Assembly (NCBI GenBank): GCA_903845295.1
Contig: CAIMWV010000015.1
Location: 6,354 to 70,353 of the forward strand
From: Candidatus Staskawiczbacteria bacterium
GTDB taxonomy: Bacteria; Patescibacteriota; Minisyncoccia; Minisyncoccales; Staskawiczbacteraceae
Reading direction: 5' to 3'
DNA length: 64,000 bases
Part shown: positions 1 to 64,000 of the stretch, piece by piece
Layout of the letters: each line of letters begins with the position of its first letter
Position numbering within the stretch: the first letter of the stretch is position 1
The notes under the pieces: model-generated
Database searches by the model: none
Seen by the model: only the letters and a program-made list of their open reading frames with translations
Told to the model about the DNA's origin: nothing
Made by a program: the position numbers and the translations under genes

Positions 1-1
1 C

Positions 2-142
2 TTGTGCCATATATCTGAATTTGAATCAAAAGAGAAAATGGAAGAGCAGATGAAAGTCGGAGAAACTTACGACTTCCAGGTTTTGTTAATAGAGCCGAAG
101 GAACATAGAATGAGCTTAAAATTAGTAACTACTCCAAAATAA
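2..142 (+). CDS. C-terminal fragment of an S1 RNA-binding-domain protein (5' end outside window)
   Basis: Frame 2 is open from the window edge to TAA 140-142. Translation LCHISEFESKEKMEEQMKVGETYDFQVLLIEPKEHRMSLKLVTTPK resembles the end of an S1/OB-fold repeat. Confidence 0.5.
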   Translation: MCHISEFESKEKMEEQMKVGETYDFQVLLIEPKEHRMSLKLVTTPK

Positions 143-151
143 ACGCATTAA

Positions 152-177
152 AAAATCCTCCACTCGGAGGATTTTTT
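152..177 (+). terminator. Rho-independent terminator after the S1-domain gene
   Basis: aaaatcctcc / actc / ggaggatttt stem-loop followed by a T run. Confidence 0.6.
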
Positions 178-341
178 AATTATAATATGGATATGGCGAC
201 CCCGCACCAATTTCAGCGATGGTTTTAGAAATAGTTAGTTTTTCTGCGAAGCACCTTCGGCTGTCACCAAAGTTATATAAGATTATCTGTAAAATTGGTG
301 AAGGGGTTTCGCGGCGGCAAGGAAATTATATTCCGCCGCTC

Positions 342-376
342 AAAAAAAAGAAGCGTTTGCCGAGAACAAACGCTTC
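342..376 (-). terminator. Rho-independent terminator of G+C-rich cassette 1
   Basis: Minus strand reads gaagcgtttg-ttctcgg-caaacgcttc followed by T8, 54 nt downstream of the stop at 430. Confidence 0.6.
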
Positions 377-429
377 ATGAAACTGATGTGCTGTTGCACC
401 TACTGCTGGCTTCTCGGACCAGCTTGTTT

Positions 430-1491
430 CTAGGCTGCTGCCGCTTCTGCGGCCGCGGCCTTTCTAGCCTTCTTGGTCTTGGGCTTCTTCGCCCGAGACT
501 TCCTGGGCTTGGGCTTCGCCACAGGCGCGGTTTCAGCCGGCGGATTCAGAATGGCATCGAATCCGCGGACCAGCATGTGGCCCAGGAGACCGGTCTTCCC
601 AGCCTTCCCGGAAAAAACCAGGCTGGCCGAGATTTGCGGATGGTGTGCCATTGCCTTCCGCGCATTAGCCTCGGCCACCCCCATACCGCCACCGCCAAGC
701 TCGTTGACCACGTCCATGATCAGCAAGCGGTTGTTATAGTACTTGACGAGCAACCTGCACCCTTGATGGGTGAAGGTCTTTCCGGGCCGCTTCTTGTCAT
801 CCACCATTTCGGGCGGAACATCCAAGAAAAATATCCCGTGCTGGCCGGCAATGGCATCTGTCGAGTCAATGTCAGCCTTGCCGACGAACTCATCAATCCT
901 CTCCTGCCGAAACTGCTTGACCGCCTCCTGCGTCCGGCTACGCATATCCCGATAGAGCTGGCGGAATTCGGCGATGTCCTGTCGGCTGATGGGAAGGCCA
1001 TCCGGGAGATTGTACGACACCCCATAGATGGTCGCTGGCTTCTGCTCGCCGTCCCCGAACTTCTTCCAACCGCCGGGCAGGTCGGCTTGGGGGTCGCGCT
1101 CGACACACTTGACCAGAATACCACGGTCGGCCATCTTCTCGAACATGGCCTTACACTGATCGTGGGTCTGAAAGGTCTGACCCAGTTGGTGCCGGAAGTA
1201 CGCCAGCCAGGCCTCCCGTTGGAGCAGTCTGTCTCCTGAATTCCAGAGGCAGCTGTCGCTGTACAGCCAGTCCTCCAACTCTGGCGCATTCGACAACGCC
1301 TGGCCGGCGGCGTCAGCATCCTCGTACTCCCAGATCGCCGGCATTGCCTCGTCGAACCACTCGCGCAGGGTTTTGATTTCACCCGCTCGGGCCTTTCGCT
1401 CTTCGGCCGCCTTTTTCGCCGAGACCACCTTGGGTCTCGCACGTTTACTGCCCGAGCTCAGCTCGGGGTCTGACTTTTTTGCTGGAGGCAT
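430..1491 (-). CDS. Hypothetical protein, 353 aa, G+C-rich foreign-looking gene with Lys/Arg/Ala-rich tails at both termini
   Basis: Long minus-strand ORF (track 430..1533), trimmed to ATG 1491, which has GGAGG 6 nt upstream. It has its own promoter and terminator. No family recognised. Confidence 0.7.
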   Translation of the reverse strand: MPPAKKSDPELSSGSKRARPKVVSAKKAAEERKARAGEIKTLREWFDEAMPAIWEYEDADAAGQALSNAPELEDWLYSDSCLWNSGDRLLQREAWLAYFRHQLGQTFQTHDQCKAMFEKMADRGILVKCVERDPQADLPGGWKKFGDGEQKPATIYGVSYNLPDGLPISRQDIAEFRQLYRDMRSRTQEAVKQFRQERIDEFVGKADIDSTDAIAGQHGIFFLDVPPEMVDDKKRPGKTFTHQGCRLLVKYYNNRLLIMDVVNELGGGGMGVAEANARKAMAHHPQISASLVFSGKAGKTGLLGHMLVRGFDAILNPPAETAPVAKPKPRKSRAKKPKTKKARKAAAAEAAAA

Positions 1492-1568
1492 GAGCCCCCT
1501 CCTTCCCTGGGCCGTAGCCCAAAAAGATCCCAAACTGTCAAAATGCTTCCTTAACTTAACATAATCAT

Positions 1569-1597
1569 ATTATAGCAAATTTATATGTCTTTGTCAA
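1569..1597 (-). promoter_or_regulatory. Consensus sigma70-type promoter driving cassette 1
   Basis: Minus strand TTGACA (1597-1592), 17-nt spacer, TATAAT (1574-1569), about 70 nt upstream of ATG 1491. Confidence 0.55.
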
Positions 1598-1619
1598 GTC
1601 TCCACCATACAAATAATGC

Positions 1620-1648
1620 TTGCTATAAAACGTATAGATTTATATAAT
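1620..1648 (+). promoter_or_regulatory. Candidate promoter upstream of ftsH
   Basis: TTGCTA, 17 nt, TATAAT. A second extended -10 (TGgTAAATT, 1742-1750) lies 7 nt before ATG 1758. Confidence 0.4.
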
Positions 1649-1757
1649 TTTTTAATAAACCCAATAAATAGCACTGACGGAATAGTGAAGACTCAAGGGT
1701 TTCTACTATTCTTCTGCTTTATTGAATTTATTTTAAAAATATGGTAAATTATTTTAT

Positions 1758-3605
1758 ATGAACCCATTACTTAAAAATTTTATATTTGTCATTTTAATTC
1801 TTCTTGTTGTCGGAGGGATTTTTAGCTTGCTTTATTTCCCGACTTCAACCCCGAATGAAATATCTGCCACGCAATTAATTTCTGATATAAACAATAATAA
1901 AGTCAAAAAAATTACCGTCTCGGGAGATATATTGAACATTGTTTACACTGATAATAAAACCGCGATTTCAATGAAAGAATCCGGCACAGGATTAACGGAC
2001 TTATTGATAAACTTGGGGGTCAACAAAGACAGCCTTCAAAAAGTTGAAATTTCAGAACAGCCGGCCCAGCAGGATTTATGGTCCTGGCTGACCCCGCTTT
2101 TAGTCTTCGGCATTTTGCCCCTAATTGTGTTTGGATTTTTCTTCTGGACAATGATAAGGCAGGCAAAATCCGGCGCAGTTCAGGTATTTGATTTTACAAA
2201 AGCCAAAGCCCGCCTTTTCGGAGCCGAAGGCCATGGAAAAGAAAAAATAACCTTTAAAGATGTGGCCGGATTAAAAGAGGCAAAGGAAGAGCTGGTTGAA
2301 ATTGTTGACTTTCTGAAGTTTCCTAAAAAATATCTGGCAATGGGAGCCAAAATCCCAAGGGGAGTTTTGCTTGTAGGAGCAGCCGGAGTCGGAAAAACCT
2401 TATTGGCAAGAGCTGTTGCCGGCGAAGCCAATGTGCCGTTTTTATCAGTTTCCGGATCAGAGTTTGTGGAAATGTTTGTTGGCGTAGGGTCCGCCCGCGT
2501 CAGGGATTTATTTGCAACAGCAAAAAAATCTGCCCCATCGATAATCTTTATTGATGAATTGGATGCAATCGGGCGCCACAGAGGAGCCGGCATTGGCGGA
2601 GGGCACGATGAAAGAGAACAGACGTTAAACCAGATTTTAGTTGAAATGGACGGATTTGAGAAAGAAACGGGAGTTATAATTTTAGCCGCCACAAACAGGC
2701 CGGATATTTTAGACCCTGCTCTTTTAAGGCCCGGAAGATTCGACAGAAAAATCGTTTTAGATCCGCCGGATGTCCATGACAGAGAGGAAATTCTTAAAAT
2801 CCATTCAAAAGGAAAACCATTGGGAAAAGATGTTGATTTCAAAGAAACTGCCGAGAGAACTCCCGGATTTACCGGAGCTGACCTGGCCAATGTTGCCAAC
2901 GAAGCCGCTTTATTGGCTGCCAGACAAAATAAAACCGTTGTTGACCAGAAAGAATTTTTAGAGGCAATTGAAAAAGTTTTGTTGGGGCCTGAGAGAAAAT
3001 CCCATATTTTATCCAAAAAAGAAAAGGAAATAGCAGCATATCACGAAGCAGGACACGCCTTGGTTTCCACATTTATGCCGGATACAGAACCTGTAAGAAA
3101 AATATCGATCATTGCCAGAGGAATGGCAGCAGGATATACATTGCAAGTTCCATCAGAAGAAAGGAAAATGAAAACAAAAACCGGTTTTATGTCAGAAATT
3201 GCCACCCTGCTTGGAGGTTACTGTGCTGAAAAAATAAAGTTCGGCGAAATGACAACCGGAGCTTCAAATGATTTAAGCAGGGCTTCGGAAATGGCAAGGA
3301 AATTAGTCAAAGAATACGGAATGTCGTCTTTGGGCCCGATTTCTTTTGGCGAAAAAGAAGAGCTGGTATTTTTGGGAAAAGAAATTTCTGAACAAAGAAA
3401 TTATTCTGAAAAAGTTGCAGAAAGAATCGATGAAGAAGTTGACGTAATTATAAAAGGAGCGCAGAAACAAGCAGAGATAGTTTTATTAAAACACAAAAAT
3501 TTATTAGACAAGGTGGGAAAAGATTTGATTGAAAAAGAAACCATTGAAAAAGAAGAATTTGAAAGAATAATCGGTGTCCATAAAAATAACAGCAAAAAAT
3601 CATAA
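1758..3605 (+). CDS. ftsH: ATP-dependent zinc metalloprotease FtsH
   Basis: 615 aa. N-terminal TM helices, AAA Walker A GAAGVGKT, Walker B IIFIDELD, zinc motif HEAGHA. Confidence 0.95.
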   Translation: MNPLLKNFIFVILILLVVGGIFSLLYFPTSTPNEISATQLISDINNNKVKKITVSGDILNIVYTDNKTAISMKESGTGLTDLLINLGVNKDSLQKVEISEQPAQQDLWSWLTPLLVFGILPLIVFGFFFWTMIRQAKSGAVQVFDFTKAKARLFGAEGHGKEKITFKDVAGLKEAKEELVEIVDFLKFPKKYLAMGAKIPRGVLLVGAAGVGKTLLARAVAGEANVPFLSVSGSEFVEMFVGVGSARVRDLFATAKKSAPSIIFIDELDAIGRHRGAGIGGGHDEREQTLNQILVEMDGFEKETGVIILAATNRPDILDPALLRPGRFDRKIVLDPPDVHDREEILKIHSKGKPLGKDVDFKETAERTPGFTGADLANVANEAALLAARQNKTVVDQKEFLEAIEKVLLGPERKSHILSKKEKEIAAYHEAGHALVSTFMPDTEPVRKISIIARGMAAGYTLQVPSEERKMKTKTGFMSEIATLLGGYCAEKIKFGEMTTGASNDLSRASEMARKLVKEYGMSSLGPISFGEKEELVFLGKEISEQRNYSEKVAERIDEEVDVIIKGAQKQAEIVLLKHKNLLDKVGKDLIEKETIEKEEFERIIGVHKNNSKKS

Positions 3606-3622
3606 AGGGATTCCCCCTTTAT

Positions 3623-3696
3623 GGGCCTGTAGCTCAGCTGGTTAGAGCACGGCTCTTATAAAGCCGGGGTCGATGGTTCGAGTCCATCCAGGCCCA
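3623..3696 (+). tRNA. tRNA-Ile (anticodon TAT)
   Basis: Manual cloverleaf: gggcctg/caggccc acceptor, anticodon arm cggct-cttataa-agccg, T arm gatgg-ttcgagt-ccatc. 74 nt, no encoded CCA. Confidence 0.85.
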
Positions 3697-3723
3697 CAAA
3701 ATTGAAAAAATTAGTAAAAATAA

Positions 3724-3796
3724 GGGCGCTTAGCTCAGTTGGTAGAGCATTTACTTGACGTGTAAAGGGTCATAGGTTCGAGTCCTATAGCGCCCA
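3724..3796 (+). tRNA. tRNA-Val (anticodon GAC)
   Basis: Acceptor gggcgct/agcgccc, anticodon arm tttac-ttgacgt-gtaaa, T arm atagg-ttcgagt-cctat. Confidence 0.9.
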
Positions 3797-3892
3797 CCGG
3801 GAATTTAAAAATTTGCGAAAACTATGGGTTTGCCCAGTGATAAACACTGGGCGTCGGGTGTTAATCACCCGACGAGTCCTATAGCGCCCACA
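3797..3892 (+). repeat. tRNA-trailing mini-insert ending in a 19-bp duplicate of the tRNA-Val 3' end
   Basis: cgagtcctatagcgcccac occurs at 3779-3797 and again at 3873-3891. Two hairpins (gcccagtg..cactgggc, gtcgggtg..cacccgac) sit just before the second copy, which ends 1 nt before the RluA-family ATG. Confidence 0.6.
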
Positions 3893-4603
3893 ATGAATAT
3901 AAAAATAATTTACGAAGATGATGATGTTCTGGTTGTTGATAAGCCGGCAGGAATTGTAGTTTTCCCGGAGGGTCAAACCAAAGAAAATACCCTGATTGAC
4001 GCTTTAATTGAAAAATATCCCGAGTTAAAAAACACTGGAGAACAGCCAAGATACGGAATTGTGCACAGATTAGATAAAGAGACTTCCGGGGTTTTACTGG
4101 TGGCAAAGAACAATGAAAGCTTGATTTTTCTGCAAAAACAGTTTAAAAATAGAGAGGTAGGAAAGAAATATGTTTGCTTGGTTGAAGGAACGATAAAAGA
4201 GGACAAAGGAGAGATCAAAACTTTAATTGCCAGATCTCCTAAAGACGGGAGGAAACAAAAAGCTTACTCAGAAAATGGACCTCACCCAAAATCAGCCAGG
4301 GAGGCTATAACAGAATATGAGGTTTTAGAAAGATTTAAAGATTATACACTATTAGAAGTTGAGATTAAAACAGGCAGACGCCACCAAATACGGTGTCATT
4401 TTTCTTATTTACATCATCCGATTGCAGGAGATAAATTATACAGTTTCAAAAATTCAAAGATTCCAAAAGGCCTGATGAGGCAATTCCTGCACTCGGCATA
4501 TTTAAAAATCCAATTGCCAAGTGGAGAAATTAAAGAATTTAAATCAGAGCTGCCGGAAGAATTAAACAACGTATTAAAAAATTTACAGCCGGGCGAACAA
4601 TAA
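3893..4603 (+). CDS. RluA-family 23S rRNA/tRNA pseudouridine synthase (RluD-like)
   Basis: Track ORF 3824..4603 trimmed to MNIKIIYEDDDVLVVDKPAG. Catalytic motif HRLDKETSGVLLVAK. Confidence 0.85.
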   Translation: MNIKIIYEDDDVLVVDKPAGIVVFPEGQTKENTLIDALIEKYPELKNTGEQPRYGIVHRLDKETSGVLLVAKNNESLIFLQKQFKNREVGKKYVCLVEGTIKEDKGEIKTLIARSPKDGRKQKAYSENGPHPKSAREAITEYEVLERFKDYTLLEVEIKTGRRHQIRCHFSYLHHPIAGDKLYSFKNSKIPKGLMRQFLHSAYLKIQLPSGEIKEFKSELPEELNNVLKNLQPGEQ

Positions 4604-4692
4604 TGAATTCGGCGTAAATGAGGCATTAATGTATTCGATATATCAGATGGCCTCATTTCCGAAGTAGTCTTATTCGCTTCGCTCACAAGACC
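4592..4692 (+). promoter_or_regulatory. Two-hairpin leader RNA motif, copy A (abuts rplS ATG)
   Basis: Stem cgtaaatgaggc/gcctcatttccg around a conserved loop aatgtattcgatatatca, then hairpin gtcttat..acaagac, then c-ATG. Homologous to copies at 17996-18096, 28149-28251 and 55112-55201. Confidence 0.6.
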
Positions 4693-5127
4693 ATGATAAC
4701 ATTATTAGAAAAATTCAATAAAGACCAATTAAAAGATTTGCCGGAATTAAGGCCTGGCGATACAATTAAAGTATACCAGAAAATAAAAGAAGGAGATAAA
4801 GAAAGAATCCAGATTTTTGAAGGGTTAATTATTGCTAAAAAGCACGGTAAAGGCATTCCGGCCACAATAACCGTAAGGAAAGTTGTTGATGGAATTGGAG
4901 TTGAAAGGGTTTTCCCCATTCATTCCCCCTCTTTAAGCAAAATAGAGGTTGTAAGGCACGGAAAAGTCAGGAGATCAAAACTTTATTACTTAAGGACAGC
5001 TAAAGGACAAAGAGCCAAGCTGAAGAAAAAAGATTTTGCCGTAGCCATTGCCGAAGAACCAGTTACAGAATCGACAGCTCCAGAAAGCCCAACCGAGACC
5101 AAAACATCTGAAAAAAAGTCTGCATAA
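4693..5127 (+). CDS. rplS: 50S ribosomal protein L19
   Basis: 144 aa. [29 protein letters not shown]...[19 protein letters not shown] is typical L19. Acidic/Thr-rich C-terminal extension. Confidence 0.95.
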
Positions 5128-5142
5128 TAGGGATCTATATGA

Positions 5143-5227
5143 GCGGACGTGGCGAAATTGGCAGACGCACTACCTTGAGGTGGTAGCGCCGCAAGGCATG
5201 CAGGTTCGACTCCTGTCGTCCGCACCA
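5143..5227 (+). tRNA. tRNA-Leu (anticodon GAG), CCA encoded
   Basis: Acceptor gcggacg/cgtccgc, anticodon arm ctacc-ttgaggt-ggtag, long variable arm, T arm gcagg-ttcgact-cctgt. Confidence 0.9.
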
Positions 5228-5231
5228 CAAA

Positions 5232-5418
5232 GGGCGCTTAGCTCAGTTGGTAGAGCACTTCATTTATTCACCCCGTTAAATTTTGGACGATTAGCTCAGT
5301 TGGCTAGAGCGTCTCACTTACACTGAGAAGGTCGCAGGTTCGAGTCCTGCATCGTCCACCAAAAAATATTTAACGGGGCAAGCTGAAGGGGTCATAGGTT
5401 CGAGTCCTATAGCGCCCA
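5232..5418 (+). tRNA. Interrupted tRNA (identity unclear) whose anticodon region carries a 114-121 nt insert containing tRNA-Val(TAC)
   Basis: The 5' half gggcgcttagctcagttggtagagcacttca (5232-5262) and 3' half tgaaggggtcataggttcgagtcctatagcgccca (5384-5418) form a complete acceptor, D, anticodon-stem (cttca/tgaag) and T-arm set. Confidence 0.5.
5285..5361 (+). tRNA. tRNA-Val (anticodon TAC), CCA encoded, nested inside the interrupted tRNA
   Basis: Acceptor ggacgat/atcgtcc, anticodon arm tctca-cttacac-tgaga, T arm gcagg-ttcgagt-cctgc. Confidence 0.9.
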
Positions 5419-5564
5419 CATTATTAATTTTAAGACGCCGAAGGTGTTTTAAAATTAATAAATAATAGGTTCTATGTGGCGAGAACCTATTCCCCGAATT
5501 GTCCCGAGCCAGCAGGCGAGGGAGCAATGCCTTCGGGCAACTCTTCGAGTCCTATAGCGCCCAC
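5419..5564 (+). repeat. tRNA-trailing mini-insert ending in a 21-bp duplicate of the preceding tRNA 3' end
   Basis: ttcgagtcctatagcgcccac occurs at 5399-5419 and 5544-5564. Internal hairpins are present. The 20-nt motif gcaatgccttcgggcaactc (5524-5543) is identical to 14872-14891. Confidence 0.55.
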
Positions 5565-5574
5565 CAAATTTAAT

Positions 5575-5649
5575 GCCGGAGTAGCTCAGTGGTAGAGCAC
5601 TGCTCTGAAAAAGCAGTGGTCGAAGGTCCGATTCCTTTCTCCGGCACCA
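5575..5649 (+). tRNA. tRNA-Phe (anticodon GAA), CCA encoded
   Basis: Acceptor gccggag/ctccggc, anticodon arm ctgct-ctgaaaa-agcag. The T loop reads tccgatt, which is non-canonical. Confidence 0.85.
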
Positions 5650-5653
5650 GGGT

Positions 5654-5725
5654 GCGGGTGTCGTATAGTGGCTATTATGCAACCTTGCCAAGGTTGAGAC
5701 GGCAGTTCGATTCTGCTCACCCGCT
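5654..5725 (+). tRNA. tRNA-Gly (anticodon GCC)
   Basis: Acceptor gcgggtg/cacccgc, anticodon arm caacc-ttgccaa-ggttg, T arm ggcag-ttcgatt-ctgct. The D stem is weak. Confidence 0.8.
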
Positions 5726-5740
5726 CACCGTAGTTTACAA

Positions 5741-5770
5741 AAAACCACCTTTTAATTGAGGTGGTTTTTT
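5741..5770 (+). terminator. Rho-independent terminator after the tRNA cluster
   Basis: aaaaccacct...aggtggtttttt stem-loop with T run. Confidence 0.6.
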
Positions 5771-5803
5771 GGTAGGATAAGATAATAATTAACAATAAAA
5801 AAT

Positions 5804-6145
5804 ATGGAATTAAAATCAGGGACTATAAAACATTTACAGGAGTATGTCGACGCTAAATTAAAGGAGCGAGGATTTGCTGACGAAACATTACATGAGCGTT
5901 TGTTGCTATTAACTGAAGAACTGGGCGAGTTGGTTAATGCTTGCCGCAAAATCTCCGGCATGAATGTCGATAAAAATAGAGACATAACTAATGAGGCGGG
6001 TGAGGAAATTGCCGATATGATAAATTTAGTTTTTGCCGTTGGTATAGAATTGGGTTTGGATATTGAAAAAGAATTCTTAGAAAAGAATGCCAAAGTAGAC
6101 AAACGCATTTACAAAAGGAGTACCAAAAAAATAAAGGGCGGATAG
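5804..6145 (+). CDS. MazG-like nucleotide pyrophosphohydrolase domain protein
   Basis: 113 aa. LLLLTEELGELVNACRK and EEIADMINLVFAVGIELGLD match the small all-alpha MazG/NTP-PPase pattern. Confidence 0.65.
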   Translation: MELKSGTIKHLQEYVDAKLKERGFADETLHERLLLLTEELGELVNACRKISGMNVDKNRDITNEAGEEIADMINLVFAVGIELGLDIEKEFLEKNAKVDKRIYKRSTKKIKGG

Positions 6146-6367
6146 TTCAGTTGATAGAGCACTTCATTATTGAGCCGCAGGGTAGGGCAATTTAGTTGAT
6201 TTCCGCCCTCTCCACCGACAACCTCCGTATAAAGAACCCTTTATTCTCTATAAAATAGGTTTTAACATCATCCACTATCCCGCTCCAATATAAAAAAAGG
6301 TGCATAAACGCCTCTTTTTTGTTAAAATCACACTCTTGACAGCTGATGCTATTTTGTGTTGTAACTA

Positions 6368-6396
6368 TTGACAAGCCCCCTTTTATATGCTAATAT
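6368..6396 (+). promoter_or_regulatory. Promoter of the 3D-domain gene
   Basis: TTGACA, 17 nt, TAATAT, 32 nt upstream of ATG 6428. Confidence 0.5.
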
Positions 6397-6427
6397 ATAT
6401 GTATACTCCTTTGGGAGTTTTTTAATT

Positions 6428-6910
6428 ATGAATACATCAAAAAACAACGCTATTTTAAGGGGGGAAACCCGCTTAACTGGCTGTATATTTGCGGTTATTA
6501 TAATCGGCATCTGCCTTTTAGGGATAATTATGCCTAGGGCAACCAGCGCTGATTTTACTAATACTACTAATGCTTCATATGTGGCTAAAAATACCAGCTG
6601 GGTGCAAAAAGCTGTAAAAACAATCGATGTTGTGGTTACCGCATATTCAAGCACCCCGGACCAGACAGATGATACGCCTTTCATAACTGCGTCCGGAAAA
6701 TATGTGGCAGATGGCATAATTGCAAATAATATGTTGCCCTTTGGAACAAAAATTAGAATACCGGAACTGTATGGTAATAAAGTGTTCACTGTCCAAGACA
6801 GAATGAATAAAAATAAAAGCAAATACCATATAGACATATGGATGCCAGACAGAATATCTGCAATAAATTTCGGGGTAAAAAATGTTGAAATAGAAATTTT
6901 AGAAAGCTAA
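6428..6910 (+). CDS. Secreted 3D-domain (RlpA/MltA-like double-psi barrel) protein
   Basis: Track ORF 6368..6910 trimmed to MNTSKNN. N-terminal TM/signal segment. VVTAYSSTPDQTDDTPFITASG...FTVQDRM...IDIWM is typical of 3D-domain proteins. Confidence 0.75.
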   Translation: MNTSKNNAILRGETRLTGCIFAVIIIGICLLGIIMPRATSADFTNTTNASYVAKNTSWVQKAVKTIDVVVTAYSSTPDQTDDTPFITASGKYVADGIIANNMLPFGTKIRIPELYGNKVFTVQDRMNKNKSKYHIDIWMPDRISAINFGVKNVEIEILES

Positions 6911-6979
6911 TATTCTAAACAAAAAACCGCCGCTAAATGCGCCGGTTTTTTGTTTATATGTGAAGATATATTATTATTT

Positions 6980-7468
6980 TTATTTCTCGGGAATGGGGAT
7001 GTGGGGCACAAGCAAACGGACCTCTCTTATTTGTTTTCCCTGAAAAACTAAGGGTTTTTCCGGATCAAGGTTTAACGTAATAATGGTTCCGGCAGCATTG
7101 CCCTTAATTTCGTCTGGGTCAAAATTACCAGAAATTTTTCTTTTTGCCGACTCTTGGTCAAGAGTAACTTGGATATCTAATTCCTTGGGCCCTCCATGAC
7201 CAGGTTCTTCTTTCGCCGGCCGAACAGAAATATATGTGCGCTGGGCGGGTACAGGATTTTTTTCGCCCTTGCCGATAGCAAAAGGAAGATCCATCATCAA
7301 TCTTCTTAATTCTTCTTCCTCTCTTGATCCCTCCGACAGAAAAGATGAGTTTCCATCTTCCCGAAATTCTTCAAATTGAGGAACAATTGCGTCTCCTCCG
7401 CCTATTACTAATTCTCTATTTTCAGCCCGTTCTTGATCAAGTAACTCGTCAGATGTTTTTCTTGCCAT
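6980..7468 (-). CDS. Hypothetical protein, 162 aa, acidic N-terminal half
   Basis: ATG-initiated ORF filling the gap between a bidirectional hairpin (about 6919-6955) and the tRNA pair. No family recognised. Confidence 0.55.
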   Translation of the reverse strand: MARKTSDELLDQERAENRELVIGGGDAIVPQFEEFREDGNSSFLSEGSREEEELRRLMMDLPFAIGKGEKNPVPAQRTYISVRPAKEEPGHGGPKELDIQVTLDQESAKRKISGNFDPDEIKGNAAGTIITLNLDPEKPLVFQGKQIREVRLLVPHIPIPEK

Positions 7469-7536
7469 AAAAATTTTATTTTAAATTATTTATAAATTCG
7501 ACCTTTGAATCCTTCTCTCTAGGCCTAACTAACTTG

Positions 7537-7619
7537 TGCCCGGGGCGGGAGTCGAACCCGCATGAGGAAAACCTCGCAACATTTTAAGTGTTGTGCGTAT
7601 ACCATTCCGCCACCCGGGC
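7537..7619 (-). tRNA. tRNA-Leu (anticodon TAA)
   Basis: Reverse complement gcccggg...cccgggca, anticodon arm caaca-cttaaaa-tgttg, long variable arm, T arm gcggg-ttcgact-cccgc. Confidence 0.9.
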
Positions 7620-7648
7620 AAGGTACTGCCGCCCTCTTATCAATTTTG

Positions 7649-7720
7649 AGGCCAGGGCGAGAATTGCACTCGCGTATGTTGGTTTTGCAGACCAACGCCT
7701 TACTACTTGGCTACCTGGCC
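7649..7720 (-). tRNA. tRNA-Cys (anticodon GCA)
   Basis: Reverse complement ggccagg...cctggcct, anticodon arm ttggt-ctgcaaa-accaa. T arm gcgag-tgcaatt-ctcgc has a non-canonical T loop. Confidence 0.8.
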
Positions 7721-7741
7721 ATCTAATTTAATTTATCAATT

Positions 7742-8101
7742 TTATGACTTTTTTTCAATATTTGTTTCTTCGCCAGCTTTGACTAAGAGCTCTTCTATCT
7801 TCGCCGCCTTTGCAATTTCTGTTTCTTTAATAAATTTTATTTTGGGAATTGGCCGCATCCTTAATGTCCTGTTGATTTTATACTGGATATCATAAACCGA
7901 TTTATTCAGGGCGCGTATGATTCCCTCGGATTTTTCTTCCGGAAAAACAGAAATATAAGCCTTGGTTTCGATTAAATTTGCCGATGTATCAACTCGGGTC
8001 AGCGTAACCAAAATTTCCGGAGAAAAAGCAAAATCCTTTAAAAGAATTTTGCCGATCTCATGCTGTAACAGCGAATTTACTTTCTCTATTCTATTGCTCA
8101 T
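7742..8101 (-). CDS. rbfA: Ribosome-binding factor A
   Basis: 119 aa. RIEKVNSLLQHEIGKIL...LVTLTRVDTSANLIETKAYISVF. Located directly downstream of infB, as is usual. Confidence 0.9.
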   Translation of the reverse strand: MSNRIEKVNSLLQHEIGKILLKDFAFSPEILVTLTRVDTSANLIETKAYISVFPEEKSEGIIRALNKSVYDIQYKINRTLRMRPIPKIKFIKETEIAKAAKIEELLVKAGEETNIEKKS

Positions 8102-8111
8102 CTTTCAATAA

Positions 8112-9638
8112 TTAAAGTTCTCCCTTTTTTCTTTCTTCGACGTATGCGACCAGTATATCCCCTTTTTCAATTTTTGTATTGCCTTCAAAAAGTATGCCGG
8201 CTTCATCGCCCTTCCTCAATAAATCGATATCTTTTTTATCGCGCTGGAGATTGATTATCCTGCCTGACCCTATTTTTTTGTCGTCTCTGAAAACCTCTAA
8301 TTTTAATCCTTTTTTCAGTTCGCCCTCGGTAATTTTTCCGCCCACGATCTGCCTGTTTTTTTCTCCCCAAAAAACCAGCAATGTCCTTAACTTTCCGACA
8401 TCTTTTCTTGTTATTTCTGCCTCTAAAGTTTTTTCCAAGCTATGCCTCACGTCCTGTATTAATTCATATATTATATCAAATGTTTTAATTCTCAGTTTTT
8501 TCTCCAAATCATTTTTCATAAACTGAAGGACAGTCGGACTAATTTTAACCCTGAATCCGATTATTATGGCTTTTGACATCTCAGCAAGCTTTGCGTCCGT
8601 TTCATTTATTTCCCCGACCTCTGATTTTAAAATACGCAAAGTAGCTTTATCCTGGGGCAAGCTTTTCAGCATACCATCAATCGCCTCCAGCGAACCGAAA
8701 ACATCTCCCTTCAAAATTATATTCAAGACTTTTTTGTTCGGATCAGATTCCAAAACAGTTGAACCAATTTCTCTTTTCGGCTGTTCTGTTCTTATCTTTG
8801 CCATTGCCTCCTCGGCTGTTTTATAGCTTCTGAACTTTTCTCCGACTGCCGGCACTTTTTCAAATCCTAAAATAATAACCGGCTGAGAAGGATTTGCTTC
8901 TTTTATAGGAAGACCCTTAAAGTCCTCCAAATGTTTTATTTTGGCCAAAGCCAAATCCGTGGCGATGATGTCCTTATTTTTCAAAATACCTTTTTTCACA
9001 ATAGCAGTTGCCACGGGCCCTTTTGAACCGTCCATATAGGATTCAATAATCAATCCTTCCGCAGAAACCTCTGTTTCCGATCTTAAATCCTGCAAATCAG
9101 CAACCAGTAATACAACCTCCAACAATTCATCGATTCCTGTCTTTTCTTTTGCCGAGACTTCCACAGCAGGTATTGTCCCGCCGAAAGATTCAACTAAAAC
9201 ATCTATTTTGGAAAGCTCTCCTTTTATTTTTTCAGGATTTGCCGTCGGCAAATCAATTTTATTTAAAACAACAATCATCGGGATTTCAGCCCTTTTTATC
9301 GCCATCACAGCTTCCTTGGTCTGCGGCTGTACTGATTGGGCGGCATCTACAACCAGCAAAGCAATATCAGCAACTTCAGCCCCTCTGGCCCTCATTGCAG
9401 AAAATGCCTCGTGGCCAGGCGTATCGATGAATGTTATTTTTTTCCCTTTTTCCTCAACTTCATAAGCTCCAATATGCTGGGTGATCCCGCCCGATTCTTT
9501 TGAGGTTATTTTAAAATCCCTGATTGCTTCTAAAAGAGAACTCTTTCCGTGGTCAACGTGACCCAAAACAACCACCACTGGCGGCCTGTGCAAAATCTCT
9601 TCTATTTTGGAGGACCCTTTAGGTCGTTTTTTAGCCAT
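8112..9638 (-). CDS. infB: Translation initiation factor IF-2 (short form lacking the long N-terminal region)
   Basis: 508 aa. GTPase motifs GHVDHGKSS, DTPGHEAF, NKID. IF-2 C-terminal domains. Confidence 0.95.
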   Translation of the reverse strand: MAKKRPKGSSKIEEILHRPPVVVVLGHVDHGKSSLLEAIRDFKITSKESGGITQHIGAYEVEEKGKKITFIDTPGHEAFSAMRARGAEVADIALLVVDAAQSVQPQTKEAVMAIKRAEIPMIVVLNKIDLPTANPEKIKGELSKIDVLVESFGGTIPAVEVSAKEKTGIDELLEVVLLVADLQDLRSETEVSAEGLIIESYMDGSKGPVATAIVKKGILKNKDIIATDLALAKIKHLEDFKGLPIKEANPSQPVIILGFEKVPAVGEKFRSYKTAEEAMAKIRTEQPKREIGSTVLESDPNKKVLNIILKGDVFGSLEAIDGMLKSLPQDKATLRILKSEVGEINETDAKLAEMSKAIIIGFRVKISPTVLQFMKNDLEKKLRIKTFDIIYELIQDVRHSLEKTLEAEITRKDVGKLRTLLVFWGEKNRQIVGGKITEGELKKGLKLEVFRDDKKIGSGRIINLQRDKKDIDLLRKGDEAGILFEGNTKIEKGDILVAYVEERKKGEL

Positions 9639-10110
9639 GATAATTGATTGCTTTATTTACAGCTTCAAGTTCCTCATTAGACAGCGCATAATCTGACTTT
9701 CCTTGTTTTATTGTTTTTGTATAAACCCTGTTTCCGTCTTTTACAAACAGGCTGGAAATTAAAAAACCGTTATTTTTGTCATCTAACATTGCGATACAAA
9801 AGCTTTGGTTGCCCCCCATATCATTGAAAGGATTAAATCTTACTACGCTTATTTTTCGGATGGTTGTTTCGCAGATCCCTTCCAGGTTCTTAATTTTTAA
9901 AAAAGCGTCTTCAATTTTTTTCCCTAAATCGTCGTTTTTTTCTTTTTGCGACAATAAAATATCTTTAAAATCTTTTATTTTGCCTTTTTCCAATAGAATA
10001 TCTATTTTTTTATTGGCTTTATAAGAATATACAAACAAAAAAACATTGATAATTAACAGAATAAGAGCTAAGCCACCCGATAATAAAAAAATGGTCGCTT
10101 GTAAAGCCAT
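9631..10110 (-). CDS. DUF4446-like membrane-anchored protein
   Basis: 159 aa. N-terminal TM helix, then VVRFNPFNDMGGNQSFCIAMLDDKNNGFLISSLF, typical of the DUF4446 family. Overlaps the infB start by 8 nt. Confidence 0.6.
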   Translation of the reverse strand: MALQATIFLLSGGLALILLIINVFLFVYSYKANKKIDILLEKGKIKDFKDILLSQKEKNDDLGKKIEDAFLKIKNLEGICETTIRKISVVRFNPFNDMGGNQSFCIAMLDDKNNGFLISSLFVKDGNRVYTKTIKQGKSDYALSNEELEAVNKAINYHG

Positions 10111-10205
10111 GTAATCATATTACTCCCAAATTGACAAAAATTCAATGCCCTTGTGGACATTGTCATGCCATACAAAGCAAGCCGCAGGCATAAGCCCTTT
10201 GATTT

Positions 10206-11174
10206 CTATTTTAAAAAGTTTTCCATTGCTTTTCTTGTCTCAAGCGTGTTTTTAACCTTCATAAGATGCTCTCTGAGTTCTTTAGCGCCTTTAAATCCCT
10301 TTGTATACGCATGAAAGTGTTTTTTTATACTTTCAAATTGCTTGCAGCAACCATCTTTTCCAATATCTTTTTTATGCAAATTATCAAAAATTTCAGCATG
10401 CTCAATAACAGCATTAAGCCGTTCCGAAAGAAGGGGCGACTTCCCAGAAAAAAACCACGGGTTTCCCAAAAGACCACGGCCAATCATAACGCCGTCTAAT
10501 CCTGTTTCGTTTATTAATTTATGAGCCTCTGCAAGCGATTTTACATCACCATTCCCTAAAATTAACGTCTCTGGAGCAATGCGATCTCGAAGTTTTAAAA
10601 TTTCCTGCGCTAATTCCCAATGAGCAGGAGGGGCGGACATTTCCTTTCTTGTGCGAAAATGCACTGTAAGCGCTGCGATGTTTTCCTCGAGAAGCGCGGG
10701 AATCCACTCGGCAATCTGATTCTTATTATATCCAATACGTGTTTTTACCGAAATCGGAATTTTACCTGCTCCCTTCTTTGCCCCCCGAATAATTTCTTTT
10801 GCCAAACCTGGATTTTTAATCAATGCTGCACCTCCTCCTTTTTTCTCTATATCACTATCAGGGCAACCCATATTAATATCAATACCGTCAAAACCAAGTT
10901 TTACAATCTCCGAGGCCGCTTTTTCAAAATATAAAGGGTCTCCGCCAAAAACCTGAGCGACTATTGGGCGCTCTTTCGGCAAAAATTTTAAAATCTCAAG
11001 ACAATAATCTCTTCCCTTAGAAAACAAGCCGTCGGCTGAAACAAACTCTGTCCAAAAAACATCCGGCTTTCCGTATTTTAAAAACATCTGCCGGAATGCT
11101 TCGTCACTCACTCCCGACATCGGGGCCGTAACCATTATTGGCCGTTTTAATTTTTCCCAAAAATTCGTTTTCAT
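10206..11174 (-). CDS. dus: tRNA-dihydrouridine synthase
   Basis: 322 aa. TIM-barrel FMN motifs MSGVSDEAFR, GFDGIDINMGCP, VKTRIG, VHFRT. Confidence 0.9.
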   Translation of the reverse strand: MKTNFWEKLKRPIMVTAPMSGVSDEAFRQMFLKYGKPDVFWTEFVSADGLFSKGRDYCLEILKFLPKERPIVAQVFGGDPLYFEKAASEIVKLGFDGIDINMGCPDSDIEKKGGGAALIKNPGLAKEIIRGAKKGAGKIPISVKTRIGYNKNQIAEWIPALLEENIAALTVHFRTRKEMSAPPAHWELAQEILKLRDRIAPETLILGNGDVKSLAEAHKLINETGLDGVMIGRGLLGNPWFFSGKSPLLSERLNAVIEHAEIFDNLHKKDIGKDGCCKQFESIKKHFHAYTKGFKGAKELREHLMKVKNTLETRKAMENFLK

Positions 11175-11181
11175 GTTTCTT

Positions 11182-11205
11182 AAAAAGCGCTGAAAGCGCT
11201 TTTTA
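11182..11205. terminator. Bidirectional hairpin between tRNA-Ser and dus
   Basis: aaaaagcgct-gaa-agcgcttttt. Confidence 0.5.
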
Positions 11206-11213
11206 TTTTAATG

Positions 11214-11298
11214 CGGAGGGGGTGAGATTCGAACTCACGATACCCTTTCGAGTAACGGTTTTCGAAACCGTCCCGTTAAACCACTCCGGCACCCCTCC
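11214..11298 (-). tRNA. tRNA-Ser (anticodon CGA)
   Basis: Reverse complement ggagggg...cccctccg, anticodon arm acggt-ttcgaaa-accgt, long variable arm. 85 nt. Confidence 0.9.
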
Positions 11299-11388
11299 AT
11301 AAAATTATAATACTTTATAAATATTATTACTTCAACTAAAATGCGGCCCTTCGCCGCATTTTTATTAAATCAGTTTATTCGGCTGTCT

Positions 11389-11808
11389 TTATTCCTCGTT
11401 CTTCACTAAAATTTTATGCCAATCATTGAAGTCATAAATATCATGGGCAATAATGCCGGACACCACTCCCACAAAAAATCTTGGAAGGTAAAAATAATCA
11501 ATAAACCAAACTATCAGCAATAACAAAGCTCCTAAAATCCAGTGGTGCAGATGAATTTTCCATTTTTTCCCGCAATCTATATAAACACAATCAACCTTGC
11601 CGTTTTCAAGCAGATATTTTGAAAAAATCTTAGAGCCGATATACCCTAGGGCTAACCCCAAAGCCAAAAGAAAGGAATAATAAAATGAAGCTACTAATAC
11701 GACTGTTGGCAGATATTTCCTGACTTTTGAGTTATTATTGTCTTTTTTTGCTAATTCTAGGTCTATTAATTTACCGTTTATATCGTTTAATTTATCGTTA
11801 TTTTCCAT
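11389..11808 (-). CDS. Hypothetical integral membrane protein, 139 aa
   Basis: ATG ORF with about 3 hydrophobic helices. No family recognised. Confidence 0.55.
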   Translation of the reverse strand: MENNDKLNDINGKLIDLELAKKDNNNSKVRKYLPTVVLVASFYYSFLLALGLALGYIGSKIFSKYLLENGKVDCVYIDCGKKWKIHLHHWILGALLLLIVWFIDYFYLPRFFVGVVSGIIAHDIYDFNDWHKILVKNEE

Positions 11809-12032
11809 AAAATAATCCCGACTTCCTGATAGAAATCGTTTGACTCTATTAACGTTAAATCTATTTATTATTTATCCATTTTACCATCAGCAAGCACCCT
11901 TGTCCATAGACAGACACCATTTTTATCCCCAGCTATTCCCCATATAAAAAGAGTAAGAATCTGCCCGAAACATGCGCTTTTAGGCCGAAAAACCGCCCTT
12001 TACAGCGATTTTTTGCCGATTCGGTGGTTTGT

Positions 12033-12116
12033 GTGCCCCTAGAACCTCCATTTAAGGTTTAGGAAACCTTCGCCCTATCTTCCCCCCCCACACCAATGCG
12101 CCCTCGGGAGGAATCT
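12033..12116. pseudogene. Rearranged fragments of tRNA-Arg(CCT)
   Basis: gaacctccatttaaggtttaggaaacct.cg.cctatc and gccctcgggaggaatc duplicate parts of the intact gene at 12217-12288 but in permuted order. ccccacaccaatgc is the inverted copy of gcattggtgtgggg at 12287-12300. Confidence 0.5.
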
Positions 12117-12180
12117 CACCGGCAGTTCTCGAAAGCAACAAGGGGGCTGGAGTTTCTCAACCTTCCCAAAGACAATATAA

Positions 12181-12214
12181 AACCTGGGGCGCTAAATAGC
12201 GCCCCAGGTTTTCT
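12181..12214 (-). terminator. Hairpin terminator downstream of tRNA-Arg(CCT)
   Basis: 12-bp stem aacctggggcgc/gcgccccaggtt, loop taaata, T-rich flanks. Confidence 0.5.
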
Positions 12215-12216
12215 TG

Positions 12217-12288
12217 TGCCCTCGGGAGGAATCGAACCTCCATTTAAGGTTTAGGAAACCTCCGTCCTATCCGTTGAACGACGAGGGC
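12217..12288 (-). tRNA. tRNA-Arg (anticodon CCT)
   Basis: Reverse complement gccctcg...cgagggca, anticodon arm gaggt-ttcctaa-acctt, T arm ggagg-ttcgatt-cctcc. Confidence 0.9.
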
Positions 12289-12425
12289 ATTGGTGTGGGG
12301 CAAATTGAACAACAAGGGCTTTGTTTATTTAATACGTTAACACAATTTTTATAAAACTGCAAGTTGCTATTTTATAGATTATTCTGATATAATTATTCAA
12401 TTACTCAATATTAAAATTTAAAAAC

Positions 12426-13466
12426 ATGCCTTTTAAATCACCTATCGTAGAAATCGCAAAAAAAGTTTGTCCGGCGGTAATTACTGTCATAGTTTCAAAA
12501 GACTTGCCGAAAGCAGAGAATTTTTATTCTTTCCCTTTCGGCGGCAAAGAATACGTAATGCCGAAGTTAGAAAAGGGCCAGAAGAGCAAAGTGCAGAAAA
12601 CCACAATTGGCGGAGGGTCGGGGTTTATTATTTCAGAAGATGGTTATGTTTTAACCTCAAACCATGTGGTATCAGACACAACGGCTGACTATACTGTGAT
12701 TGTGGATCCGAAACATAAATATCCGGCCAAAGTTTTGTCACGCAACCCAATCAACGACACTGCTGTCTTAAAAATTGAAGACCATAATAAATTCCCATAT
12801 TTAGAAATGGCGGATTCGAATAAAATTGAACTTGGAGAAGAAGTGGTTGCAGTGGGAAATGCATTAGGTGAATTTACAGATACATTATCATCTGGAATTG
12901 TTTCCGGGCTTTCCCGGTTTATAACCGCGTTTGGAGGAATTGAAAATCAGATGCAAAACTTAAGGGGGCTTATACAAACTGATGCTGCAATTAATCCCGG
13001 CAACTCCGGCGGGCCTTTGATTAATATGGACTGCCAGGTTATCGGCATAAATACCGCCATGATAATGGGCGCTGAAAATATCGGTTTTGCAATTCCCATA
13101 AATTACGCAAAAAAAGATTTAGAGGAAGTCAGAAAATACGGAAAAATAATAATGCCGTTCTTGGGTGTAAAATATGTTTTAATTTCAAAAGAAATGGCAG
13201 AAGCCAACAAATTGCCGGTAAATGACGGAGCTTTGGTGGTACGGGAACAGCTGGGAGAATCGCCGGTAATAAAAGGTTCTGCAGCAGACAGGGCGGGAAT
13301 CAAAGAATGGGATATAATTTTGGCCTGCAATAATGAAAAAATCACCATGAAAAACTCATTGGCGAACATTCTGCAAAAATGCAAAATCGGGGAAGAAACA
13401 ACTTTGACTGTTCTGCGCGACGGCAAAAAAATAAATCTGAAGGCAAAGTTGGAAGAAAAAATTTAA
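12426..13466 (+). CDS. htrA: HtrA/DegP-family serine protease with C-terminal PDZ domain
   Basis: 346 aa. Catalytic His (TSNHVV), Asp (NDTAVLKI), Ser (GNSGGPL). PDZ-like C-terminus. Confidence 0.9.
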   Translation: MPFKSPIVEIAKKVCPAVITVIVSKDLPKAENFYSFPFGGKEYVMPKLEKGQKSKVQKTTIGGGSGFIISEDGYVLTSNHVVSDTTADYTVIVDPKHKYPAKVLSRNPINDTAVLKIEDHNKFPYLEMADSNKIELGEEVVAVGNALGEFTDTLSSGIVSGLSRFITAFGGIENQMQNLRGLIQTDAAINPGNSGGPLINMDCQVIGINTAMIMGAENIGFAIPINYAKKDLEEVRKYGKIIMPFLGVKYVLISKEMAEANKLPVNDGALVVREQLGESPVIKGSAADRAGIKEWDIILACNNEKITMKNSLANILQKCKIGEETTLTVLRDGKKINLKAKLEEKI

Positions 13467-13526
13467 CATCATTTTAACGCCACAATTAAGTGATCACAAT
13501 TTTGTAGAAGTAATCAAAAAAGTCTA

Positions 13527-13555
13527 TTGACAAATATCCTGAAAAGGTATACAAT
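13527..13555 (+). promoter_or_regulatory. Candidate promoter
   Basis: TTGACA, 17 nt, TACAAT, about 100 nt upstream of ATG 13653. Confidence 0.4.
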
Positions 13556-13652
13556 AAAAGTGAAAGATAAAATGTATCTGAGATTTTAAGGGAAATAGCA
13601 AAAAATAAAAGGTCGGATACTTTTGATTTGAAAATTAATAAATTTTAAAAAT

Positions 13653-13982
13653 ATGTTTGACGAAACAAAAATCGGCGGAGGATCGGTTCCTGGAGAAGAA
13701 GGAAAATTTTCCTATACGGAAAAGGAATTAGACGAGAGGAAAAAGGCAAGTGACCGCGGAGATAAACCCAGAGAAGAATTAGTTAAGGCAGCTGAAGAGT
13801 TGAGACAGGAAGAAGAAGCTGCCAAAGCAAGAGGGGAGGCTGCAAAAGCAGAAAAGGAGGCTGCAGAAGCTGCTAGAAAAGCCAAAATAAAAGAACTTGA
13901 AGCAAAAATGGAAGAAAAAAATATAAAGGAATGGGAGAAGGAATGGGGGCCGAGAAAAGAGGAAAAGAAAGAAGCTGCATAA
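13653..13982 (+). CDS. Hypothetical Lys/Glu/Ala-rich coiled-coil protein, 109 aa
   Basis: ATG ORF with low-complexity charged sequence. No family recognised. Confidence 0.5.
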   Translation: MFDETKIGGGSVPGEEGKFSYTEKELDERKKASDRGDKPREELVKAAEELRQEEEAAKARGEAAKAEKEAAEAARKAKIKELEAKMEEKNIKEWEKEWGPRKEEKKEAA

Positions 13983-14062
13983 AAATAAAACCGCCTTTAC
14001 TCTATGAGGCGGTTTTATTTTGCTTTTATTCTGCTGGCTTGCTAAGCTATTTTATTATTACT

Positions 14063-14461
14063 TTATTCTGTCGTTGTGCCGTCAAATTCTTCTTCGCTTG
14101 CCTCTGCCTCGGCTTTTGTTACCCGCACAATGCCATCTTTATGGTGGGCCGGGGAATAAATGGTGTAAAGTTTCAGACTTTCTGTTTTAGAGACATTAAT
14201 GATATTGTGCTGAGAACCGGCAGGCACAACCACTGCTGTGCCATCTTGAATTTCATATTCATTCCCGTCAATGATGCATTTACCCTGGCCTTTTTCAAAA
14301 CGGAAAAATTGGTCGTTGTCTTTATGGACCTCCATCCCGATTTCTTCATTTGGAGCCAGAGACATCAAAACCAGCTGGCTGTGTTTTGAAGTGTAGAGAA
14401 CCTTCCTGAAATTTTCGTTCTCCAATGTATCTTTTTCTATATTTGAAACAAATCCTTTCAT
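14063..14461 (-). CDS. Cupin-domain protein
   Basis: 132 aa. GMEVHKDNDQFFRFEKGQG...GTAVVVPAGSQHNIIN matches the two cupin motifs. Confidence 0.75.
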   Translation of the reverse strand: MKGFVSNIEKDTLENENFRKVLYTSKHSQLVLMSLAPNEEIGMEVHKDNDQFFRFEKGQGKCIIDGNEYEIQDGTAVVVPAGSQHNIINVSKTESLKLYTIYSPAHHKDGIVRVTKAEAEASEEEFDGTTTE

Positions 14462-14483
14462 GTTTATGTTTTTTTAATAATAT

Positions 14484-14560
14484 TGGTGGGCGGCTAACGG
14501 GATTCGAACCCGTACTGAGACTGCCACAGAGTCTTGTGCTGCCATTACACCATAGCCGCC
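14484..14560 (-). tRNA. tRNA-His (anticodon GTG) with G-1, CCA encoded
   Basis: Reverse complement g-gcggcta...tagccgc-c-cca, anticodon arm agact-ctgtggc-agtct. The extra 5' G pairs with C73. Confidence 0.9.
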
Positions 14561-14578
14561 ATAAATAAAATCTACCTG

Positions 14579-14649
14579 TCGGGGTGCCCAGATTCGAACT
14601 GGGGCTAAACGCTCCCAAAGCGTTCGTGCTACCGCTACACAACACCCCG
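14579..14649 (-). tRNA. tRNA-Pro (anticodon TGG)
   Basis: Reverse complement cggggtg...caccccga, anticodon arm aacgc-tttggga-gcgtt, T arm cccag-ttcgaat-ctggg. Confidence 0.9.
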
Positions 14650-14682
14650 ATATATTATAGATAATATAGCAAAAAATCAACA

Positions 14683-14711
14683 TTGTCAAAGGAAAAATTT
14701 TGTGATAATAT
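14683..14711 (+). promoter_or_regulatory. Promoter of the tRNA-Arg/Gly unit, sharing its -35 with a divergent promoter
   Basis: TTGTCA, 17 nt, TGaTAATAT on the plus strand. The minus-strand TTGACA (14689-14684), 17 nt, TATTAT points at tRNA-Pro/His. Confidence 0.45.
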
Positions 14712-14724
14712 ATTAGTTAATTCA

Positions 14725-14796
14725 GCCCTCGTAGTTAAATGGATATAACTCTAGCCTTCTAAGCTGGTGTTGGAGGTTCGATTCCTCCCGAGGGCA
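14725..14796 (+). tRNA. tRNA-Arg (anticodon TCT)
   Basis: Acceptor gccctcg/cgagggc, anticodon arm ctagc-cttctaa-gctgg, T arm ggagg-ttcgatt-cctcc. Confidence 0.9.
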
Positions 14797-14914
14797 CAAA
14801 GCCTGGATTTAAATACAAAGCAATTCGAGGGAGGATGAGAACCTCCACCCCCGGATTGCGAGCGAAGCGAGGCAATGCCTTCGGGCAACTCGGTTCGATT
14901 CCTCCCGAAGGCAC
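14797..14914 (+). repeat. tRNA-trailing mini-insert ending in a 23-bp (1 mismatch) duplicate of the tRNA-Arg(TCT) 3' end
   Basis: ggttcgattcctcccgagggcac at 14775-14797 versus ggttcgattcctcccgaaggcac at 14892-14914. The second copy is preceded by gcaatgccttcgggcaactc (14872-14891), identical to 5524-5543. Confidence 0.55.
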
Positions 14915-14917
14915 CAT

Positions 14918-14988
14918 GCAGGTATCGTATATCGGTATTACCTTAGCTTTCCAAGCTAATGAGAGGGGTTCGACTCCCCTTACCTGCT
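14918..14988 (+). tRNA. tRNA-Gly (anticodon TCC)
   Basis: Acceptor gcaggta/tacctgc, anticodon arm ttagc-tttccaa-gctaa, T arm agggg-ttcgact-cccct. Confidence 0.9.
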
Positions 14989-14997
14989 CAAAATGCA

Positions 14998-15024
14998 GAA
15001 ACCACCTTAACGGGTGGTTTTTGT
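14998..15024 (+). terminator. Rho-independent terminator after tRNA-Gly(TCC)
   Basis: aaaccacc-ttaacg-ggtggttt followed by T run. Confidence 0.6.
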
Positions 15025-15074
15025 TTTATCTTTTTTATGATAAAGTAAGATAAATAAAGATTAACCATAAAACC

Positions 15075-15602
15075 ATGACAGATAAATTTATCAATTTATA
15101 TGATTTTATAGATTTCGCCAGGGCTAACCGAAAATATCCGGACAATACGGCAAATAATTTGAAATCTGCTCTAAAAATTTTTGAGAAAGAACTGAATGCG
15201 GAAGAACTTAAGTCTATAAGCATGGTAGAGGACAGCATAGGAGAAATTTTTAGGAGCTTAGTGATTGCAAATAAAAACAAAAGCATTTTATCTTTGAATA
15301 CCTACAAGGCCCGCCTGCTTAAAGTTATAAAAGACTACAAAAAATATGGCGCAGAACCCGGCAAAATACAAAATTGGGTTGTAAAAATAAAGAAATCCAC
15401 ACCCCTGTTAATTAAGAAAGATAAAACAGATAAAAAGAATATAGAATTATCTAATCTTATCCATACTCCTGTGGAGAAACTCCACAAGATAGATATTTCT
15501 TTTGACTGTGACACGGTTAAAATTTCGATTCCAAAAGACATTAGCGCCAAAGAAGTTAAAATGATAAAAGGTGTCCTGGACTCCTTAACGACTAGAGATT
15601 AA
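15075..15602 (+). CDS. Hypothetical protein, 175 aa
   Basis: ATG ORF with AT-rich native composition. No family recognised. Confidence 0.55.
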   Translation: MTDKFINLYDFIDFARANRKYPDNTANNLKSALKIFEKELNAEELKSISMVEDSIGEIFRSLVIANKNKSILSLNTYKARLLKVIKDYKKYGAEPGKIQNWVVKIKKSTPLLIKKDKTDKKNIELSNLIHTPVEKLHKIDISFDCDTVKISIPKDISAKEVKMIKGVLDSLTTRD

Positions 15603-15647
15603 TAATGGTCGCAATTTTGGCTGTTTTTTGGTATAATATACAAAAAC

Positions 15648-16382
15648 ATGGCGACACTTATTATACTACTTTCGATAGCAACATTTGTTTCCACTCTTCT
15701 GGGCGGACTCTTTGCCGTTAAATTTAAAAATAAACTCCACTATATCATGGCTTTTGCCTCAGGAGTTTTGCTTGGAGTTGTAGCATTTGATATTTTCCCG
15801 GAAATTATTGAACAGGTTAAAACTTATAACTTTAATTCTGTTGAAGCTATGATTGCTTTAGTCTTGGGCTTTTTAATTTTCCACATATTAGAAAAAAGCA
15901 TTTTAATACAGCATTGCCATGAAGAGGAATGTGCTGCCCATCACAAACATCCGCATATAGGAATTGCCTCTGCTTTGGCTTTAGCCGGCCACAGTTTTAT
16001 GGACGGAGTCGGTATCGGACTCGGTTTTCAGGTCAGTCCTGTCGTAGGATTATTGGTTGCGGTTGCTGTTATTTCCCACGATTTTACAGATGGTATGAAC
16101 ACGGTGACATTGATGCTCAACAATAAAAATACTGACAGAAATTCCAAAATATTTCTGCTTTTAGATTCTGTAACGCCTGTTTTGGGAGCTGCATCAACTT
16201 TATTTTTTAAAGTTTCCCCTCATTTTTTGGTTTTATATTTGGGATTCTTCGCAGGATTCTTGCTTTACATCGGAGCATCGGACATTTTGCCGGAAGCCCA
16301 TTCGCAGCACAGCTCTTATAAATTAATGGGCCTGACAATTCTAGGCACATTATTCATTTTTATCATCACCCGTTTTATTTAA
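15648..16382 (+). CDS. ZIP-family divalent metal transporter (ZupT-like)
   Basis: 244 aa, about 7-8 TM helices, His-rich loop HCHEEECAAHHKHPH, motif HSFMDGVGIG...SHDFTDG. TATAAT at 15632-15637 lies 10 nt before the ATG. Confidence 0.85.
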   Translation: MATLIILLSIATFVSTLLGGLFAVKFKNKLHYIMAFASGVLLGVVAFDIFPEIIEQVKTYNFNSVEAMIALVLGFLIFHILEKSILIQHCHEEECAAHHKHPHIGIASALALAGHSFMDGVGIGLGFQVSPVVGLLVAVAVISHDFTDGMNTVTLMLNNKNTDRNSKIFLLLDSVTPVLGAASTLFFKVSPHFLVLYLGFFAGFLLYIGASDILPEAHSQHSSYKLMGLTILGTLFIFIITRFI

Positions 16383-16462
16383 AATTATTATGTCTCCATT
16401 TCAAATCAAAAACTCAGTCATATGGCTGAGTTTTTGGTGTTTTGTACTTTATGTTTTATGAT

Positions 16463-17995
16463 TTACCTGGCATATTCTATTACTCTGTTTTCCCTAATAA
16501 CCACAACTTTGACTTCCCCGGGGTATTTCAATTCTTCTTCAATTTCTGCTGCTATCTGCTTAGCTATTTTTGCAGCTCCCAAATCGTCAACCCTGTCTGA
16601 TTTCACGAATACGCGTATTTCCCTTCCCGCCTGGATTGCATATGTTTTTTCAACGCCTTCAAATTTGTTTGCAATATCCTCTAAATCTTTCAATCTCTGC
16701 AGATAATTTTCCAACGTATCCTTTCTGGCTCCCGGGCGCGAACCAGAAATTGCATCGGCTGTTTTCACGATTACAGCCTCCAATGTTTCTGCGGGATAAT
16801 CTTCATGGTGGGCCCTCATTGCTTTTATAATGGCTTCCGACTCGCCAAACTTTTCCAAAATCTTAATTCCAATTTCAATATGGGAACCCTGTATCTGCTG
16901 GTCAATTGCTTTGCCAATATCGTGCAAAAGTCCTGCTCTTTTTGCAATCTGGCTGTTTGCCCCCAGTTCTTCTGCCATTGTTTCTGATATCAAAGCAACC
17001 TCCATTGAATGCATCAAAACATTCTGGCCATAGCTTGTTCTGTAATGCAATCTGCCTAAAATCTGGATGAGCTTCTCGTTTAATCCGATAACCCCTACCT
17101 CATAAGATGCTTTTTCACCGGCTTCTTTTATTTTGACTGCAATTTCCGCCTTGGCTTCTTCAACTTTTTCTTCAATTTTAGCCGGCTGGATTCTGCCGTC
17201 TGCAATTAATTTGTCCAAAGCAACTTTGGCAATCTGCCTTCTGATCGGATTGAATCCTGAAATAACAACTGACTCGGGAGTTTCGTCAACAATCAGCTCA
17301 ACGCCGGTTAATTTTTCGAATGCCCTGATATTTCTGCCTTCTTTGCCGATAATCCTGCCCTTTAATTCTTCATTGGCGAGAATTACTGTTGTTGTTGTCA
17401 GTTCCTGCGCCTGAGAAACCGCGCATTTTTGGATTGCTAAAGTAACAATTTCTTTTGCCCTATTTTGCAATTTTTCCTGGTTTCCCTCCTCCAGCTTTTT
17501 CATCCTCGCTAAAATTTCTTTTTCGTTTTCAATTTCAACTAATGCCAGCAATTCTTTTTTGGCATCCTCTCTTGAAAGCTGGGCTACCTTTTCCAGTTTG
17601 CCTTCCGCCTCGAGCCTCAATTGTTCCAAGCTTTCTTTTATGGTTTTTAGCTTTTCTCCTTTAGTTTGAAGCTCTTTTTCTTTTTCCTCAAAAGAAATGA
17701 TTCTTTCAGCCAGCAAACTTTCTCTGTTTAATAAAAGCTGTTGGGCTTTTAAAAATTCCCTCCTTCTTTCATCAACGTCTTTTTGAGCCCTTTCTACAAT
17801 GTCGGAAGCCTTTTTCTCTGCATTCCTCACCATTGCAGTCGTCTCTTCTTTAACGTCTATAACTTTTTTCTGCAATTTCGCTTCAAGCGTGCCGGCTCTT
17901 CTTTTTGCCAGGTTTTGCCTGACATAATATCCCAAAATAGAACCTGCAATCAAAGCCACTGCAGCTATAATTACCGATAAAAATGTTTGATCCAC
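16463..17995 (-). CDS. rny: Ribonuclease Y
   Basis: 510 aa. N-terminal TM helix, coiled coil, KH domain (GRIIGKEGRNIR), HD domain (LLHDIGK). GTG start at 17995. Confidence 0.95.
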   Translation of the reverse strand: MDQTFLSVIIAAVALIAGSILGYYVRQNLAKRRAGTLEAKLQKKVIDVKEETTAMVRNAEKKASDIVERAQKDVDERRREFLKAQQLLLNRESLLAERIISFEEKEKELQTKGEKLKTIKESLEQLRLEAEGKLEKVAQLSREDAKKELLALVEIENEKEILARMKKLEEGNQEKLQNRAKEIVTLAIQKCAVSQAQELTTTTVILANEELKGRIIGKEGRNIRAFEKLTGVELIVDETPESVVISGFNPIRRQIAKVALDKLIADGRIQPAKIEEKVEEAKAEIAVKIKEAGEKASYEVGVIGLNEKLIQILGRLHYRTSYGQNVLMHSMEVALISETMAEELGANSQIAKRAGLLHDIGKAIDQQIQGSHIEIGIKILEKFGESEAIIKAMRAHHEDYPAETLEAVIVKTADAISGSRPGARKDTLENYLQRLKDLEDIANKFEGVEKTYAIQAGREIRVFVKSDRVDDLGAAKIAKQIAAEIEEELKYPGEVKVVVIRENRVIEYAR

Positions 17996-18096
17996 GGTCT
18001 TGTGAGCGAGGCGAACAAGATTGCTTCGGAAATTAGACCCTGATATATCTTATACATTGTGGGTCTAATTTACGCTGAACACCTTACGCTTCGCTG
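17996..18096 (-). promoter_or_regulatory. Two-hairpin leader RNA motif, copy C (abuts rny GTG)
   Basis: Sense strand: cgtaaattagaccc-acaatgtataagatatatca-gggtctaatttccg, then gtcttgt-tcgcctcgctc-acaagac, then c-GTG. Confidence 0.6.
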
Positions 18097-18111
18097 TTTA
18101 ATTTTTCTAAT

Positions 18112-18137
18112 AAATAAAACTCACTTTGCTCAGTGAG
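18112..18137 (-). terminator. Terminator downstream of clpP
   Basis: Minus strand ctcact-gagcaa-agtgag followed by ttttatttatt. Confidence 0.5.
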
Positions 18138-18173
18138 TGTGCATAAGATACATTCAAATTTTACGGAGGTTTA

Positions 18174-18755
18174 TTATTTTCCGCCTATTACTTCATCAAT
18201 CAGTCCGTATTTTTTGGCTTCTTCTGCGGTTAAATAAAAATCCCTGTCAGTGTCCTTTTCCACCTTGGTTATGGGCTGGCCTGTATGCGAAGACAGAATT
18301 TTATTTAATTTTTCTTTCATCAGCACAATCTGCTTTGCGGTAATTTCAATGTCTGCCGCCTGTCCCTGCATGCCTCCGGCAACCTGGTGCAAAAGTATTT
18401 CGGCATTAGGCAGGGAAAATCTTTTCCCCTTGGTGCCTGCCGCCAAAATAACTGCTGCCATTGAAGCCGTAAGCCCTATGCAAATGGTAGAAACAGGGCA
18501 TTTCAAATACTGCATTGTATCATAAATCGCTAACCCGGCCGTAACCGAACCTCCTGGGCTGTTTATGTAAAGCTTTATGTCTCTTTTTGAGTCTTTCGAT
18601 GCTAAATAAAGCATCTGGGCAATAACCACATTTGCGTTCATATCTGTAACTGGACCCGCAAGAAAAATAATGCGCTCTTCTAAAAGCCTTGAAAATATAT
18701 CGTATGCGCGCTCACCGCGCTGTGTTCTTTCTACAATAGTTGGTACTATTGGCAC
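18174..18755 (-). CDS. clpP: ATP-dependent Clp protease proteolytic subunit
   Basis: 193 aa. RIIFLAGPV..., active-site context [11 protein letters not shown] and [11 protein letters not shown] start. Confidence 0.95.
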
Positions 18756-18800
18756 GTTATTATATTGTTAATTTTTAATGATTAATTTTTAATTTTAAAA

Positions 18801-19559
18801 CTACTTCGTAAATTTAAAAGTGGAAAGCATCTCGTTGTAGATTGTTTTGTATCCGCTATCTGTCGAATTCAGATCTAGATTTGACCCCAAACCGTTTGTA
18901 TGAATATAAATGGGAGATTCTGGACTATTCATCCCACAAGTCTGTCTGCAATTTAATAAACTATTTCCAGCAAGAGGACAAAACGCAACGCCATCAATGT
19001 TGCAACTAAATTTTTGGTATGTCCATGACGATGGATATTTGACCGAAATACCTAAACTTATATCTGTATATGTTTTCCAGCCAGCGGTTTGGTCGGTCGG
19101 CATAACAATGCTGAAGTTATTATTGCTCTCATCATAAACAGACGCATCTCCATATTTGCTTATCCTTACCTTGAAGTCATTCCCACTTACCCCTGCTCCC
19201 TGTGTAGGCGGTAATAACCAGCTATAAGTGCCATTGTTATTAATTTGTGAAACTATGTTCAAGTAAAAATTTACTCCTCGGTATAAATCAATATTAATAT
19301 AAGGAATATTCGATGTTCCTGTTGATGTCCAAGTTATATTATGTGTTTCTCCTATTACCCACGCCTCTCCTCCATTTGGCGAAGTGACGGTAATTGAAGG
19401 CTGAGCGGTTTGGTTATTTTGATTTTGATTTTGCTGCGTTTGAACAACTGGTTGTGTTTTTGGCGCAAAATATTGATAAGCAAAAAAACCTGCTACAACT
19501 ACAAGCACGACTATAACTACTACTAATATTACGGAAGCAACTCCTTTTTGGGTTTGCAT
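18801..19559 (-). CDS. Secreted/membrane-anchored hypothetical protein with C-terminal DQTAGWK...STFKFTK module
   Basis: Track ORF 18801..19610 trimmed to ATG 19559 (MQTQKGVASVILVVV...) to avoid overlap with tig. The C-terminal ~100 aa are paralogous to two modules in 40739..42271. Confidence 0.65.
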   Translation of the reverse strand: MQTQKGVASVILVVVIVVLVVVAGFFAYQYFAPKTQPVVQTQQNQNQNNQTAQPSITVTSPNGGEAWVIGETHNITWTSTGTSNIPYINIDLYRGVNFYLNIVSQINNNGTYSWLLPPTQGAGVSGNDFKVRISKYGDASVYDESNNNFSIVMPTDQTAGWKTYTDISLGISVKYPSSWTYQKFSCNIDGVAFCPLAGNSLLNCRQTCGMNSPESPIYIHTNGLGSNLDLNSTDSGYKTIYNEMLSTFKFTK

Positions 19560-19563
19560 ATTT

Positions 19564-20856
19564 TTATAATTTTGACGAAAAATTTTCCAATATCTGGAAT
19601 ATCTTTTCATTATGAATTACTCCCTTAGTATACTCTTTTAATTGCTCAATGTCAATCTTTGCTAACTGCTCTTTAGAATAATTTTTGACGGATTTTGTGA
19701 CCTCTTCTTCAACTTCTTTATCAGAAACTTCAATATTTTCTTTCTTCCCAAGCTCTCTCAAAACCAAAAATCCTCTAAGTCTTTTCTCGGCTTCCTTCTG
19801 ATAGGTTTCTTTTATTTCTGCCTCTGTCTTTTTTATGGAAGCTAAATATTCTTCAAATGTAATCTTTATACTTTGTGCAATTTTATTTTTTAAATCTTCC
19901 AGCAATCTTTCTTTTTCATATTCTACCATTGCTTCTGGCATTTCAAACTTTGCTTTCTCGGCAATTTTGTCCAAAATTTCCGCTCTTATCCTTTGTTTTT
20001 CAGCTTCCTTTTTTTCCGTTGTTATGCCTTCTTTCATGCCGGTTTTTAGCGCCATCAACGAATCGAAAGCCCCTAATTCTTTTGCAAATTCATCGTTAAT
20101 TTCCGGCAATTCCATTTTTTGGACTGAAATTATTTTGACTTTGAAAACTCCTTCTTTTCCTGCCAGATCTTTTTTCGGAGAATCATCAGGAAACTTTACA
20201 GAAATTTGTTTTTCTTCGCCGGCTTTCATTCCAATAATGCCATCCTCAAACCCCTTCATAAATCCGCCTTCGCCTAAAATAAACTTGTCATCAACTTCCT
20301 TGCCCCCATTTATATCCTTGTTCTGGTATTTAATTTCAACAAAATCTTTTTTCTCAGCCGGCTCGTTTTTTAATGTAAGCTTTGCCCTGGTCTTTTGCAG
20401 GTAATTTAAAGTATCCTGAACTTCTTCTTCTGTCACAGAAATTTCTTTGCCTGCCCGCGCAGGCAAGCCCTTCACGGTTTTGGCAATTTGTTTATAATCA
20501 GGCAACTCGACATCGGGCAAAACAGTAATAACTGCCTTAAATATAAAAGGAGAACCCTGGGCTACTTTTACAATTGAAACTTCCGGCTGGCCAACCGGCT
20601 CCAATTTGCTTTCTAAAATATATTTTGAATAAGTTTCCCTAACTGCACAATCTCCGGCCTCCATTAAAAGCGACTCTGGTTTTATTTTATCTTCAACCAT
20701 TTTGTTTGGAGCTTTGCCAGCCCTGAATCCATCAACCTTAACATGCTGTTTCAAATGCCCCAAAGCATGCTCAATATGATGTTTAAATTCCTCTTCTGTA
20801 AGTTCAAATTCAATCTCAACTTGAGATTTTGGTAATTTTTTTTGATTTGTTTTCAT
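19564..20856 (-). CDS. tig: Trigger factor
   Basis: Track ORF starts at TTG 20871; ATG 20856 (MKTNQKKLPKSQVEIEFEL) is preferred. Domain order is ribosome-binding N-domain, FKBP-like PPIase, C-terminal domain. Confidence 0.9.
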   Translation of the reverse strand: MKTNQKKLPKSQVEIEFELTEEEFKHHIEHALGHLKQHVKVDGFRAGKAPNKMVEDKIKPESLLMEAGDCAVRETYSKYILESKLEPVGQPEVSIVKVAQGSPFIFKAVITVLPDVELPDYKQIAKTVKGLPARAGKEISVTEEEVQDTLNYLQKTRAKLTLKNEPAEKKDFVEIKYQNKDINGGKEVDDKFILGEGGFMKGFEDGIIGMKAGEEKQISVKFPDDSPKKDLAGKEGVFKVKIISVQKMELPEINDEFAKELGAFDSLMALKTGMKEGITTEKKEAEKQRIRAEILDKIAEKAKFEMPEAMVEYEKERLLEDLKNKIAQSIKITFEEYLASIKKTEAEIKETYQKEAEKRLRGFLVLRELGKKENIEVSDKEVEEEVTKSVKNYSKEQLAKIDIEQLKEYTKGVIHNEKIFQILENFSSKL

Positions 20857-20942
20857 TGATTTTATGAACAAATGAATAAAATCATCCTGAGGCTTGCGCG
20901 GATATATATTTTTTTCATTGCGCGCGAATCGAAGGAATGCCT

Positions 20943-21230
20943 TTATTCGGGAACATTTTTCTCATTAAGCTCTTTTACTAATTTTTCTGCAATTTTTTTT
21001 CGCTCCGGACTAAATAAGGCAATGACTTCACATGCTTTTGCCAAACTGACAGAAAAATCTATTTTTAAAATCAAACATTTGTCCTCGATATTTATTATAT
21101 GATAATAAAAATTATCTTTATTTATTTTTTCCATAAGTTTATTTGTCCTCTTAAATTTTCCGCAAAAAATTTTGGAGGATTTAATATTAATATTGTCTAA
21201 TTTAACATTTTTTTTGTAATAAATCAACAA
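20943..21230 (-). CDS. Hypothetical small protein (start uncertain)
   Basis: 95-aa ORF, very AT-rich. An internal ATG (MEKINKDN...) is an alternative start. No family recognised. Confidence 0.3.
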   Translation of the reverse strand: MLIYYKKNVKLDNINIKSSKIFCGKFKRTNKLMEKINKDNFYYHIINIEDKCLILKIDFSVSLAKACEVIALFSPERKKIAEKLVKELNEKNVPE

Positions 21231-21260
21231 AAAGCGGGCCTGCGGGCCCGCAAAATCCCG

Positions 21261-21291
21261 AACGGCTCAAATGGAAGAAATGAGCCGTTCG
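21261..21291 (-). terminator. Hairpin immediately after the wHTH reading frame
   Basis: gaacggctca-aatggaagaaa-tgagccgttc, a 10-bp stem. Confidence 0.45.
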
Positions 21292-21858
21292 CTAGATTGC
21301 TTGATAAAAAGTTTCATGTCCGGTTTTGCCAACCTGCTTAATCCTTCCCTGCCTTTCTAGTTCGTCAAAATATCTTGCTGCCGTAGCTTGAGAAATTCGT
21401 AAAAGCTTGCACGCCTCCGCATTAGTAATTTTATTTTTTTGTTTTGCAAACTCTAAAATCTTATCCAGCTTCTTTTGCTTACGCCCGGCAATTACAGCTT
21501 TACATTTCTACAAAAGTACTGAAAGTGGGTTAGTCGGCCTTAGTGCCTCGCTCGCAACCGGCTCGCCTGCCTGCGCAGGCTCGCTCGCCGGCGTTTCCAC
21601 AATTGGCTCTGTTTTCGCTTTATTTGAGTCTAAATTGGCCTCTGCCTGGGCTTCTATTTGAGATGGTACTTCTGCCGATTCCGACTCCAAACCCGCCTTT
21701 GGTGCTTCTACGGCCTCCGAAGCATTACCGCCCTCCGGCGTTACCTCCAGTTCACCCGAATCCTGCACGGGCTCATTTGCAACTGGCTCCTCCTTTGCCA
21801 TGCCGGAGCCTTCGGCGGAGGCTGGTGTGATTGTTGAATTGCTTGAATCGTCTGCCAT
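21292..21858 (-). pseudogene. Acidic disordered region plus winged-helix DNA-binding domain, interrupted by an in-frame TAG
   Basis: ORF 21508..21858 (Pro/Ala/Glu/Ser-rich) ends at TAG 21510-21508. The same frame continues for 71 codons (KCKAVIAGRKQKKLDKILEFAKQKNKITNAEACKLLRISQATAARYFDELERQGRIKQVGKTGHETFYQAI) with no start codon of its own. Confidence 0.5.
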
Positions 21859-21862
21859 AAAA

Positions 21863-23005
21863 TTATTTCATAAAAGCATTCAAATATCTAGAGTAAACAT
21901 ATGTTCTGTCATAAGTTCCTTTCTCTTCTTTTGTATCTAATATGCCAAGTTTTATAAAACGATCAACTACTCCTTGAGCTCCAGCCCTTGTAAAACCAGT
22001 CCATTTCATAATGACACTAGTGGAAACTATTGGGTCAGCAAATAAATGAGAAAGCACTAAAACACCACTTTCAGATTCGCGCTTAGCCAATGCCTGAATT
22101 TTTAACATATCATTATCTCTTAATTCTCTTATTTCTTTTGAAATTTTTATTGATTCATTCGCGGTATCAATTATTCCGTCAAGAAAAAAATCAAGCCATG
22201 CGATGATTTCTCCCTCATGGTACCCGTTCAAACGAGAATAATAAACTTTTTGATTTTTCTTAAAATAAGAAGAAAGAAATAATACGGGCCTCTCGAGTAA
22301 TTTTCTTCTACACATAAGCATTGTAACTATTAAGCGACCCGTTCTCCCATTACCATCCAAAAATGGGTGTATGGTTTCAAATTGTGCATGCACTAAACCA
22401 ACATGTATCAAGGGAAGAGTTATTTTTTCATCACGTAAAAAATTTTCGAAATCACCTAAGGCTCTATGCATCTCATCAACGGGGGGTGGTACAAAAAGCG
22501 CATTGAAAGGAGACGTTCCGTTAATCCAATTTTGTCTTTCCCGAAACTCTCCGGGATTAGCCGGCTGTGTTGCTCTAGCTCCTGTCATTAATTGTTCGTG
22601 TATCTCTTTAATGAGACGAAGAGAAAGCGGGAAATCGTTTAGTCTTTTAGTTCCATAATTTAAGGCCTTAATATAATAAAGAATGTCATCTGCATCTGTT
22701 TCATTTACAGAAATACCAACATCTTTTTCGATAGCATCAACTATAGTTGCTTTTGTGCCTTCAATTTGAGCAGACGAGGTCGCATCTTTTTTAACGAACA
22801 TATGCAAGAAAAATTCAACGTCTGGTAAGATGTGCGTTATACCATCTAATTTTCCTATAAGCCCGCGTGCTTCGTCGGCCTTCGCCAAAAGAGTTGGAGG
22901 AAAACTGAAAATTCCTTTGGGAGGGAAAGGATTTGGGATAAAAGCCGAAGAGCCATCTTTTTGCTTTATATTTTTGCCTATTTCTATTTTCATTATAGTT
23001 TGCAT
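21863..23005 (-). CDS. Fic-family protein (AMPylase-type Fido domain) with C-terminal wHTH
   Basis: 380 aa. Canonical Fic motif HPFLDGNGRTGR and the N-terminal Fic_N-type region. Confidence 0.9.
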   Translation of the reverse strand: MQTIMKIEIGKNIKQKDGSSAFIPNPFPPKGIFSFPPTLLAKADEARGLIGKLDGITHILPDVEFFLHMFVKKDATSSAQIEGTKATIVDAIEKDVGISVNETDADDILYYIKALNYGTKRLNDFPLSLRLIKEIHEQLMTGARATQPANPGEFRERQNWINGTSPFNALFVPPPVDEMHRALGDFENFLRDEKITLPLIHVGLVHAQFETIHPFLDGNGRTGRLIVTMLMCRRKLLERPVLFLSSYFKKNQKVYYSRLNGYHEGEIIAWLDFFLDGIIDTANESIKISKEIRELRDNDMLKIQALAKRESESGVLVLSHLFADPIVSTSVIMKWTGFTRAGAQGVVDRFIKLGILDTKEEKGTYDRTYVYSRYLNAFMK

Positions 23006-23153
23006 CTTTTAATACTTATATACTATATTACACTTTAGTATACATTAAGTCAACACTCATATACTAGTTTGAACGAGCCGTGGTTATTTCTCAATTAATT
23101 TTTATTTCCTCAGTTTACAGAAGCCCGGCATCTGCGAGCGAAGACATCCAACT

Positions 23154-23191
23154 GTTAGCAGAAATTACGCTATCGCGTAATTTCTGCTAAC
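23154..23191. repeat. Perfect 17-bp stem hairpin in a G+C-rich intergenic patch
   Basis: gttagcagaaattacgc-tatc-gcgtaatttctgctaac. One arm resembles 54883-54899 in the cassette-3 leader. Confidence 0.6.
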
Positions 23192-23261
23192 ACCCACCTT
23201 GCCCGTCCGAAGTCCCAATCAAGTCGTGGACGAAAAATAATTCTGTTTTCATTTTTTATTT

Positions 23262-23612
23262 TTATTTTTTAGAAAAGCTGATGTAAAGATATGCTCCAAA
23301 AACCCAAAGAGGAATTATAAGATTAGGAAAGGGGTCTTCATACATTAATCTCTGTATGTCGGTTTGTAAGAAAACAATCAAAAAAGCAACGACCAAAGCC
23401 ACTATTTCCATAGTTTTTCTTGTTGTAGTGGCTTCAACCATATTTAATTTTCTTCTTTTAGCCGACCGATATGCCAATACTCCTAAAATAATAACTGCTC
23501 CGGCTATGCCAAGACTGCTTGGAGTGGTAATGCCCCCAGCAAGGGCAACAATGCCAATTCCGAGAGCTATGGTAGACCATAAAAATCTTTTATCGCCTAA
23601 AAAATTTGCCAT
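23262..23612 (-). CDS. Hypothetical membrane protein, 116 aa
   Basis: ATG ORF with 3-4 hydrophobic helices. Confidence 0.55.
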   Translation of the reverse strand: MANFLGDKRFLWSTIALGIGIVALAGGITTPSSLGIAGAVIILGVLAYRSAKRRKLNMVEATTTRKTMEIVALVVAFLIVFLQTDIQRLMYEDPFPNLIIPLWVFGAYLYISFSKK

Positions 23613-23713
23613 ATATTTATTAATTAGTTTATATTATATTATCTTACTCCTCCCAAACCCGCTAAACAAGCAAAAAGCCGCCTATAGCGGCTTTTTTATT
23701 CGAAATCCACTGC

Positions 23714-24031
23714 TTAATTTTTAAAGAATGGCAATCTTTCCAAAATGAATTTTCTTTTCCTATTCAAATGTTCTAACCCATACTGATATTTTTCTACTGC
23801 GGCTTTTATTTGTCTTTCCATAAAAACCGTGGTGACGTCTTTGCCCTTTGTCCCCGATTTAATAGTATCTATTTCTTTTTGTTTTTGTGTTTCAATTCTC
23901 TCAATTTTTATTTCATAAAGCATAACCCTTAATAAACTAAACATTATATAAAAAACTCCAAATAAAAAAATAAAAGATGCCACATCTAAACTGGTTTCTC
24001 TAAAAAATTCCTTTATTACAAACCAATCCAT
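23714..24031 (-). CDS. Hypothetical membrane-anchored protein, 105 aa
   Basis: ATG ORF with one N-terminal TM helix and a charged C-terminus. Confidence 0.5.
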   Translation of the reverse strand: MDWFVIKEFFRETSLDVASFIFLFGVFYIMFSLLRVMLYEIKIERIETQKQKEIDTIKSGTKGKDVTTVFMERQIKAAVEKYQYGLEHLNRKRKFILERLPFFKN

Positions 24032-24040
24032 AAATTTATT

Positions 24041-24616
24041 TTATAATCCGAATAAATAACTAGCTATACTAGAGCCTACTCCAACCAGTAAAAATGCGTA
24101 TAAAAAGTCGAACCAAAAAAACCTTAGTGCATTTGCAATCCACATTACTGCAACAAAAATGAAAGCCAAATAATGAAGAATGTTACCACTTGTCTTAATT
24201 TCTTTTTTACTTGTTTCCCAAATGTTTTTCATATCGTGATTACTGGGAAAGGCATTAACTCCAGCAGAAACACCGACCCACATTAAAAATATCCATATAA
24301 TTGATTCAGATGAAAAAAATGAAGCAAAAATGGTTAGAACTATTGAAGCTAAAGAATTTATAACCAATGGTCCGACTGAAATCCAAAAAGTTTGTGTATA
24401 TTTTTTGGGCTCTTCGTGTATTACATATCCAGCTGGTTTTCCACTAAAAGAAAAACGATAATATACCACCTTTTCTACACGAACCCTAGTCCATTCACAG
24501 AATTTTTTATGAGACCATTCGTGAATAATGACTCCGGGAAATGTTAATAATGATATTAAGTAGCCGGGTATTATAAACATAATTTTTATTTTTAATAATA
24601 GAATTAAACTAATCAC
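24041..24616 (-). CDS. Membrane protein with HExxH motif (DUF3267 / putative zincin-like)
   Basis: 191 aa. HEWSH motif after the first TM helix and multiple TM helices. Start uncertain (alternative MFIIPGY). Confidence 0.5.
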   Translation of the reverse strand: MISLILLLKIKIMFIIPGYLISLLTFPGVIIHEWSHKKFCEWTRVRVEKVVYYRFSFSGKPAGYVIHEEPKKYTQTFWISVGPLVINSLASIVLTIFASFFSSESIIWIFLMWVGVSAGVNAFPSNHDMKNIWETSKKEIKTSGNILHYLAFIFVAVMWIANALRFFWFDFLYAFLLVGVGSSIASYLFGL

Positions 24617-24645
24617 CCCGCGCTTTTTAGGCGCGGGGCAAGATT

Positions 24646-26625
24646 TTATACTAGAAACGCTACGATCAGCAAGGCCACAATATTTAGAACTTTAATCATT
24701 GGGTTAATAGCTGGCCCTGCTGTGTCTTTATAGGGGTCACCAACTGTGTCGCCGGTGACTGCGGCTTGGTGGGCAAAACTTCCTTTTCCGCCATAAGCCC
24801 CGCCTTCAATATATTTTTTGGCATTGTCCCAGGCAGCGCCTCCGGTTGTCATCGAAATTCCGACGAATAATCCTGTAACAATGGCTCCTATTAATAATCC
24901 GCCCAAAGCTTCCGGTCCTAAAATAAATCCGACTAAAATTGGGGCTGCAACCGGAATCAAAGCCGGCAAAAGCATTTCTTTAATTGCGGCTTTTGTAACA
25001 ATATCAACCGCTTTTCCATATTCCGGTTTTGCGGTTCCTTCCATTAAGCCTTTTATTTCTTTAAATTGCCTTCTGACTTCCTCAACAACTTTCCCGGCTG
25101 TTTTTCCGACGGCTCCCATCAAAAATGAAGCAAATAAATAAGGAAGCAGTCCGCCGATTAAAAGTCCTGCAATAACCTGGGGATTTGTCAAAGAAAAATT
25201 TATTGAGCCGTTTATGCTGACTTTTTCTGAATATGCGGCAAACAAAACCAAAGCCGCCAATCCCGCTGAAGCGATTGCATATCCTTTTGTAACTGCTTTT
25301 GTTGTGTTTCCCACTGCATCCAATGCATCTGTAATTTTTCTGACGTCTTCTGGCATTCCTGCCATTTCTGCAATTCCGCCGGCGTTGTCTGTAATCGGGC
25401 CATAAGCATCAACTCCTACAACAATTCCCGAGATTGAAAGCATTGCCATTACAGCCAATGCAACTCCGTAAATTCCGGCCAGCCAGAAACTTATAATTGT
25501 CCCGAAAGCAATCAGTAAAACCGGATAAGCGGTTGACTGCATCCCTAATCCAATTCCCCTGATTATATTTGTAGCGTGTCCGGTTTCAGATGCCTTGGCA
25601 ATCGATTTTACCGGGCCATAGCTTTTTGATGTGTAATATTCCGTGATGACAAACATTCCGGCTGCAATTACCAAGCCAACTAGTGTTGAGAAATAAAGAT
25701 TTGTGGCGGAAGTTATCTGGCCTGCCATATACCTTGAAATAACAAAATAAAATGCGACTGCCGATAAAATCACTGTTGCAACAACTCCCTTATACATTGC
25801 CCCCATTATATTCTGCTTTTTCCCGAGTCTGACAAAATAGCTTCCGACAATTGAAGTCAAAATTGAAACGCTGCATAAAATTAAAGGCAGTAAAACAAAT
25901 TGGGGAGATATCGGATACAATAAGGCTCCCAGAATCATAGTGGCGACAATTGTGACGCTGTAAGTTTCAAAAATGTCAGCTGCCATGCCGGCACAGTCTC
26001 CAACATTGTCTCCAACCTGGTCTGCAATAACTGCCGGGTTCCTCGGGTCGTCCTCCGGAATTCCTTTTTCAACCTTTCCCACCAAGTCGGCTCCCACATC
26101 TGCCGCCTTTGTATAAATTCCTCCGCCAACCCTGGCAAAAACAGAAATCAAGCTGGCTCCAAATCCCAGCCCGATCAATCCTGTTATTCCTGTTAAAAAA
26201 TAATATCCTGAAACCGCCAATAATCCTAAGCTCACAACCATCAGGCCCGTAATTAATCCTCCCTTAAAAGAAATATCTAAAGCTTTTGCCAAACCTTTTT
26301 TTGCGGCCTCTGCAACCCTGGTGTTTGCTTGGGTTGAAACAATCATCCCGATAAATCCCGAAACTCCCGACAAAACAGCCCCGATTAAAAATCCAATTGC
26401 AATTTTCCATCCCATAAAAAATAACAGGATGAATAAAATGATTCCCACGATGCTTATTGTTAGATATTGCCTTTTTAAATAAGACATTGCGCCTTCCTGC
26501 ACTGCCTGGGTTATTGCCACTGCTTTGTCTCCGGCAGCCGGCGATTTTTTTATCTGTGAAACCAGAAACCAGACAAACACAATCGCAAAAAGCGAAACTA
26601 TAATCGGAAAATATATGAGACTCAT
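24646..26625 (-). CDS. hppA: Membrane-bound proton/sodium-translocating pyrophosphatase
   Basis: 659 aa, about 15 TM helices. Signature motifs [49 protein letters not shown]. Confidence 0.95.
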
Positions 26626-26738
26626 CGAACTTTTATAATTACTAGGGAGGGAGAAGTGAAAAACTGCGGACAGTTTTGCACTTCGACCGAGCGAAGTAAT
26701 TATATTAAATTGCTTTAGCTATTTAATATTTTAAAAAA

Positions 26739-28148
26739 TTATTTAGCTTCAGTTGGATTTTCCGCGGGCTTTTCTTCAACAGCCGCATCCACTTCGCTTG
26801 GTTCTGCCGGTATTGCCTCTCCGTCTGTCCCAACTTTTTCTCCTTCGGCTTCGCTCGGGGCGGGTTCTTCCTTAGTTTTTTTAGCCTTGCCCCGCGTAGC
26901 CTTGGCGGAGTGGGGTTTCTTTTCCTTTTTTGGTTTTTCCTCTTTTTTATCTTCCTTTTTTTCTTCTTCCTTGGCAACTTCTTCCGCTTCAGCGCCCTCG
27001 GCGATTTCCTCTGCTGTCTTTTCTGCTGTTTTAATATCTATTTTCCAGCCGGTTAAATTGGCGGCCAGACGGACATTCCTGCCGTCTTTGCCGATGGCCA
27101 ATGAAAGCTGGTCTTCTGGCACAAAAACCGTGGCTGTATTTTTATCTTCAACTTTTACCCCGACGATTTTTGCCGGAGATAACGCATTAGCAATAAATTT
27201 TTCCGGCTTTTCTTCCCAAGAAATAACATCAATTTTTTCTCCGCCTAATTCATTTATAACTGCCATGATTCTTGTTCCTCTCTGACCAACACAAGCTCCA
27301 ATTGGATCAACTCCTTCTTCATTTGAAACAACTGCAATTTTTGTACGAAATCCCGGCTCTCTGGCAATTGACTTTATCACAACAACTCCGGAAGCGACTT
27401 CCGGCACTTCCAGCTCGAATAATTTTGAAATTAATTTTGGATAAGCCCTTGAAAGCATTACAACCGAACCTTTCGGAGTATCCTCCACTTTCATTATATA
27501 AAGTTTCAGGCGCTGGCTTGGCCTGTAAAATTCTCCGGGAATCTGTTCATCCCTGTTTAAAATTCCCAATGTTTTCCCGATGTCCACAAAAACCGTATGG
27601 CCCTCGACTCTCTGCACAATTCCTGAAATAATTTCCCCTTCTTTTGACCTGTATTCTGAAGAAATTGTTTCTTTTTCCGCTTCCCTTATTTTTTGCAATA
27701 TGACCTGCTTTGCAGTCTGGGCCGCAATCCTGCCATAATCCTGCTTTGAAACCAAAGGAATTTCAATCTCTTCCCCAGCCTTGATTTTCGGATAATCTTT
27801 TTTGGCATCAGCCAGCATTATATGTTTTTCGGGATTAAAAACATATTTTTTAGGCGGCTCTTCGCCTGCTCTCGCCTCATCCTGCGGAATCATTTTATTT
27901 TCTTTCATTTCTTCAATTTCCTCGTCTGTATAAAGCATTGAGTTATCCACAACTAATTTTATCTGCCAAAACTTAACATCGCCCGACACCGGGTTGAATT
28001 TGGCCTTAATTTTCTGTCCCTTTTCGCCGTAGTCTTTTTTATAGGCAGTGGCGATTGCCGCCTCAATTGTTTCTATCACCTTTTCCGGTGAAATTCCTCT
28101 TTCCTCTGCTATTTGAGCCAATGCTCCCTTAAAACCTTTTATGTCCAT
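26739..28148 (-). CDS. nusA: Transcription termination/antitermination factor NusA with Lys/Glu-rich C-terminal tail
   Basis: 469 aa. NusA N-domain, S1 domain, two KH domains (GACVGQRGTRI, AIGKDGRNVRLA). Confidence 0.95.
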   Translation of the reverse strand: MDIKGFKGALAQIAEERGISPEKVIETIEAAIATAYKKDYGEKGQKIKAKFNPVSGDVKFWQIKLVVDNSMLYTDEEIEEMKENKMIPQDEARAGEEPPKKYVFNPEKHIMLADAKKDYPKIKAGEEIEIPLVSKQDYGRIAAQTAKQVILQKIREAEKETISSEYRSKEGEIISGIVQRVEGHTVFVDIGKTLGILNRDEQIPGEFYRPSQRLKLYIMKVEDTPKGSVVMLSRAYPKLISKLFELEVPEVASGVVVIKSIAREPGFRTKIAVVSNEEGVDPIGACVGQRGTRIMAVINELGGEKIDVISWEEKPEKFIANALSPAKIVGVKVEDKNTATVFVPEDQLSLAIGKDGRNVRLAANLTGWKIDIKTAEKTAEEIAEGAEAEEVAKEEEKKEDKKEEKPKKEKKPHSAKATRGKAKKTKEEPAPSEAEGEKVGTDGEAIPAEPSEVDAAVEEKPAENPTEAK

Positions 28149-28251
28149 GGTCTTGTGAGCGAGGCGAACAAGACTACTTCGGAAATGAGGCCATCTGATA
28201 TATCGAATACATTAGTGCCTCATTTACGCTGAACTCATTATTCGCTCACCG
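28149..28251 (-). promoter_or_regulatory. Two-hairpin leader RNA motif, copy B (abuts nusA ATG)
   Basis: Sense strand: cgtaaatgaggc-actaatgtattcgatatatcagatg-gcctcatttccg, then gtcttgt-tcgcctcgctc-acaagac, then c-ATG. Confidence 0.6.
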
Positions 28252-28318
28252 TTTTTTTTAAAAAAATATGCCCGTGGTCAGACGGACAAGTTAACTCATT
28301 AATTCCAATTCTTATATC

Positions 28319-28347
28319 AATATAGCAAAAGCCAACATATGTGTCAA
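28319..28347 (-). promoter_or_regulatory. Promoter of the nusA leader
   Basis: Minus strand TTGACA (28347-28342), 17 nt, TATATT (28324-28319). Confidence 0.5.
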
Positions 28348-28415
28348 GAAACAAAAAAGAGCCCGACAGATATCGAGCCCCTGCTAAAACGTGCAATGAG
28401 CAAATGGTGCAACTT

Positions 28416-28571
28416 TCAGTGGTCGTGAACGTCGACGCAATCGTTCTTGCAGGCGCGATAGATCAGCCAAAGAAAGGAAGCTATCATGACTGCTACAAAT
28501 ATCCATATTGCCAAGTCCTTGTTAGGATCTTCGTTTCGCCCGATTGCTTCAATTACTTTCATGACACACAT
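28416..28571 (-). CDS. Small membrane protein, 51 aa (cassette 2, gene 4)
   Basis: Not in the ORF track (<60 aa). AGGAGG 8 nt before the ATG. MCVMKVIEAIGRNEDPNKDLAIWIFVAVMIASFLWLIYRACKNDCVDVHDH has one TM helix. Confidence 0.5.
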   Translation of the reverse strand: MCVMKVIEAIGRNEDPNKDLAIWIFVAVMIASFLWLIYRACKNDCVDVHDH

Positions 28572-28604
28572 GGCCTCCGCCTCCTTTCCGGCTCTTTAGA
28601 AGCC

Positions 28605-28757
28605 TCAGTAGTCGCCATAGTAATCTTCTTCACGGGTAACGTACCAAATCCCGACGAGAAAAGCGAGCAGAAACAAACCGCACAACACTAATTCCGCCCT
28701 AGCCTTGCCGGGATCCATTTCTTGCAGCGTTTCCGCAATTACCGGCAGGATGTTCAT
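28605..28757 (-). CDS. Small membrane protein, 50 aa (cassette 2, gene 3)
   Basis: Not in the ORF track. AAGGAGG 4 nt before the ATG. MNILPVIAETLQEMDPGKARAELVLCGLFLLAFLVGIWYVTREEDYYGDY has one TM helix. Confidence 0.55.
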   Translation of the reverse strand: MNILPVIAETLQEMDPGKARAELVLCGLFLLAFLVGIWYVTREEDYYGDY

Positions 28758-28786
28758 GTTGCCTCCTTTCCCAAGCTCCCGAGGAG

Positions 28787-29191
28787 CTAAGCGTTAAACC
28801 GCGTGCGCCAGATGCTCTCCACCCGGCTAGGCTGGCTTGCTTCCTTCCGTTCCGGCCGGTCTTTCTTTTTCCTTTTCGGTTCGCAGGGTTTCACTATCCC
28901 ATGGAACACGCCCCGCCCGTGAAGAACTCGCAAAACCTTCAGCGCCCTTTCCACGTGTTTGATGGCGTGCCCGTTGGCTCGGAAAAACTTTTGCAGAGCC
29001 GCCCTGGCTTCTTCTTGCTTTTGATTGTTTCCCTGGTCAGCTTCCAAGGCCCCGCGGGCTTCGGTAAAGTCGCTGAAGAAAACAAACATGTCATCGCAGG
29101 CGTCTTGGGCGTCGGCCAGCGCTTCGTTATTCACGAGCGTCACGTAATCGTCGAAGCTTTCGCACCTCTTACCGTTCCGCATCTTAAACAT
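28787..29191 (-). CDS. Hypothetical protein, 134 aa, acidic N-half and basic C-tail (cassette 2, gene 2)
   Basis: Track ORF 28787..29260 trimmed to ATG 29191, with GGAGG 5 nt upstream. Its start overlaps the upstream stop by 8 nt (ATGTTTAA). Confidence 0.65.
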   Translation of the reverse strand: MFKMRNGKRCESFDDYVTLVNNEALADAQDACDDMFVFFSDFTEARGALEADQGNNQKQEEARAALQKFFRANGHAIKHVERALKVLRVLHGRGVFHGIVKPCEPKRKKKDRPERKEASQPSRVESIWRTRFNA

Positions 29192-29522
29192 TAAGCCCTC
29201 CTCCCTTTTCCTGCCTGCGGCTGTGTGCCCAGCAATTGCGGCACATGCCGCTGCCGCCATCGGGGTTTGTCTCCGTAAAATCGTTTTTGCACTTCCCGCA
29301 CTTGCCCTCCCTGTTCAATTCCTTCCATTTCATATCTATCACGATGTATTTCTTCTCTTCCCCTCCGCCGTAATATTTCATCACAACGAAGGATATGAAA
29401 AACATCGTCAGCGCGCCTTCAATCAACTGGTCTCTGACAGGCAACCCTCGCGTGAGAGTTAACAATCCCACAGAAACCGCAGTGATTGAAAGGGCGTAAA
29501 GAATCGCTTTCCACGTCTTCAA
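29184..29522 (-). CDS. Membrane protein with C-terminal CxxC...CxxC zinc-ribbon, 112 aa (cassette 2, gene 1)
   Basis: TTG start with AGGAGG 6 nt upstream. Two TM helices, then KCGKCKNDFTETNPDGGSGMCRNCW. Confidence 0.65.
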   Translation of the reverse strand: MKTWKAILYALSITAVSVGLLTLTRGLPVRDQLIEGALTMFFISFVVMKYYGGGEEKKYIVIDMKWKELNREGKCGKCKNDFTETNPDGGSGMCRNCWAHSRRQEKGGGLNV

Positions 29523-29572
29523 GTCGCGCCTCCTTTCAAAGAGCTGTTTAAGTTTGAACCTTAACCAGTTTC

Positions 29573-29601
29573 AGATTAAGGCAGTTTATGGTATGTGTCA
29601 A
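29573..29601 (-). promoter_or_regulatory. Candidate promoter of cassette 2
   Basis: Minus strand TTGACA (29601-29596), 17 nt, TAATCT (weak -10). Confidence 0.4.
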
Positions 29602-29906
29602 CCTTCTGAAATCGTAATCCCAAAATAACGGATTTCTCCTAACTGCGCAGGCAGGGATTTTTTTACAAAAGAAAAAGCACTCAAAGAGTGCCTGGGGAAG
29701 GGAATGAGGTTGCGGGGGATTAGATTTATGGTTTAGCATGAAAGGATGGTGAGTGAGGAAGGTGGCAGCAGAACTGCCGAGGTGTTACTGAAGATTAAGT
29801 TGTAAAATAGCTTGGTTGAAGAGCTCCTGGTTCGATGTTGGAACCTTGTAGACGATTTTGCTTGCGGCTACGGTTCTCTCTTCTTCCAACTTAATTATCA
29901 CATAAG

Positions 29907-29941
29907 CAAAAACCCGCGTCAATAGCGCGGGCACTTTTTTT
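29907..29941 (-). terminator. Terminator downstream of yraN (bidirectional form)
   Basis: cccgcg-tcaatag-cgcggg with an A run on one side and a T run on the other. Confidence 0.55.
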
Positions 29942-29949
29942 GTTCAAAA

Positions 29950-30363
29950 TTATTTATCCTTTACAATATTCTCAAAAAAATCAACTTTTGGAATTTCATT
30001 ATTTATGGAAATTGCTATTATATCTATCTGGCAAGGATAATTTTGCGGAAACTTATTTTTTGAAAGCCAGATTTCAGCTAAGCTTATATATTTATTCTGC
30101 TTTTTATAGTCAACCCTCTGCTCAGGAAAAAAATCTTTGCCTTGTTTAGACAAAGATTTTACTTCAATGAAATGAATTGCCCGCCCTGAGGACGCCGAAG
30201 GGTTTTTCCTAAATAGATCCCCAAATTTCCATCTTTTTTGGGCAATAATATCGATTTCTCCAAAGTTTATCCTATAGTTTCTCCCTATGATTTTATACCC
30301 GTTCTTAACAAGATATTCACAAGCCAAATCCTCTCCAAATTTTCCTAAATCCCTTGTATCCAT
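29950..30363 (-). CDS. yraN: YraN-family (UPF0102) endonuclease-like protein with an in-frame G+C-rich insert
   Basis: 137 aa. GEDLACEYLVKNGYKIIGRNYR..GEIDIIA...HFIEVKS. Insert NPSASSGRA is encoded by 30179-30203. Confidence 0.8.
   Translation of the reverse strand: MDTRDLGKFGEDLACEYLVKNGYKIIGRNYRINFGEIDIIAQKRWKFGDLFRKNPSASSGRAIHFIEVKSLSKQGKDFFPEQRVDYKKQNKYISLAEIWLSKNKFPQNYPCQIDIIAISINNEIPKVDFFENIVKDK
30179..30203. repeat. G+C-rich mini-element copy (inside yraN)
   Basis: gcccgccctgaggacgccgaaggg is the reverse complement of the CCCTTCGRC..CTCAGGGC consensus. Confidence 0.6.
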
Positions 30364-30364
30364 C

Positions 30365-31336
30365 TTATTTAATAACGTTTAATGGCGGATATAACTGTTT
30401 ATCAATCGTTCTTACAAAACAAGAATGCCCAGCTGGATGATCCCAATTGGAAATTTTATCCATTGTATACGTATAAATAGGAGAAGGGCTATTCTTGTTG
30501 GTGGCTTTATTGAAATTAGCGCACAATTCAAACGATAATTGGCTCTCGGATGTTATAATATATTCGTAAGGAGTATTTGTTTGCGGATCTAATGGCGCAG
30601 TAAAACCGGAAATGGAATCATTCAAATCTTTTAGGGTTGCGGGCAATACCTGTTTTCTCTGCCAATAATTTATTATGTTTGATTGGATATTCTGTAAGTC
30701 AGAAATCTTTTGCTGGTCAAACTGCATTAATCTTGCAGTCGCAGGCGAGCCGACTATAAAAAATGCTCCGACAACGCAGGCCAAAACCACGATTCCCGTG
30801 GCCCAGGCAAAATATTTTGCTGACTTTGTCGGTGTTTCGCGCCTTACATCATCTAAATAATATCCAAAAACGACTCCGGCCACCAAAAGCACTGATAGCG
30901 CTTTTAAAATAAACCTTGCTGTAATTTCTCCTCCTAAAAACGTGTTTATAACGCTTACTAAATCTCCGATAATCACCAATGAAGCAATAAAAAGAGTCAG
31001 ATATATCAGCCATTTTCTTATTTTTGATTCTCTGACTGCAGACTCCCTCCTGTAAATTTTATTTAAATACCAAGAAACAAGGATAAAAACAGGAAAGACT
31101 ATTATCAATGAGGAGACTGCGAATCTGATAGGCCCAGCAAAACCCATATACCCATAATATCCGTTCAAAATATCGGGAAAATAATAATTTATGTATTGCC
31201 ATAAAAGCGTGACAAAGCTTACTGCTGACCAATAAAGCGTGACTACTGCCAACAGATGCAAAAATAAATCTCTTGGAATATTTCTTCCTCGCCCTGAGCC
31301 CGTCGAAGGGTTTGGCATTGATTCTGTGTTTTCCAT
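30365..31336 (-). CDS. Multi-pass membrane protein (DUF5671-like) with extracellular C-terminal domain
   Basis: 323 aa with about 6 TM helices. The N-terminus carries an in-frame G+C-rich insert (PNPSTGSGRG). Confidence 0.6.
   Translation of the reverse strand: MENTESMPNPSTGSGRGRNIPRDLFLHLLAVVTLYWSAVSFVTLLWQYINYYFPDILNGYYGYMGFAGPIRFAVSSLIIVFPVFILVSWYLNKIYRRESAVRESKIRKWLIYLTLFIASLVIIGDLVSVINTFLGGEITARFILKALSVLLVAGVVFGYYLDDVRRETPTKSAKYFAWATGIVVLACVVGAFFIVGSPATARLMQFDQQKISDLQNIQSNIINYWQRKQVLPATLKDLNDSISGFTAPLDPQTNTPYEYIITSESQLSFELCANFNKATNKNSPSPIYTYTMDKISNWDHPAGHSCFVRTIDKQLYPPLNVIK
31291..31310. repeat. G+C-rich mini-element copy (inside 30365..31336)
   Basis: gccctgagcccgtcgaaggg. Confidence 0.6.
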
Positions 31337-31432
31337 ATTTTTATTGCTACTTACACGTGTAAGTACATATGTAAGTAGTAAAATTAATTTATTTTTTTAT
31401 TTCAAAATTTAATTGTATATTTTTTTGCGTAA

Positions 31433-31706
31433 GGGCCACGAAACGGAATTAGAATTAAGTTTTAGAAGCCAAAAAATGAAAATGATTTCAAGGCGCGACT
31501 AGGAGGTTGTAACCTCTGCGTTACGCCGACGAAGTCGCAACGCAGAAATCATTCATTTTTTGGCTTCCCTTCGGGCGGGCGAATTAAGTCAATCTTCATC
31601 GTTGCTCGTCGCGAACAATGCACATAGGCATTAGGTTCGCTCCTCGCGCCTCGAATATTGCCTTAATTCGCTCCGCTAAAATAATTTTAATTCCGTCTCG
31701 TGGCCC
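31433..31706. repeat. 274-bp concentric inverted-repeat element overlapping the NUDIX 3' end
   Basis: The outer 20-nt arms gggccacgaaacggaattag (31433-31452) and ttaattccgtctcgtggccc (31687-31706) match 18/20. Inner arms are 31465-31489 and 31545-31567. Further hairpins lie inside. Confidence 0.6.
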
Positions 31707-32128
31707 AAAAATGCTTTTATCATCTTTGCGCTTGGCGGGAAAACTTTATCCGGCAGGTTGTCTAAACCAAACCATTTCCATTCTGTTATTTCTTCGGGTT
31801 CCATTACCCCTTGCTCGCCCTCAAAGTCCTGGCATAAAAATCCAACGGTAACATAATGATTATCTTTTACAATTTCATCTGCAACGCTGATTACTTTTAT
31901 TTTGTCTTTGTTAATTTTGATGTTCGTCTCCTCTAAAACCTCCCTGTAAGCTCCATCTATCAAAGTTTCCTGGAAATCAAGCTTGCCTCCGGGCATTGTC
32001 CACGTACCCTCGCCATGGAGATCGCTTGAGGCTTTTTCTGCGTCATCATTCCTTTTGCCGAGTAAAACTTTATTGTTTTTTAAAACCATTACGCCCACGC
32101 CAACTTTAGGCCTTTGTTTTTCTTCCAT
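31676..32128 (-). CDS. NUDIX hydrolase
   Basis: 150 aa. Nudix box GGKLDFQETLIDGAYREVLEETN. TATAAT lies 11 nt before the ATG. Confidence 0.9.
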   Translation of the reverse strand: MEEKQRPKVGVGVMVLKNNKVLLGKRNDDAEKASSDLHGEGTWTMPGGKLDFQETLIDGAYREVLEETNIKINKDKIKVISVADEIVKDNHYVTVGFLCQDFEGEQGVMEPEEITEWKWFGLDNLPDKVFPPSAKMIKAFLGHETELKLF

Positions 32129-32316
32129 ATTTTAAAAAAATTATAATTTCTGGCATTCACCCCCGCTTCGCAGAGACGGGAGGATGCCAGCCCGTAGCGT
32201 AGGGTCGCGAGATTTATCCGCGAAGCGGAAAATCCCGACCTAGCGGAGGAAATTACATAAATCCAGCAATTTTTTGAAACTTATATTTCGCTTCGCGAAT
32301 TTCAAAAAATTGATAA

Positions 32317-32360
32317 GGTTCTTTCCCTTCGGAAAGAACCCCGCCGCTCTGTCGGCGGGG
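32317..32360 (-). terminator. Tandem hairpins downstream of the DUF2207 gene
   Basis: ccccgccg-ctctgt-cggcgggg and ggttctttcc-cttc-ggaaagaacc. Confidence 0.5.
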
Positions 32361-32379
32361 ATTTCTATTTTTTATTTTA

Positions 32380-34137
32380 TTACCATCCGCCGCCGCCACC
32401 GCCTCCGCCGCCACCGCCCGATCCCCCCGAGCCTCCGGCGCCCGAAGATCCGCCGACGTTACTGGATATATTTGTGGTTATGCTGTTTAACTGGCTTGTG
32501 AAACTGTTCACATTAAAATTAGCCGAAAACGATCCGACAAACCAAACCGGATGGTAGTTTTTGAAATAATCTTCTCCATATATCAATTGCATTTTCTTTG
32601 CCCACAATTCGGCAATCCCAAAAATAATTGCGTATGGTAAAAACTTGTCGAAAATATTTTCTTTCTCATAAAATTGCTGGCGGTAATTTTCCGCTTGTTT
32701 CATATACAGTTCAAATCCTTTTATTTTAAAAAGCAAATCCACGCCTTCCTGCGTACGTTTTGGCATAATGACGGCAAACAAAATAAAAATAATTCCGGAA
32801 ATAAAAATGCTTAAAAATAATTTTTCAGAAAAGATGAGCATCCAGAAGCAAAGCCAAATTAGGACTATTCCGTAGACAAAAAAATAAACTGAATATTTTT
32901 TGCTTTCTTTTACGGCCCAACCTTTTTCTATAATATCATTCTCCGCCGATTTTTTTATTCCAGCTAAATCTTTATAAAAATTATTCCTTAAACTGGAAAG
33001 CTTGACGCTGTCCTGGCCTGATTTAAAAAGGCTTTCAAGCAAAACTTTTTCTGTCGGCGTTACTTTGTTTAAATCATAGCTTTCCAATTTTTTTTTCAGC
33101 ACGATGTCTTTTTCCTTAAAAAACAGAATTTTTTCTTCCGTTTGTTCTATGGTAATAAATTTTCTGACTGCCAAATCTACAATTGCGGCTGTTATAAAAT
33201 TATTTTTCCACTTTCCGTGAGATAAAACCATGCCCATTTGAATTGGAGTTATATTGTCTGGTATTCCGAATTCCGGCGGAATAGGCTTTTTCATTTTCGG
33301 ATCTTTCCCGTATTTTCTCCATTTTGAAAAAGAGGAAATAAAAACTGCAAGTGGAATTAAAAAAGATAAATCCCAAAAATAATCTCCGTATTGTTCCCAA
33401 AACGTTGGAATATATGGAGTAAAAATATTTTTGGGAAAAGTCACAGAAACCGTCAACCCCTCATCTGGCTGGAAAACAGGAAACTGGGCGGCGGGAACAG
33501 AATTAAAATTTAAAACGTTATTAGAATCCCAGAAGTAGGTTGCCAAACTTCTATCCTTCGACCCGAGCGGCCCGTCATAATAATCCACTTTTGCATTTTT
33601 ACTGTTTACTTCCTGAGGGAAGCTTATTTTTGCTGAAAATTTGTCTGTTCCGATATCCCAAAAATTTCCCAATAGATTCCAGTACAGTTCGTCAAAATCT
33701 TTATTGCCAAACCTCACGGCATTTTTAACCCTATATACAATTCTATAATCGTTTACTCCGCTGACAGTCACATTCGGATCTCCGATTTTCCAGGTAATTG
33801 TATGGTTAAAACCGTCTCCTATTGTTTCGTACTGGTATGGCTTTCCATTGAAATCTGTGATACTGACCAGTTCAATCGGCGTTTTAAAGGTTCCAACATT
33901 TGTCCTGGTTTCTGTCGGCAAAACCCTGAAGATTCCGTGTTTGTCGGGCAGATCTCCGCAATCAGCAGTTATGTTTTCAGTAATAAGCAAAGACGAGTCC
34001 TTGTTTACTGCAATGTTGGTATCAAAATTCTTTATATACCAGTCAGTAATATCTGCAGTATCTCTTGCAAAAGCAACTTGGCCGGCAAACAAAAAAGAAA
34101 CAGCTAAAGAGAATATAATAAAATATTTTTTGAGCAT
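32380..34137 (-). CDS. DUF2207-family membrane protein with poly-Gly C-terminus
   Basis: 585 aa. Signal peptide, large extracellular N-domain, 3 TM helices, tail GGSSGAGGSGGSGGGGGGGGGGGW. Confidence 0.75.
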   Translation of the reverse strand: MLKKYFIIFSLAVSFLFAGQVAFARDTADITDWYIKNFDTNIAVNKDSSLLITENITADCGDLPDKHGIFRVLPTETRTNVGTFKTPIELVSITDFNGKPYQYETIGDGFNHTITWKIGDPNVTVSGVNDYRIVYRVKNAVRFGNKDFDELYWNLLGNFWDIGTDKFSAKISFPQEVNSKNAKVDYYDGPLGSKDRSLATYFWDSNNVLNFNSVPAAQFPVFQPDEGLTVSVTFPKNIFTPYIPTFWEQYGDYFWDLSFLIPLAVFISSFSKWRKYGKDPKMKKPIPPEFGIPDNITPIQMGMVLSHGKWKNNFITAAIVDLAVRKFITIEQTEEKILFFKEKDIVLKKKLESYDLNKVTPTEKVLLESLFKSGQDSVKLSSLRNNFYKDLAGIKKSAENDIIEKGWAVKESKKYSVYFFVYGIVLIWLCFWMLIFSEKLFLSIFISGIIFILFAVIMPKRTQEGVDLLFKIKGFELYMKQAENYRQQFYEKENIFDKFLPYAIIFGIAELWAKKMQLIYGEDYFKNYHPVWFVGSFSANFNVNSFTSQLNSITTNISSNVGGSSGAGGSGGSGGGGGGGGGGGW

Positions 34138-34151
34138 TTTTTTAATTTAAT

Positions 34152-34391
34152 TTACAAAAATCTTTTGTTCGTGAATGCATATCCCGAGCTCGATTTAAGA
34201 TATCTTTCAAAATCGTATGCTTTTTTCTTGCTTAAAAAAGCGCAGTACCAAATTAATTCATATGGTCGCTTTGGATTAGAATATTTAGCATTCCCAGAAT
34301 TATGTTCTTTAATACGCCTTTTCAAATCAAAAGTGACTCCAAAATATCTGCTCTTATCTTTTTCGCTTTGCAAAACATAAACGTAAAACAT
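34152..34391 (-). CDS. GIY-YIG nuclease-family small protein
   Basis: Track ORF 34152..34568 trimmed to MFYVYVLQSEKDKSRYFGVTFDLKRRIKEHNSG...; the longer form would overlap tRNA-Ala. Confidence 0.8.
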   Translation of the reverse strand: MFYVYVLQSEKDKSRYFGVTFDLKRRIKEHNSGNAKYSNPKRPYELIWYCAFLSKKKAYDFERYLKSSSGYAFTNKRFL

Positions 34392-34508
34392 TGGAACTGC
34401 CCCACTCCGCCAAGGCTTCGCGGGGCACCACTTCGCTTTTTGAAAATTATTTTTCAAAAATTGTTTAGTGCTTGCACCGCGTAGCTCCGAACGAAGAGAG
34501 GAGCGAAG

Positions 34509-34582
34509 TGGTGGACCTGGGGAGAATCGAACTCCCGCCTCAGCAATGCGAATGCCGCGTAATGCCACTTTACTACAGGCCC
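34509..34582 (-). tRNA. tRNA-Ala (anticodon CGC), CCA encoded
   Basis: Reverse complement gggcctg...caggtcca-cca, G3:U70 pair, anticodon arm cggca-ttcgcat-tgctg. Confidence 0.9.
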
Positions 34583-34602
34583 GTTGGAATATCTAATAAA
34601 TG

Positions 34603-34625
34603 CCCTCCGGCGCATCGCTCAGGGC
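34603..34625. repeat. G+C-rich mini-element copy (intergenic)
   Basis: ccctccggcgcatcgctcagggc. Confidence 0.5.
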
Positions 34626-34685
34626 ACTTCGCTTTACTAACTCTTTGCAGTTGCCTGCATTGAGCGAGCGAAGCGAGTCGAAGTG

Positions 34686-34756
34686 TCGGGGTACTGAGAT
34701 TTGCACTCAGACTAAATCCTCCCGAAGGACTCGTGCTACTGTTACACTATACCCCG
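34686..34756 (-). tRNA. tRNA-Pro (anticodon CGG)
   Basis: Reverse complement cggggta...taccccga, anticodon arm agtcc-ttcggga-ggatt. T arm ctgag-tgcaaat-ctcag has a non-canonical T loop. Confidence 0.85.
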
Positions 34757-34833
34757 TTATATAAACCTACATCATTATTAAAAATTGTAAATTTAAAATT
34801 AAAAATTCCAAAATTTCCAGCTGGAAATTTTGG

Positions 34834-36348
34834 CTACGTTACCCAATATTTTTGTTTCGTCATTTCATCTTCTTTGGTTTCAATTTCCGATTTTTCTTCT
34901 TTTGATTTTTCTGCCATTTTTTTCAATTCTTTATCCGGCAATTTTCCTAATTTCAAAGCCTCTTTTTCCAAGAATTCTTTGGTATTTTTTTTAGGATCAT
35001 CTAAAACGTAACCCAATAGCACATCTAGGGTCTGGCCTATTCTTGGTCCTGGCTTTATGTTTAAAATCGACACCAGATCATTTCCGTTGATTTCCAGCAT
35101 TTTGGCAGAAATGGGGTCTTTGGAAACTTTTTCAATCAGATATTTTAAGTGCCTTAATTTATACGGTTCGGCTTTCGGCACCCCCGACCCTATTCTGTCA
35201 GCCTGGCGCACCTGCAAAAGCTCTTCCATGTTTTCCAACCCTACATTTTTTACCAATCTCCGCACAGATGCATCTTTGACCTCGTCAACATTGTAATAAA
35301 ATAAATGGTATCTTACAAGCTTGGTTATTTTCTCAACATCTTTTTTGGGAAATTTCAAATTATTTAGAATTTGGAAAGCCATCCTGGCCCCCACAATTTC
35401 ATGGTTATAAAAAGTCGCGTTTTCCCCCTCCCCGGATTTAGCTTTAGGTTTTCCAATGTCATGCAACAAGGCGGCCAATCTCACATGCATATTAAATTTT
35501 TTCTTTGCAGTATATTCCAAAGATTTTATTGCGTGCTGGTAACAGTCGTAAATATGGTGTTTGTTCTGCGAAACGCCGTAATTATCCAGAAGCTCGGGCA
35601 CAATATATTTTAACAGCCCTAGTTCCCTCAGCAATTCGATTCCCGCCGAAGGCCCTGAGGACATTCGGCTGAGCTCAGTCGAAGCCCCTGTCGAAGGGTC
35701 TGCCATTATTATTTTTACAAATTCGTCCCTGATTCTTTCTTTAGAAATCGCTTCCAGCCAGATGCTATTTTTTTTAATTGCCTCGGCGGTATTTTTTTCA
35801 ATTGCAAAACCCTTCGACCCGCTCAGGGCAGGTCCAAGCGTTGTTGCAAACCTTACAGCCCTCAGCATTCTTAAGGCATCTTCATCAAATCTTTCCTCCG
35901 GATTTCCGACAGTTTTTATTATCTTGTTTTTCAAATCTTTTTGTCCATCAAATAAATCAACAATTTTCTTTTTCTCATCCATCGCCATCGCATTTATGGT
36001 AAAATCCCTCCGGCTTAAGTCATCCTCAAGAGTTTTGGCATATTTTACTTGGTCAGGATGTCTTTTATCAGAATATTTTGCCTCAAGCCTGTAAGTTGTA
36101 ATTTCAATTTCCGCCAATTCAGGGCTTTTGCTGCCGGTTCTTGCGGTAACTGTCAAAAAATTATTTTCATAAAAACTATTGGGAAACACTTTTTGGATTT
36201 CTTCGGGCTTAGCATTAGTTGTAACATCCCAGTCTTTCGGTTCTATGCCAAGTAAAAAATCGCGCACGCATCCGCCCACGACATACGCCTCGTAACCTGC
36301 TTTTTGCAAATCTTGGATTATTTTTTTTACTTCTTTAGGAATAGCCAT
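34834..36348 (-). CDS. cca: CCA-adding enzyme / poly(A) polymerase-family nucleotidyltransferase with HD domain
   Basis: 504 aa. GGCVRD...DWDV head domain, RDFTINAM, HD motif LLHDIGK. Contains two in-frame G+C-rich inserts. Confidence 0.85.
   Translation of the reverse strand: MAIPKEVKKIIQDLQKAGYEAYVVGGCVRDFLLGIEPKDWDVTTNAKPEEIQKVFPNSFYENNFLTVTARTGSKSPELAEIEITTYRLEAKYSDKRHPDQVKYAKTLEDDLSRRDFTINAMAMDEKKKIVDLFDGQKDLKNKIIKTVGNPEERFDEDALRMLRAVRFATTLGPALSGSKGFAIEKNTAEAIKKNSIWLEAISKERIRDEFVKIIMADPSTGASTELSRMSSGPSAGIELLRELGLLKYIVPELLDNYGVSQNKHHIYDCYQHAIKSLEYTAKKKFNMHVRLAALLHDIGKPKAKSGEGENATFYNHEIVGARMAFQILNNLKFPKKDVEKITKLVRYHLFYYNVDEVKDASVRRLVKNVGLENMEELLQVRQADRIGSGVPKAEPYKLRHLKYLIEKVSKDPISAKMLEINGNDLVSILNIKPGPRIGQTLDVLLGYVLDDPKKNTKEFLEKEALKLGKLPDKELKKMAEKSKEEKSEIETKEDEMTKQKYWVT
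35642..35699. repeat. Compound G+C-rich mini-element (inside cca; encodes DPSTGASTELSRMSSGPSAG)
   Basis: cccgccgaaggccctgagg...gagctcagtcgaagcccctgtcgaaggg. Confidence 0.6.
35810..35829. repeat. G+C-rich mini-element copy (inside cca, opposite orientation; encodes ALSGSKG)
   Basis: cccttcgacccgctcagggc. Confidence 0.6.
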
Positions 36349-36443
36349 CTTAATTGAATTTTGAATTTAGTATTTTGAATTTTGAATGGAATTTAGAATA
36401 TTGAATTCTGGATTCTTTATTCTATTCTGGATTCTGACTTCAG
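36349..36443 (-). repeat. AT-rich AGAAT-repeat upstream module, copy 1 (abuts cca ATG)
   Basis: The sense strand ctgaagtcagaatccagaatagaataaagaatccagaattcaatattctaaattccattcaaaattcaaaatactaaattcaaaattcaattaag-ATG is homologous to 56307-56406. Confidence 0.6.
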
Positions 36444-36475
36444 AATACTATATTTTAATCATATTATCCTAAAAC

Positions 36476-36504
36476 TTGTGTTTTTTCAATTTTTTATGTA
36501 AAAT
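36476..36504 (+). promoter_or_regulatory. Promoter of tRNA-Arg(TCG) and the pilin-like gene
   Basis: TTGTGT, 17 nt, TGTAAAAT (extended -10). Confidence 0.4.
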
Positions 36505-36533
36505 AATACAATTATTAGCATTTTTAATTTCGT

Positions 36534-36605
36534 GCCCCTGTGTTGAAATGGATATCATCTTTGCCTTCGAAGCAAAGGTTGAGGGTTCGAGTCCTTCCAG
36601 GGGCA
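36534..36605 (+). tRNA. tRNA-Arg (anticodon TCG)
   Basis: Acceptor gcccctg/caggggc, anticodon arm tttgc-cttcgaa-gcaaa, T arm gaggg-ttcgagt-ccttc. Confidence 0.9.
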
Positions 36606-36614
36606 CAAGAAAAT

Positions 36615-37028
36615 ATGAAAAAAATATTTTTATTGATTATTTTATTATCAATAATTTTTGCACCTGTTTTTGCAAGCGCCGCAGGATTAGTGCCATGCAC
36701 TGGAGCTGTAACTTGCACAGGCACGGCTCCCAATCAAACCTGTACAACCGATTGCACTATAAGCGCGTTTTTTACCCTGATTTTAAATATTTATAATTTC
36801 ATAGTACAAGATATAGCCACGCCATTGGCAATATTATCAATCTCAATCGGAGGAATTATTATGATGATTTCAGCCGGCAATCCAAACCTATTAGGGCTTG
36901 GCAAAAAGATTTTTTATGCTGCAATCATCGGATTGGTTTTGGTTTTCTGTTCATGGTTGATAATTAATTTTATAATGCAGGCGGTCGGATATACCGCCAA
37001 TGGAGGAGCCTGGTCAAGCCTTCCATAA
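36615..37028 (+). CDS. Small secreted two-TM pilin-like protein (TrbC/VirB2-style T4SS pilin family common in CPR)
   Basis: Track ORF 36540..37028 trimmed to MKKIFLLIILL. Signal peptide, then AAGLVPCTG...C...C motif, then two hydrophobic helices. The ATG is 9 nt after the tRNA. Confidence 0.6.
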   Translation: MKKIFLLIILLSIIFAPVFASAAGLVPCTGAVTCTGTAPNQTCTTDCTISAFFTLILNIYNFIVQDIATPLAILSISIGGIIMMISAGNPNLLGLGKKIFYAAIIGLVLVFCSWLIINFIMQAVGYTANGGAWSSLP

Positions 37029-37081
37029 ACCCGCGCCCCCTAGCAATTGGTTTAAAAATCGTTTAGTATCACTTGTGCCCA

Positions 37082-37154
37082 GCCCTCATAGCTCAGCTGG
37101 TAGAGCAGTTGCCTCTTAAGCAATTGGTCACAGGTTCGAATCCTGTTGAGGGCA
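37082..37154 (+). tRNA. tRNA-Lys (anticodon CTT)
   Basis: Acceptor gccctca/tgagggc, anticodon arm gttgc-ctcttaa-gcaat, T arm acagg-ttcgaat-cctgt. Confidence 0.9.
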
Positions 37155-37155
37155 C

Positions 37156-37428
37156 ATGTTCTATGTTTATTTTTTATTTTTAAATAACCAAAATATTTAT
37201 AAAGGATTTACTGCCGATTTAGAAAGAAAAATCGAATAACACAAAACAGGAAGGGTTGCATCAACAAAAAATAAAAATCCGACGCTTATCCACTATGAAG
37301 CCTATCTGCTAAAAACAGATGCGGAAAGGCGCGAGAGATTTCTCAAAACTACTGAGGGCAGAAGATTGCTTAAACAACAATTAAAAGATTTACTAAATAA
37401 ATTAGGTTCGTCAGGTCATTCGACCTGA
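37156..37428 (+). pseudogene. GIY-YIG nuclease gene with in-frame TAA (37237-37239), inserted at the tRNA-Lys 3' end
   Basis: MFYVYFLFLNNQNIYKGFTADLERKIE*HKTGRVASTKNKNPTLIHYEAYLLKTDAERRERFLKTTEGRRLL... parallels the intact copy at 34152..34391. The stop replaces the conserved Glu (GAA to TAA). Confidence 0.7.
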
Positions 37429-37466
37429 CGCCCAGTCGGATGACTGGGCGAATCCTGTTGAGGGCA

Positions 37467-37495
37467 CCCTTCGACTCGCTTAGCTCGCTCAGGGC
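37467..37495. repeat. G+C-rich mini-element copy (intergenic)
   Basis: cccttcgactcgcttagctcgctcagggc. Confidence 0.5.
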
Positions 37496-37580
37496 GAACT
37501 TCTTTACAAAAGAACAAAATTAGAGTATATTATATCTATTATTAACCTTGGACGCCGGAAGCGCCCTTGTATATTAAAAA

Positions 37581-37850
37581 ATGTCGTTAACAACAAAAGA
37601 AAAGACAAAAATAATAAAAGACGTTAGTGAAGACGAAAAAAATACGGGCTCTGCTGATGTGCAGATTGCTTTGTTATCAAAAGCAATAGACAAGCTGGTT
37701 TTGCATCTGAAAAAACACCCTCAAGATGTGCATTCAAAAAAAGGGCTTATCACAATGGTCATAAAAAGGAAAAAACAATTGGCCTATTTGAAAAAAATAT
37801 CTGAAAAAAGATATTCGGCTATCATCAAAAAAATCGGATTAAAAAAGTAA
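37581..37850 (+). CDS. rpsO: 30S ribosomal protein S15
   Basis: 89 aa. GSADVQIALLSKAIDKLVLHLKKHPQDVHSKKGL. TGTATATT lies 5 nt before the ATG. Confidence 0.95.
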   Translation: MSLTTKEKTKIIKDVSEDEKNTGSADVQIALLSKAIDKLVLHLKKHPQDVHSKKGLITMVIKRKKQLAYLKKISEKRYSAIIKKIGLKK

Positions 37851-37874
37851 ACAAATAAATCATAAGGAAATCGC

Positions 37875-38378
37875 ATGCAGCCAAAACCAAAAGAGCAGAG
37901 AGTAGAGGTGCTCATAGACGTACAAAATTTGTATTATTCAGCAAAAAACCTTTACCACTCGAAAGTCAATTTTCAGGAAGTTTTAAAACAGGCAGTTGCC
38001 GGTAGAAAGTTTATTAGGGCTTTTGGTTATGTAGTGCGTACAAAAACTGGCGAAGAAGCGCCATTTTTTGATGCATTGAGCAAAATTGGAATTGAAACAA
38101 GAGTAAGAGATCTGCAGGAGTTTTATGGAGGAGCGAAAAAGGCTGACTGGGATGTCGGGATTGTAATTGATGCGATAAGAACTGCTCCGGGATTAGACGT
38201 AATTGTTTTAGTGTCAGGCGACGGAGATTTTATTCCCTTGGTAGAGTATTTAAAAAACTTTGGGAAAAGAGTTGAAGTGGTTGCATTTGGCAGGACAACT
38301 TCAGCAAAACTAAAAGAGGTTGCCGATGAGTTTATCGATTTAGATGAAAATGTTGCAAAATTTTTGTTGAAAAAATAA
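37875..38378 (+). CDS. NYN-domain (LabA/DUF88-like) protein
   Basis: 167 aa. VEVLIDVQNLYYS...DWDVGIVIDAI...VIVLVSGDGDFIPLVEYLK. Confidence 0.75.
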   Translation: MQPKPKEQRVEVLIDVQNLYYSAKNLYHSKVNFQEVLKQAVAGRKFIRAFGYVVRTKTGEEAPFFDALSKIGIETRVRDLQEFYGGAKKADWDVGIVIDAIRTAPGLDVIVLVSGDGDFIPLVEYLKNFGKRVEVVAFGRTTSAKLKEVADEFIDLDENVAKFLLKK

Positions 38379-38493
38379 TTATTAAAAAAATAAAATTACT
38401 GCGAAATTTAAGAAGCGTACGGCTATACGAAAGTGCTGGAGTAATCCAACTTTTTGGTATATTCGTACTAATTCGTATTTCGCAGCCAAATAG

Positions 38494-40641
38494 ATGGCAG
38501 TGAAAGATAAGTTCGAAATCAAAGTGGGTGAAAAACCCATAATAATTAAAACTACAAACTGGACGGAGCAGGCGTCCGGTTCTTGTTTGGTCCAGTGCGG
38601 GGAAACAGAAATTCTGGTAACCGCTGTCCTTTCTCCGTTTACAAGGGAAGGAATGGATTATTTTCCTTTAACGGTTGAATACGAGGAAAGGTTTTATGCT
38701 GCGGGAAAAATATTCGGCTCGCGCTTCATGAAAAGAGAAAGCCGGCCGACAGACGAAGCAGTTTTGAATGCGAGAATGATTGACAGGGCAATAAGGCCTT
38801 TATTTCCGAAAGATTTCAAAAAAGAAGTACAGGTTGTTGTCACTTGCCTTTCATGGGATGGAGAAAATGACCCAGATATTTTAGGCATGGTCGGAGCATC
38901 TTTTGCTTTATCAATTTCAAATATCCCTTGGAACGGGCCTTTAGGAGCCATAAGGGTCAGCAGAGTCAACGGGGAATGGATGTTCAATCCAAGCTACAAC
39001 CACAAAAAAGGAAGCGATATGGACTTAACATTATCGGCCATTGAAAGGGACGGAGAAATTTTAATCAACATGATTGAAATGGGAGCTAAAGAAGTTTCAG
39101 AAAAAGATGTTTTGCAGGCTTATGAGGTCGCCAAAAAAGAATTGAAAAAAATAATCGACGTCCAGATTCAGGCGGTAAAAAAAATCGGCAAAACAAAAGA
39201 TGAATTTATGCCCGCGGTTGAATCAGATATTGATAACGAAATAAAAGGATTTTTGGGAGATAAATTGGAAAAAGCGGTTACCGATGCGCCGAATCAGGAA
39301 AAAAATCTTGGGACCACTGAAACATTGAAGCAGGAAATTATAAAATATCTAGAGGAAAGGCATCCCGGAGAAGGAAAAGAAAAACAGGTTTTGGCTTTTG
39401 TCGAGAGAGAAATTGAATCTATTATTATAAAAAATATAATCGAAAAAGACCACAGGCCGGACGGCAGAAAATCAACCGAAATAAGGCCCTTATCGTGCGA
39501 AGTCGGTGTTTTGCCCAGGACCCACGGCTCAGGGGTTTTCTACAGGGGTTTGACAAGGGTGCTTTCAATTTTAACTTTGGGCGGGCCGGGAGACCAGCAA
39601 ACATTGGAAGGCATGGAAATTGTCGGAAAGAAAAGATTTTTGCATCATTATAATTTTCCGCCATTTTCTTCCGGAGAAACGGCTCCTATGAGAGGCCCGA
39701 AAAGAAGGGAAATCGGCCATGGGGCTTTGGTTGAAAAAGCATTGTTGCCCGTAATCCCCGATCCTGAAAAATTTCCTTATACGATAAGAATTGTTTCTGA
39801 AGTTGTTTCTTCAAACGGCTCAACATCACAAGCTTCTGTTTGCGCCTCAACTATCGCTTTAATGGATGCCGGAGTGCCGATTAAAGAACCTGTTGCCGGA
39901 ATTTCAATTGGTTTGGCAAAGGATGAAAAATCCGGAAAATATAAAGTTTTAACTGATATCCAGGGCCCCGAAGACCACTTCGGTGACATGGATTTTAAAG
40001 TTGCAGGAACTAAAAATGGAATCACCGCAATACAAATGGACGTTAAGATAGACGGCATTGATAAAAAAATTATAGAAGAGGCTTTAGACAGGGCAAAAGA
40101 TGCAAGATTAAAAATACTTGATATAATAAAGAAAGAAATACCTGAGCCTAGGAAATCTTTATCGCCCTATGCCCCGAAAATATTTATTTTGACGATAAAC
40201 CCTGCAAAAATCGGCGAGGTTGTAGGCCCTAAAGGAAGCGTGATAAATAAAATAATTGAAGAATGCTCGGTAACAATTGATATAGAAGATACGGGCTTGG
40301 TATTTATTACAGGCCAGGACGAAACCGGCGTTGAAAAAGCCGTGAACTGGATTAAGGGAATTGTAAGAGAAGTCCAGGCTGGCGAAGTATTCCAGGGAAA
40401 AGTTGTAAAAATTATGGACTTCGGAGCCTTTGTTGAAATATTGCCGGGAACAGACGGACTGGTACATATATCAAAATTCGTCCCCTACCAGTTGAAATCC
40501 GTAAAAGACATCGTGAAAGAAGGCGACACAATACCGGTGAAAGTAATGTCTGTAGATGAATTGGGCAGGATAAATCTTTCAGCAATTGACGCGGGATTCA
40601 AACCAAAAGAGCCCAAAAAAGGATTCTTCGAAAAAAAGTAA
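38494..40641 (+). CDS. pnp: Polyribonucleotide nucleotidyltransferase (PNPase)
   Basis: 715 aa. Two RNase PH domains, then KH and S1 domains (GEVFQGKVVKIMDFGAFVEILPGTDGLVHISK). Confidence 0.95.
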   Translation: MAVKDKFEIKVGEKPIIIKTTNWTEQASGSCLVQCGETEILVTAVLSPFTREGMDYFPLTVEYEERFYAAGKIFGSRFMKRESRPTDEAVLNARMIDRAIRPLFPKDFKKEVQVVVTCLSWDGENDPDILGMVGASFALSISNIPWNGPLGAIRVSRVNGEWMFNPSYNHKKGSDMDLTLSAIERDGEILINMIEMGAKEVSEKDVLQAYEVAKKELKKIIDVQIQAVKKIGKTKDEFMPAVESDIDNEIKGFLGDKLEKAVTDAPNQEKNLGTTETLKQEIIKYLEERHPGEGKEKQVLAFVEREIESIIIKNIIEKDHRPDGRKSTEIRPLSCEVGVLPRTHGSGVFYRGLTRVLSILTLGGPGDQQTLEGMEIVGKKRFLHHYNFPPFSSGETAPMRGPKRREIGHGALVEKALLPVIPDPEKFPYTIRIVSEVVSSNGSTSQASVCASTIALMDAGVPIKEPVAGISIGLAKDEKSGKYKVLTDIQGPEDHFGDMDFKVAGTKNGITAIQMDVKIDGIDKKIIEEALDRAKDARLKILDIIKKEIPEPRKSLSPYAPKIFILTINPAKIGEVVGPKGSVINKIIEECSVTIDIEDTGLVFITGQDETGVEKAVNWIKGIVREVQAGEVFQGKVVKIMDFGAFVEILPGTDGLVHISKFVPYQLKSVKDIVKEGDTIPVKVMSVDELGRINLSAIDAGFKPKEPKKGFFEKK

Positions 40642-40738
40642 GCGAATAACAATGAGCTTACCCAGCACTAATTTCCGTTGTAAGTGTGATATAGATTCAC
40701 TAATTATGGAAATTAGTGCTGGGTGCTAGTAAACTCGC
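40642..40738 (+). promoter_or_regulatory. Structured leader with a perfect 17-bp stem, a distant relative of the two-hairpin leader family
   Basis: acccagcactaatttcc (40660-40676) pairs with ggaaattagtgctgggt (40708-40724). The 5' flank gcgaataacaatgagctt resembles copy B. Ends at ATG 40739. Confidence 0.45.
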
Positions 40739-42271
40739 ATGCAGAATAAATATCTTAAAATTTTATTAATTGCATTAATCATTGCTTTTATTGTTCCACA
40801 AATAACCTTGGCTGCCTGGTATAATCCGTTCAGCTGGCACTTTTGGGGCAATTTTTGGAACTATTTTTTCCACAAACAAACGCCTGTGACACAGCAAGTT
40901 CCGCTGACGTCGGGAACGCTTAGAAATGCAACTATCACATATCCTAATCCATACGATACCTCTAAAAATGATACTTTCACTCTTAGTGGAGGCCATGCCA
41001 TAATTTATGATGCTGGAAATATAAAGCCCCGCGCTTATGATGTGGCTGCAACTGCTGTCGGTAATCTCAATAGCGATGGCATGGCTGAAGGAGTTATTGG
41101 GATTTATCAAGGATATGGCGCAAACATAATCGTACCAATCGTTTTTGTTTTTTCTGATAAAAATGGAGTGCTGACACAAATTGATTCTGTTTTGCCCGAT
41201 GCGTCAATTTGGAATAGCGAAACCCAGATAAAATCTATTTCCATAAATAATGGTGTTCTTTCAGTTAATCTTCTTGTCCTAGCTGAAAAAGACCAATCAT
41301 TGCCCCATTACCAGCAACAAGCATCAATAGCAAAAACTGTCCAATATAAACTTATAGATGGAAAATTGATTTTACAACCAACCGACCAAACCGCCGGCTG
41401 GAAAACATTCGTAGGCGTAAACGTGGGCGTTTCGTTTTCGTTTGAATATCCTTCTTCTTGGACTTATCAAAAAGTTAGCTGCAATTTAGATTACATCGCG
41501 TTTTGTCCTCTTGTCGGAAATAGTCCGTCAAATTGTGGCATGACTTGTGCAATGAACAGCCCTAATGCATCGATTTATCTTTACACATTCCAAGGGAGTC
41601 CGGCTATCGGCGTAGCTTCTCAAAATATCAAATATTGGGCAGAACCAAATGCAAGCTTAAATTTGTGGGATAATAAATATAAAGAAATTTATACAGAAAT
41701 GATTTCCACTTTTAAATTTATAACACCAACCGACCAAACCGCTGGCTGGAAAATATACACGAACTCTCAATATGATTTTTCATTATCGTATCCATCCGAT
41801 TTTGCAAACGTAAATGATTTAACGGCCACACAGCAAAATTCACTTCAAACATATATGGAAGTGTGCTTTCGTAACAATAACAATCCGAACGAAACAGATT
41901 TTTGTTATATAGGCAACCAAACATCGGATGGATTCGCAGCTGCTTCTCTAAATATAGCCGCCAGTGCATCCACGACTATGCAAGATTGCGAGAAGTCAGA
42001 AGGATATGGACCAGATGGTGAACAAGCCCAAACCCAACCGACAACGATTAATGGTATTATTTTTTACAACGCTCAACTTGCTGACGCTGGTCTAGGCCAT
42101 TATGTATCGACAGATTCTTACAGAACATATCACGGAGGAACGTGTTACACAATAGATTTAAATATTGAGTCTGACCGAGGCGTTTCAGAAAAAGGACTCA
42201 GTGCTGATTTTTCTTCCATGATGCACTCTAAGTTAAAATCAATTATTTCCACTTTTAAATTTACTAAATAG
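40739..42271 (+). CDS. Secreted hypothetical protein with two DQTAGWK...STFKF modules
   Basis: 510 aa with a signal/TM segment. Internal repeats start at PTDQTAGWKTF and PTDQTAGWKIY. Ends STFKFTK, like 18801..19559. Confidence 0.65.
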   Translation: MQNKYLKILLIALIIAFIVPQITLAAWYNPFSWHFWGNFWNYFFHKQTPVTQQVPLTSGTLRNATITYPNPYDTSKNDTFTLSGGHAIIYDAGNIKPRAYDVAATAVGNLNSDGMAEGVIGIYQGYGANIIVPIVFVFSDKNGVLTQIDSVLPDASIWNSETQIKSISINNGVLSVNLLVLAEKDQSLPHYQQQASIAKTVQYKLIDGKLILQPTDQTAGWKTFVGVNVGVSFSFEYPSSWTYQKVSCNLDYIAFCPLVGNSPSNCGMTCAMNSPNASIYLYTFQGSPAIGVASQNIKYWAEPNASLNLWDNKYKEIYTEMISTFKFITPTDQTAGWKIYTNSQYDFSLSYPSDFANVNDLTATQQNSLQTYMEVCFRNNNNPNETDFCYIGNQTSDGFAAASLNIAASASTTMQDCEKSEGYGPDGEQAQTQPTTINGIIFYNAQLADAGLGHYVSTDSYRTYHGGTCYTIDLNIESDRGVSEKGLSADFSSMMHSKLKSIISTFKFTK

Positions 42272-42339
42272 TGTTTAAAAATTTAGATATTTAAAATTGA
42301 TTAAAAATTTGAAATTATAAATTAAAAATTTTCGTTGAT

Positions 42340-43428
42340 ATGGTAACTGCAGACGAAGAATTACAAGCTAAAGAATTTTTAAAGAGGGCTGAAATAAGGA
42401 CAATGAGAAAGGACCTGCAGGCCCTGAGAGAGACTGATGCGCTGAAAGAAAGAGATAAAATTGCCAAAATAAAAACTTTGGAAGAGCAGAGAGCAGAACA
42501 GGAAAAACAACTGCAGACAAAAGAAGCTGTAAAAGCTGCTGAAGAAAAAGTGGGGAGAGAAGAGATTCTGCAAAAAAACGAGGGAGAGGAAAGGATAGCA
42601 GAAAAAGATCTGAAAGATTATGCCACAGAACAGGAGCGCCAGCAGATATTTTTGATTGAATCCCAGCGCCTCGCTTTTGAAAAGCAAGTTGATGCAATTG
42701 ATAAAGTAAAGGATCCGGCATTGAAATTGGAAAAGAATAAATTGCTATTGCAAAAACGCGACCAGCAGGCAAAATTGAATTCTATTTTAGAAGAGGAAAG
42801 GAAACTGGAAACCGATGAAAAATTTATTATAGAAAAAGAGCAGACAACCACTATTGCATCCCAAAGAAAAAGTTTGGAACAATCAAAGGCAGACGAAGAC
42901 AAAAAAATACAGGACGTTGAAAGGAAGAGATGGGAAGCCGAAAAACAAATTCAAGATACAGACAGCAAGGTAAGCCAGGTGGATATATCTTCGGAAAGCC
43001 TCGTAACAGAAAAAAACGGGCTCCGGGACAAAATTTTAGGAGCAGACAAGTCATTAAGAGAAATTTATTCTGTTGTTATGGCCAGAGAGGAAGAAAAAAG
43101 AAGAGGCCAGGCCGCCGAGCAAATAGCCAAAAGAGAAGCCCTGTCAAAAGTAAGGCTTGAACAAAAAGAGAGGGTGCAAAGGCAACAATGGTCTGGAGCA
43201 TCAACATCCGCGCCTAAAAAACCCTTGGAAATTCCGGTTCCGGTGCCTGCAAAACAAAAACTGGCGAGATCATTTGAGGCCGAAGAGGAACAAAGAAGAA
43301 AATTTTTACAGGACGTAGAGCTGGGAACAAGCAAAAACCAAGGCCAGCCGATGCAAAAAACATTTGTGCAGCCCCAGCAAGCAACACAAACTGCTCCCCC
43401 ACCGCCAATACCGCCTAAAAAACTATAA
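42340..43428 (+). CDS. Hypothetical Glu/Lys/Gln-rich coiled-coil protein with Pro-rich C-terminus
   Basis: 362-aa ATG ORF with low-complexity charged repeats. Confidence 0.55.
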   Translation: MVTADEELQAKEFLKRAEIRTMRKDLQALRETDALKERDKIAKIKTLEEQRAEQEKQLQTKEAVKAAEEKVGREEILQKNEGEERIAEKDLKDYATEQERQQIFLIESQRLAFEKQVDAIDKVKDPALKLEKNKLLLQKRDQQAKLNSILEEERKLETDEKFIIEKEQTTTIASQRKSLEQSKADEDKKIQDVERKRWEAEKQIQDTDSKVSQVDISSESLVTEKNGLRDKILGADKSLREIYSVVMAREEEKRRGQAAEQIAKREALSKVRLEQKERVQRQQWSGASTSAPKKPLEIPVPVPAKQKLARSFEAEEEQRRKFLQDVELGTSKNQGQPMQKTFVQPQQATQTAPPPPIPPKKL

Positions 43429-43446
43429 ATAAATTAAAATAAAAAA

Positions 43447-43809
43447 ATGGACAAAAAACTAATCGAAGAGTTAAAGAAAAAACTAGAATTGGAAAAAAAA
43501 TCCCTGCAAAAAGAGCTGGAAAGTTTTGCTACAGAGGATCCTAAGCTAAAGCACAATTGGGATACAAAATACCCAAACAGGGAAGATGGCGATAAAGATG
43601 AAGAGGCCGATGAAGTCCAGGAGTATGACAATAAACTGTCCTTAGAATATAGCATGGAATTAAAGTTAAAAGATGTAAGTAATGCTTTAGAAAAAATTGA
43701 AAAGGGCGGATATGGAATTTGCGAAAACTGCGGTAAAAAAATCGATGAAAAAAGATTACTTGCCTGCCCTGAAGCAAAAACCTGTCTTAGGTGTGGGAAA
43801 AATAGCTAA
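43447..43809 (+). CDS. DksA/TraR-family C4 zinc-finger protein
   Basis: 120 aa. CENCGKKIDEKRLLACPEAKTCLRCGK preceded by a coiled-coil region. Confidence 0.75.
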   Translation: MDKKLIEELKKKLELEKKSLQKELESFATEDPKLKHNWDTKYPNREDGDKDEEADEVQEYDNKLSLEYSMELKLKDVSNALEKIEKGGYGICENCGKKIDEKRLLACPEAKTCLRCGKNS

Positions 43810-43859
43810 AATAAATATAAGGGTCGTATTTCAATTAATTTTAATTATCAAAAAATATT

Positions 43860-44078
43860 ATGATTATGAAACCCGAACAAGAACCATCTCCCCAAGATTT
43901 AACAAGAGAAGAAGATGTAACTTCATTGATGATATCAAGCAAAAACGAAGAAGAATGGAATAATAATTGTGACAAAATAAAAGCGGCAAACAATAAAGAT
44001 TATCCCAAATTTTGGTATGAAAAAATAGTATTATCCGGATTAGCGAATAAAGTACAAAAATCTTGGGAGAAAAAATAA
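43860..44078 (+). CDS. Hypothetical protein, 72 aa
   Basis: ATG ORF followed by terminator 44082-44109. Confidence 0.45.
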   Translation: MIMKPEQEPSPQDLTREEDVTSLMISSKNEEEWNNNCDKIKAANNKDYPKFWYEKIVLSGLANKVQKSWEKK

Positions 44079-44081
44079 AAC

Positions 44082-44109
44082 AAAAAACCGGGATTAGTCC
44101 CGGTTTTTT
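44082..44109 (+). terminator. Rho-independent terminator
   Basis: aaaaaaccggga-ttag-tcccggtttttt. Confidence 0.65.
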
Positions 44110-44134
44110 GTTTTGTGTGGTAAAATATAAGAAT

Positions 44135-45655
44135 ATGCCAAGCAAAGTTTTTTCAGGAGCCATAAACGGACTAGATGCGCAGTTGGTGGAAGTGGAGGTT
44201 GATGTGGCGCAGGGATTGCGTTCTTTTTCTATTGTCGGGCTTCCTGATAAGGCAGTAAAGGAATCGGAAGACAGGGTTGATTCTGCGATAAAAAGCGCGA
44301 AATTATTGTCTCCGCACAGTAGAACTTTCAAGGTTTTGGTGAACTTGGCGCCCGCTGATTTAAAAAAAGAAGGTTCTATTTATGATTTGCCAATTGCTTT
44401 GGCATTTTTAATTGCATCAAAACAAACAATCTTCAATCCGGCAGACAAAATATTTTTAGGCGAGCTGTCCCTTGATGGAAAATTAAGGCCGATAAAAGGC
44501 GCCCTGTCTTTTGCTTTACTGGCTAAAAAGCTCGGAGTCAAAGAAATAATTTTACCGAAGCAAAATGCCATAGAGGCTTCCCTGATAAAAGATGTAAAAG
44601 TTGTCGGCGTAGATTCATTGGCCGAAACCCTGGCCTACTTGGAACAAAGAATACAAATTCCGGGAATGAAATTCAAAGAAGAACAAGTTGTTTCAAATCC
44701 TGATTATCAAATTGATATCGGCTGGGTAAAAGGGCAAGAATATGCAAAAAGAGCTTTAGAAATTACAGCTGCCGGCTCGCATAATTTATTTATGTTTGGG
44801 CCTCCCGGTGGAGGAAAAAGTTTGCTGGCAAAAGCTTTGCCGTCAATCTTGCCGAAATTAAATTTTGCAGAGTCTTTGGAAGTTACAAAAATTTACAGTA
44901 TTGCCGGCCTTCTGCCGGAAAACCAGGCACTCATAAATTTCAGGCCTTTCCGCTCGCCTCACCACATTTCTTCTGAAGTTGCCTTGATCGGCGGAGGAAA
45001 TCCGCCCAGACCTGGCGAAATAACCCTGGCTCATCGCGGAGTTTTATTTTTAGACGAATTTCCGGAATTTCACAGGGATGTTTTAGAGTCTTTGCGCCAG
45101 CCGATTGAAGAAGGGAAAATAACTGTCTCGCGGGCAAAAAACACTTTTACTTTTCCTTCCAGATTTATGCTTATAGCCGCCTCCAACCCGTGCCCTTGCG
45201 GATATTTTAATGACCCGGAAAAACCATGCACCTGTTCTCCCTCTCAAATTTCAATGTACAGGAGAAAAATGTCCGGACCCTTAATGGACAGAGTTGATTT
45301 ATTCATTGAAGTGCCGGCAGTAAAATATGAAAAATTGACTGCTGATTCCGCTGAAAATCAGAGCCAGGCTATAAGGGAAAAAATTGAGAAAGCCAGAGAA
45401 AAACAAAAAGAAAGGTTTGCCGGCGATAAAATCTTAACAAACTCTGAAATGAACATCCCTGAAACTAAAAAATATTGCGGGCATGATGAGCAGTCTCAGA
45501 ATCTTTTGAAAAAATATGTTGATTCGGGAAAATTATCTGCCAGAGGATATCACAGAATTTTAAAAGTTGCCAGAACTATTGCTGACTTGGCTGATTCTGA
45601 TAAAATCCAACATGAGCATATTGCCGAGGCCTTGATGTATAGAATTAGAGATTAA
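44135..45655 (+). CDS. comM: YifB/ComM Mg-chelatase-like AAA+ ATPase
   Basis: Track ORF 44063..45655 trimmed to MPSKVFSGAINGLDAQLVEVEVD. Walker A GPPGGGKS, Walker B GVLFLDEF. TAAAAT lies 8 nt before the ATG. Confidence 0.9.
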   Translation: MPSKVFSGAINGLDAQLVEVEVDVAQGLRSFSIVGLPDKAVKESEDRVDSAIKSAKLLSPHSRTFKVLVNLAPADLKKEGSIYDLPIALAFLIASKQTIFNPADKIFLGELSLDGKLRPIKGALSFALLAKKLGVKEIILPKQNAIEASLIKDVKVVGVDSLAETLAYLEQRIQIPGMKFKEEQVVSNPDYQIDIGWVKGQEYAKRALEITAAGSHNLFMFGPPGGGKSLLAKALPSILPKLNFAESLEVTKIYSIAGLLPENQALINFRPFRSPHHISSEVALIGGGNPPRPGEITLAHRGVLFLDEFPEFHRDVLESLRQPIEEGKITVSRAKNTFTFPSRFMLIAASNPCPCGYFNDPEKPCTCSPSQISMYRRKMSGPLMDRVDLFIEVPAVKYEKLTADSAENQSQAIREKIEKAREKQKERFAGDKILTNSEMNIPETKKYCGHDEQSQNLLKKYVDSGKLSARGYHRILKVARTIADLADSDKIQHEHIAEALMYRIRD

Positions 45656-45662
45656 TACCAAT

Positions 45663-45698
45663 AAAAAACAGAGCGGGCAAAGCCGCTCTGTTTTTTTT
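45663..45698. terminator. Bidirectional terminator between comM and the M23 peptidase gene
   Basis: aaaaaa-cagagcgg-gcaaag-ccgctctg-tttttttt. Confidence 0.65.
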
Positions 45699-45701
45699 GA
45701 A

Positions 45702-46868
45702 TTATTTATAACTTATAGTTGAACCCTTTGGGTATACTGCTAAAGGATTTCTGGCTCCCACAACCTCAAAGTGCAAATGGCATCCTGTAGAATTGCCGGC
45801 GCCCGCCATACCCAAGGCTCCGCCCATAAAGGCGATATTTTGGCCGGTATAAACCTTGTCTCCCGGTTTCACCAGCAAGGTCATAAGGTGGCCATAATAG
45901 GTGACAGTTCCATTGCTGTGCAAAATTGTTATATGATTTCCCATGCCTCCGTTCCAGCCGCCATTAGAAACAGCTCTCTGCACGACGCCGGCAGCCGCCG
46001 CATATATAGGAGTCCCGCATTTATTGGCAATATCAACAGCATTATAATAATGAAGCCCTTGTGTGATGTGTCCCTGCGTCGGAAAGATAAAGAACCCATT
46101 GGCTAAAGGAATTTGATTATTTATTATCGGGCTGGATTTTTTAGGCATCACTCCTCCCGGTACGATTAAAATATCGCCGATATAAATATCATCTTGATTG
46201 GCTAAATCGTTGTAAGAAATTATTTCATCTGCTTGCGCCTTATAAGTTTGGGCAATTCCTGCTAGAGTATCTCCAGATTTTATAACATGCAAAATGCCGT
46301 CTACGGGCAAAATAACTAAACTTTGGCCAACTTTAACTGTTGATGAACTTGCAAGGTCATTTGCCCAGAGCAAAGTATTGACAGAGATATTATTTGCACC
46401 TGCTATAGACTGCAAAGTGTCGCCCGGCTGGACAACATAGTTGGCTACATCTTTTTGATCTTGAATGCTCCCTCCGAACGCATCTCCTAAAACTTTTCCG
46501 GACACGACGCATGTAGTGGCTACTCCGCAAAGAGTATTATCTTGCATTATTTTCAGATCCGGGGTTTCCAAAGGAATCGCATTCGCCTGGCTGGAAAACA
46601 AAGTATCTCCAGATGACCCGAGGGGCGCCCCGGTCACCCCATTGCTGGGTTTAAAAAAAGAGTTGGAAAAAACCATGTGGCTTGAGCCCAAATTAACTGA
46701 ACTATCGCAAGATGCATATATCGCCGAGAACAAAATAACAGAAACTAATCCAAAATAAAATAAAGGATTTTTGAATAATCCTCTTAAATCAGCCCATTTC
46801 TGCATATTTTTTACAGAGAGCCAAATCGCTTTTATCCTTATTAAAATTTTTCTGATTATCTTCAACAA
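45702..46868 (-). CDS. LysM-domain M23-family peptidoglycan endopeptidase
   Basis: 388 aa with an N-terminal TM helix. Two LysM repeats (YVVQPGDTLQSIA..., HVIKSGDTLAGIA...). M23 motifs HYYNAVDIA, GHL, CHLHFEV. Confidence 0.85.
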   Translation of the reverse strand: MLKIIRKILIRIKAIWLSVKNMQKWADLRGLFKNPLFYFGLVSVILFSAIYASCDSSVNLGSSHMVFSNSFFKPSNGVTGAPLGSSGDTLFSSQANAIPLETPDLKIMQDNTLCGVATTCVVSGKVLGDAFGGSIQDQKDVANYVVQPGDTLQSIAGANNISVNTLLWANDLASSSTVKVGQSLVILPVDGILHVIKSGDTLAGIAQTYKAQADEIISYNDLANQDDIYIGDILIVPGGVMPKKSSPIINNQIPLANGFFIFPTQGHITQGLHYYNAVDIANKCGTPIYAAAAGVVQRAVSNGGWNGGMGNHITILHSNGTVTYYGHLMTLLVKPGDKVYTGQNIAFMGGALGMAGAGNSTGCHLHFEVVGARNPLAVYPKGSTISYK

Positions 46869-46955
46869 GATACATTAAATTTACCATTTAAAAACCGGCC
46901 AGTCAAATAGTTATGCACAACAAACACAACTGCTTTTATATGCTATAATATTCCA

Positions 46956-47798
46956 ATGGAACTTACCTCTCCGAAAACACTAAAAGAGCTTCTTTCAAAA
47001 TATGAAACCCGGCCATCAAAAGGACTGGGCCAGAATTTTTTAATCGATAAAAAAGTCTTAAAAAGGATTATCGAGTCAGCTGATATCAAACCAAATGATA
47101 TTATTCTGGAAGTTGGGCCCGGCGCAGGCACACTGACCCAGGAGCTAGCCCGGAAAGCTAAAAAAGTTATTGCTGTTGAAAAAGACAGAACAATGATTGA
47201 AATTCTAAAAGAAACATTAAAAGATTTTAATAATGTAGAAGTTGTTCAAGGTGATATTTTAAAGCTGAATCTTGAACACTACACCCTAAACCCTTATAAG
47301 ATTATTGCAAACATACCATATTATTTGACATCTCCTTTGATCAGAAAATTTCTTGAGGAAAAAAATCAGCCGCAAGAAATGATTTTAATGCTTCAAAAAG
47401 AAGTGGCTCAAAGAATTTGTGCAAAACCGCCGCAAATGAGCTTGCTGGCGGTATCTGTGCAATTTTATGCTGAGCCGAAAATTATTTCTTATGTTTCAAA
47501 AAATTGCTTTTGGCCGCCGCCAAAGGTTGATTCAGCAATAATAAAAATTAAACCACAGATTAATACAGAAAAAAAACAGATCGATGCGGATTTATTTTTT
47601 AAAATTGTTAAAGCCGGGTTTTCCCAGCCCAGAAAGCAATTAGCCGGAAATTTATCAAAAATCTTGAAAATTGACAAAGAAAAGACGACCGCATGGTTGC
47701 TTAAAAATAATATTAAGCCAAACCAACGGGCAGAGACGCTAAATGTTGAAGATTGGATAAGATTGGCAAAAACAGGAAAAGTTGTTATAATCACATAA
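46956..47798 (+). CDS. rsmA: 16S rRNA (adenine1518/1519-N6)-dimethyltransferase
   Basis: 280 aa. GLGQNFL, SAM-binding ILEVGPGAGTLT, NIPYYLTSP. Confidence 0.9.
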   Translation: MELTSPKTLKELLSKYETRPSKGLGQNFLIDKKVLKRIIESADIKPNDIILEVGPGAGTLTQELARKAKKVIAVEKDRTMIEILKETLKDFNNVEVVQGDILKLNLEHYTLNPYKIIANIPYYLTSPLIRKFLEEKNQPQEMILMLQKEVAQRICAKPPQMSLLAVSVQFYAEPKIISYVSKNCFWPPPKVDSAIIKIKPQINTEKKQIDADLFFKIVKAGFSQPRKQLAGNLSKILKIDKEKTTAWLLKNNIKPNQRAETLNVEDWIRLAKTGKVVIIT

Positions 47799-47830
47799 AA
47801 GATCAAATAAAAATTAATTGCTAAAAAATT

Positions 47831-48208
47831 ATGGCTGAAACACTAAGACCAAAAAGCGAAAAATTAGAATCGGAACAGACTCCAGAAATAGTCGTGGATC
47901 AAGCTGCAAAAGAGGTTGTATCCACGGCCGAATTTCAGGAGGCGGCTTCCGCTGATGCTACTTCCGAACGCACAAAAAACCCTGAAAGCTGGCTGAAAAC
48001 TAAATCTAAAGAATTTTTTGATCCAAGGGCTAATTTGAATGCTGCCAAGACAGCTGCTGGGTTAGGAATTTTTTCTGTTTTTAAAATGTTTGGGGCCCTT
48101 ATAAAATTTGCAAAGGAAGCAATAATGAGAAAAGGAGAGGTTGGGTTTGGAAAGGGATTTGAAATTGGAGAAAAAATATTTGGAAGCGAAAAAAAAGATA
48201 AAAGTTAA
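47831..48208 (+). CDS. Hypothetical protein, 125 aa
   Basis: ATG ORF. No family recognised. Confidence 0.45.
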   Translation: MAETLRPKSEKLESEQTPEIVVDQAAKEVVSTAEFQEAASADATSERTKNPESWLKTKSKEFFDPRANLNAAKTAAGLGIFSVFKMFGALIKFAKEAIMRKGEVGFGKGFEIGEKIFGSEKKDKS

Positions 48209-48217
48209 TTCATATAA

Positions 48218-48493
48218 ATGGCATCTAAAAAAAATTTAAAGGAGCTATCAGCGTCTCAAATAGATTTAAGTTCAAGGATTTTTGATTTAGTGATTGGCCG
48301 AGTTTTAAAAGGGGCCTATTCGGGGTTTGACGAAAAAACTAAAAAAGAAATGGATGAAACCTTCCTTTCAGACAACGACAAGGAAAAAGAAAAATTTATT
48401 AAAAAAAATATACCAAATTTTAAAAAACTTTTTGAGGAAGAAGCAAAAAAGATTGAGGAAAAAATCAAGGCAGAGATAGAACAGAAAATTTAA
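48218..48493 (+). CDS. Hypothetical Lys/Glu-rich protein, 91 aa
   Basis: ATG ORF. No family recognised. Confidence 0.45.
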   Translation: MASKKNLKELSASQIDLSSRIFDLVIGRVLKGAYSGFDEKTKKEMDETFLSDNDKEKEKFIKKNIPNFKKLFEEEAKKIEEKIKAEIEQKI

Positions 48494-48617
48494 AAAACAA
48501 TTACCAATTAGCGCTAGATGTGGACAACTTGAGCGTTTTTTTATTTCCCTGCGAAAACGTTAAACATTAAGAATTGGATTGGCCCTTGTTTTTGAATTTA
48601 TGTTATAATAAATAAAT

Positions 48618-49226
48618 ATGTTAAATATCAGTTTCTATTTATATATATTTGTTCTGATTATATGGCTTATCTATATATTTAATTCTTTCTATCAAAATTA
48701 CCGGATGAAAAAATTTATACCCAGCAAAACCATAGAAGTTTTAACTATTCCTTTTTACATTTTTTCTACATTATCTTTTTATCTCTTAACCAGAAACATT
48801 ATAATTATTATTTCAACTGGCAATAGAGAAAAATTTATAAATTTAAATTCGTTATGGCCGATAATTTTAGTTATCACAGGAATAGTATTTTGCTCCTGTT
48901 CTGCAATTCTTTATATCTATGCCAATTTTTTCGAAAAATCTTTTCCAAGCTGCATAACCGCGGAAAATAACAAGCCGCTTGAAGGATTATATAAATATAT
49001 CCGCCATCCTTCATATTACATATTCTTTTTTATAACTTTCGGGAATGCTCTCTGCTTATTAAGTCTGCCACTTTTCATATTGGCATGCATAAATCATATT
49101 TGTCTTTATTTTTATTATATGATTGAAGAAAATCAAATCAGGAAAACAAATGCTGATTATGATAAATATTTGAAGATAAGCAACAGGTTCTTGCCGAATT
49201 TTTTTAAAATGCCGGCTATCAACTGA
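48618..49226 (+). CDS. Membrane methyltransferase-like protein (ICMT/PEMT-type fold)
   Basis: 202 aa with 4-5 TM helices. GLYKYIRHPSYY motif as in isoprenylcysteine carboxyl / phospholipid methyltransferases. Confidence 0.5.
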   Translation: MLNISFYLYIFVLIIWLIYIFNSFYQNYRMKKFIPSKTIEVLTIPFYIFSTLSFYLLTRNIIIIISTGNREKFINLNSLWPIILVITGIVFCSCSAILYIYANFFEKSFPSCITAENNKPLEGLYKYIRHPSYYIFFFITFGNALCLLSLPLFILACINHICLYFYYMIEENQIRKTNADYDKYLKISNRFLPNFFKMPAIN

Positions 49227-49278
49227 TAAAGATTAATGCTTTATCTATTATTTGTGATATAATTATTATAATTAAAAC

Positions 49279-50025
49279 ATGATTAAAAAGACTGAGGCAA
49301 TGTTCTTTCGGGTTTCAGAAAATATATTCATAAAATATTATAAGGCCGGTGAAAAATTAAAAGATTTTTTATCGCCAATTTTTAATCCGGAAAATAAGGA
49401 AAGAGGCCTTGTAATTTCGGGTACCACACTGCTTATTGTTGGAATAGCAGCAGCAGTATTAGCCGGAGTAGGGTATGTATCCGTAAAAAATACCGTAGCA
49501 GGAGCGGAAGCAGATTTTTTTACCGCTTTAGTTTTAGGAATAGGTTTAGTGTTTGTGATGCTTGGCCAAGCAGTTTTTGGTTTTGCCGCCGGTTTTTTAA
49601 CAAGAGTTTTAGACCCACAGTTCATAAATGGAGCCATTACTAGCAATCAGGTATTCTCAACTGTATGGGGAAACGTCAGGGATTTAGCTAATATGATTAT
49701 TGTTATGGGATTTGTTGTTGTGGGAATAGCCACCGCATTAAGAATCCAGGAATATGCGGCAAAGAAAATTTTATGGCGGTTAATATTAATTGCTCTTGTA
49801 ATTAATTTTTCCGGCCTGTTTTGCGGGCTGATAATTGATTTATCAAATATAACAATGAACGGACTGCTTGGCGGCAGCAGTGCCCAAACAAACATTGAGT
49901 CGATATCTCTTGCTATTACAAATTATGTAAATAATGCGCTTGGAGAAACCGCAAAATTAATGCCCGGTGGCGGCATAATCTCAACTCCCCCAGCTCCTGC
50001 AGCTCCTGCAGCTGTTGGCAGATAA
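49279..50025 (+). CDS. Polytopic membrane protein, possible N-terminal part of a VirB6/TrbL-like channel component
   Basis: 248 aa with 5-6 TM helices. The Pro/Ala tail STPPAPAAPAAV resembles the N-terminal linker of 51397..52911. Confidence 0.5.
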   Translation: MIKKTEAMFFRVSENIFIKYYKAGEKLKDFLSPIFNPENKERGLVISGTTLLIVGIAAAVLAGVGYVSVKNTVAGAEADFFTALVLGIGLVFVMLGQAVFGFAAGFLTRVLDPQFINGAITSNQVFSTVWGNVRDLANMIIVMGFVVVGIATALRIQEYAAKKILWRLILIALVINFSGLFCGLIIDLSNITMNGLLGGSSAQTNIESISLAITNYVNNALGETAKLMPGGGIISTPPAPAAPAAVGR

Positions 50026-50146
50026 ACTCCTGCCTCGCCGCCCCAATAACGCTAAAGCAGAAGCTCTTAATATTTCTGACTAGATAAATTTATTAAAGAG
50101 TTTAGAAAAAGAATAAAAATATTTTTATCAATAATTTTAAACCATT

Positions 50147-51244
50147 ATGACAGTAAAAAATAATTTAATTTGGGTAGGGGCGTCTCTTGCGGTGTTTTTG
50201 TTTTTAATTAGTTTCGGAAATAAAACTTTACTTTATATGAATACGGCGGATTTAATTGGCAGCCTTGGCAGCCAATGCGCTCCTAATTGGCAGTGTAACT
50301 CTTGGACTGAATGCAACTCTCGGGGCGAGGCATACAGGCAGTGTGCAGATATAAATAATTGTATGAGGGCTGTTTCTCCCGATACCAGTCGTGATTGTGT
50401 GCTGACGCCGGAAATGCTGACTTCTTATCAGAATGATTACGAAAATAAACTTTTAAATATCGGAGGCGATACCTCTAAAATAAAAGTTGATTTTACCGGG
50501 GGAATAGGGGAACAAAATAGCGGGGACTGCCAGTATATTAACGACACAAGCCCAATTTGCTATTATTTCAATCTTCCCGGCAATATGTCTATCAAATTTT
50601 CGAACAGCCAGGCATCAGGAGATTCGTCCCAGGGGGAAATGACCTTTATAAACGGAGATACAAATAAAAAACTGATGACAGGGATAGGATCTTTAAAAGA
50701 CCCTCTTAATAAAATTTCGGCGGGATTTTATGTTTATCCGACTAATTCCGAAAATATTTTTTATATTGTCGGCGATAAAACAATAGAAAATAATATTATG
50801 TCCTGGAAAGAAATTTATTTTGATGTGTCAAAACAGGATATCGTTTTTTATGCAGATGCCGGCGTGAATTTAGGAGGGACAAACGTAAGTTTCGTTAATA
50901 TTAAAAAAGGCGCCCAGAAAGAATATGATATTAATGTAAATCTGCCCAGTTCTTGCACTTTTCCTGAAAAATATGGATTAAACGGCATTTTTGTGAACAA
51001 CGTAAATAATAGCGTATTTCCCAATTCCCTGTCATTTGATTGCAATCAAGACGGACAAAGCTATTCAGACTCAATTGAGGTCGAACCGCTTGCGCTAAGC
51101 AGCGATTTTAAAACGCTCCATTTATTTGTGCATAAATTTAAAAACGACGGCCTTAAAAATAATGGCCCTGAAAAAGATGGCACAGATTGGCATTACTTAT
51201 TTGGTTTAACTGGCGGCACAATAACATTTGCGCCAAATAATTAA
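50147..51244 (+). CDS. Secreted hypothetical protein with N-terminal Cys-rich motif
   Basis: 365 aa with a signal/TM anchor, then CAPNWQCNSWTECNSRGEAYRQCADINNC. Confidence 0.55.
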   Translation: MTVKNNLIWVGASLAVFLFLISFGNKTLLYMNTADLIGSLGSQCAPNWQCNSWTECNSRGEAYRQCADINNCMRAVSPDTSRDCVLTPEMLTSYQNDYENKLLNIGGDTSKIKVDFTGGIGEQNSGDCQYINDTSPICYYFNLPGNMSIKFSNSQASGDSSQGEMTFINGDTNKKLMTGIGSLKDPLNKISAGFYVYPTNSENIFYIVGDKTIENNIMSWKEIYFDVSKQDIVFYADAGVNLGGTNVSFVNIKKGAQKEYDINVNLPSSCTFPEKYGLNGIFVNNVNNSVFPNSLSFDCNQDGQSYSDSIEVEPLALSSDFKTLHLFVHKFKNDGLKNNGPEKDGTDWHYLFGLTGGTITFAPNN

Positions 51245-51396
51245 ATAAAAAAACCTTTAAGTTTTTGGGCAAGTGACGATTAACGATAGCCGCCGGAATA
51301 TGACCTGCGAAAAATTTTATAGAAAAAAAGATAAAATATTCTTAATAATGCGATCAATAAAAAAATCAAAAAAGATTTAAACAATAATCTTAACTT

Positions 51397-52911
51397 ATGC
51401 CAAAATTTTTTTCAATTTTAAAAAACAAAAAACTAATATTTTTTGTTTTTCTAATTTTTACATTTTTAGCACTAACTTTTCCTGAAATAACTATCGCTGT
51501 TAACGGTGGACCCGTAATGAATGGTTTGTTACCATCGACCCCAATATCAGCACCAACTCCCGCACCGGTTACAGCCGCCGTTAAAGAGCCTGGGAAATTT
51601 TTGTTAAATTGCATCTTATTTTTTTGCATGTTGGTATTTGCGGCATACACGTTTGCGATTATGGCTGTTTTGATTGCTGCAAGATATGCCGTACTTGCCG
51701 CGCTTTATATACTTTCGCCATTGGCTTTTGCTTTTTGGATTTTTCCTGCGTCCAGATTAAAGAAATACCACTCACAATGGTGGGACGAATTTTTAAAATG
51801 GTGCTTTGTGGGAGTTTTTGCCTCATTTTTTATTTATTTGGCAACAAAAGTAATAGATGCCTCAACCAAAAGCGGGAAGTTAGACACTTTCCCTCTTTTC
51901 GTTGCTTTTATCTTTATTATAGTCGGTTACAAGATGATCCGCAAAACTGGTGGAATAGCAGATATAGCAGCTGGCGCAATTAAAGGAGTTGCAACCGGAG
52001 GAGCTGGGCTTGCTATGGGAGCAGTGGTAGGGGCGGGAGGGATAGCAATGAATAGATTAGGTAGGACAGCAACCGGACAAAGAGTAAAAGAGGCAGTTAG
52101 CGACAGAGTGGCCAGAATTCAAGAAACTCTTGGCGCGCCAGAGGGCCATGCAGCCCAGCAAAGAACGGCCAGGGAGCGTGCTGCAGCAACACAAGTAAAT
52201 GCTCTGCGAACATCTTCAGCCCAAGGAGACAGAAATAGATACGAACAACTTGTCAGAACCGGCCAAGGAGCAATGGGAGCAGCAGCTGTTACTACAGCCA
52301 ATGAGCACGGCGACCTTGGCAGATTATATGATCTGAATACCGATAATGGACTTAACCAAGCTAATAATCGCGTGGCCCATGCTCAAGCATTCGGACATGA
52401 AAGAGGTGAATTTGAAAGAAGAAATTATCAATTAAGAGGTGTTAACGAAGGAGCAATAGGCGCTTACGCAACTGCTCATCCCAATGTTGACCCAGCCAAT
52501 ATTCCAGCTACATTAAGGAGAGAACAGCTCGCAGAAAACCTCCCAACAATGACTGCTCCCGAATTTGGAAGAATTAATCATGAGGATCTTGGCGGTCCTG
52601 GCGGCTATCAATTTGTAAGAGATAACTTTACTCCCCGCATGATAGATCGAATAGGAGTTACAGGAAACGCTGATTTGATAGGTGCTGTAAATGCCCATGC
52701 GCCACAAATGATAACCGAAGCTGCTGCTGCAGGTGCTAATGGCAACCAAGGAGAATTTAACAGATTAAATGAAAGAATAATTGCGATTGCAAGATTGCCC
52801 GGAGCTCATCTGCCAAATAATCCTCCTCCGCAAACAAATGCATATCCGCCAAACAATGTTAATATACCTCCTCCAGGTCCAGGTCCAAACCCATATATTC
52901 CTCTGCCATAA
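51397..52911 (+). CDS. TrbL/VirB6-like polytopic membrane protein with Gly-rich loop and long soluble Pro-rich tail
   Basis: 504 aa with a signal segment and about 5 TM helices (LAALYILSPLAFAFWIFP..., WCFVGVFASFFIYL...). GGIADIAAGAIKGVATGGAGLAMGAVVGAGG. Confidence 0.55.
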   Translation: MPKFFSILKNKKLIFFVFLIFTFLALTFPEITIAVNGGPVMNGLLPSTPISAPTPAPVTAAVKEPGKFLLNCILFFCMLVFAAYTFAIMAVLIAARYAVLAALYILSPLAFAFWIFPASRLKKYHSQWWDEFLKWCFVGVFASFFIYLATKVIDASTKSGKLDTFPLFVAFIFIIVGYKMIRKTGGIADIAAGAIKGVATGGAGLAMGAVVGAGGIAMNRLGRTATGQRVKEAVSDRVARIQETLGAPEGHAAQQRTARERAAATQVNALRTSSAQGDRNRYEQLVRTGQGAMGAAAVTTANEHGDLGRLYDLNTDNGLNQANNRVAHAQAFGHERGEFERRNYQLRGVNEGAIGAYATAHPNVDPANIPATLRREQLAENLPTMTAPEFGRINHEDLGGPGGYQFVRDNFTPRMIDRIGVTGNADLIGAVNAHAPQMITEAAAAGANGNQGEFNRLNERIIAIARLPGAHLPNNPPPQTNAYPPNNVNIPPPGPGPNPYIPLP

Positions 52912-52932
52912 TTATAAAAAATTTATAAAAAA

Positions 52933-53577
52933 ATGAATGAACAAAAAAATAATGTACGCGTGTTATTTACGGTCAAAGCAAATTCTGGTCTTAATGACAT
53001 AATAAAAAAATTTGGCTTGGAAGAAACCATGGAAGAGTCTGTGAAAAGAATGCAAAAAGGAAAACTTGCAAAAATGGTTGTTATTGACCATTTATCCAAA
53101 GATTTTGCATTAGGGACTATATCAGAAAAAGATTTGGTCAGCTCTTTAAAAGATGATTTAGAAATTTCTCAACAAACAGCAGGGCAAATTTCAAAAGATA
53201 TTTTGACTAATATTATTCCTTTTTTGGAAAAGGTTCCCGAAGAAAAATTGAAGGACCCTGCTTTTGTGGAAGAACTTGTTAAAAAAGTTTTGGGAGAAAC
53301 AATGAAAGAAAAACCTTTGATTTCTAAAATAGAAACTCCCGGGCAAGAACCCTTCGGCACGGCTCAGGGCAAGAAAGATATAGATCTTTTTCCTAAAATT
53401 AAACCCGATGAAAATATTACCAAACCAACAGAAAAAAATACTTCAGTGCCAGAGAAAGAGCTGGGTGGAGGAACCGCACTTCAATCAAAAAAAATTAAAA
53501 AACCGCTTCCAAAAGAATCTGCGCCCCAAATAAAACAAACAAGGGGACCAGACAATTATCGCGAACCGATTGGGTAA
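52933..53577 (+). CDS. Hypothetical protein, 214 aa (contains an in-frame G+C-rich mini-element)
   Basis: ATG ORF. The segment EPFGTAQGK is encoded by 53350-53370. Confidence 0.55.
   Translation: MNEQKNNVRVLFTVKANSGLNDIIKKFGLEETMEESVKRMQKGKLAKMVVIDHLSKDFALGTISEKDLVSSLKDDLEISQQTAGQISKDILTNIIPFLEKVPEEKLKDPAFVEELVKKVLGETMKEKPLISKIETPGQEPFGTAQGKKDIDLFPKIKPDENITKPTEKNTSVPEKELGGGTALQSKKIKKPLPKESAPQIKQTRGPDNYREPIG
53350..53370. repeat. G+C-rich mini-element copy (inside 52933..53577, third reading frame)
   Basis: cccttcggcacggctcagggc. Confidence 0.6.
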
Positions 53578-53590
53578 AAAATTGCAATAG

Positions 53591-53624
53591 AAAATGGCAA
53601 ACACAATCGTGTTTGCCATTTTTG
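53591..53624. terminator. Bidirectional terminator shared by 52933..53577 and the SPFH gene
   Basis: aaa-atggcaaacac-aatc-gtgtttgccat-tttt, a perfect 11-bp stem. Confidence 0.7.
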
Positions 53625-53653
53625 ATTCCATTTGCTGGAACCCTTTCGCTCCC

Positions 53654-54808
53654 TTAGTTGGGCGTCCTCTTCAAGGGATCCCATTTAGGATATTTGCCAT
53701 TTCTGGCAAAGTGGTCCGCAGCAGCTTGCTCATACGGCGCTGGATCCACCGGCATATTGGATCTTCCTCGCTGACGAGGTCCTTGGCCGCCTTGCTGTCC
53801 GTCGCGATTTCCACCGCCGCGCTTGCCTTGACCGCCGACTAAGATGCCTGCGCCTCCGCCACCGCCGCCGACGACCGCAGTGGTTGCATTTTCGAGGCCG
53901 TGAACCTCTAGATTTTGACCTCCGGCCTTCAAATAAGCCCTCTTGGCCAATTCGTCCTGCTTCTTGGTAATTTGTTCCGGAGAAGCGCCAGGATGGGCCT
54001 TTTTCCAGGCTTCTAATGCCTGGTTTGTATCATCAAGCCGAGTGGCGCTTGCCGCTGCCTCATGTACGGCGGCCTCTTTTTCCTTCTGGGCCTTGTATGG
54101 TGCCAGTGTGGTGTCCCGCCATCCTGGCGGGGGATCAATGCTGGCCAGTTCCACTGACTCAACCTCAATCCCGTACGTATCCCTCAGCTCAACAATCACC
54201 GAGGGCTTTCCACTTTCGCGGGGGGCATTCATTGCCTCCCACAAACGCTGCCCGAACACTTTCACGGCGCTTCCCGCTGGCACATTCTGGCCAGTAATTT
54301 GCTCCCAAGAAACCTCCGTGAAAACTTGACGCAAAGCTGAGATGACTAGGGTGATCGTCGTGACGTACCAATCGCTGGCCACAAAGAAGGCCTTGGATGG
54401 ATCCGCCATCCGTGCATGCGTCGCGATCACCCCCGTCAAGGGCAACCCATGAGAATCCTCTTCATCCTTGAAGGGGATAGCATATGGGTATCTGGTGCTC
54501 TTAAAGCTGGTGATGTTGGAATCGTCATGATCCTCAACGGTGACGTCGCCGTCATCTTTCACCACACATTTTTTGAACACCATCTTCCTGGAGTAAAGAG
54601 TGTACACTCCTGGCCACCCCAGCCAGTGAAGACCGGGTCCGAGTGTTATGTGGTAGCAGCCCAGCCGCATTACCACCTTGTACCAACCCTGCTCCACCTT
54701 GGTCCAAAGGAAATTGCGCTTGGCAAGCCCGAGGACGGCATAGAAGCCAAGCAAAGCCACCAGCACGATTGCGGCCAGCGACACCAGAAACTCCTCAAAA
54801 AAGTCCAT
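53654..54808 (-). CDS. SPFH/band-7 (flotillin/prohibitin-like) membrane protein with Gly/Arg/Gln-rich tail; G+C-rich cassette 3
   Basis: 384 aa. ATG with GGAGG 6 nt upstream. N-terminal TM helix, a central region with an SPFH-like pattern, coiled coil KAQKEKEAAVHEAAA, tail GGGGGGAG...GKRGGGNRDGQQGGQGPRQRGR. Family call is from pattern memory only. Confidence 0.65.
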   Translation of the reverse strand: MDFFEEFLVSLAAIVLVALLGFYAVLGLAKRNFLWTKVEQGWYKVVMRLGCYHITLGPGLHWLGWPGVYTLYSRKMVFKKCVVKDDGDVTVEDHDDSNITSFKSTRYPYAIPFKDEEDSHGLPLTGVIATHARMADPSKAFFVASDWYVTTITLVISALRQVFTEVSWEQITGQNVPAGSAVKVFGQRLWEAMNAPRESGKPSVIVELRDTYGIEVESVELASIDPPPGWRDTTLAPYKAQKEKEAAVHEAAASATRLDDTNQALEAWKKAHPGASPEQITKKQDELAKRAYLKAGGQNLEVHGLENATTAVVGGGGGGAGILVGGQGKRGGGNRDGQQGGQGPRQRGRSNMPVDPAPYEQAAADHFARNGKYPKWDPLKRTPN

Positions 54809-54971
54809 GTTCCACCTCCAAAAAAAGAGTTAAGCTTCGAATCGTTGATGGTCTGCGCAGGACAATCCCGCGCTAAACCCGTCGCGTAGTAATTTCTGCT
54901 GAAAAAAATCTAGGCAAATCACTACGTGACAGGTTTAAAAGACCATTTTTCTCAATGTTCTTGTTATATAA

Positions 54972-55000
54972 AGCATAGCATATTATTTTAATCTTGTCAA
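54972..55000 (-). promoter_or_regulatory. Candidate promoter of cassette 3
   Basis: Minus strand TTGACA (55000-54995), 17 nt, TATGCT (54977-54972), with a roughly 160-nt structured leader. Confidence 0.45.
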
Positions 55001-55048
55001 GATTTAAGCTCTTAAATTACGGCTTCCAATTCTGTGCAATAACCCCTA

Positions 55049-55078
55049 TTGCCTATGCTTTTTTATACGTGATATAAT
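55049..55078 (+). promoter_or_regulatory. Candidate promoter of the PrgI/VirB4 operon
   Basis: TTGCCT, 18 nt, TGaTATAAT (extended -10). Confidence 0.4.
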
Positions 55079-55111
55079 AACAAAATAAGTATAATAAAAA
55101 ATTAACAGAAA

Positions 55112-55201
55112 AAGGTGTTCAGCGGAAATTAGACCAGCAATGTATAAGATATATCAAGGTCTAATTTCCGAAGCAAATCTGCTCGCCTCGCTCGCAGACC
55201 C
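55112..55201 (+). promoter_or_regulatory. Two-hairpin leader RNA motif, copy D (abuts GTG of the PrgI-like gene)
   Basis: cggaaattagacc-agcaatgtataagatatatcaa-ggtctaatttccg, then tctgc-tcgcctcgctc-gcaga, then ccc-GTG. Confidence 0.6.
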
Positions 55202-55609
55202 GTGGAACAATATCCTATACCACAATTTATTGAATCAGAGAGCAAAATTATTTCGTTCATGTCATTTAAACAATTTTTTTACCTTGTGGGAGCCGGGCTC
55301 ATCTGTTTTTTCCTGTATTTTATTTTGCCCCGCGTTCTTTTTTTTATAGTTAGCGCTATAATTTTTCTTGCTGCAATAGTACTCGCCTTCGGAACAATGG
55401 GCGGCACTCCCATACTAAATATAATTTTAGGATCGATTGGTTTTTCAATGGGCGGCAAAGATTATACATGGAAAAAGAAGGAATCCCCCTACCCTTTCAA
55501 ACCGATAAAAAGGACTCAGATTAAAAAAATAGAACAAGGCCCTGTTTTACAGGCCCAAACAAGCCAATTAAAAAGAACGCGCACTGCGATAGAAATGCGC
55601 ACTAAGTAA
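55202..55609 (+). CDS. PrgI/VirB3-like small membrane protein of a type IV secretion system
   Basis: 135 aa. MEQYPIPQFIESESKIISFMSFKQFFYLVGAGLI followed by two TM helices. Located two genes upstream of VirB4. Confidence 0.6.
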   Translation: MEQYPIPQFIESESKIISFMSFKQFFYLVGAGLICFFLYFILPRVLFFIVSAIIFLAAIVLAFGTMGGTPILNIILGSIGFSMGGKDYTWKKKESPYPFKPIKRTQIKKIEQGPVLQAQTSQLKRTRTAIEMRTK

Positions 55610-55627
55610 TTAAAAATTCATAACTAT

Positions 55628-56290
55628 ATGCCAGAATCAGCTACACAAGCATTTTTAGAAGTACAAGACATAAGAGAGGGAATTTTAATTTTAAAAAACA
55701 ACTCTATAAGAGGGATTTTAATGGTCTCTTCTATAAATTTTGCATTGAAATCGGAGGAAGAACAAACAGCCATAATTTTCGCTTTTCAAACTTTTTTAAA
55801 CTCTTTGGATTTTTTCTGCCAGATTGTAATTCAATCGAGAAACATAAACATTACTCCGTATTTAGACGGTTTGAAAGATTTAGAGGAAAAGCAAACTAAC
55901 GAATTATTAAGGAAACAAACATCATCATATAGAGAATTTATAAAAAATATGGTTGTGGGAGACACGGTCATGACAAAAAACTTTTATATTGTCATTCCTT
56001 ATAACCTTATGGAAATTTTCGGAATGAAAGGAGCGGCAAAACAGTTTGGCATTTTTAAAAAAGAATCCGGAGGGCAGCAGGGACAAGCTATGAAAGACGA
56101 TGAATTTCAAAGGGCCAAAACGCAGCTCTGGCAAAGGATGGAATATGCATCAATGGGTTTAAGAAGGTGCGGGTTGGAGGCCGTGCCTTTAACAACGCCG
56201 GAGCTTATCGAACTTTTCTGGTCCATACACCATCCGGATCAGGCAGAAGTTGGATACTATCCGGAGATATTGCCGGAATTGCTCAAATAA
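55628..56290 (+). CDS. Hypothetical T4SS-associated protein, 220 aa
   Basis: ATG ORF between the PrgI-like and VirB4 genes. No family recognised. Confidence 0.55.
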   Translation: MPESATQAFLEVQDIREGILILKNNSIRGILMVSSINFALKSEEEQTAIIFAFQTFLNSLDFFCQIVIQSRNINITPYLDGLKDLEEKQTNELLRKQTSSYREFIKNMVVGDTVMTKNFYIVIPYNLMEIFGMKGAAKQFGIFKKESGGQQGQAMKDDEFQRAKTQLWQRMEYASMGLRRCGLEAVPLTTPELIELFWSIHHPDQAEVGYYPEILPELLK

Positions 56291-56306
56291 TAATGAACTC
56301 CGTATC

Positions 56307-56406
56307 GTGAAGTTAGAATACAGAATAGAATACAGAATAAAGAACTCTGAATCCAATATTTAAAATTCTATTCAAAATACTATATACTAAATTCAAAATT
56401 ATATTT
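56307..56406 (+). repeat. AT-rich AGAAT-repeat upstream module, copy 2 (abuts virB4 ATG)
   Basis: gtgaagttagaatacagaatagaatacagaataaagaactctgaatccaatatttaaaattctattcaaaatactatatactaaattcaaaattatattt-ATG. Confidence 0.6.
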
Positions 56407-58209
56407 ATGCCATCATTTTTAAATAATCTTTTAGGCAAAAAACAAGAAGATCTGACAGAACAAATTTTTCAGGAAGAGGCTTTTGATGTAAGAGATATTA
56501 TAGCTCCGCCATATATCGGAGTAATGCAAGACCATATAAAATTGGGCGAAAGGTTTGCCAAGTCTTTTTTTGTTTTTTCTTATCCCCGATATTTAAATAC
56601 CGGCTGGTTCACGCCTGTCATTGATTTAAATACCCCCATGGATGTTTCATTCTTCATACACCCCGTCAGCAGCGAATTGATTTTAAAAAAATTAAGAAAA
56701 AAAGTTACGGAGGTTTCGTCAGAAATATTAGAAAGAGAAGAAAAGGGATTGATCAGAGATCCCGCCCTGGAAACTGCATATAAAGATATTGAAACCCTTA
56801 GGGACAACTTGATGACGGCCCAAGAAAAGATGTTCAGGCTGGGTATTTATATCACAGTCTATGAAACTTCTGAAAAAGAACTGCGCGATACAGAACTTAC
56901 TTTAAGGTCAATTTTTGAATCCAGGTTAATTTATATAAAACCTGCTCTATTTAAACAAAAAGAGGGATTTATTTCCTGCAATCCTTACGGTATGGACTTG
57001 CTAGAAGTCCATACTCCTATGGATACAGAACCCCTGTCAACTTGTTTCCCTTTCATCTGTTTTGATTTAAGCTCTAATGAAGGAATTTTATATGGCATAA
57101 ACAGGCACAATAATTCTTTGGTTTTATTTGACAGATTCAGCTTGGAAAATGCGAATATGGTGGTTTTTGCAAAATCCGGCGCAGGAAAATCCTTTGCTAT
57201 AAAATTAGAAATTTTAAGATATCTGATGCAGGGAGTCGATTGCATAATTATCGACCCGGAAAACGAATATGAATTTTTAGCGGATGCGGTGGGCGGTTCA
57301 TTTTTAAAAATTTCCTTGACTTCTCCAAACCATTTAAACCCTTTTGATTTACCCCTCCCCGGCCCCGATGATAATCCGGAAGATATTTTACGGTCTAATG
57401 TCATAAACCTGGTCGGGCTTTTAAGAATCATGCTGGGAGGATTAACGCCGGAAGAAGACAGTATTTTAGACGAAGCCCTTACGGAAACTTATGCCGTAAG
57501 GGATATCACCCCGCAATCAGACCCAAAAACCTGGGCAAACAGCACGCCTTTAATGTCTGACTTCCAGGAAATTTTAGAGAGCATGACCGGAACAGAATCT
57601 TTGGTTAATCGCATTAAAAAATTTACCAAAGGGACTTTTTCTGACTTCTTCAACCAGCAGTCAAATATTTCTATGGACAAAAGTTTTGTTGTTTTTGGGA
57701 TAAGAGACATGGAAGAATCTTTAAGGCCTATCGCACTGTACATTGTTATGAGATATATCTGGAATATGGTCAGGTCAAAATTAAAAAAAAGAATTCTGGT
57801 TATTGATGAGGCGTGGTGGCTGATGCAATCAGATGACGGAGCTTCATTCCTTTTTGGCTTGGTAAAAAGAGGCAGAAAATATTGGCTGGGGGTTACAACT
57901 ATTACTCAAGATGTGGGTGATTTTATGAAATCTGATTACGGCAAAGCAATTGTCACAAACTCATCCCTGCAGTTTTTAATGAAACAATCAACTGCTGATA
58001 TTGATTCCGTACAAAAAACTTTTACCTTGACGGAACAAGAAAAAAATCTATTGATTGAAGCGGCGGTCGGAGAAGGGTTATTTTTCGCCGGCAGAAAACA
58101 TGTATATCTGCAGGTGGTTGCCAGTCAGACAGAGAACCAAATAGTTACAACTAATCCTCAAGAAGTTGAACAAAATAGAGAGGAAAAAAGAAACTTAGGG
58201 TCTGTTTAA
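56407..58209 (+). CDS. virB4: VirB4/TraC/TrsE-family type IV secretion ATPase
   Basis: 600 aa. Walker A AKSGAGKSF, Walker B RILVIDEAWWLM. Size and motif order fit VirB4-type ATPases. Confidence 0.9.
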   Translation: MPSFLNNLLGKKQEDLTEQIFQEEAFDVRDIIAPPYIGVMQDHIKLGERFAKSFFVFSYPRYLNTGWFTPVIDLNTPMDVSFFIHPVSSELILKKLRKKVTEVSSEILEREEKGLIRDPALETAYKDIETLRDNLMTAQEKMFRLGIYITVYETSEKELRDTELTLRSIFESRLIYIKPALFKQKEGFISCNPYGMDLLEVHTPMDTEPLSTCFPFICFDLSSNEGILYGINRHNNSLVLFDRFSLENANMVVFAKSGAGKSFAIKLEILRYLMQGVDCIIIDPENEYEFLADAVGGSFLKISLTSPNHLNPFDLPLPGPDDNPEDILRSNVINLVGLLRIMLGGLTPEEDSILDEALTETYAVRDITPQSDPKTWANSTPLMSDFQEILESMTGTESLVNRIKKFTKGTFSDFFNQQSNISMDKSFVVFGIRDMEESLRPIALYIVMRYIWNMVRSKLKKRILVIDEAWWLMQSDDGASFLFGLVKRGRKYWLGVTTITQDVGDFMKSDYGKAIVTNSSLQFLMKQSTADIDSVQKTFTLTEQEKNLLIEAAVGEGLFFAGRKHVYLQVVASQTENQIVTTNPQEVEQNREEKRNLGSV

Positions 58210-58324
58210 GTTTAAATTTTTATAAAAAACGTAAATACTTGGTAAGGAGGCATCCCTGACTAAAAACCGAACTTTTGATTCTGAGGAATTAAATAAATTT
58301 TTTAATTAAGAAGGCAATAAAGCG

Positions 58325-61300
58325 ATGATCTTTTGCAAAAAACTTTTTTTCTTTATTTGTTTGAGCTGCGTTCTTTTGCTAAACGCCAGTTTTGTTTTAG
58401 CGCTCGAGGTTACTTATCCGACTATAAATATTTTTGGCCAAAGTTTTTCATTCAATAATGCCGATGCCACAAGCACTAATGCTCTTGGTAAATTCGTCTG
58501 CTATCTTTTCGGATTAGGAACGGATATAGCTGCTTTCATAGCTGTTGTTGTGATAGCTTGGGGCGGAATTTATTATCTGGTTTCTTATGGAAGGGGAAAA
58601 TTTACAGATGAAGGCAAAGATTGGATAAAAGCCGGAGTTTTAGGGCTTTTAATAGTTGTTTGTGCCTCTTTAATCGCTTATACAATTAATCCGGGCCTAA
58701 ATACTTGCAAGCTCGGAATTCTATCAGTAATCAACTTAACTTCTTCGGTTATTCCTCCTCCACCGCCGAACGTACCTATTACCACCTATAAAGAAATTCC
58801 TATCGGAACTTTAACTGAAGCTCTTTTAACTAGAACAATGGATTGTTATGGTTTTGACCAAAGCGGCAATCCTGTTGATGGAGACCAAGAATCAGACGAT
58901 GGAAAAAACGCGGCTCCAACATATTTAGACCACGACAGGGCAGATTGCCTGGCGCAATTAGTTGACGGCGCTCAAAAAAAATCTCAAATTATTGCCAGTT
59001 TATCAGATGAAATAACCAAATTAATGAATAAGTGCAATTGCCAGACCTATGGCAAATGTGAGAACAGCTGCGGAGGACAATGCGACCAACCAACAACTTG
59101 CCGTGAGCCCCCCGGTTATAAGTGTACCGGTGCATGTGTAGGTATTGCCTGCCAATCTCCGCCATTTTCAACAACCCCGCCGCCGCCGGATTGCTGTCCG
59201 ACAACTTCTGGAGTTATAGACCCAACAACGAATAAACCATTGATAGATCCAACGACAGGTAAAGAATTATCAGTTAAGGGGCAGATTGAACACGGTCCGA
59301 TAAGTGTGGCTATTGATCTTAATGCAGTAGCGGGTGGAGCCGGCGCTGTCACGCTACCACCTACTGCTGCCAGCAGAGAAACTGGCGGACCTTGTAAAAC
59401 TCAAACTGTAGATTATAAAGGATTAGAGGAGCTTAGGTCAGATTATAATAATAATTATGGCTCAATAAAAAATGCAGTTGAAACAACTGCTCGAATAAAT
59501 GGAAAACAAGTGACAATCATTAAAACCGGGAAATGCGGAACGTGTGATTCTACTGCTGCAGATTATGCAACTTGTAAAGATAAATTAGATAAATGCAAAA
59601 AAAACAGCGAATGGGGCAAATTAAAATTAATCGACCAGCTCGCATATTTAAAGGGTAAAATAGACAGTTGGGCAGATGACAGCAAAATTAAAGACGATAA
59701 ACAGGCATTAGACCGGGCGAAGTCTGAGCTAGGCAGCTGTTATTTAGCAATACCCTATATTGACCTTGCCCAAACTTATGAAATTACAAGACAACAAAAT
59801 AAAATTATTCTTAAAGACCCGGAAACATTTTCCGACCCCGTAACCAATAAGCCAATAGATGCATCAAAATATTGCCAGGGGTTCAATTATGATAAATCCA
59901 GCTGTTTTAAAAAATGCAATGACTTGTGCCCCGACACAAGCACCAAGGCGATGGCGTGTTATGCCGGCTGCACCGCTTGTCCTAGCAATTGTTCATCTTG
60001 TGATCCCAATGCAGCAGATTATAATGATTGCATAAACCAAAAACAGGCGTGCGAAAAAAATTTATCTAATTGCCGAAACAAACAAGAAAGATGCATAGAA
60101 AACTGTTATAATTCAAGGCCTTGCCCAAATACATCCGGCGATAACCCTCCTAAAACTTTCGGCGTAACTAAATGCAACCCCAATTCAGCCTGTCAAAGCG
60201 GACAAATTTGCAGTGATAACGGGACTGGCACTACTACTTGTGGTGGTGTTGTAAATAATGGCACCCCTTGTTCTCCGGGCGTAGACACAAGTTGTCCAGG
60301 CGGACAGACGTGCAATCCCAATACCAGCACTTGCGGGAGTGATAATTCTACAGATACTCCTCAAGACTGCATAAGCTCCTGCCAGAACAACTGCTCGGCT
60401 GACTGCTCTAAAAAATATTTGCCGTGTTCTGACGAATATAATTTTTGCCAAAACCAGTGTGAAAATAACGGACAATGTGTTTTAGACAATGCCTCAGATT
60501 GCCTGTTTAATACTGCTAAATTCCAGCAATGCGGGCAAGCGGCGAGCCAAGGTGTTGACCAAGGCAATATAAATTATTGCATTAATAATGCTTATCTGTG
60601 CAAAAACGGGTCTGATGAATATGCCGGCTACTCAGATTGCGTTGATTCGTCTATCAGCGGATGTCCGGCAAATAAATATTCCTCATCTTTTCTTTATGAC
60701 TCCTTTATTAATGATGCTCCGGGCTGTGAAAAATGCCCTTATCCATATGATTCACCCGAACCTGGCACTGCTTGTTACAGCAGTACGGCTAAACCTGGTG
60801 TTTCTTGTCTAAATCTGTGCCCTGAAACTACAAAATGCCCGGCCTCTTCTAAATGTCCCGACTGCTCATGCGACCAAATAGATCAAACCCTTAAATTTTC
60901 TGTACCTAATATATCAACTTCTGATGCGAGCGCAGGGCCGATTAACGCCGGCTATGAGGGTTATAGCACACAAACACAAAAAGTTTCTGCATATCAAATT
61001 GTAGGGCCCCAATGCAACGGATATTCTTATAATGACGACCCATTAACTTTTTATTGCGAAGATGTTGTATGGAATGACCCAGGCAGGGAAGGACTTGGCA
61101 AAACGCCGATAGGGGCAGAAAGAATTTGCTCTAAAGGACAAGATGTGCCGGTCGGACAAACGGTTGACGATGCCGAAAATTGGGCTGACGGATTGATTAA
61201 AAGTGCAGATAAAATGGACCAGGATATACAAAAAGTTCTCACCCAAGCTATAAATATAGGCAATGCTAAGAAGCAAACAAACGGAGTACAGGATTATTGC

Positions 61301-61996
61301 AAATGCGCTGCAAAATTTGATTTAAATTCTCCCCACCCGGCTCCCGAAGTTGCTGGCGGGCCAATCTGCAAAACCGGCTGCCAATACAGCGAAACTCATG
61401 TGCCCGAACAGACACAGGAGGTTCCCGATACAATGGATGATGAGGGAAATGTTATACTTGGATACACAATAACGATACTTGACCATTGGGAATGCGCTTG
61501 CACATTCACGCCTTGCAGCGGAAACCCGTGCCAGCAGATCACAGATTATATATCAATGCTTTGGAATGATTATAGACAACTAAAACTTGATTTTATAGAT
61601 TTTTATACGACTATGCTTGCAGAACCCAGAAGTGATATTATGAAGGAATTGACCTATTCAAGAAAAACAACCAATGATTGCAGTTTAGTAGGCAGCACAA
61701 ATGGTTTATTAAGCGAGAGGCTGTTAAATTGCACAAGGGTTGAAGATGAAATAATCTCTCCTATTAATACGAATAAAATGACAAAAGAAGAATTGGCCGC
61801 CCTTGTCCATATTGACCCCAGCCAAATAGGCATTCCCGGCAATAATACTTTAGACGGTTATTGTTATGGAAAAAAGATGGGCAAGGTTTTAATTCCATCG
61901 GTAGATTTAAATTTAACCGACAATTGGTTCTGCTGCCAGGAATATAGCAAAAACCCAACGACAAACAATAATCCTATCTATAATATACAAAAATAG
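58325..61996 (+). CDS. Giant cysteine-rich surface protein with N-terminal pilin-like module
   Basis: 1223 aa. Signal peptide, ALEVTYP motif, two hydrophobic helices (pilin-like), a PPPPP linker, then about 1000 aa densely populated with Cys (many CxxxC / CxC spacings). Confidence 0.75.
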   Translation: MIFCKKLFFFICLSCVLLLNASFVLALEVTYPTINIFGQSFSFNNADATSTNALGKFVCYLFGLGTDIAAFIAVVVIAWGGIYYLVSYGRGKFTDEGKDWIKAGVLGLLIVVCASLIAYTINPGLNTCKLGILSVINLTSSVIPPPPPNVPITTYKEIPIGTLTEALLTRTMDCYGFDQSGNPVDGDQESDDGKNAAPTYLDHDRADCLAQLVDGAQKKSQIIASLSDEITKLMNKCNCQTYGKCENSCGGQCDQPTTCREPPGYKCTGACVGIACQSPPFSTTPPPPDCCPTTSGVIDPTTNKPLIDPTTGKELSVKGQIEHGPISVAIDLNAVAGGAGAVTLPPTAASRETGGPCKTQTVDYKGLEELRSDYNNNYGSIKNAVETTARINGKQVTIIKTGKCGTCDSTAADYATCKDKLDKCKKNSEWGKLKLIDQLAYLKGKIDSWADDSKIKDDKQALDRAKSELGSCYLAIPYIDLAQTYEITRQQNKIILKDPETFSDPVTNKPIDASKYCQGFNYDKSSCFKKCNDLCPDTSTKAMACYAGCTACPSNCSSCDPNAADYNDCINQKQACEKNLSNCRNKQERCIENCYNSRPCPNTSGDNPPKTFGVTKCNPNSACQSGQICSDNGTGTTTCGGVVNNGTPCSPGVDTSCPGGQTCNPNTSTCGSDNSTDTPQDCISSCQNNCSADCSKKYLPCSDEYNFCQNQCENNGQCVLDNASDCLFNTAKFQQCGQAASQGVDQGNINYCINNAYLCKNGSDEYAGYSDCVDSSISGCPANKYSSSFLYDSFINDAPGCEKCPYPYDSPEPGTACYSSTAKPGVSCLNLCPETTKCPASSKCPDCSCDQIDQTLKFSVPNISTSDASAGPINAGYEGYSTQTQKVSAYQIVGPQCNGYSYNDDPLTFYCEDVVWNDPGREGLGKTPIGAERICSKGQDVPVGQTVDDAENWADGLIKSADKMDQDIQKVLTQAINIGNAKKQTNGVQDYCKCAAKFDLNSPHPAPEVAGGPICKTGCQYSETHVPEQTQEVPDTMDDEGNVILGYTITILDHWECACTFTPCSGNPCQQITDYISMLWNDYRQLKLDFIDFYTTMLAEPRSDIMKELTYSRKTTNDCSLVGSTNGLLSERLLNCTRVEDEIISPINTNKMTKEELAALVHIDPSQIGIPGNNTLDGYCYGKKMGKVLIPSVDLNLTDNWFCCQEYSKNPTTNNNPIYNIQK

Positions 61997-62019
61997 TTTT
62001 TAAATAATAAAAAAAAGAT

Positions 62020-63207
62020 ATGATAAAAAAAACAAAATATAAACATTTTTTATTTAATTGTTCCAAAATTACAAGAAGTGGGGCGACTGTTTGTTTTTTA
62101 GCCTTTTTTGTTATTTTACTTTTTAGGGTCAGCGGTTTTGCACACGCTCTAGAAGTAACATATCCCAACCTTACTGGTTTTGGTTTGCCGCCTTTAAATG
62201 CTAATTCCAGTATAGTTGATTATGTCAAATATTTTTTTGGTGCGGGCGTTTATGTGGCTGGAATTTTAGCTCTTATATCTTTTGCCATAGGCGCCATCGG
62301 ACTGATAAATCCCAGTCCCGAATCTCATAATGAATCAAAAGAAAGGATGAAGGGCGCTGTTTTAGGACTAGTGTTAACGGTTGCTGCTTTTATAATTATG
62401 AGAACAATCAATCCCACGCTCGTCTCGCCCACTTTAACTGGGCTGACGCCAGTTACGCTACCGACGGCAACTAAATCGCCCGGTATTTACTATGACTCAG
62501 ATAGTGGTTGCGGTGCGGGCGGGTCTGAGGTGGGGCCAGATACTGTTCAACAAAATGATTTATCAAATGTTAACCTTCCTGGTAGGGTTATAAATGCTAT
62601 TAGGATTATTAATGACCCGGAAAATAATATTTATTATGGTGTTATTCTTCATGATAGTTATGGACTTGATAAAGGGGGAGCTTGCATCAGACCAATAATA
62701 AAGTCTGACCCGTGCCGGCAACCCAAAGGCTGCTGTGTCCGTGTTGATTCAAGCCCGAATTCAATTGATATTTTTAAAGTAAATAAAAACCCCTCAACCT
62801 CTGGAAATGGCGTAACTTTTTATAGTGAGACATTTGGTAACGCTGGAAGGGGTGGCAAATTCGTAGTGACAAATGAAAAAATACCTTCCAATTATCTGTT
62901 TATTGCGAAGACTGATATGAAATTTGATTATGCGGGCAGCTCAGCAGACCAACCATATAGAGACGCTTATGTTACCTTCGCAGACAGGCCGGGAAGTATG
63001 ATATCAAGCAGCAGTAACTATTTAGTCGCCCTCTATGCCAACGTAAATATGGCGATACATACGGATACCGGGGGCGCTATAGTTCCGAGCCTATTTCCAT
63101 ACTGCCAGACATTTAATGGAGGAACTGTTGAAGAATTAGCTGCACAACCGATTATACTTGAAAATAAAACAATAGATGCTGTTTATATAATTCCCATGAA
63201 ACCATAA
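62020..63207 (+). CDS. Pilin-like N-terminal module fused to a secreted domain (paralog 2)
   Basis: 395 aa. The ALEVTYP motif and helix pair are as in 58325..61996. The C-domain is paralogous to the next gene. Confidence 0.65.
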   Translation: MIKKTKYKHFLFNCSKITRSGATVCFLAFFVILLFRVSGFAHALEVTYPNLTGFGLPPLNANSSIVDYVKYFFGAGVYVAGILALISFAIGAIGLINPSPESHNESKERMKGAVLGLVLTVAAFIIMRTINPTLVSPTLTGLTPVTLPTATKSPGIYYDSDSGCGAGGSEVGPDTVQQNDLSNVNLPGRVINAIRIINDPENNIYYGVILHDSYGLDKGGACIRPIIKSDPCRQPKGCCVRVDSSPNSIDIFKVNKNPSTSGNGVTFYSETFGNAGRGGKFVVTNEKIPSNYLFIAKTDMKFDYAGSSADQPYRDAYVTFADRPGSMISSSSNYLVALYANVNMAIHTDTGGAIVPSLFPYCQTFNGGTVEELAAQPIILENKTIDAVYIIPMKP

Positions 63208-63225
63208 AATCACAATATAAATTTG

Positions 63226-64000
63226 ATGATAAAAAACTTTACCCTGACACAAAAAATTTATGCTGGATTTTTTTTAGTTTTCTTTTTATCCACTGGTTTT
63301 TTTTATTTATCAATAAATAAAGCTTCTGCTTTGGAGGTACAATATCCTGTGCTATCGGGCATAAATTTAAACACTGAGGCAAATCTTACGCTACCCAAAT
63401 ATGTATTATATCTGTTTAATGCTGGGATGTTCCTTGGTTTCTTTTCCGTTTTTATCTCTATAACTATTGCAGGGGCAATGTATTTTTTATCTCCTGTGAG
63501 CGCTGAATTACGGGCTGATGCCAAAGACAGGTTTTTTGGAGCGATGTCGGGGCTGCTTATTTTGGTGCTGACATATTTGATTATAACCACCATAAATCCC
63601 CAGCTTAGCATTTTTAACCCTAATAAACTGCCATCGGCGCCGCCACCGCCAGCAGCAAAAAAAGCTCCTGGTGTTTATTTTTATCAATCTGACTGTTCTG
63701 ACAATAGCATCCAGCCTAATACGTCGAACGTCCCGGACTTTGGCGCGCTCAAAAATAAAATAAATTCGGCGAATATTGTGCAAGATGCAGACAATGGAAT
63801 TTCTTATATATCAATGCTATACAGCAACACTAACCTTTGGGGGCAATGCCAAGAGGTTGACCCGACAATAACAGGCTGCCAGTCTTTAGGTTCTTTCGCA
63901 TCAAAATCTTCCTCGGCTTCTATTTATCAATATGATTTCCATCCTGAAAATAATAATCCTTCCGATGGTGGAGTATATTTTTTCCGCAAATCTTGTTTCA
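63226..64000 (+). CDS. Pilin-like N-terminal module fused to a secreted domain (paralog 3; 3' end outside window)
   Basis: Not in the ORF track because no stop is reached. My manual translation from ATG 63226 is open to the window end: MIKNFTLTQKIYAGFFLVFFLSTGFFYLSINKASALEVQYPVLSG...TINPQLSIFNPNKLPSAPPPPAAKKAPGVYFYQSDC... Confidence 0.65.
   Translation, partial: MIKNFTLTQKIYAGFFLVFFLSTGFFYLSINKASALEVQYPVLSGINLNTEANLTLPKYVLYLFNAGMFLGFFSVFISITIAGAMYFLSPVSAELRADAKDRFFGAMSGLLILVLTYLIITTINPQLSIFNPNKLPSAPPPPAAKKAPGVYFYQSDCSDNSIQPNTSNVPDFGALKNKINSANIVQDADNGISYISMLYSNTNLWGQCQEVDPTITGCQSLGSFASKSSSASIYQYDFHPENNNPSDGGVYFFRKSCF

Follow-up and report, generated by a model that had tools for sequence, protein, structure and literature searches.

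Some stable-RNA genes of E. coli (tRNA genes or rRNA operons) are directly followed, in the same orientation, by repeats of unknown function known as tRNA-linked repeats (TLRs), which were defined after Egan & Landy 1978 and Rudd 1999 (PMC8144298). A locus holds one to five such units, and over its last 18-19 bp a unit matches the 3' terminus of its upstream gene exactly; in rrn-linked TLRs, a role in guiding cleavage by RNase E has been proposed for this 3' repeat (PMC8144298). In that source, which assigns TLRs no function, we found nothing on their mobility. Tandem G.A has been noted in the related RtT RNA (10.1101/2020.02.04.933952).

Other systems touch tRNA genes in different ways. T4 SegB is described as a GIY-YIG homing endonuclease within a tRNA gene cluster (PMC2330249). 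Group I introns in tRNA are known from Patescibacteria, in an account that mentions no 3'-end duplications (PMC13011429). Our literature searches found no published description in Patescibacteria of inserts like those reported here.

We analysed a stretch of 64,000 nucleotides (the window) from a contig of Candidatus Staskawiczbacteria bacterium, in which short inserts lie behind two tRNA genes, and compared it with related genomes, metagenome contigs and the E. coli repeats.

Inserts behind two tRNA genes of the window

The 20-mer GCAATGCCTTCGGGCAACTC occurs on the plus strand at 5524-5543 and 14872-14891, against zero expected occurrences and zero matches in 100 shuffles; the rest of the window holds no further match even with up to three mismatches allowed. 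Directly after each copy, the 3' end of the upstream tRNA is duplicated. The preliminary description had reported this arrangement, with one mismatch in the Arg repeat, and its coordinates were reproduced; the Arg mismatch is a G>A change, and the Val repeat is exact (21/21 nt). Each insert begins at the base directly after the tRNA 3' end, and neither contains an ORF. We call the family that they represent family A. The tRNA-Arg(tct) locus is laid out as follows.

14683..15024, plus strand: putative transcription unit (consensus scans)
14683-14711, plus strand: promoter-like site (consensus scan)
14725..14797, plus strand: host tRNA-Arg(tct), intact (ARAGORN; Rfam tRNA model, 68.2 bits)
14775-14797, plus strand: repeat copy 1, GGTTCGATTCCTCCCGAGGGCAC, the last 23 nt of tRNA-Arg (positions about 52-74)
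14798..14891, plus strand: family-A insert, 94 nt (covariance model CM R1, 57.6 bits, E 5e-16; fold z-score -3.3)
14829-14850, plus strand: T-arm mimic, GGGAGG-ATGAGAA-CCTCC, whose stem is exactly the host T stem
14855-14876, plus strand: helix P2, ATTG-CGAGC-GAA-GCGAG-G-CAAT, with tandem G.A
14872-14891, plus strand: 20-mer with GCC-TTCG-GGC hairpin
14892..14914, plus strand: repeat copy 2, with one G>A change, followed by CA-T and tRNA-Gly(tcc)
14918-14989, plus strand: tRNA-Gly(tcc), downstream of the insert
14995-15024, plus strand: terminator (consensus scan)

The corresponding site of L182 is insert-free and reads tRNA-Arg(tct)-CCA-T-tRNA-Gly (...CCGAGGGCACCA-T-tRNA-Gly), exactly the junction that copy 2 retains in the window; copy 2 would be the original 3' end of tRNA-Arg, pushed downstream by the insert. 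To judge from the consensus scans, promoter, tRNA-Arg, insert, tRNA-Gly(tcc) and terminator probably form one transcription unit, and the insert, lying inside it, would be transcribed as an inter-tRNA spacer.

At the second locus, the resident tRNA-Val(tac) is broken in the anticodon loop in the window and uninterrupted in the relatives L047, L049 and L051.

5399..5419, plus strand: repeat copy 1, TTCGAGTCCTATAGCGCCCAC, positions 54-74 of tRNA-Val(tac)
5420..5543, plus strand: family-A insert, 124 nt (CM R1, 75.8 bits, E 1e-21; fold z-score -5.5)
5420-5461, plus strand: long A/T-rich hairpin (inverted repeats)
5465-5490, plus strand: T-arm mimic, ATAGGTTC-TATGTGGCGAGAA-CCTAT
5498-5528, plus strand: helix P2
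5524-5543, plus strand: 20-mer
5544..5564, plus strand: repeat copy 2, exact TTCGAGTCCTATAGCGCCCAC, followed by CA and tRNA-Phe

Three more tRNAs of the window, Val(gac), Arg(cct) and Lys(ctt), have repeats of their own 3' end downstream. The insert behind tRNA-Arg(cct) can be assigned to family A only tentatively, as its CM R1 score is just 5.9 bits.

12090..12215, minus strand: diverged insert behind tRNA-Arg(cct), with terminator hairpin, mimic GGAAGG-TTGAGAAA-CTCC and then TGCTTTCGAGAAC
12098-12117, minus strand: GAGATTCCTCCCGAGGGCGC, after TGCTTTCGAGAAC

A structured module attached to many tRNA species

A conserved structured module of about 75 nt ends on its right side with GCAATGCCTTCGGGCAACTC. 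Both window copies fit the covariance model end to end, in agreement with the earlier observation that the sequences upstream of the 20-mer are related. The full module was recovered in 24 of 34 GTDB matches, all 24 in CPR MAGs, and on at least 120 metagenome contigs. The preliminary description had asked whether the 20-mer lies mostly away from tRNA genes, and whether its junction with tRNA-derived sequence is consistent. It does not avoid tRNA genes: 19 of the 24 GTDB matches have a detected tRNA within about 110 nt upstream. The junction is consistent: among the matches listed, 110 non-redundant copies lie at most 400 nt downstream of a tRNA (about 100 nt behind it), and the host tRNAs of these listed copies represent 14 isotypes and at least 29 anticodons. 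Repeat copy 2 can be aligned with at most two mismatches in 95 of the 110 listed copies and begins at tRNA position 52-54 in 67 of those 95; in the listed copies, its identity extends 1-2 nt beyond the discriminator. The duplicate spans positions of about 52/54 to 74/75, with starts ranging over positions 52-61. Inserts have a median length of 116 nt in the listed copies and a family range of about 70-300 nt. The proximal tRNA copy often lacks CCA, and the distal copy keeps it. Units are single in the window, form tandem arrays in L016, L026 and L152, and form mixed arrays in L054 and L078.

Helix P2 covaries. In a length-matched alignment subset, five of its pairs are changed on both sides, a number reached by 1 of 500 shuffles, with a covariation score reached by 0 of 500; MAFFT combined with RNAalifold returned invariant pairs alone because the variable hairpin was misaligned. 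Across copies, the tandem G.A swaps with Watson-Crick pairs, and in L049 ATTGC/GCAAT is replaced by ATCGC/GCGAT. The long left hairpin includes G.U-type pairs. The hairpin that the preliminary description saw in the 20-mer (tgcc-ttcg-ggca) is real as GCC-TTCG-GGC, yet invariant, so that covariation cannot test its pairing. At least 29 different tRNA species are followed by this conserved module with its covarying helix.

The T-arm mimic equals the host T stem in 35 of the 110 listed copies, compared with 8.7 expected and a maximum of 18 in 1000 permutations, a test that overstates independence because orthologous copies are part of the sample. This agreement is beyond the reach of a simple cut-and-fill model. 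A further proposed pairing, between the mismatched Arg copy and GCCTTCGGG of the 20-mer, is present in the predicted fold but turned out to be peculiar to the Arg copy: the acceptor strand of tRNA-Arg, GCCCTCG, happens to be one base from GCCTTCG, and pairing of this type is missing in the Val copy and in members with unrelated acceptor strands (TCCCGCC, CCGGAGC).

Elsewhere in the window, CM R1 matches 55163-55235 with 16.5 bits, a lone tandem-G.A hairpin with no stable-RNA gene nearby.

Filled and empty sites

Genomes differ in whether an orthologous site is filled or empty. The tRNA-Val(tac) site is empty in L047, where ACTTCGACTCGC directly follows the tRNA, and filled in L049 and L051, where the tRNA is followed by a 124-nt insert, the 21-nt repeat and then flank as in L047, a clean 145-nt indel between close relatives. 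The tRNA-Arg(tct) site is likewise filled in the window and empty in L182. An empty site may also stem from deletion between the direct repeats, so that no single locus fixes the polarity. One site can host different families: behind tRNA-Val(gac), the window has an insert of a second family, described below, and L047 and L049 have family-A inserts.

Related elements behind different tRNAs each carry the duplicate of their own host. The best-scoring cross-isotype pair, in L059 (Val) and L115 (Arg), consists of closely similar elements, each with a perfect host-specific duplicate, and in L059 and L072 the T-stem mimic still fits another tRNA type. These observations uphold the proposal that tRNA 3' ends host a family of small mobile inserts, ORF-less and with a constant right terminus. 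The proposal that they insert in tRNA T loops stands in part: the duplicate has its start within the T loop or beside it, but the tRNA gene is left intact, so that the element is placed behind the tRNA and the T loop is not interrupted.

On contigs with an identical neighbour protein, gene spacing is unchanged. We considered the 175-aa neighbour of the Arg locus (15075-15602), homologs of which JGI names 'XerD' and for which there is no Pfam or PDB match, as part of the element; it adjoins filled and empty sites alike and hence does not belong to it.

A second family with or without a GIY-YIG gene

Two other tRNAs of the window, Val(gac) and Lys(ctt), are occupied by inserts that share a pair of hairpins.

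3798..3891, plus strand: hairpin-pair insert behind tRNA-Val(gac), no ORF; 26-nt spacer, then ATGGGTTT (diverged 5' half of a T arm)
3832-3873, plus strand: two 8-bp hairpins
3874-3891, plus strand: 18-nt copy of tRNA positions 57-74
37156..37467, plus strand: hairpin-pair insert with ORF behind tRNA-Lys(ctt); intact ortholog in L180
37410-37449, plus strand: hairpin pair, preceded by AGGTTC, after the GIY-YIG gene
37450-37467, plus strand: 18-nt copy of the tRNA 3' end

The gene behind tRNA-Lys(ctt), of GIY-YIG (UPF0213-like) type, begins at the base after the tRNA and is a pseudogene with an in-frame TAA; in a tblastn search this frame (37156-37425, with the internal stop) was the single GIY-YIG reading frame of the window. 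More broadly, there are GIY-YIG genes that directly abut tRNA-Lys, tRNA-Arg(gcg) and tRNA-Leu(tag), with their first base next to the tRNA, and an 18-nt 3'-end copy follows each. L032 has the tRNA-Ser/tRNA-Arg(gcg)/RecG synteny without the gene. The CPR protein has about 90 aa, is of the UPF0213/YhbQ type (PDB 1YWL, 1ZG2) and lacks a DNA-binding domain. Outside tRNA genes, a hairpin pair bounded by a 20-nt direct repeat lies downstream of 16S rRNA in L127.

The suggestion that the 20-mer inserts derive from a GIY-YIG element finds no support, since family A has no sequence relation to the hairpins or the ORF of that element; the insert that does derive from it is the one behind tRNA-Val(gac), 3798-3873. 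Nor is a MITE-like nature of the family-A inserts supported. They have only internal hairpins, with left and right termini that do not pair and thus no terminal inverted repeats, the left terminus is unconserved, and the duplication of 21-23 bp varies in length; in the family-A copies examined, we found no transposase, integrase or GIY-YIG gene that would mark an autonomous parent. An unconserved left end combined with a variable duplication length is unusual for a transposase.

Comparison with E. coli TLRs

The window inserts resemble TLRs in several respects. Both lie directly behind a tRNA in the same orientation, both end in a copy of the upstream 3' end (23 nt with one mismatch for Arg, 21/21 nt for Val), and family A forms tandem arrays. 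Three motifs are common to the tyrT unit and the window element and occur in the same order: the T-arm mimic (GGGGAAGG-ATGAGAAG-CTTC in tyrT and GGGAGG-ATGAGAA-CCTCC here, with a stem that copies the host T stem and the loop ATGAGAA), the tandem-G.A hairpin (CGAGCGccaGCGAG and CGAGCGaaGCGAG) and the end hairpin (GCGTTGCC-gca-GGCAACGA and GCAATGCC-ttcg-GGCAACTC). The CPR units differ in length, about 95-145 nt versus 178, in the absence of two RtT hairpins, and in a repeat of 21-23 nt.

In model searches, the similarity between family A and RtT is not significant and falls far below threshold in both directions. The Rfam RtT model (RF00391) scored 16.5 bits (E 0.4) at 14815-14916 against a gathering threshold of 45, gave no match on the Val copy (5415-5570) and reached the gathering threshold nowhere in the window. 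Conversely, CM R1, which was built from CPR copies, placed two tyrT repeats at ranks one and four among its matches in L035; both cover the full length, on the right strand, with scores of 6.8 and 5.8 bits (E 0.1-0.2), and the third repeat scored 1.2 bits. A sequence-only nhmmer search of family A against RtT gave no match.

Origin and spread of the inserts

On balance, we consider it somewhat probable that family A consists of small, ORF-less, RNA-structured mobile inserts, a Patescibacteria counterpart of the E. coli TLRs, which enter by target duplication and the RNA of which is co-transcribed with the tRNA. The duplicate would be a true target-site duplication, produced by entry into a staggered break and subsequent fill-in, with nicks at the 5' edge of the T loop and just beyond the discriminator, about two helical turns apart. 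Such an insertion would leave the tRNA intact and displace the original 3' end, often with its encoded CCA, downstream. As family A encodes no protein, a nuclease or integrase would have to act in trans; the candidate is the small GIY-YIG (UPF0213-type) nuclease of the sister hairpin-pair family, which uses the same kind of site. That the sole GIY-YIG gene of the window is a pseudogene counts against this explanation, as do the unconserved left end, the variable length of the duplication and the agreement of the T-arm mimic with the host T stem. The large ORFs of the 64-kb window yielded no integrase, transposase or reverse transcriptase. Once transcribed, the insert may be freed by tRNA processing as a structured RNA, and selection on the released RNA would account for the conserved helices and the T-arm mimic.

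An unlikely route to the same pattern is homing, by which a GIY-YIG or HNH nuclease would cut an empty tRNA allele that is then repaired from the filled allele of a relative; the two repeats would be part of the donor allele, giving right-hand homology, and the family-A insert would be a passenger which lost or never had its nuclease gene. The position of the GIY-YIG genes against three tRNAs with 18-nt copies, the L032 synteny that lacks the gene, the SegB precedent, an HNH-like ORF adjoining tRNA-Arg(tct) in L182 and a tRNA sequence conservation sufficient for homology arms agree with homing. As in the T4 Seg family, a small GIY-YIG gene of the tRNA-Lys(ctt) sister family sits between tRNA and neighbour and is present or absent by genome; unlike in T4, it is flanked by the duplicated tRNA 3' end and the hairpin pair at T-loop position 56/57, and ORF-less family A does not encode the GIY-YIG domain of a freestanding homing gene. 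Moreover, copy 1 completes an intact tRNA, so that filling would not protect an allele from cutting if recognition did not reach into the flank; a jump to a new tRNA type predicts chimeric tRNAs, whereas perfect host-specific duplicates are seen; the duplication at a non-tRNA site is not predicted; and the 90-aa protein is without a DNA-binding domain. Least probable of the readings considered here is that the repeats are attL/attR scars of tyrosine-integrase islands, the short inserts being remnants after island deletion or miniature elements moved by an integrase in trans, and the repeat being the attP/attB identity block of islands that use the T-loop sublocation. In the Williams 2002 classification, many tRNA-integrating islands reportedly have such an identity block between T loop and 3' end, the stretch that is also repeated here. 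As in tyrosine-integrase elements, the inserted DNA is flanked by a direct repeat of the tRNA 3' end and the tRNA stays functional; the proximal copy is often CCA-less with CCA in the distal one, and L032, the longest case, has a 3.7-kb restriction-modification island between tRNA and module. A direct repeat from the crossover site to the tRNA 3' end is, however, common to other models. Family A differs in being about 100 nt long and integrase-free: no integrase was found in the inserts, the L032 island (which has no recombinase) or the large ORFs of the window. An invariant integrase arm beside at least 29 different cores contradicts core-type site recognition, the junction position varies, more than 100 independent deletions all leaving the same ~100 nt are implausible, and compensatory changes speak for structure in RNA or in a single strand rather than for binding sites on duplex DNA.

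As improbable, in our estimate, as homing is that the inserts are not mobile at all, being functional spacer or trailer RNAs or cis processing signals with a tRNA-like 3' end selected for recruiting the same 3' maturation enzymes, in which case genome differences would reflect loss and occasional recombination. The conserved covarying helices with their tandem G.A, the G.U-type pairs of the left hairpin and the position of the Arg copy within an apparent transcription unit (consensus scans) fit an RNA function, and E. coli provides parallels in RtT RNA, a processed tyrT product, and in rrn-linked TLR RNAs that bind Hfq and CsrA (PMC8144298). A spacer function is compatible with mobility, as a mobile element can also yield RNA, but by itself leaves unexplained why one module sits behind 29 tRNA species, each with the right duplicate, why it is swapped for an unrelated insert family at one site, and why close relatives differ by a clean 145-nt indel. 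A more far-reaching extension, somewhat less likely than either homing or a purely RNA role, is a pan-bacterial TLR class of protein-less RNA-structured mobile elements copied through their own transcript, SINE-like, with a GIY-YIG nick. The element would be transcribed behind the tRNA, with its 5' end cut by tRNA 3' processing and copy 2 as its 3' end; this tail would anneal, over positions 54-74, to a tRNA gene with a nick in its bottom strand, the T-loop nick being made by a candidate small structure-specific GIY-YIG (UPF0213/YhbQ) nuclease, and target-primed synthesis would copy the RNA into DNA. Such copying would explain why the right end is constant and the left end variable, yet always placed at the tRNA processing site, as well as the duplication of 21-23 nt, the tandem arrays and the architecture shared by E. 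coli and Patescibacteria.

Entry by target duplication, the explanation we favour, has looser parallels. Casposons produce 14-15 bp target duplications, often at tRNA 3' ends, and casposons, CRISPR repeat duplication and LINE/SINE target-primed insertion all make long duplications from staggered cuts. Family A shares the long duplication, one precise and one variable end and the preference for tRNA 3' ends, a resemblance only; its duplication is longer (21-23 bp), and neither Cas1 nor reverse transcriptase was found in the window (Pfam on large ORFs).

Several further candidates were rejected. A phage origin found no megablast match to phage records, and the window encodes FtsH, L19, IF2, RNase Y, trigger factor, NusA, PNPase and the CCA-adding enzyme. 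A guide RNA (scaffold and 20-nt guide, as in TnpB/IscB omega RNA or IS110 bridge RNA) would have no such protein in the window, the "guide" runs in the sense direction of the tRNA, and what filled and empty sites show is more simply explained by a true duplication. For a group I intron or other known ribozyme, Rfam gave no intron match even with an E-value limit of 10, and family A shows neither the ribozyme core nor the anticodon-loop insertion nor the terminal G of group I introns: its insert follows an intact tRNA, and its last bases are ...CTC. A degenerate tRNA or minihelix gene would need the acceptor-like pairing that is seen in the Arg copy alone.

Implications

The CPR family supplies what E. 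coli TLRs do not: more than 100 diverged copies behind almost all kinds of tRNA, sites that are cleanly filled or empty, rival insert families at one site and a covarying RNA helix. The inserts also yield tRNA 3'-end fragments and pseudo-tRNAs that mislead CPR tRNA annotation and the prediction of att sites and islands. Among enzymes, the comparison singles out the small GIY-YIG/UPF0213 proteins as a candidate family, the E. coli member of which is, to our knowledge, uncharacterised. Whether TLRs are mobile elements aimed at tRNA 3' ends thereby becomes a testable question.

The shared 20-mer and its association with tRNA genes

The window comes from a bacterial chromosome of the Patescibacteria (CPR) type. 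It encodes FtsH, ribosomal protein L19, a short IF2, RNase Y, trigger factor, NusA, PNPase and a CCA-adding enzyme together with 18 tRNA genes, and the closest homologs of its L19 and of a neighbouring protein come from Staskawiczbacteria MAGs. Two short, ORF-less inserts, each located behind a tRNA gene, end in the same 20-mer, GCAATGCCTTCGGGCAACTC:

5524-5543, 20-mer at the right end of the insert behind tRNA-Val(tac)
14872-14891, 20-mer at the right end of the insert behind tRNA-Arg(tct)

No further match with up to three mismatches is present in the window, and 100 shuffles yielded 0 matches. Directly 3' of the 20-mer, the 3' end of the host tRNA (copy 1) is repeated (copy 2), over 23 nt with one G>A change for tRNA-Arg(tct) and over 21 of 21 nt for the Val tRNA, exactly as the preliminary description had it. 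The additional proposal that the mismatch allows the Arg copy to pair with GCCTTCGGG agrees with the predicted fold, but the pairing is a local accident that is missing from the Val copy: it arises because the tRNA-Arg acceptor strand GCCCTCG is one base off GCCTTCG, and the acceptor strands of other members of this family, here denoted family A, are unrelated to that motif.

An exact scan for the 20-mer in one genome per species returned 34 loci, of which 24 lie in CPR MAGs and comprise the whole module (Nealsonbacteria, Staskawiczbacteria, Wildermuthbacteria, Saccharibacteria and others). The upstream module is missing from the remaining 10, which belong to unrelated bacteria and seem to be chance matches. 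A stricter pattern, GAATYG-gap-20-mer, gave at least 120 matches in metagenome contigs. Rather than lying mostly away from tRNAs or at inconsistent junctions, the 20-mer was found, among the matches listed, in a non-redundant set of 110 copies at most 400 nt downstream of a same-strand tRNA, with hosts that have 29 different anticodons and represent 14 amino-acid types. In 95 of the 110, copy 2 could be aligned to the host tRNA with at most two mismatches; in 67 of these 95 its first base corresponds to tRNA position 52-54, and the identity usually continues for 1-2 nt past the discriminator. The median insert length is 116 nt. Some hosts are missed by ARAGORN, being a tRNA-Asn 3' end preceded by non-tRNA sequence.

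Structure of the inserts

The left part of the insert is usually a long, A/T-rich, terminator-like hairpin with a G+C-rich tip and G.U-type pairs (5420-5461 in the Val copy). It is followed by a hairpin that mimics the T arm, in which the stem copies the host T stem and the loop reads (A/C)(T/G)GAGAA(C), as in GGAGG-ATGAGAA-CCTCC behind a tRNA-Arg with the T arm GGAGG-TTCGATT-CCTCC. The 3' strand of the host T stem was found in the mimic region of 35 of 110 copies, against 8.7 expected and at most 18 in 1000 permutations, a test that is inflated by orthologous copies. The sequence (T)CCCCGAATTG connects the mimic to helix P2, which is variable in length and closed by ATTG/CAAT with a bulged G, and the insert ends with a GCC-TTCG-GGC hairpin and AACTC.

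Among 20 length-matched copies, five P2 pairs have changed on both sides, a count reached by 1 of 500 shuffles, and the covariation score was reached by none of the 500. Two positions switch between tandem G.A/A.G and G-C/C-G, and in one relative ATTGC/GCAAT is replaced by ATCGC/GCGAT. Such compensatory changes mark a structure that is under selection as RNA, or possibly as single-stranded DNA.

A family-A covariance model matches the window only at the two reported copies, with 75.8 and 57.6 bits. Given its score of only 5.9 bits, a look-alike insert behind tRNA-Arg(cct) would be a distant relative at best. The model also gives 16.5 bits (E 0.003) to a lone tandem-G.A hairpin, CTGCGAGCGAGGCGAGCAG with TTGCTTCGGAA after it, in an intergenic stretch at 55163-55235 (minus strand) that has no tRNA nearby.

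Gain and loss of inserts

Relatives for comparison at the tRNA-Val(tac) locus were picked via L19. In contig L047 (L19 91% identical) the site is empty, with ...AGCGCCCAC directly joined to ACTTCGACTCGC..., whereas L049 and L051 (90% and 87%) read ...AGCGCCCAC, a 124-nt insert, TTCGAGTCCTATAGCACCCAC and ACTTCGACTCGC..., a clean 145-nt indel that comprises the insert and one repeat. At the tRNA-Arg(tct) locus, L182 retains the synteny His-Pro-Arg(tct)-Gly(tcc)-175-aa gene-ZIP and has no insert (...CCGAGGGCACCA-T-tRNA-Gly). In the window, the corresponding junction, ...GGCACCA-T-tRNA-Gly, follows copy 2, and AA follows copy 1; the distal copy is therefore the original tRNA-Arg 3' end.

An empty site could also originate by deletion between the repeats. 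Gains are nevertheless required, because the tRNA-Val(gac) site carries a hairpin-pair insert of a second family in the window versus family-A inserts in L047 and L049, and because pairs of closely related elements have different host tRNAs (Val in L059 and Arg in L115; Thr in L072 and Leu in L087). All four carry a perfect duplicate of their own host, and the T-arm mimics of L059 and L072 still fit another tRNA type. Tandem and mixed arrays occur as well. Filled and empty sites, the Val(gac) swap and the host changes bear out the view of a mobile family of small inserts; the designation MITE-like finds no support, as family A has neither terminal inverted repeats nor a conserved left terminus.

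The conserved 175-aa protein gene (15075-15602) has no Pfam or PDB match, and several of its homologs are called 'site-specific recombinase XerD' in JGI. It is syntenic beside tRNA-Gly(tcc) with or without the insert (L181, L182) and is thus probably unrelated to the element. In L182, a small nuclease-like gene (364-675), a 103-aa ORF with an HNH-like Cys/His pattern, overlaps the start of tRNA-Arg(tct) with its end.

A sister family with GIY-YIG genes

The second family consists of hairpin pairs, with or without a small GIY-YIG gene (PF01541):

window 37156-37467, plus strand, element behind tRNA-Lys(ctt); 90-aa GIY-YIG ORF starts at 37156, the first base after the tRNA
L036, L037, L042, GIY-YIG gene behind Arg(gcg)
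L038-L041, GIY-YIG gene behind Leu(tag); single partial hairpin in L039, the one inspected
L180, GIY-YIG gene behind Lys(ctt); intact ortholog of the window locus

The window gene is a pseudogene, as it contains an in-frame TAA; the 3' part of its element consists of AGGTTC and two 8-bp hairpins, after which tRNA positions 57-74 recur as an 18-nt copy. We found 239 homologs of about 90 aa, all from CPR where a source names them or contigs were examined, and their nearest solved relatives are the UPF0213 proteins 1YWL and 1ZG2. In all contexts inspected, the gene lies directly 3' of a tRNA and is followed by hairpins and a tRNA 3' copy; the genes of L036, L039, L042, L180 and the window end in GGTTC, the hairpin pair and an 18-nt tRNA 3' copy. 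Starting right at the tRNA 3' end, the gene could yield a leaderless mRNA via tRNA processing. In L032, the tRNA-Ser/tRNA-Arg(gcg)/RecG synteny is kept and the gene is absent. In Giovannonibacteria (L172-L179), the order is tRNA-Ser(cga) positions 1-56, hairpin pair, GAATC, spacer, GIY-YIG gene and intact tRNA-Ser, with the pair always at T-loop position 56/57 of the truncated upstream copy; the unit is tandem in some contigs. The suggested derivation of family A from the GIY-YIG element was not confirmed; the idea fits the window Val(gac) insert instead, which is an ORF-less version of the GIY-YIG/hairpin-pair family.

Comparison with E. coli tRNA-linked repeats

[quoted passage not shown] The E. 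coli tyrT locus (L035) follows the same plan as the window element: starting after the tRNA-Tyr 3' end, it has a T-arm mimic, GGGGAAGG-ATGAGAAG-CTTC (host T stem GAAGG/CCTTC), a tandem-G.A hairpin, CGAGCGccaGCGAG, then GCGTTGCC-gca-GGCAACGA, about 30 more bases and a 19-nt tRNA 3' copy. In a permissive Rfam search with the Arg copy, RtT RNA (RF00391) was among the two best weak matches (16.5 bits, E 0.4; threshold 45). With the CPR covariance model, the tyrT repeats rank first and fourth in L035, collinear and full length at only 6.8 and 5.8 bits, and the third repeat scores 1.2 bits; nhmmer found no match between the CPR family and RtT/tyrT. By architecture, the window elements display every TLR feature that can be tested; by sequence model, they fall outside RF00391, and homology with the E. 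coli TLRs is plausible. Our literature search found no description of TLR-like elements in Patescibacteria.

Other tRNA features of the window

The gene for tRNA-Val(tac) (5232-5419) is split in the anticodon loop, which reads CTTCATTTACACTGAAG in L047, L049 and L051; in the window, about 117 nt stand in place of CAC. They include a further, complete tRNA-Val(tac) gene that encodes its CCA (5285-5361), and inverted repeats, CACCCCGTTAAAT (5269-5281) and ATTTAACGGGG (5368-5378), lie on either side. The arrangement resembles an element that interrupts a tRNA gene and brings along a replacement copy. At 12040-12330 (minus strand), an older, decayed tRNA-Arg(cct) copy encloses tRNA-Arg(cct) and the insert behind it; the 5' fragment GCCCTTGTTGTTCAAT of the older copy lies upstream and an anticodon-arm to T-loop fragment downstream (12043-12072), the two being bounded by the inverted repeat CCCCACACCAAT / ATTGGTGTGGGG. 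A third trailer type, (A)CTTCGACTCGCTTCGCTCGCTCA ... GCGAAGTGCCC-hairpin, lies behind tRNA-Pro(cgg), tRNA-Ala(cgc) and Lys copy 2 and, in the census, behind many CPR tRNAs and copy 2 units; behind tRNA-Val(tac) it is present in L047, L049 and L051 and absent at the window site:

window 34600-34682, minus strand, third trailer type
window 34440-34512, minus strand, third trailer type
window 37468-37502, plus strand, third trailer type
L047 2214-2304, third trailer type
L049 2358-2476, third trailer type

Thirteen window tRNA genes without encoded CCA or CC have C-A after the discriminator (e.g. CAC|aaaatt, A73-C-A), which may serve as a signal for processing or represent an incomplete CCA; four others have full CCA, and Val(gac) has C-C-G.

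Mechanism and significance

We favour copy 2 as a true target-site duplication, since each jump brings the correct duplicate of the new host and since, in L127 (560-660), a hairpin pair of the sister-family type that lies in a spacer 3' of a 16S rRNA gene has a direct repeat of 20 nt, CGAAACAACTTTAA(A)GAA(A)CT, on either side. The duplication is thus not confined to tRNA genes. The element would enter a staggered break, with one strand nicked at the T loop's 5' edge and the opposite strand just past the discriminator, about 21 bp away, and fill-in would follow. Such insertion would leave the tRNA intact and would explain why the encoded CCA is often kept in the distal, not the proximal, copy. 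The Arg copy has a promoter-like site (14683-14711) on one side and the terminator behind tRNA-Gly (14995-15024) on the other, and its transcription, with release during tRNA processing, is probable.

Homing, with break repair from a filled allele, is unlikely, and so, to the same degree, is a purely functional spacer RNA; both are compatible with mobility. The covarying P2 helix is in keeping with a spacer RNA, as is the position of the Arg copy in an apparent tRNA transcription unit; the gains at new hosts speak for movement. Scars of integrase att sites would likewise place tRNA 3' ends at both flanks, and are still less probable: no integrase, transposase or reverse transcriptase was found in the inserts, among the large ORFs of the window or in a 3.7-kb restriction-modification island of L032. 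This island (56-3790), located between tRNA-Ser(tga) and a degenerate family-A module, encodes an HTH regulator, an N6/N4 DNA methyltransferase, a probable restriction enzyme and three small ORFs, with no recombinase detected.

These observations provide, to our knowledge, the first comparative evidence that TLR-type elements are gained and lost with target duplication. They link such elements, by position, to a family of small GIY-YIG nucleases, and a covarying RNA structure is now at hand for elements of the TLR type.

Follow-up and report, generated by a model that had tools for sequence, protein, structure and literature searches.

Phage morons typically carry a promoter and a terminator of their own and differ in composition from their neighbours, while holins and exclusion proteins are typically small membrane proteins. 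The locus described here shares features with both. It is a cassette of four genes on the minus strand of a 64,000-nucleotide stretch of DNA (the window), in the order yraN-g1-g2-g3-g4-nusA, which encodes small and mostly membrane-bound proteins. As in morons and other genomic islets, the cassette has its own promoter and terminator, has deviant G+C content and codon usage, lies between unrelated resident genes, differs in content between close relatives and contains no mobility gene. Unlike a moron, it lies between housekeeping genes of a Patescibacterium chromosome rather than in a prophage, it comprises four to five genes rather than one, and its modules are shuffled via repeated Shine-Dalgarno (SD) sequences. 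Holin and pinholin cassettes also encode very small proteins with one or two transmembrane (TM) helices and charged tails in tightly packed genes. However, endolysin, spanin, phage context and any sequence or profile match are absent here, and the zinc ribbon on the 2-TM protein of the cassette is not a holin feature.

Two further systems consist of short genes that come and go. Type I toxin-antitoxin loci (Hok, TisB, Fst) resemble the cassette in their ~50-aa single-pass peptides and their mobile, patchy distribution, but the cassette has exposed strong SD sites and several proteins predicted to be co-transcribed, with no antisense-RNA signal seen in a consensus scan and no family match. Integron cassettes are likewise made up of short SD-led ORFs of deviant composition, with functions not assigned, which are gained and lost as modules. 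In contrast, the present cassette has its own promoter and is without attC, intI or attI; no attC-like imperfect inverted repeat was found in its spacers (29 and 33 nt), and no intI integrase or attI adjoins it among the neighbouring genes. The first protein, g1, can be compared with membrane-tethered zinc ribbons (zinc_ribbon/DZR-type, anti-sigma), which combine a TM anchor with a four-cysteine ribbon that is presumably cytoplasmic. The zinc-binding anti-sigma (ZAS) proteins have an N-terminal HxxxCxxC site and are encoded next to an ECF sigma factor; in g1 the ribbon is a C-terminal CxxC...CxxC without HxxxCxxC, and the locus lacks a sigma gene.

Structure and coding status of the cassette

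The promoters and terminators described here are predicted from consensus signals read in the DNA. The candidate cassette promoter (29573..29601, minus strand) has a -35 box TTGACA at 29601-29596, a 17-nt spacer and a -10-like TAATCT at 29578-29573. This -10 is too weak to be detected by a consensus promoter scan; the sequence is nearly identical in the related locus L007, and in two others, L005 and L008, the matching relative position is occupied by another promoter, TTGACG-17-TATAGT. A predicted intrinsic terminator (28357..28382, minus strand), with an 11-pair stem followed by a T run, is kept 3′ of g4 in L007 and L008. The downstream boundary of the cassette is the nusA promoter (28319..28347, minus strand), which reads TTGACA-17-TATATT with a TG extension. 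The 10-nt sequence TTGACACATA in this promoter (28347-28338) also opens the cassette promoter (29601-29592; repeat family D13), although a two-copy repeat of this length in 1.85 kb is close to chance expectation and therefore a mere lead. Neighbouring genes encode YraN, a DUF5671 protein, a NUDIX protein, NusA and an H+-PPase.

All four genes are on the minus strand. The first, g1 (29184..29522, 112 aa), has a TTG start, for which L005 and L008 have ATG at the same position, with the SD AGGAGG (29534-29529) 6 nt upstream. The ATG of g2 (28787..29191, 134 aa) overlaps the g1 stop in ATGTTTAA. The single-pass peptides g3 (28605..28757, 50 aa) and g4 (28416..28571, 51 aa) are preceded by the SD sites GGGAAAGGAGG and GGAAAGGAGG respectively, each with a full GAAAGGAGG site 5-9 nt ahead of the ATG. 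An 11-nt site, GAAAGGAGGC(G/A) (repeat family D1), recurs upstream of g1, g3 and g4. The first-pass annotation of this DNA had described a compact operon on the minus strand that encodes four small proteins and lies between yraN and the nusA promoter, with a strong SD upstream of each gene; all the ORFs lie where it placed them, and the SD can be read at all four. It had also called the operon translationally coupled, which strictly is true of the overlapping g1/g2 pair alone, because g2 and g3 are 29 nt apart and g3 and g4 33 nt.

The identical locus, with identical proteins, occurs on at least eight independent ENA metagenome contigs, in which gene callers had predicted all four genes, so the misassembly that the annotation named as a reason for doubt is not borne out. 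The exact g3 sequence is recorded on 17 contigs and exact g4 on 16. Substitutions are in excess at third positions in the frames of g1-g4, and dN/dS is ~0.15 for g1 (six pairwise comparisons), 0.22 for g2 (against its 80-82% identical L005 homologue), 0.22-0.26 for g3 and 0.18-0.49 for g4 (pairwise comparisons). The g3 frame has the lowest pN/pS of the six frames (0.26) and contains no stops. Conservation extends to the smallest ORFs, with g3 found in L008 (88% identical) and g4 in L007, L008 and further contigs. Judged by these substitution patterns, g1-g4 are genuine protein-coding genes under purifying selection.

High G+C within an A+T-rich genome can signal structured RNA, and the cassette carries this possible mark. 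In addition, a 116-aa ORF on the plus strand remains open in L007 and L008. The locus could then be an artefact of chimeric assembly, encode a structured RNA or hold its real gene on the plus strand. Against this stand the eight independent assemblies, and the codon-position bias and low dN/dS of the minus-strand frames compared with 1.26 in the antisense frame; the plus-strand ORF is indeed spurious, as had been proposed. The matches above the Rfam gathering threshold in the window are tRNAs only. With an E-value threshold, the lone match near the cassette is Leu_leader on the opposite strand (E=0.17; 21 bits, where the gathering score is 50), which is at chance level. As far as sequence goes such a non-coding origin is refuted, and we consider it extremely improbable.

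Composition and variation between lineages

G+C reaches 0.53-0.60 over 28650-29300 compared with ~0.38 for the window, and GC3 is 0.54-0.68 in the cassette genes against 0.30-0.42 in host genes, a shift beyond that attributable to amino-acid composition alone. The host is a Staskawiczbacteria-like Patescibacterium whose own genes are without SD sites: none of the host-composition ORFs (≥150 aa, G+C 0.27-0.43) has a strong SD, the best being a 5-base match in one ORF, and in the same list of ORFs of at least 150 aa strong SD sites occur only before the two other G+C-rich genes. G+C, GC3 and the SD scan therefore agree with the earlier description of SD-bearing, compositionally foreign genes in an SD-less genome. 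Across alleles of the cassette the SD cores are preserved, while the spacers differ. No DNA or repeats common to the three G+C-rich islands of the window were found, and the window contains neither an rRNA in which the 16S anti-SD could be read nor an rplA cluster, whose uL1 could have served as a proxy for it. The anti-SD motif is absent from about half of Parcubacteria 16S sequences (PMC9297842). The contrast between SD-led genes and the SD-less genome around them could be used to ask how translation initiates in these organisms. A C-rich stretch upstream of g1 was considered as an anti-SD sponge and rejected, being not conserved in L007 and having an RNA fold z-score of only -1.24.

The cassette lies upstream of nusA in every lineage seen, but its content varies. 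The pan-cassette comprises g1, g2, g2′, g3 and g4, of which g1 and g4 form the constant core. In L008 g2 is replaced by the unrelated g2′, and L005 has both. L007 has lost g3 and retains a 29-aa remnant of g2, and at its junction the SD sites of g3 and g4 are fused. The nearest GTDB relatives (nusA 73-81% identical) are without the cassette and have unrelated genes between yraN and nusA.

Synonymous divergence of the cassette is discordant with that of its flanks, in both directions. Between the window and L007, pS is 0.05 for yraN and 0.25 for nusA, yet 0.52 for g1. When either is compared with L008, host pS is 0.70-0.78, yet g3 gives 0.27 and g4 0.33, and between L007 and L008 pS of g4 is 0.10. 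Similarly, the window and L005 differ by 0.40 in g1 and 0.39 in g2 against 0.75 in yraN. This discordance indicates that modules have been exchanged between lineages, and on these comparisons the cassette is modular and laterally exchanged among related lineages at a fixed slot, a point absent from the first-pass annotation. The repeated SD sequences are deletion or recombination points in this shuffling, which makes the locus a clean case of gene-module shuffling via repeated ribosome-binding sites. No integrase, transposase or clear target duplication that would account for the mobility was found.

Proteins and their families

By hydropathy, g1 is a 2-TM hairpin (~residues 7-23 and 32-48) followed by a zinc ribbon, C75-x2-C78 ... 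C94-x2-C97 (CGKC...CRNC). Matches to the hairpin only were found in 28 proteins of 50-97 aa, all but two of them 50-76 aa long, including members in Staskawiczbacteria and Minisyncoccia MAGs. Matches to the ribbon only number ~16 small proteins, in which the ribbon usually follows one to four TM helices, and a single protein (P0015) spans both parts. From these matches, g1 is evidently a fusion of two uncharacterised families: a 2-TM hairpin of Patescibacteria, and a zinc ribbon that is tethered to the membrane and marked by the motif W-x2-RN-x2-GKCGxC-x3-FT-x2-NPD-x-GGG-x-C-x2-CW. This defines two undescribed small-protein families, the second recognisable by GKCGxC...NPDxGGGxCxxCW. Where the hairpin stands alone, its gene adjoins one for a conserved membrane protein of 83-102 aa, in ordinary chromosomal surroundings; this is a hint of a housekeeping function at the membrane and not of conflict.

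The g2 protein has no hydrophobic helix and is soluble and dipolar, with a net charge of -7 over residues 1-60 and +13 over 61-134; an acidic N-terminal half, long helices at 13-51 and 56-91 and a disordered basic tail are predicted. The possibility that g2 and g2′ are distant homologues was rejected, as a search for similarity between them found none. Both g3 and g4 have one hydrophobic helix, which is followed in g3 by an acidic C-terminal tail and in g4 by a Cys/His-rich one. Four variants of g3 are on record. The similarity of g3 to g4 (E=8e-4) and a natural g3/g4 hybrid (P0057) indicate that the two are paralogues. Neither this paralogy nor the g1 fusion had been noticed in the first-pass annotation.

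Profile, PDB, phage and plasmid searches confirmed that, as first reported, the products belong to no recognised family. Pfam, PHROGs, PADLOC and NCBIfam gave nothing above noise for any product, for g2′ or for the two wider families; no Pfam zinc-ribbon model reached its cut-off for the g1 ribbon, and sequence and profile searches, PDB included, found no homology to any characterised protein. AlphaFold2 models built from 3-sequence alignments were of low confidence (pLDDT 61-64), and Foldseek against PDB and BFVD found no match at E≤0.001. A GTDB scan for g1 gave no match, and a literature search on this cassette found nothing. There are no enzyme domains in the cassette products or neighbours, and no RT or nucleotide-sensor gene is nearby.

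Origin and possible function

There is very probably a genuine, self-contained operon here, in a variable slot and with foreign signals, that is modular and exchanged between lineages, with g1 a fusion and g3 and g4 paralogous. The best overall reading, for which we judge the case evenly balanced, is that of a mobile accessory islet whose products form a small membrane complex with a strain-specific protective or exclusion trait. A sigma-70-type promoter, four SD-led genes and an intrinsic terminator would together make the cassette an independent unit in the slot bounded by the yraN terminator and the nusA promoter. Hydropathy and charge suggest that the products of g1-g4 may assemble into a small complex of the cytoplasmic membrane. 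In this arrangement the bilayer would hold the g1 hairpin and the g3 and g4 helices, and the dipolar g2, the g4 Cys/His tail and the zinc ribbon would face the cytoplasm. Such a complex might confer a strain-specific accessory trait. That this function is protection or exclusion (conflict) at the membrane is a low-confidence guess, made because the locus is mobile, lies in a hot spot, gains and loses genes and encodes no enzyme. Patescibacteria genomes are tiny, so a maintained, laterally traded operon without enzymes likely matters for lifestyle, with membrane integrity, exclusion of phages or competitors, and host contact as possible roles. For now the locus counts as a well-documented lead, not as a discovery.

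An origin as the remnant of a Patescibacteria phage (a moron, superinfection-exclusion or holin-type lysis module) would fit the cassette's own promoter and terminator, its deviant composition and its small membrane proteins; g1, g3 and g4 each combine one or more TM helices with a charged C-terminus, which is holin-like yet non-specific. In L092, a gene of the hairpin family belongs to a row of small uncharacterised genes, among which there is a weak RHH-like match (E=0.006, below the Pfam cut-off). The flanks, however, are housekeeping genes at all the loci (yraN and nusA here), with no phage gene, endolysin or integrase nearby, and purifying selection acts at one chromosomal slot in several lineages. 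Neither tblastn of g1, g2 and g2′ against 50,697 phage records nor IMG/VR scans that used the g1 alignment and a DNA pattern from g3 gave a match, tblastn of g1 against plasmid records was equally negative, and no product had a PHROGs match or a significant holin-family match in Pfam or PHROGs. The likeness to phage lysis or holin modules drawn in the first-pass annotation is not upheld by this context and these searches, and we regard a phage remnant as unlikely. The small-toxin and membrane-sensor modules with which the annotation also compared the architecture are speculative. We give the same low weight to a small-toxin/antitoxin (addiction or abortive-infection) module, in which a membrane peptide (either g3/g4 or the hairpin of g1) would depolarise the membrane and another product would neutralise it. 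The 50-51-aa single-pass peptides recall type I toxins, and the mobility and presence/absence turnover of the cassette would suit addiction, as would a weak PADLOC match between g1 and the model of a 2-TM SLATT effector (RTasSLATT, E=0.007). This SLATT match (E=0.007-0.0095) nevertheless occurs in 1 of 30 hairpin-family members, which is chance level, and there is no match to known toxin-antitoxin or defence models. The SD is strong and unsequestered at all genes, unlike in type I toxins, and the consensus scan, in itself weak evidence, found no plus-strand promoter-like site in 28350-29600 from which an antisense RNA could start.

Vertical inheritance of lineage-specific housekeeping membrane subunits, for example an accessory of a transporter, pilus or secretion machine, is less probable still. 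On that view the high G+C and the SD sites would have arisen through selection on expression and would not indicate a foreign origin. The same slot upstream of nusA across the lineages seen, the evident purifying selection, and the widespread occurrence of the hairpin family in Patescibacteria with its conserved membrane-protein neighbour would all be expected on this account. It is contradicted by the pS values, whose discordance with the flanks in both directions already suggests conflict between gene and host trees, by the shift in GC3, by the free loss and replacement of genes between sister genomes and by the absence of the cassette from its closest GTDB relatives. No more probable is an integrase-free mobile module that lands at promoter -35 boxes (TTGAC) and uses a separate route of initiation, or a separate state of the ribosome, for its translation. 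Palindromic mini-elements near the cassette in L005, L007 and L008 are all flanked by TTGAC; the cassette, which starts and ends at TTGACACATA, would spread among Patescibacteria, and its genes would depend on SD pairing, as the host's own genes never do. If true, this would offer a natural probe of SD-independent and SD-dependent initiation in these organisms.

The stretch that starts with the yraN terminator and runs towards the islet (29670..29932, minus strand) is possibly a separate short transcription unit. It occurs only in the window and in L004, L006 and L007, and is absent from L005 and L008. Its RNA fold z-score is only -1.24, and Rfam gives no credible match. A promoter-like site (29922-29894, minus strand) overlaps the predicted yraN terminator (29912-29932, minus strand), and a terminator-like hairpin (29693-29675, minus strand) lies at the downstream end. 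The uncertain 38-aa GTG ORF in this stretch starts inside the promoter-like site, and the sequence around it is 100% identical in L007.

A Shine-Dalgarno-driven operon of small proteins

From its predicted signals, the cassette appears to be an independent promoter-to-terminator unit, because it has its own -35 and -10 boxes 5' of its first gene and a terminator after its last. The perfect -35 TTGACA (29601-29596) and weak -10 TAATCT (29578-29573) were read from the sequence, and a consensus scan gave an intrinsic terminator directly 3' of g4 (28382-28357), as well as the terminator of yraN (29932-29912) and the promoter of nusA (28347-28319), all on the minus strand. The ORF listing and a minus-strand reading of 28100-30000 bear out the four minus-strand ORFs claimed in the first-pass annotation, named here g1 to g4 in order of transcription: g1 (29184-29522, 112 aa, TTG start), g2 (28787-29191, 134 aa, its ATG overlapping the g1 stop within ATGTTTAA), g3 (28605-28757, 50 aa) and g4 (28416-28571, 51 aa). 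AGGAGG lies 6 nt 5' of the g1 start, at 29534-29529, and an 11-nt site, GAAAGGAGGC(G/A), is repeated ahead of g1, g3 and g4 (repeat family D1). G+C is 0.53-0.60 across 28650-29300, against ~0.38 for the window. By hydropathy, g1 has two transmembrane (TM) helices and g3 and g4 have one apiece, in line with the earlier description; g2 lacks any. The g2 product is dipolar, with a net charge of -7 over residues 1-60 and +13 over residues 61-134.

Identical g1 and g2 proteins are found on eight independently assembled ENA contigs, in which all four genes were called by the gene callers used and the order yraN, g1, g2, g3, g4, nusA is constant where flanks are visible. The exact g3 sequence is on record on 17 contigs and the exact g4 sequence on 16. 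Misassembly is ruled out, as the identical locus has been assembled independently and repeatedly.

Codon-aware comparison with homologous loci showed third-position excess and low dN/dS in all four genes (g1, ~0.15 in six pairs; g2, 0.22, window against L005, a locus in a distant host; g3, 0.22, window against L008, a 180-kb contig also of a distant host; g4, 0.18-0.42 in three pairs). When all six frames were tested, the own frame of g3 had the lowest pN/pS (0.26) and was its sole stop-free frame. The own frame of g4 is without stops, with pN/pS 0.49, and one alternative frame with stops was slightly lower (0.38). The other stop-free g4 frame is the antisense one, that of the 116-aa plus-strand ORF (28341-28691), where pN/pS was 1.26, which upholds the doubt already cast on that ORF. 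Rfam matches in the window at the gathering threshold were tRNAs only; at the E-value threshold there was one chance-level match on the wrong strand and no credible family. Together, these results show an autonomous operon, driven by Shine-Dalgarno (SD) sites, that encodes small, selected proteins, three of them predicted to lie in the membrane.

Every cassette gene (all <150 aa) has a strong SD site. Among host ORFs of 150 aa or more (G+C 0.27-0.43), leaders are A+T-rich and a strong SD occurs in none, as the earlier contrast between cassette and host genes had implied; at this length strong SD sites occur only in two other G+C-rich islands, at 430-1533 and 53654-54808. The shift in composition is at the codon level, with GC3 of 0.54-0.68 in g1-g4 compared with 0.30-0.42 in yraN, DUF5671, nusA, H+-PPase, NUDIX, DUF2207 and ftsH. 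GC3 is likewise raised in the cassette copies of L005, L008 and L007 (from a sister genome), where the SD cores are kept and the spacers have diverged. In a published survey (PMC9297842), just 48% of the 16S sequences of Parcubacteria had an identifiable anti-SD motif; rRNA is absent from the window. By nusA, the nearest GTDB genome is a Candidatus Staskawiczbacteria MAG (81% amino-acid identity), followed by other Patescibacteria. The conservation of strong SD sites in a genome otherwise without them is, in our view, the most interesting point about the cassette.

Modularity and lateral exchange

The cassette has very few homologues, and its modules across all loci are g1, g2, g2' (which takes the place of g2 in one locus), g3 and g4. 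The window has g1-g4, and the sister genome (L004/L006/L007, flanks mostly 90-99% identical to the window) has g1, a 29-aa remnant of g2 and g4. There the g3 SD is fused to the g4 SD, the product of a deletion between repeated SD sequences. L008 carries g1, a 127-aa g2', g3 and g4, and L005 carries g1, g2 and g2' before the contig ends; comparison found no relationship between g2 and g2'. Two further ENA contigs are known from gene calls only: both have g1 (cut short by the end of the contig in one call) and a 126-aa g2', with nusA downstream, and one adds a 54-aa g4 and has genes other than yraN upstream. g1 is in every locus, and g4 wherever the DNA covers the 3' part of the cassette. The g3 and g4 proteins are weakly similar (E=8e-4) and share the same architecture, and in a natural variant, P0057, the g4 N-terminus (MCVM...) is joined to the g3 body. 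Between yraN and nusA, the nearest relatives in GTDB (L009-L011) carry a quite different set of genes, making this slot a variable spot.

Divergence at synonymous sites (pS) is discordant between cassette and flanks in both directions. Between the window and L007, pS is 0.05 in yraN and 0.25 in nusA but 0.52 in g1. When either is compared with L008, host pS is saturated (0.70-0.78), whereas g3 gives 0.27 and g4 0.33, with g4 falling to 0.10 between L007 and L008. Likewise, yraN gives 0.75 between the window and L005, against 0.40 for g1 and 0.39 for g2. Therefore the modules have separate histories and have moved between lineages after these had split. The cassette is thus both modular and laterally exchanged, and the exchanged modules are always just 5' of the nusA promoter. 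Neither an integrase nor a transposase is present. TTGACACATA occurs at both of its ends (repeat family D13), and one 10-mer repeat in 1.85 kb is the chance expectation. Homologous recombination after DNA uptake would be the simplest route of exchange.

Protein families and possible roles

An exhaustive g1 profile search over 1.84 billion representatives gave 48 matches. Residues 1-55 alone were matched by 28 proteins of 50-97 aa (50-76 aa in 26 of them), a 2-TM hairpin family with the consensus MSTxKALLxALGVTVVSxxLLTxxxGxPTxxQL...MFxVAFxVLKF, whose named members belong to MAGs of Staskawiczbacteria and Minisyncoccia. The zinc-ribbon part alone (roughly residues 43-102) was matched by ~16 small proteins with the motif W-x2-RN-x2-GKCGxC-x3-FT-x2-NPD-x-GGG-x-C-x2-CW, usually following 1-4 TM helices, and one further protein, P0015, covers both parts. 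Pfam, PHROGs and the PDB contain neither family; both are undescribed, as expected from the earlier remark that the products belong to no recognised family. In genomes of 45-50% G+C the hairpin genes have the composition of their host, and therefore the cassette plausibly originated in a higher-G+C Patescibacterium. For g1, a low-confidence AlphaFold2 model gave a pair of TM helices followed by a helix, zinc knuckles (pLDDT ~80) and a last helix; for g2, a model also of low confidence gave a helical hairpin whose basic tail is disordered. Fold searches found nothing significant.

Standalone hairpin genes in different Patescibacteria lie directly upstream of a conserved 83-102-aa coiled-coil and 2-TM protein with no Pfam match (contigs L089, 405-713; L095, 4179-4430; L096, 4313-4564). 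On another contig, L092, the hairpin gene is within a run of small unknown genes, including one with a weak RHH-like match.

The g1 protein would be N-in/C-in, placing its zinc ribbon on the cytoplasmic side. Basic residues after the TM helix of g4 would orient its Cys/His-rich tail (CxC...H...H...C in most variants) likewise. The g1, g3 and g4 proteins may pack together in the membrane, with g2 or g2' docking at its cytoplasmic face.

The closest kind of unit is the phage 'moron' or small genomic islet, from which the cassette differs in being chromosomal, of several genes and in a Patescibacterium. We regard it as a variant of the accessory islet. Judged by their defining features, it is not a lysis cassette, contrary to the phage lysis/holin likeness first suggested, nor an integron cassette, a ZAS anti-sigma factor or a SLATT effector (one of 30 hairpin-family members had a weak SLATT match). 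It has only part of what defines a type I toxin-antitoxin system.

We tentatively place first a membrane-level protective or exclusion role, because the locus is mobile, in a hot spot, turns over fast and encodes no enzyme, like conflict and accessory loci. This reading is itself doubtful, and the evidence does not discriminate among conflict-type readings. A phage-derived remnant and a toxin-antitoxin module come next, both improbable and about equally so. A housekeeping role as membrane subunits is less probable still; the evidence is strongest against this and against a non-coding reading.

Further features of the window and related loci

A type IV secretion-like cluster, a possible route of DNA exchange, occupies ~49000-64000 (plus strand). 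It includes a 504-aa polytopic protein (51397-52911), a TraG/VirB4-type P-loop ATPase (56407-58209), a 1223-aa Cys-rich secreted protein (58325-61996) and a weak T4SS-pilin match below the Pfam cut-off (62020-63207), all on the plus strand. Inside it, on the minus strand, lies a gene with an SD site for a 384-aa SPFH/Band-7 protein whose tail is rich in Gly (53654-54808, G+C 0.56). The other island (430-1533, minus strand) is a 367-aa ORF of G+C 0.60 and GC3 0.74 within an A+T-rich genome, with a strong SD-like site, GGGAAGGAGGGGG, ahead of an internal ATG; it has no Pfam match and shares no DNA with the cassette.

MITE-like short palindromic inserts with terminal inverted repeats lie beside the cassette in L005 (745-855), L007 (9548-9590 and 10653-10805) and L008 (11790-11866), each bordered by TTGAC. 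Several of them fall at a promoter -35 box or within the loop of a terminator. In L008, an A+T-rich 67-aa 2-TM ORF (11534-11737), with its own promoter and terminator and flanked by the repeat TTTGTTCTTGAC, is an insertion that separates the cassette terminator from the nusA promoter. Further indels between the window and L007 are at 37400-36270, 34466-34167, 32366-32217 and 31616-31467, some beside tRNA genes.

At 29670-29932 (minus strand), a promoter-like site overlapping the yraN terminator is followed by ~125 nt 100% identical to L007, including the 38-aa GTG ORF (29785-29901), then a variable C-rich stretch and a terminator-like hairpin. This stretch has no counterpart in L005 or L008 and could represent a small transcript or micro-ORF.

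A conserved leader of ~95 nt runs right up to the start codon of nusA (28149-28242, minus), rplS (bL19; 4599-4692, plus), rny (RNase Y; 17996-18095, minus) and a 135-aa membrane ORF (55108-55200, plus), with two more copies in L009. Its hairpin reads AAATGAGGC...GCCTCATTT, and in two copies compensatory changes make it AAATTAGAC...GTCTAATTT; the leader has no Rfam match. We take it as a candidate element for cis-regulation or for the initiation of translation in an SD-less Parcubacterium. Finally, ARAGORN found a tRNA-Ile with anticodon TAT at 3623-3697 (plus strand), an uncommon means of AUA decoding in bacteria.

Follow-up and report, generated by a model that had tools for sequence, protein, structure and literature searches.

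A hairpin repeat recently copied in frame into essential genes of a patescibacterium, adding about eight residues to surface loops per insertion

How does a short G+C-rich repeat come to lie inside essential genes and leave their reading frames open? The question is raised by the cca gene of a Candidatus Staskawiczbacteria bacterium, which carries such a repeat twice, and which we studied within the window, the whole 64,000-nt stretch of DNA analysed here, alongside related loci (numbered with an L) and scans of genome and viral collections. We found a hairpin repeat recently copied in frame into essential genes, where each insertion adds some 8 residues to a surface loop. The repeat is far more widespread than the locus suggests, and what moves it is best approached through its architecture, its comings and goings among relatives and its likeness to known repeats.

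A 24-nt unit with a conserved loop

A first-pass annotation had listed copies of a ~20-nt element in four genes and between genes, and all of them are present. In the window, the pattern CCCTTCGRC-N(2-12)-GCTCAGGGC has four exact matches, while none of 100 dinucleotide-preserving shuffles matches; allowing one to three mismatches raises the number of copies to nine. Three copies had escaped the first list, at 34657-34685 (minus strand), 34470-34511 (minus) and 26841-26864 (plus). The coding copies outside cca are these:

26841..26864, plus strand: decayed antisense copy TCCTTCGGCTTCGCTCGGGGCGGG within the stretch of nusA that encodes the C-terminal tail
30179..30202, minus strand: 24-nt unit CCCTTCGGCGTCCTCAGGGCGGGC in the UPF0102/YraN gene (29950..30363, minus), encoding NPSASSGRA
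31287..31310, minus strand: 24-nt unit CCCTTCGACGGGCTCAGGGCGAGG in the DUF5671 gene (30365..31336, minus), close to the N-terminus, encoding NPSTGSGRG
53350..53373, plus strand: 24-nt unit CCCTTCGGCACGGCTCAGGGCAAG in an ORF (52933..53577, plus) with no Pfam match, encoding (E)PFGTAQGK

The peptides of the four host genes bear out the earlier statement that the copies lie in three reading frames and in both orientations. The size had to be corrected: because the indels are exact, the unit is 24 nt rather than ~20, including a purine-rich tail of 3-4 nt. Unit lengths range from 21 to 33 nt, most often 24, and a compound copy in cca reaches 58 nt. Some copies can be followed elsewhere. The DUF5671 copy is common to the window and L123 and, compared with L121, is an exact 24-nt insertion between GCCAAA and AAGAAA with no target-site duplication. 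L123 lacks the YraN copy of the window and has its own ~35 nt away, the nusA copy is found more decayed in L121, and the core of the 53350..53373 copy recurs identically in L248 between different flanks.

The core reads TTCGAC-RR-GCTCA; a covarying stem of 3-5 bp closes it, and the tail behind it is CGAACGG or AGGC. More generally, a G+C stem (CCC/GGG, GGC/GCC, TGG/CCA and others) surrounds the loop T-TCGRC-(2, 3 or 11 nt)-GCTC-A, the 5' flanks vary, and the purine-rich 3' tail is CGAACGG, AGGC or GAGG, of which CPR copies lack the first. Spacers are highly non-random (AA, AG, TTC and TCC prevail), the GAACGG/AGGC tail is shared, and tandem half-duplications such as CCCTTCGACCCTTCGAC occur. 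Over 94 copies, the stem covariation score is 0.497, against 0.150 for shuffled partners and 0.03-0.15 for slid partners; three stem pairs show 20-50 changes on both sides, and the flanking triplets are perfectly complementary in 52 of the 76 cores other than CCC/GGG. The picture of a simple palindromic element is thus turned around: the loop is conserved and the stem covaries. Partial self-complementarity stands for the 4-bp CCCT/AGGG stem and no further, as single copies are not more stably folded than their shuffles (z between -0.7 and +1.0), with the exception of the copy at 34603-34625 (z = -2.5). The stem of single CPR units, just 4 bp and not significantly stable relative to shuffled sequence, counts against the hairpin reading.

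Inserts in the CCA-adding enzyme and at tRNA ends

The cca gene and its inserts are arranged as follows:

34834..36348, minus strand: cca, encoding a 504-aa CCA-adding enzyme of class II that has an HD domain (relatives' baseline 482 aa)
35642..35699, minus strand: compound copy, outer unit CCCTTCGACAGG/CTCAGGGC then CTTCGGCGGG, encoding DPSTG...SGPSAG
35660..35686, minus strand: nested 27-nt unit GGCTTCGACTGAGCTCAGCCGAATGTC at the loop centre of the outer copy, encoding ASTELSRMS
35810..35833, plus strand: antisense 24-nt unit CCCTTCGACCCGCTCAGGGCAGGT, encoding (P)ALSGSKG, 4-13 residues after the EDALRMLRAVRF helix

These inserts are rare, found in just 3 and 16 of 121 homologues (the 16 carrying the simple form of the 35642..35699 copy, which L123 lacks). 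The compound copy encodes DPSTGASTELSRMSSGPSAG in full. Its nested unit, a GGC/GCC stem variant with a GAATG tail, is an exact 27-nt indel relative to L121 and L122; L252 carries the same outer-plus-nested composite in a different gene, and nesting recurs at this position of the loop in loci and phyla that are unrelated. The antisense copy corresponds to an exact 24-nt gap in L124, L285, L264 and L252, to a 33-nt form in L272 and to an 8-aa gap in PDB 6ibp and 1miv. Placing the inserts on known structures, as the first-pass annotation had proposed, showed that the peptides are missing from the PDB CCA enzymes; AlphaFold puts both in low-confidence loops between helices (pLDDT<50, including aa 174-178), within the stretches ...ADPSTGASTELSR... 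and ...LGPALSGSK....

The same behaviour extends beyond cca. Relatives 74-97% identical lack individual copies, and the differences are exact indels of 24, 27 or 33 nt without target-site duplication; identical insertions occur in independent JGI and ENA assemblies. The insertions are lineage-specific, as had been suggested; close relatives are polymorphic for them, and solved CCA enzymes lack the peptides. Every net insert length is a multiple of three, and every coding copy examined in the window and in CPR loci is in frame and stop-free, again as anticipated. Five of the six frames of the insert are free of stops, and its length varies through spacer and tail. Across the window and CPR copies, one and the same DNA serves in four frames and also lies between genes; every antisense copy is read as ALSxxKG and none as PExVEG, although that frame is open too. 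The open frames of all coding copies are best explained by selection filtering insertions. The unit starts precisely, at CCC, its 3' ends vary by ~3 nt, and copies decay towards A+T. Insertion sites do not share a target motif of 4-5 nt such as IS200/IS605 elements use; A is weakly preferred at position -1. In several comparisons of filled and empty sites we found a net gain of 15 nt with local replacement instead of a clean insertion, which counts against a REP-like reading.

Insertions also fall at loop centres and at tRNA 3' ends, and several non-coding copies begin exactly there:

34470..34511, minus strand: decayed copy CCACTTCGCTCC...GCGGTGCAAGC, directly 3' of tRNA-Ala, orthologous to the L249 copy CACTTCGACTCGCTTCGTTCGCTCAGCGCAAGC
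34603..34625, plus strand: intergenic copy GCCCTCCGGCGCATCGCTCAGGGC, one arm of an inverted pair in a ~97-nt window-specific insert in the tRNA-Pro/tRNA-Ala interval
34657..34685, minus strand: inverted partner CACTTCGACTCGCTTCGCTCGCTCAATGC, of the 11-nt spacer type, starting right after the tRNA-Pro discriminator base
37467..37499, plus strand: 33-nt intergenic unit CCCTTCGACTCGCTTAGCTCGCTCAGGGCGAAC upstream of rpsO, 3' of a duplicated tRNA-Lys 3' end (37441-37466)

At the last site, L121 has a decayed short form directly 3' of tRNA-Lys, whereas the window has the 11-nt spacer form. The element forms the trailer of 3 of the 18 tRNAs in the window; because the other 15 lack it, we rejected a general tRNA-trailer role.

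A repeat of many phyla and its relation to known systems

The element is not specific to this genome or lineage: among the matches listed, the same core occurs in most bacterial phyla and in viral and phage contigs, as a REP/BIME-like intergenic repeat. Cultured isolates and complete genomes carry it too, and Sphingobium replicons hold up to 24 unannotated intergenic sites per record, with matches under no annotated feature. Outside CPR, it forms intergenic convergent doublets or arrays, CCGTTCG-[hairpin]-spacer-[hairpin]-CGAACGG, with inverted arms of ~27 bp in the doublets; convergent pairs prevail (LR 43, RL 20, LL 8, RR 9). CPR copies are mostly single, and 38 of 43 lie in ORFs, a fraction that matches the CPR coding density of 86.7% (p = 1.0), so that genes are not avoided; at low-GC loci outside CPR none of 16 copies lies in an ORF (Fisher p = 2e-10). 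In full-text literature searches, the DNA strings and signature peptides (FDKLRA, PSTSSGR, LSLSKG and others) retrieved unrelated primers and proteins only, and nothing relevant was found on CPR/Patescibacteria together with REP.

We found no transposase or nuclease near copies, and no RAYT gene within ~4-7 kb of copies at 240 loci. An approximate E. coli RAYT query, itself without a Pfam match and so uninformative, reached a best tblastn E-value of 0.42. ORFs between distant copy pairs are housekeeping genes, and all-against-all clustering of the ORFs around copies at the 240 loci returned only phage and GTA structural genes as recurring families. Small GIY-YIG nuclease genes stand beside tRNA-associated copies at several CPR loci, but at none of the 240 pan-bacterial and viral loci, and we therefore rejected this nuclease as a general partner.

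The first-pass annotation had likened the element to Rickettsia palindromic elements (RPEs), which are 100-150 bp long. The likeness holds for behaviour: in both cases, in-frame insertions at structure-tolerated surface positions sit in conserved genes of a reduced genome, preserve the frame and are polymorphic. It fails for the family, as the unit measures 21-33 nt, with no long hairpin of ~100-150 bp, and lacks the CGTC tag; RPEs are moreover restricted to Rickettsia, unlike the element, which is set apart from them here by length and tag. MITEs differ by target-site duplication and terminal inverted repeats, neither of which single units have. Elements derived from IS200/IS605 (PATE) share the lack of duplication, but their fixed 4-5-nt target is not seen here, where A is frequent at -1. 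DNA uptake signals are species-specific and accumulate by point mutation, whereas the element differs by all-or-none indels and its motif occurs in many phyla and in phages. The mobile G+C clusters and 'byp' elements of yeast mitochondria are short G+C-rich hairpins of several families in an A+T-rich genome, also found in coding regions and polymorphic among strains; their hosts are organelles, their sequence is unrelated and the ribosome skips byp. Our element gives no sign of such bypassing, as all coding copies examined in the window and CPR loci keep the frame and contain no stop.

An Rfam model adds a further connection. The consensus of RF02901 (AaHKsRNA41, Aggregatibacter sRNA 41) contains CUGAgCUUGcCGAAG ... 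gUUCGgCAAGcUCAg, a doublet of the element's kind, although the model pairs its two arms with each other. A phage-contig array (L176) matches it with E = 5e-6 and 33.2 bits, below the gathering score of 97, and window copies do not match. At the gathering threshold, no family lies at copies in the window and 17 pan-bacterial loci, and E-value thresholds add only this sub-threshold RF02901 match. The likeness suggests that element doublets are transcribed in at least one species. The element presumably also resembles the 16S rRNA 5' end (GCTCAGGACGAACG) and RNase P RNA, a lead set aside because the CGAACGG tail is missing from CPR copies.

REP/BIME/REPIN repeats share the most: they too are hairpin units of 20-40 nt that are scattered in large numbers, form convergent doublets and mosaic arrays in intergenic regions, leave target sites unduplicated and encode nothing themselves. 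The short stem-loop unit is apparent in the covariation described above; the predominance of extragenic doublets is seen in non-CPR bacteria and not in CPR, where copies are mostly intragenic. The element differs in that its conserved part is an 11-13-nt loop, with a short covarying stem, in that CGAACGG, AGGC or GAGG flanks take the place of a conserved, unpaired terminal GTAG (or CGTC) tag, and in that RAYT was not found near it. Its sequence is common to several phyla while REPs are species-specific, and a loop nearly identical across phyla counts against a REP-like reading. REP families as such do occur in several phyla, and their CGTC group lacks a dedicated transposase; there are also intragenic REPs that encode short peptides, among them RPE-4 and RPE-6 of Rickettsia, which carry the CGTC tag (PMC3733652, Di Nocera et al. 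2013). Compared with these GTAG- and CGTC-tagged superfamilies, the element has a CGAACGG/AGGC tail, a loop of 11-13 instead of 4-5 nt and a stem of 3-5 instead of 8-9 bp, and its motif is not in the text or supplements of that paper (PMC3733652).

How copies may arise and what they mean

What we observed is a discrete, polymorphic unit that leaves no duplicated target site, has a covarying stem, sits in predicted loops and occurs across phyla. To account for this, we lean, with some reserve, towards an undescribed REP-like, non-autonomous hairpin element, of which selection keeps only in-frame insertions in loops. In CPR, single units would be copied to new sites as discrete pieces, leaving no target-site duplication. 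As CPR genomes are ~87% coding and genes are not avoided, most insertions fall in ORFs, and only those that are free of stops, 3n in length and placed in tolerant surface loops would survive selection. The encoded peptides (xPSTGSGx, ALRxGSGQ, PFGxAQG, ALSxSKG) would then be by-products and not selected functions. An enzyme that recognises structure may mobilise the single-stranded hairpin in trans, and HUH/Y1 transposases such as RAYT or those of IS200/IS605 offer the best precedent. The preferred targets appear to be single-stranded and structured: the centre of a resident copy's loop, and the foot of the tRNA acceptor stem. Spacer variants at orthologous sites probably stem from template switching between copies.

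Could the process do without a dedicated enzyme? Copies might arise and change by replication template switching, or by gene conversion between dispersed copies, with the hairpin stalling the fork and the nascent strand copying another unit through the 9-nt arms or microhomology. We consider this somewhat unlikely, if a serious contender. Orthologous copies that differ in the spacer alone speak for it: at cca site 172 the window reads CC where L272 reads the canonical TCGCTTCGCTC, at cca site 220 the difference is 27 nt, and the short and 11-nt forms at rpsO fit the same pattern. So do the composite that recurs elsewhere, the tandem half-duplications and the lack of a linked gene near copies. 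Yet primary insertions into unrelated coding sequence have only 0-2 nt of microhomology, the 5' boundary at CCC is precise, and near-identity across phyla with covarying stems is hard to obtain by slippage alone. An origin from RNA seems quite improbable to us. Here a small RNA hairpin, such as the 3' trailer cut off a tRNA after its discriminator base, would be reverse-transcribed and inserted at breaks, in keeping with precise 5' and variable 3' ends and with copies of this lineage that begin at or within three bases of the tRNA-Pro, tRNA-Ala and tRNA-Lys 3' ends; TTCGA and GCTCAG of the loop presumably occur in tRNA T- and D-loops as well. Against it, none of ~440 pan-bacterial and viral copies adjoins a tRNA, few window tRNAs have the trailer, no reverse transcriptase was identified, and selection for 3n length explains the 3' variation equally well.

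Selection might instead act on the motif itself, as a DNA-uptake or recognition signal or as a flexible Gly/Ser linker that accumulates by mutation and not by insertion. Uptake signal sequences do occur within genes and in inverted pairs, the inserts encode small, flexible peptides, and the single frame of antisense copies would fit. Clean all-or-none indels, the same DNA in four frames, between genes and in unrelated phyla and phages, and decay towards A+T make this very improbable. Chance matches or assembly chimeras have next to no standing: only the shortness of the motif speaks for them, whereas four exact matches stand against an expectation of 0, and independent assemblies, cultured isolates and complete genomes all carry the element.

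A bolder possibility, which we regard as a long shot, is that a universally conserved host factor, and not a transposase, reads the near-invariant loop (TTCGAC..GCTCA) and so preserves it across phyla, the loop acting, for example, as a tRNA-like T-loop/D-loop mimic or a tRNA-trailer element. CPR proteomes would then be continuously remodelled by 8-residue cassettes that enter essential enzymes through an undescribed mechanism, one that targets hairpin loops and tRNA 3' ends. Loop conservation and the covarying stem, in any case, call for a common recognition factor.

The tiny genomes of CPR are usually described as poor in mobile elements. The REP-like hairpin that we favour points to active small mobile DNA in CPR/Patescibacteria and links their genomes to a repeat common to most bacterial phyla and phages. 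Its 8-residue inserts alter essential CPR proteins: the CCA-adding enzyme, PNPase, DNA ligase, a ComM-like ATPase, an M17 peptidase and a pilin leader. Copies are usable as strain-level markers, and the insertion hot spots amount to a natural map of the loops in which host enzymes tolerate insertion.

Copies in the window

The window has a G+C content of ~39% and 18 tRNA genes, and homologues of its CCA-adding enzyme carry the label Candidatus Staskawiczbacteria / Patescibacteria. Every copy of the G+C-rich element listed in the first-pass annotation was found, and nine are counted when mismatches are allowed. The exact pattern CCCTTCGRC-N(2-12)-GCTCAGGGC gives 4 matches in the window and 0 across 100 shuffles. 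Pfam and translation bore out the host genes and peptides that had been named.

Table. Element copies in the window
UPF0102/YraN gene: insert peptide NPSASSGRA (Pfam, translation)
DUF5671 gene: insert peptide NPSTGSGRG (Pfam, translation)
CCA-adding enzyme gene (cca, 34834..36348, minus): insert peptide DPSTGASTELSRMSSGPSAG; antisense copy (35810..35833, plus) giving ALSGSKG (Pfam, translation)
ORF 52933..53577: insert peptide EPFGTAQGK (translation)
34657-34685, 34470-34511 and 26841-26864: copies beyond the first-pass list

Another palindromic mini-element rich in G+C, CCCCACTCCGCCAAGGCT(A/T)CGCGGGGCA, lies at 26888-26915 (nusA tail) and 34397-34429; the nusA copy is missing in the syntenic locus L121 (gap of ~21-24 nt, aligned as 15 + 6). 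The other copy is just upstream of a small GIY-YIG nuclease gene (34152-34391, minus, 79 aa, start MFYVYVL), itself between tRNA-Ala and a DUF2207 gene. This nuclease gene is not at the equivalent position in L121 or L123 (also syntenic) and only some relatives have it, so that it appears mobile. The tRNA-Lys 3' end, GAATCCTGTTGAGGGCA, occurs twice, at 37130-37155 and ~310 nt downstream at 37441-37466. By eye, the intervening DNA seems to code for the C-terminal portion of a small GIY-YIG protein, and the duplication resembles what an element would leave behind on integrating into the tRNA gene. A ~100-nt repeat with an internal hairpin, TCCACGGTCTTGTGAGCGAGGCGAACAAGATTGCTTCGGAAATTAGACCC...GGGTCTAATTTACGCTGAAC (4590-4700, 17980-18090, 28130-28245, 55100-55215 on the minus strand, and L121 2405-2520), adjoins four or more ORF starts, that of nusA among them, and could be a common promoter or leader module. 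At L121 ~15327 (window 29913-29932), a 40-nt A+T-rich palindrome, TTGAGTCTTCACCCAAATTTTGCCAAAATTGGGTGAAGAC, perhaps with a TTGA duplication, is inserted within a terminator-like hairpin, in its loop. The cumulative GC skew has its minimum at ~36000-38000, where gene orientation shifts from mostly minus to mostly plus, consistent with a nearby replication origin. G+C reaches 0.49 at 1-2000 and 0.47 at 28000-30000, versus ~0.38 elsewhere.

Insertion into genes

Exact indels emerged when the syntenic loci L121/L122, L123 and L124 were aligned to the window as DNA: 24 nt in DUF5671 (CCCTTCGACGGGCTCAGGGCGAGG, between GCCAAA and AAGAAA), 24 nt in cca (CCCTTCGACCCGCTCAGGGCAGGT) and, within an older cca copy, a nested 27 nt (GGCTTCGACTGAGCTCAGCCGAATGTC). 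None of the three shows a target-site duplication in these alignments. Among 121 CCA enzyme sequences (the window protein and 120 homologues, 76-94% identical), ALSGSKG occurs in 3, DPSTG..SGP in 16 and the extra ASTELSRMS in the window protein only, which is 504 aa long versus mostly 482 aa in the homologues. The window copies are recent insertions.

At the first cca insert the solved CCA enzymes 6ibp and 1miv lack 8 residues, and their alignment stops at the second. In an AlphaFold2 model of the window enzyme (mean pLDDT 74), the inserts fall in non-helical, low-confidence segments, residues 174-178 (between helices 159-170 and 185-200) and 220-230 (between helices 203-214 and 233-242).

In 80 additional cca loci taken from metagenomes, net insert sizes were 24 (commonest), 21, 15, 18, 12, 27 and 33 nt, all multiples of three, in keeping with the earlier claim that coding copies leave the frame open. 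The cca genes of relatives have at least ten insertion hot spots, occupied by the element and by a number of other short palindromic families rich in G+C. Such other in-frame families are seen in the cca loci L245-L298 (e.g. L251, L265, L247, L278, L276, L254) and include SSLPAGRQ (CCTGCCTGCCGGCAGGCAGG), DPPAGGE (TCCGCCAGCTGGCGGA), SAKGFGGPK and RGTPGV (GGGGTACCCC); some hot spots hold A+T-rich low-complexity inserts instead.

Staskawiczbacteria-like DNA totalling 0.96 Mb holds 43 copies, of which 38 fall within open frames of 120 aa or more, a share equal to the 86.7% of bases in such frames (binomial p = 1.0); the count in low-GC loci of non-CPR bacteria is 0 of 16 (Fisher p = 2e-10). Sense copies use all three reading frames. 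Copies in antisense are invariably read in the ALSxxKG frame and never in the open PExVEG frame; the remaining one contains TGA. The element is also in frame in a ComM-like ATPase and an M17 peptidase (Saccharibacteria), an ATP-dependent DNA ligase (Curtissbacteria), a DJ-1/PfpI protein (Peribacteria) and a pilin leader peptide (Parcubacteria). In the Parcubacteria locus L043 (1835-1854), a type IV prepilin leader (..MALSQSKG|FTIVELL) ends in residues supplied by an antisense copy, which codes for those directly before the expected cleavage site.

Anatomy and distribution of the unit

The triplets flanking the invariant core TTCGAC-RR-GCTCA are complementary (CCC/GGG, GGC/GCC, TGG/CCA, TGC/GCA, TCC/GGA and others), perfectly so in 52 of 76 cores other than CCC/GGG. 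Pair counting gives 79.8% of cells paired versus 57.9 ± 1.5% with shuffled partners, and the covariation score is 0.497 versus 0.150 (shuffled) and 0.03-0.15 (slid partners), with three pairs showing 20-50 changes on both sides. The unit is thus a hairpin in which the loop is conserved and the stem covaries. Its usual form in Proteobacteria and phage contigs is a convergent doublet, CCGTTCG-[GGC TGAGCYTGTCGAA GCC]-spacer-[CCC TTCGACARGCTCA GGG]-CGAACGG, or several such units in an array. Because each arm carries a different self-complementary stem, this layout favours two local hairpins rather than one long palindrome.

The element is not lineage-specific: when each species was scanned through one genome, at least 120 loci matched, and the core occurs in many phyla and in viral contigs. 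Among the matches listed are Proteobacteria, Acidobacteriota, Chloroflexota, Actinomycetota, Cyanobacteria, Bacteroidota, Planctomycetota, Verrucomicrobiota, Nitrospira and several CPR groups; cultured isolates are represented, and so are complete genomes. The viral matches listed are a lower bound. In most genome-scan matches listed the spacer is AA, AG, TTC or TCC and the core is followed by GAACGG or AGGC, and the listed viral matches have the same spectrum. Given this spacer preference and the shared next bases, the matches are not random. Sphingobium replicons have up to 24 places per record, almost all listed matches lying under no annotated feature. At the copies in the window and in 17 pan-bacterial loci, no Rfam family reached threshold; one array matches RF02901 below threshold, and the RF02901 consensus contains such a doublet. 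The element is more general than first thought, and the finding is real and moderately surprising.

Mobility and precedents

The unit is discrete, with a precise 5' boundary and without target-site duplication. In the compound cca copy (35642..35699, minus), the nested 27-nt unit (35660..35686) is placed inside the resident copy, with ...GACAGG on one side and CTCAGG... on the other. This composite recurs in an unrelated gene in another locus, L252, and 'onion' composites, CCCTTCGAC[CCTTCGACRRGCTCAGG]GCTCAGGG, are found in other phyla; the loop centre is thus a recurrent insertion point. Orthologous copies vary in the spacer only (2 nt, the canonical 11-nt TCGCTTCGCTC, or 30 nt), which implies that information passes between copies. 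Non-coding copies of the window lineage begin 0-3 bases from the 3' ends of tRNA-Pro, tRNA-Ala and (ancestrally) tRNA-Lys; no such adjacency was found in loci from other phyla. Comparison of the ORFs around copies found no linked gene.

The analogy with Rickettsia palindromic elements holds for behaviour and fails for family membership. The element resembles REP/BIME/REPIN sequences in its size, its hairpin, its doublets and the missing duplication, but the GTAG/CGTC tags are absent and conservation lies in the loop, not the stem. The closest precedent is the REP superfamilies of Di Nocera et al. (PMC3733652), which span multiple phyla, include a CGTC group without dedicated transposase and comprise intragenic REPs, RPE-4 and RPE-6 among them. 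The motif was not found in the text or supplements of that paper, nor were the element's DNA strings or signature peptides in searchable full-text papers.

The best-supported reading is a REP-like, non-autonomous element mobilised as a single-stranded hairpin by an inferred enzyme. The hairpin would move into structured or single-stranded targets, and copy-to-copy template switching would generate the spacer variants.
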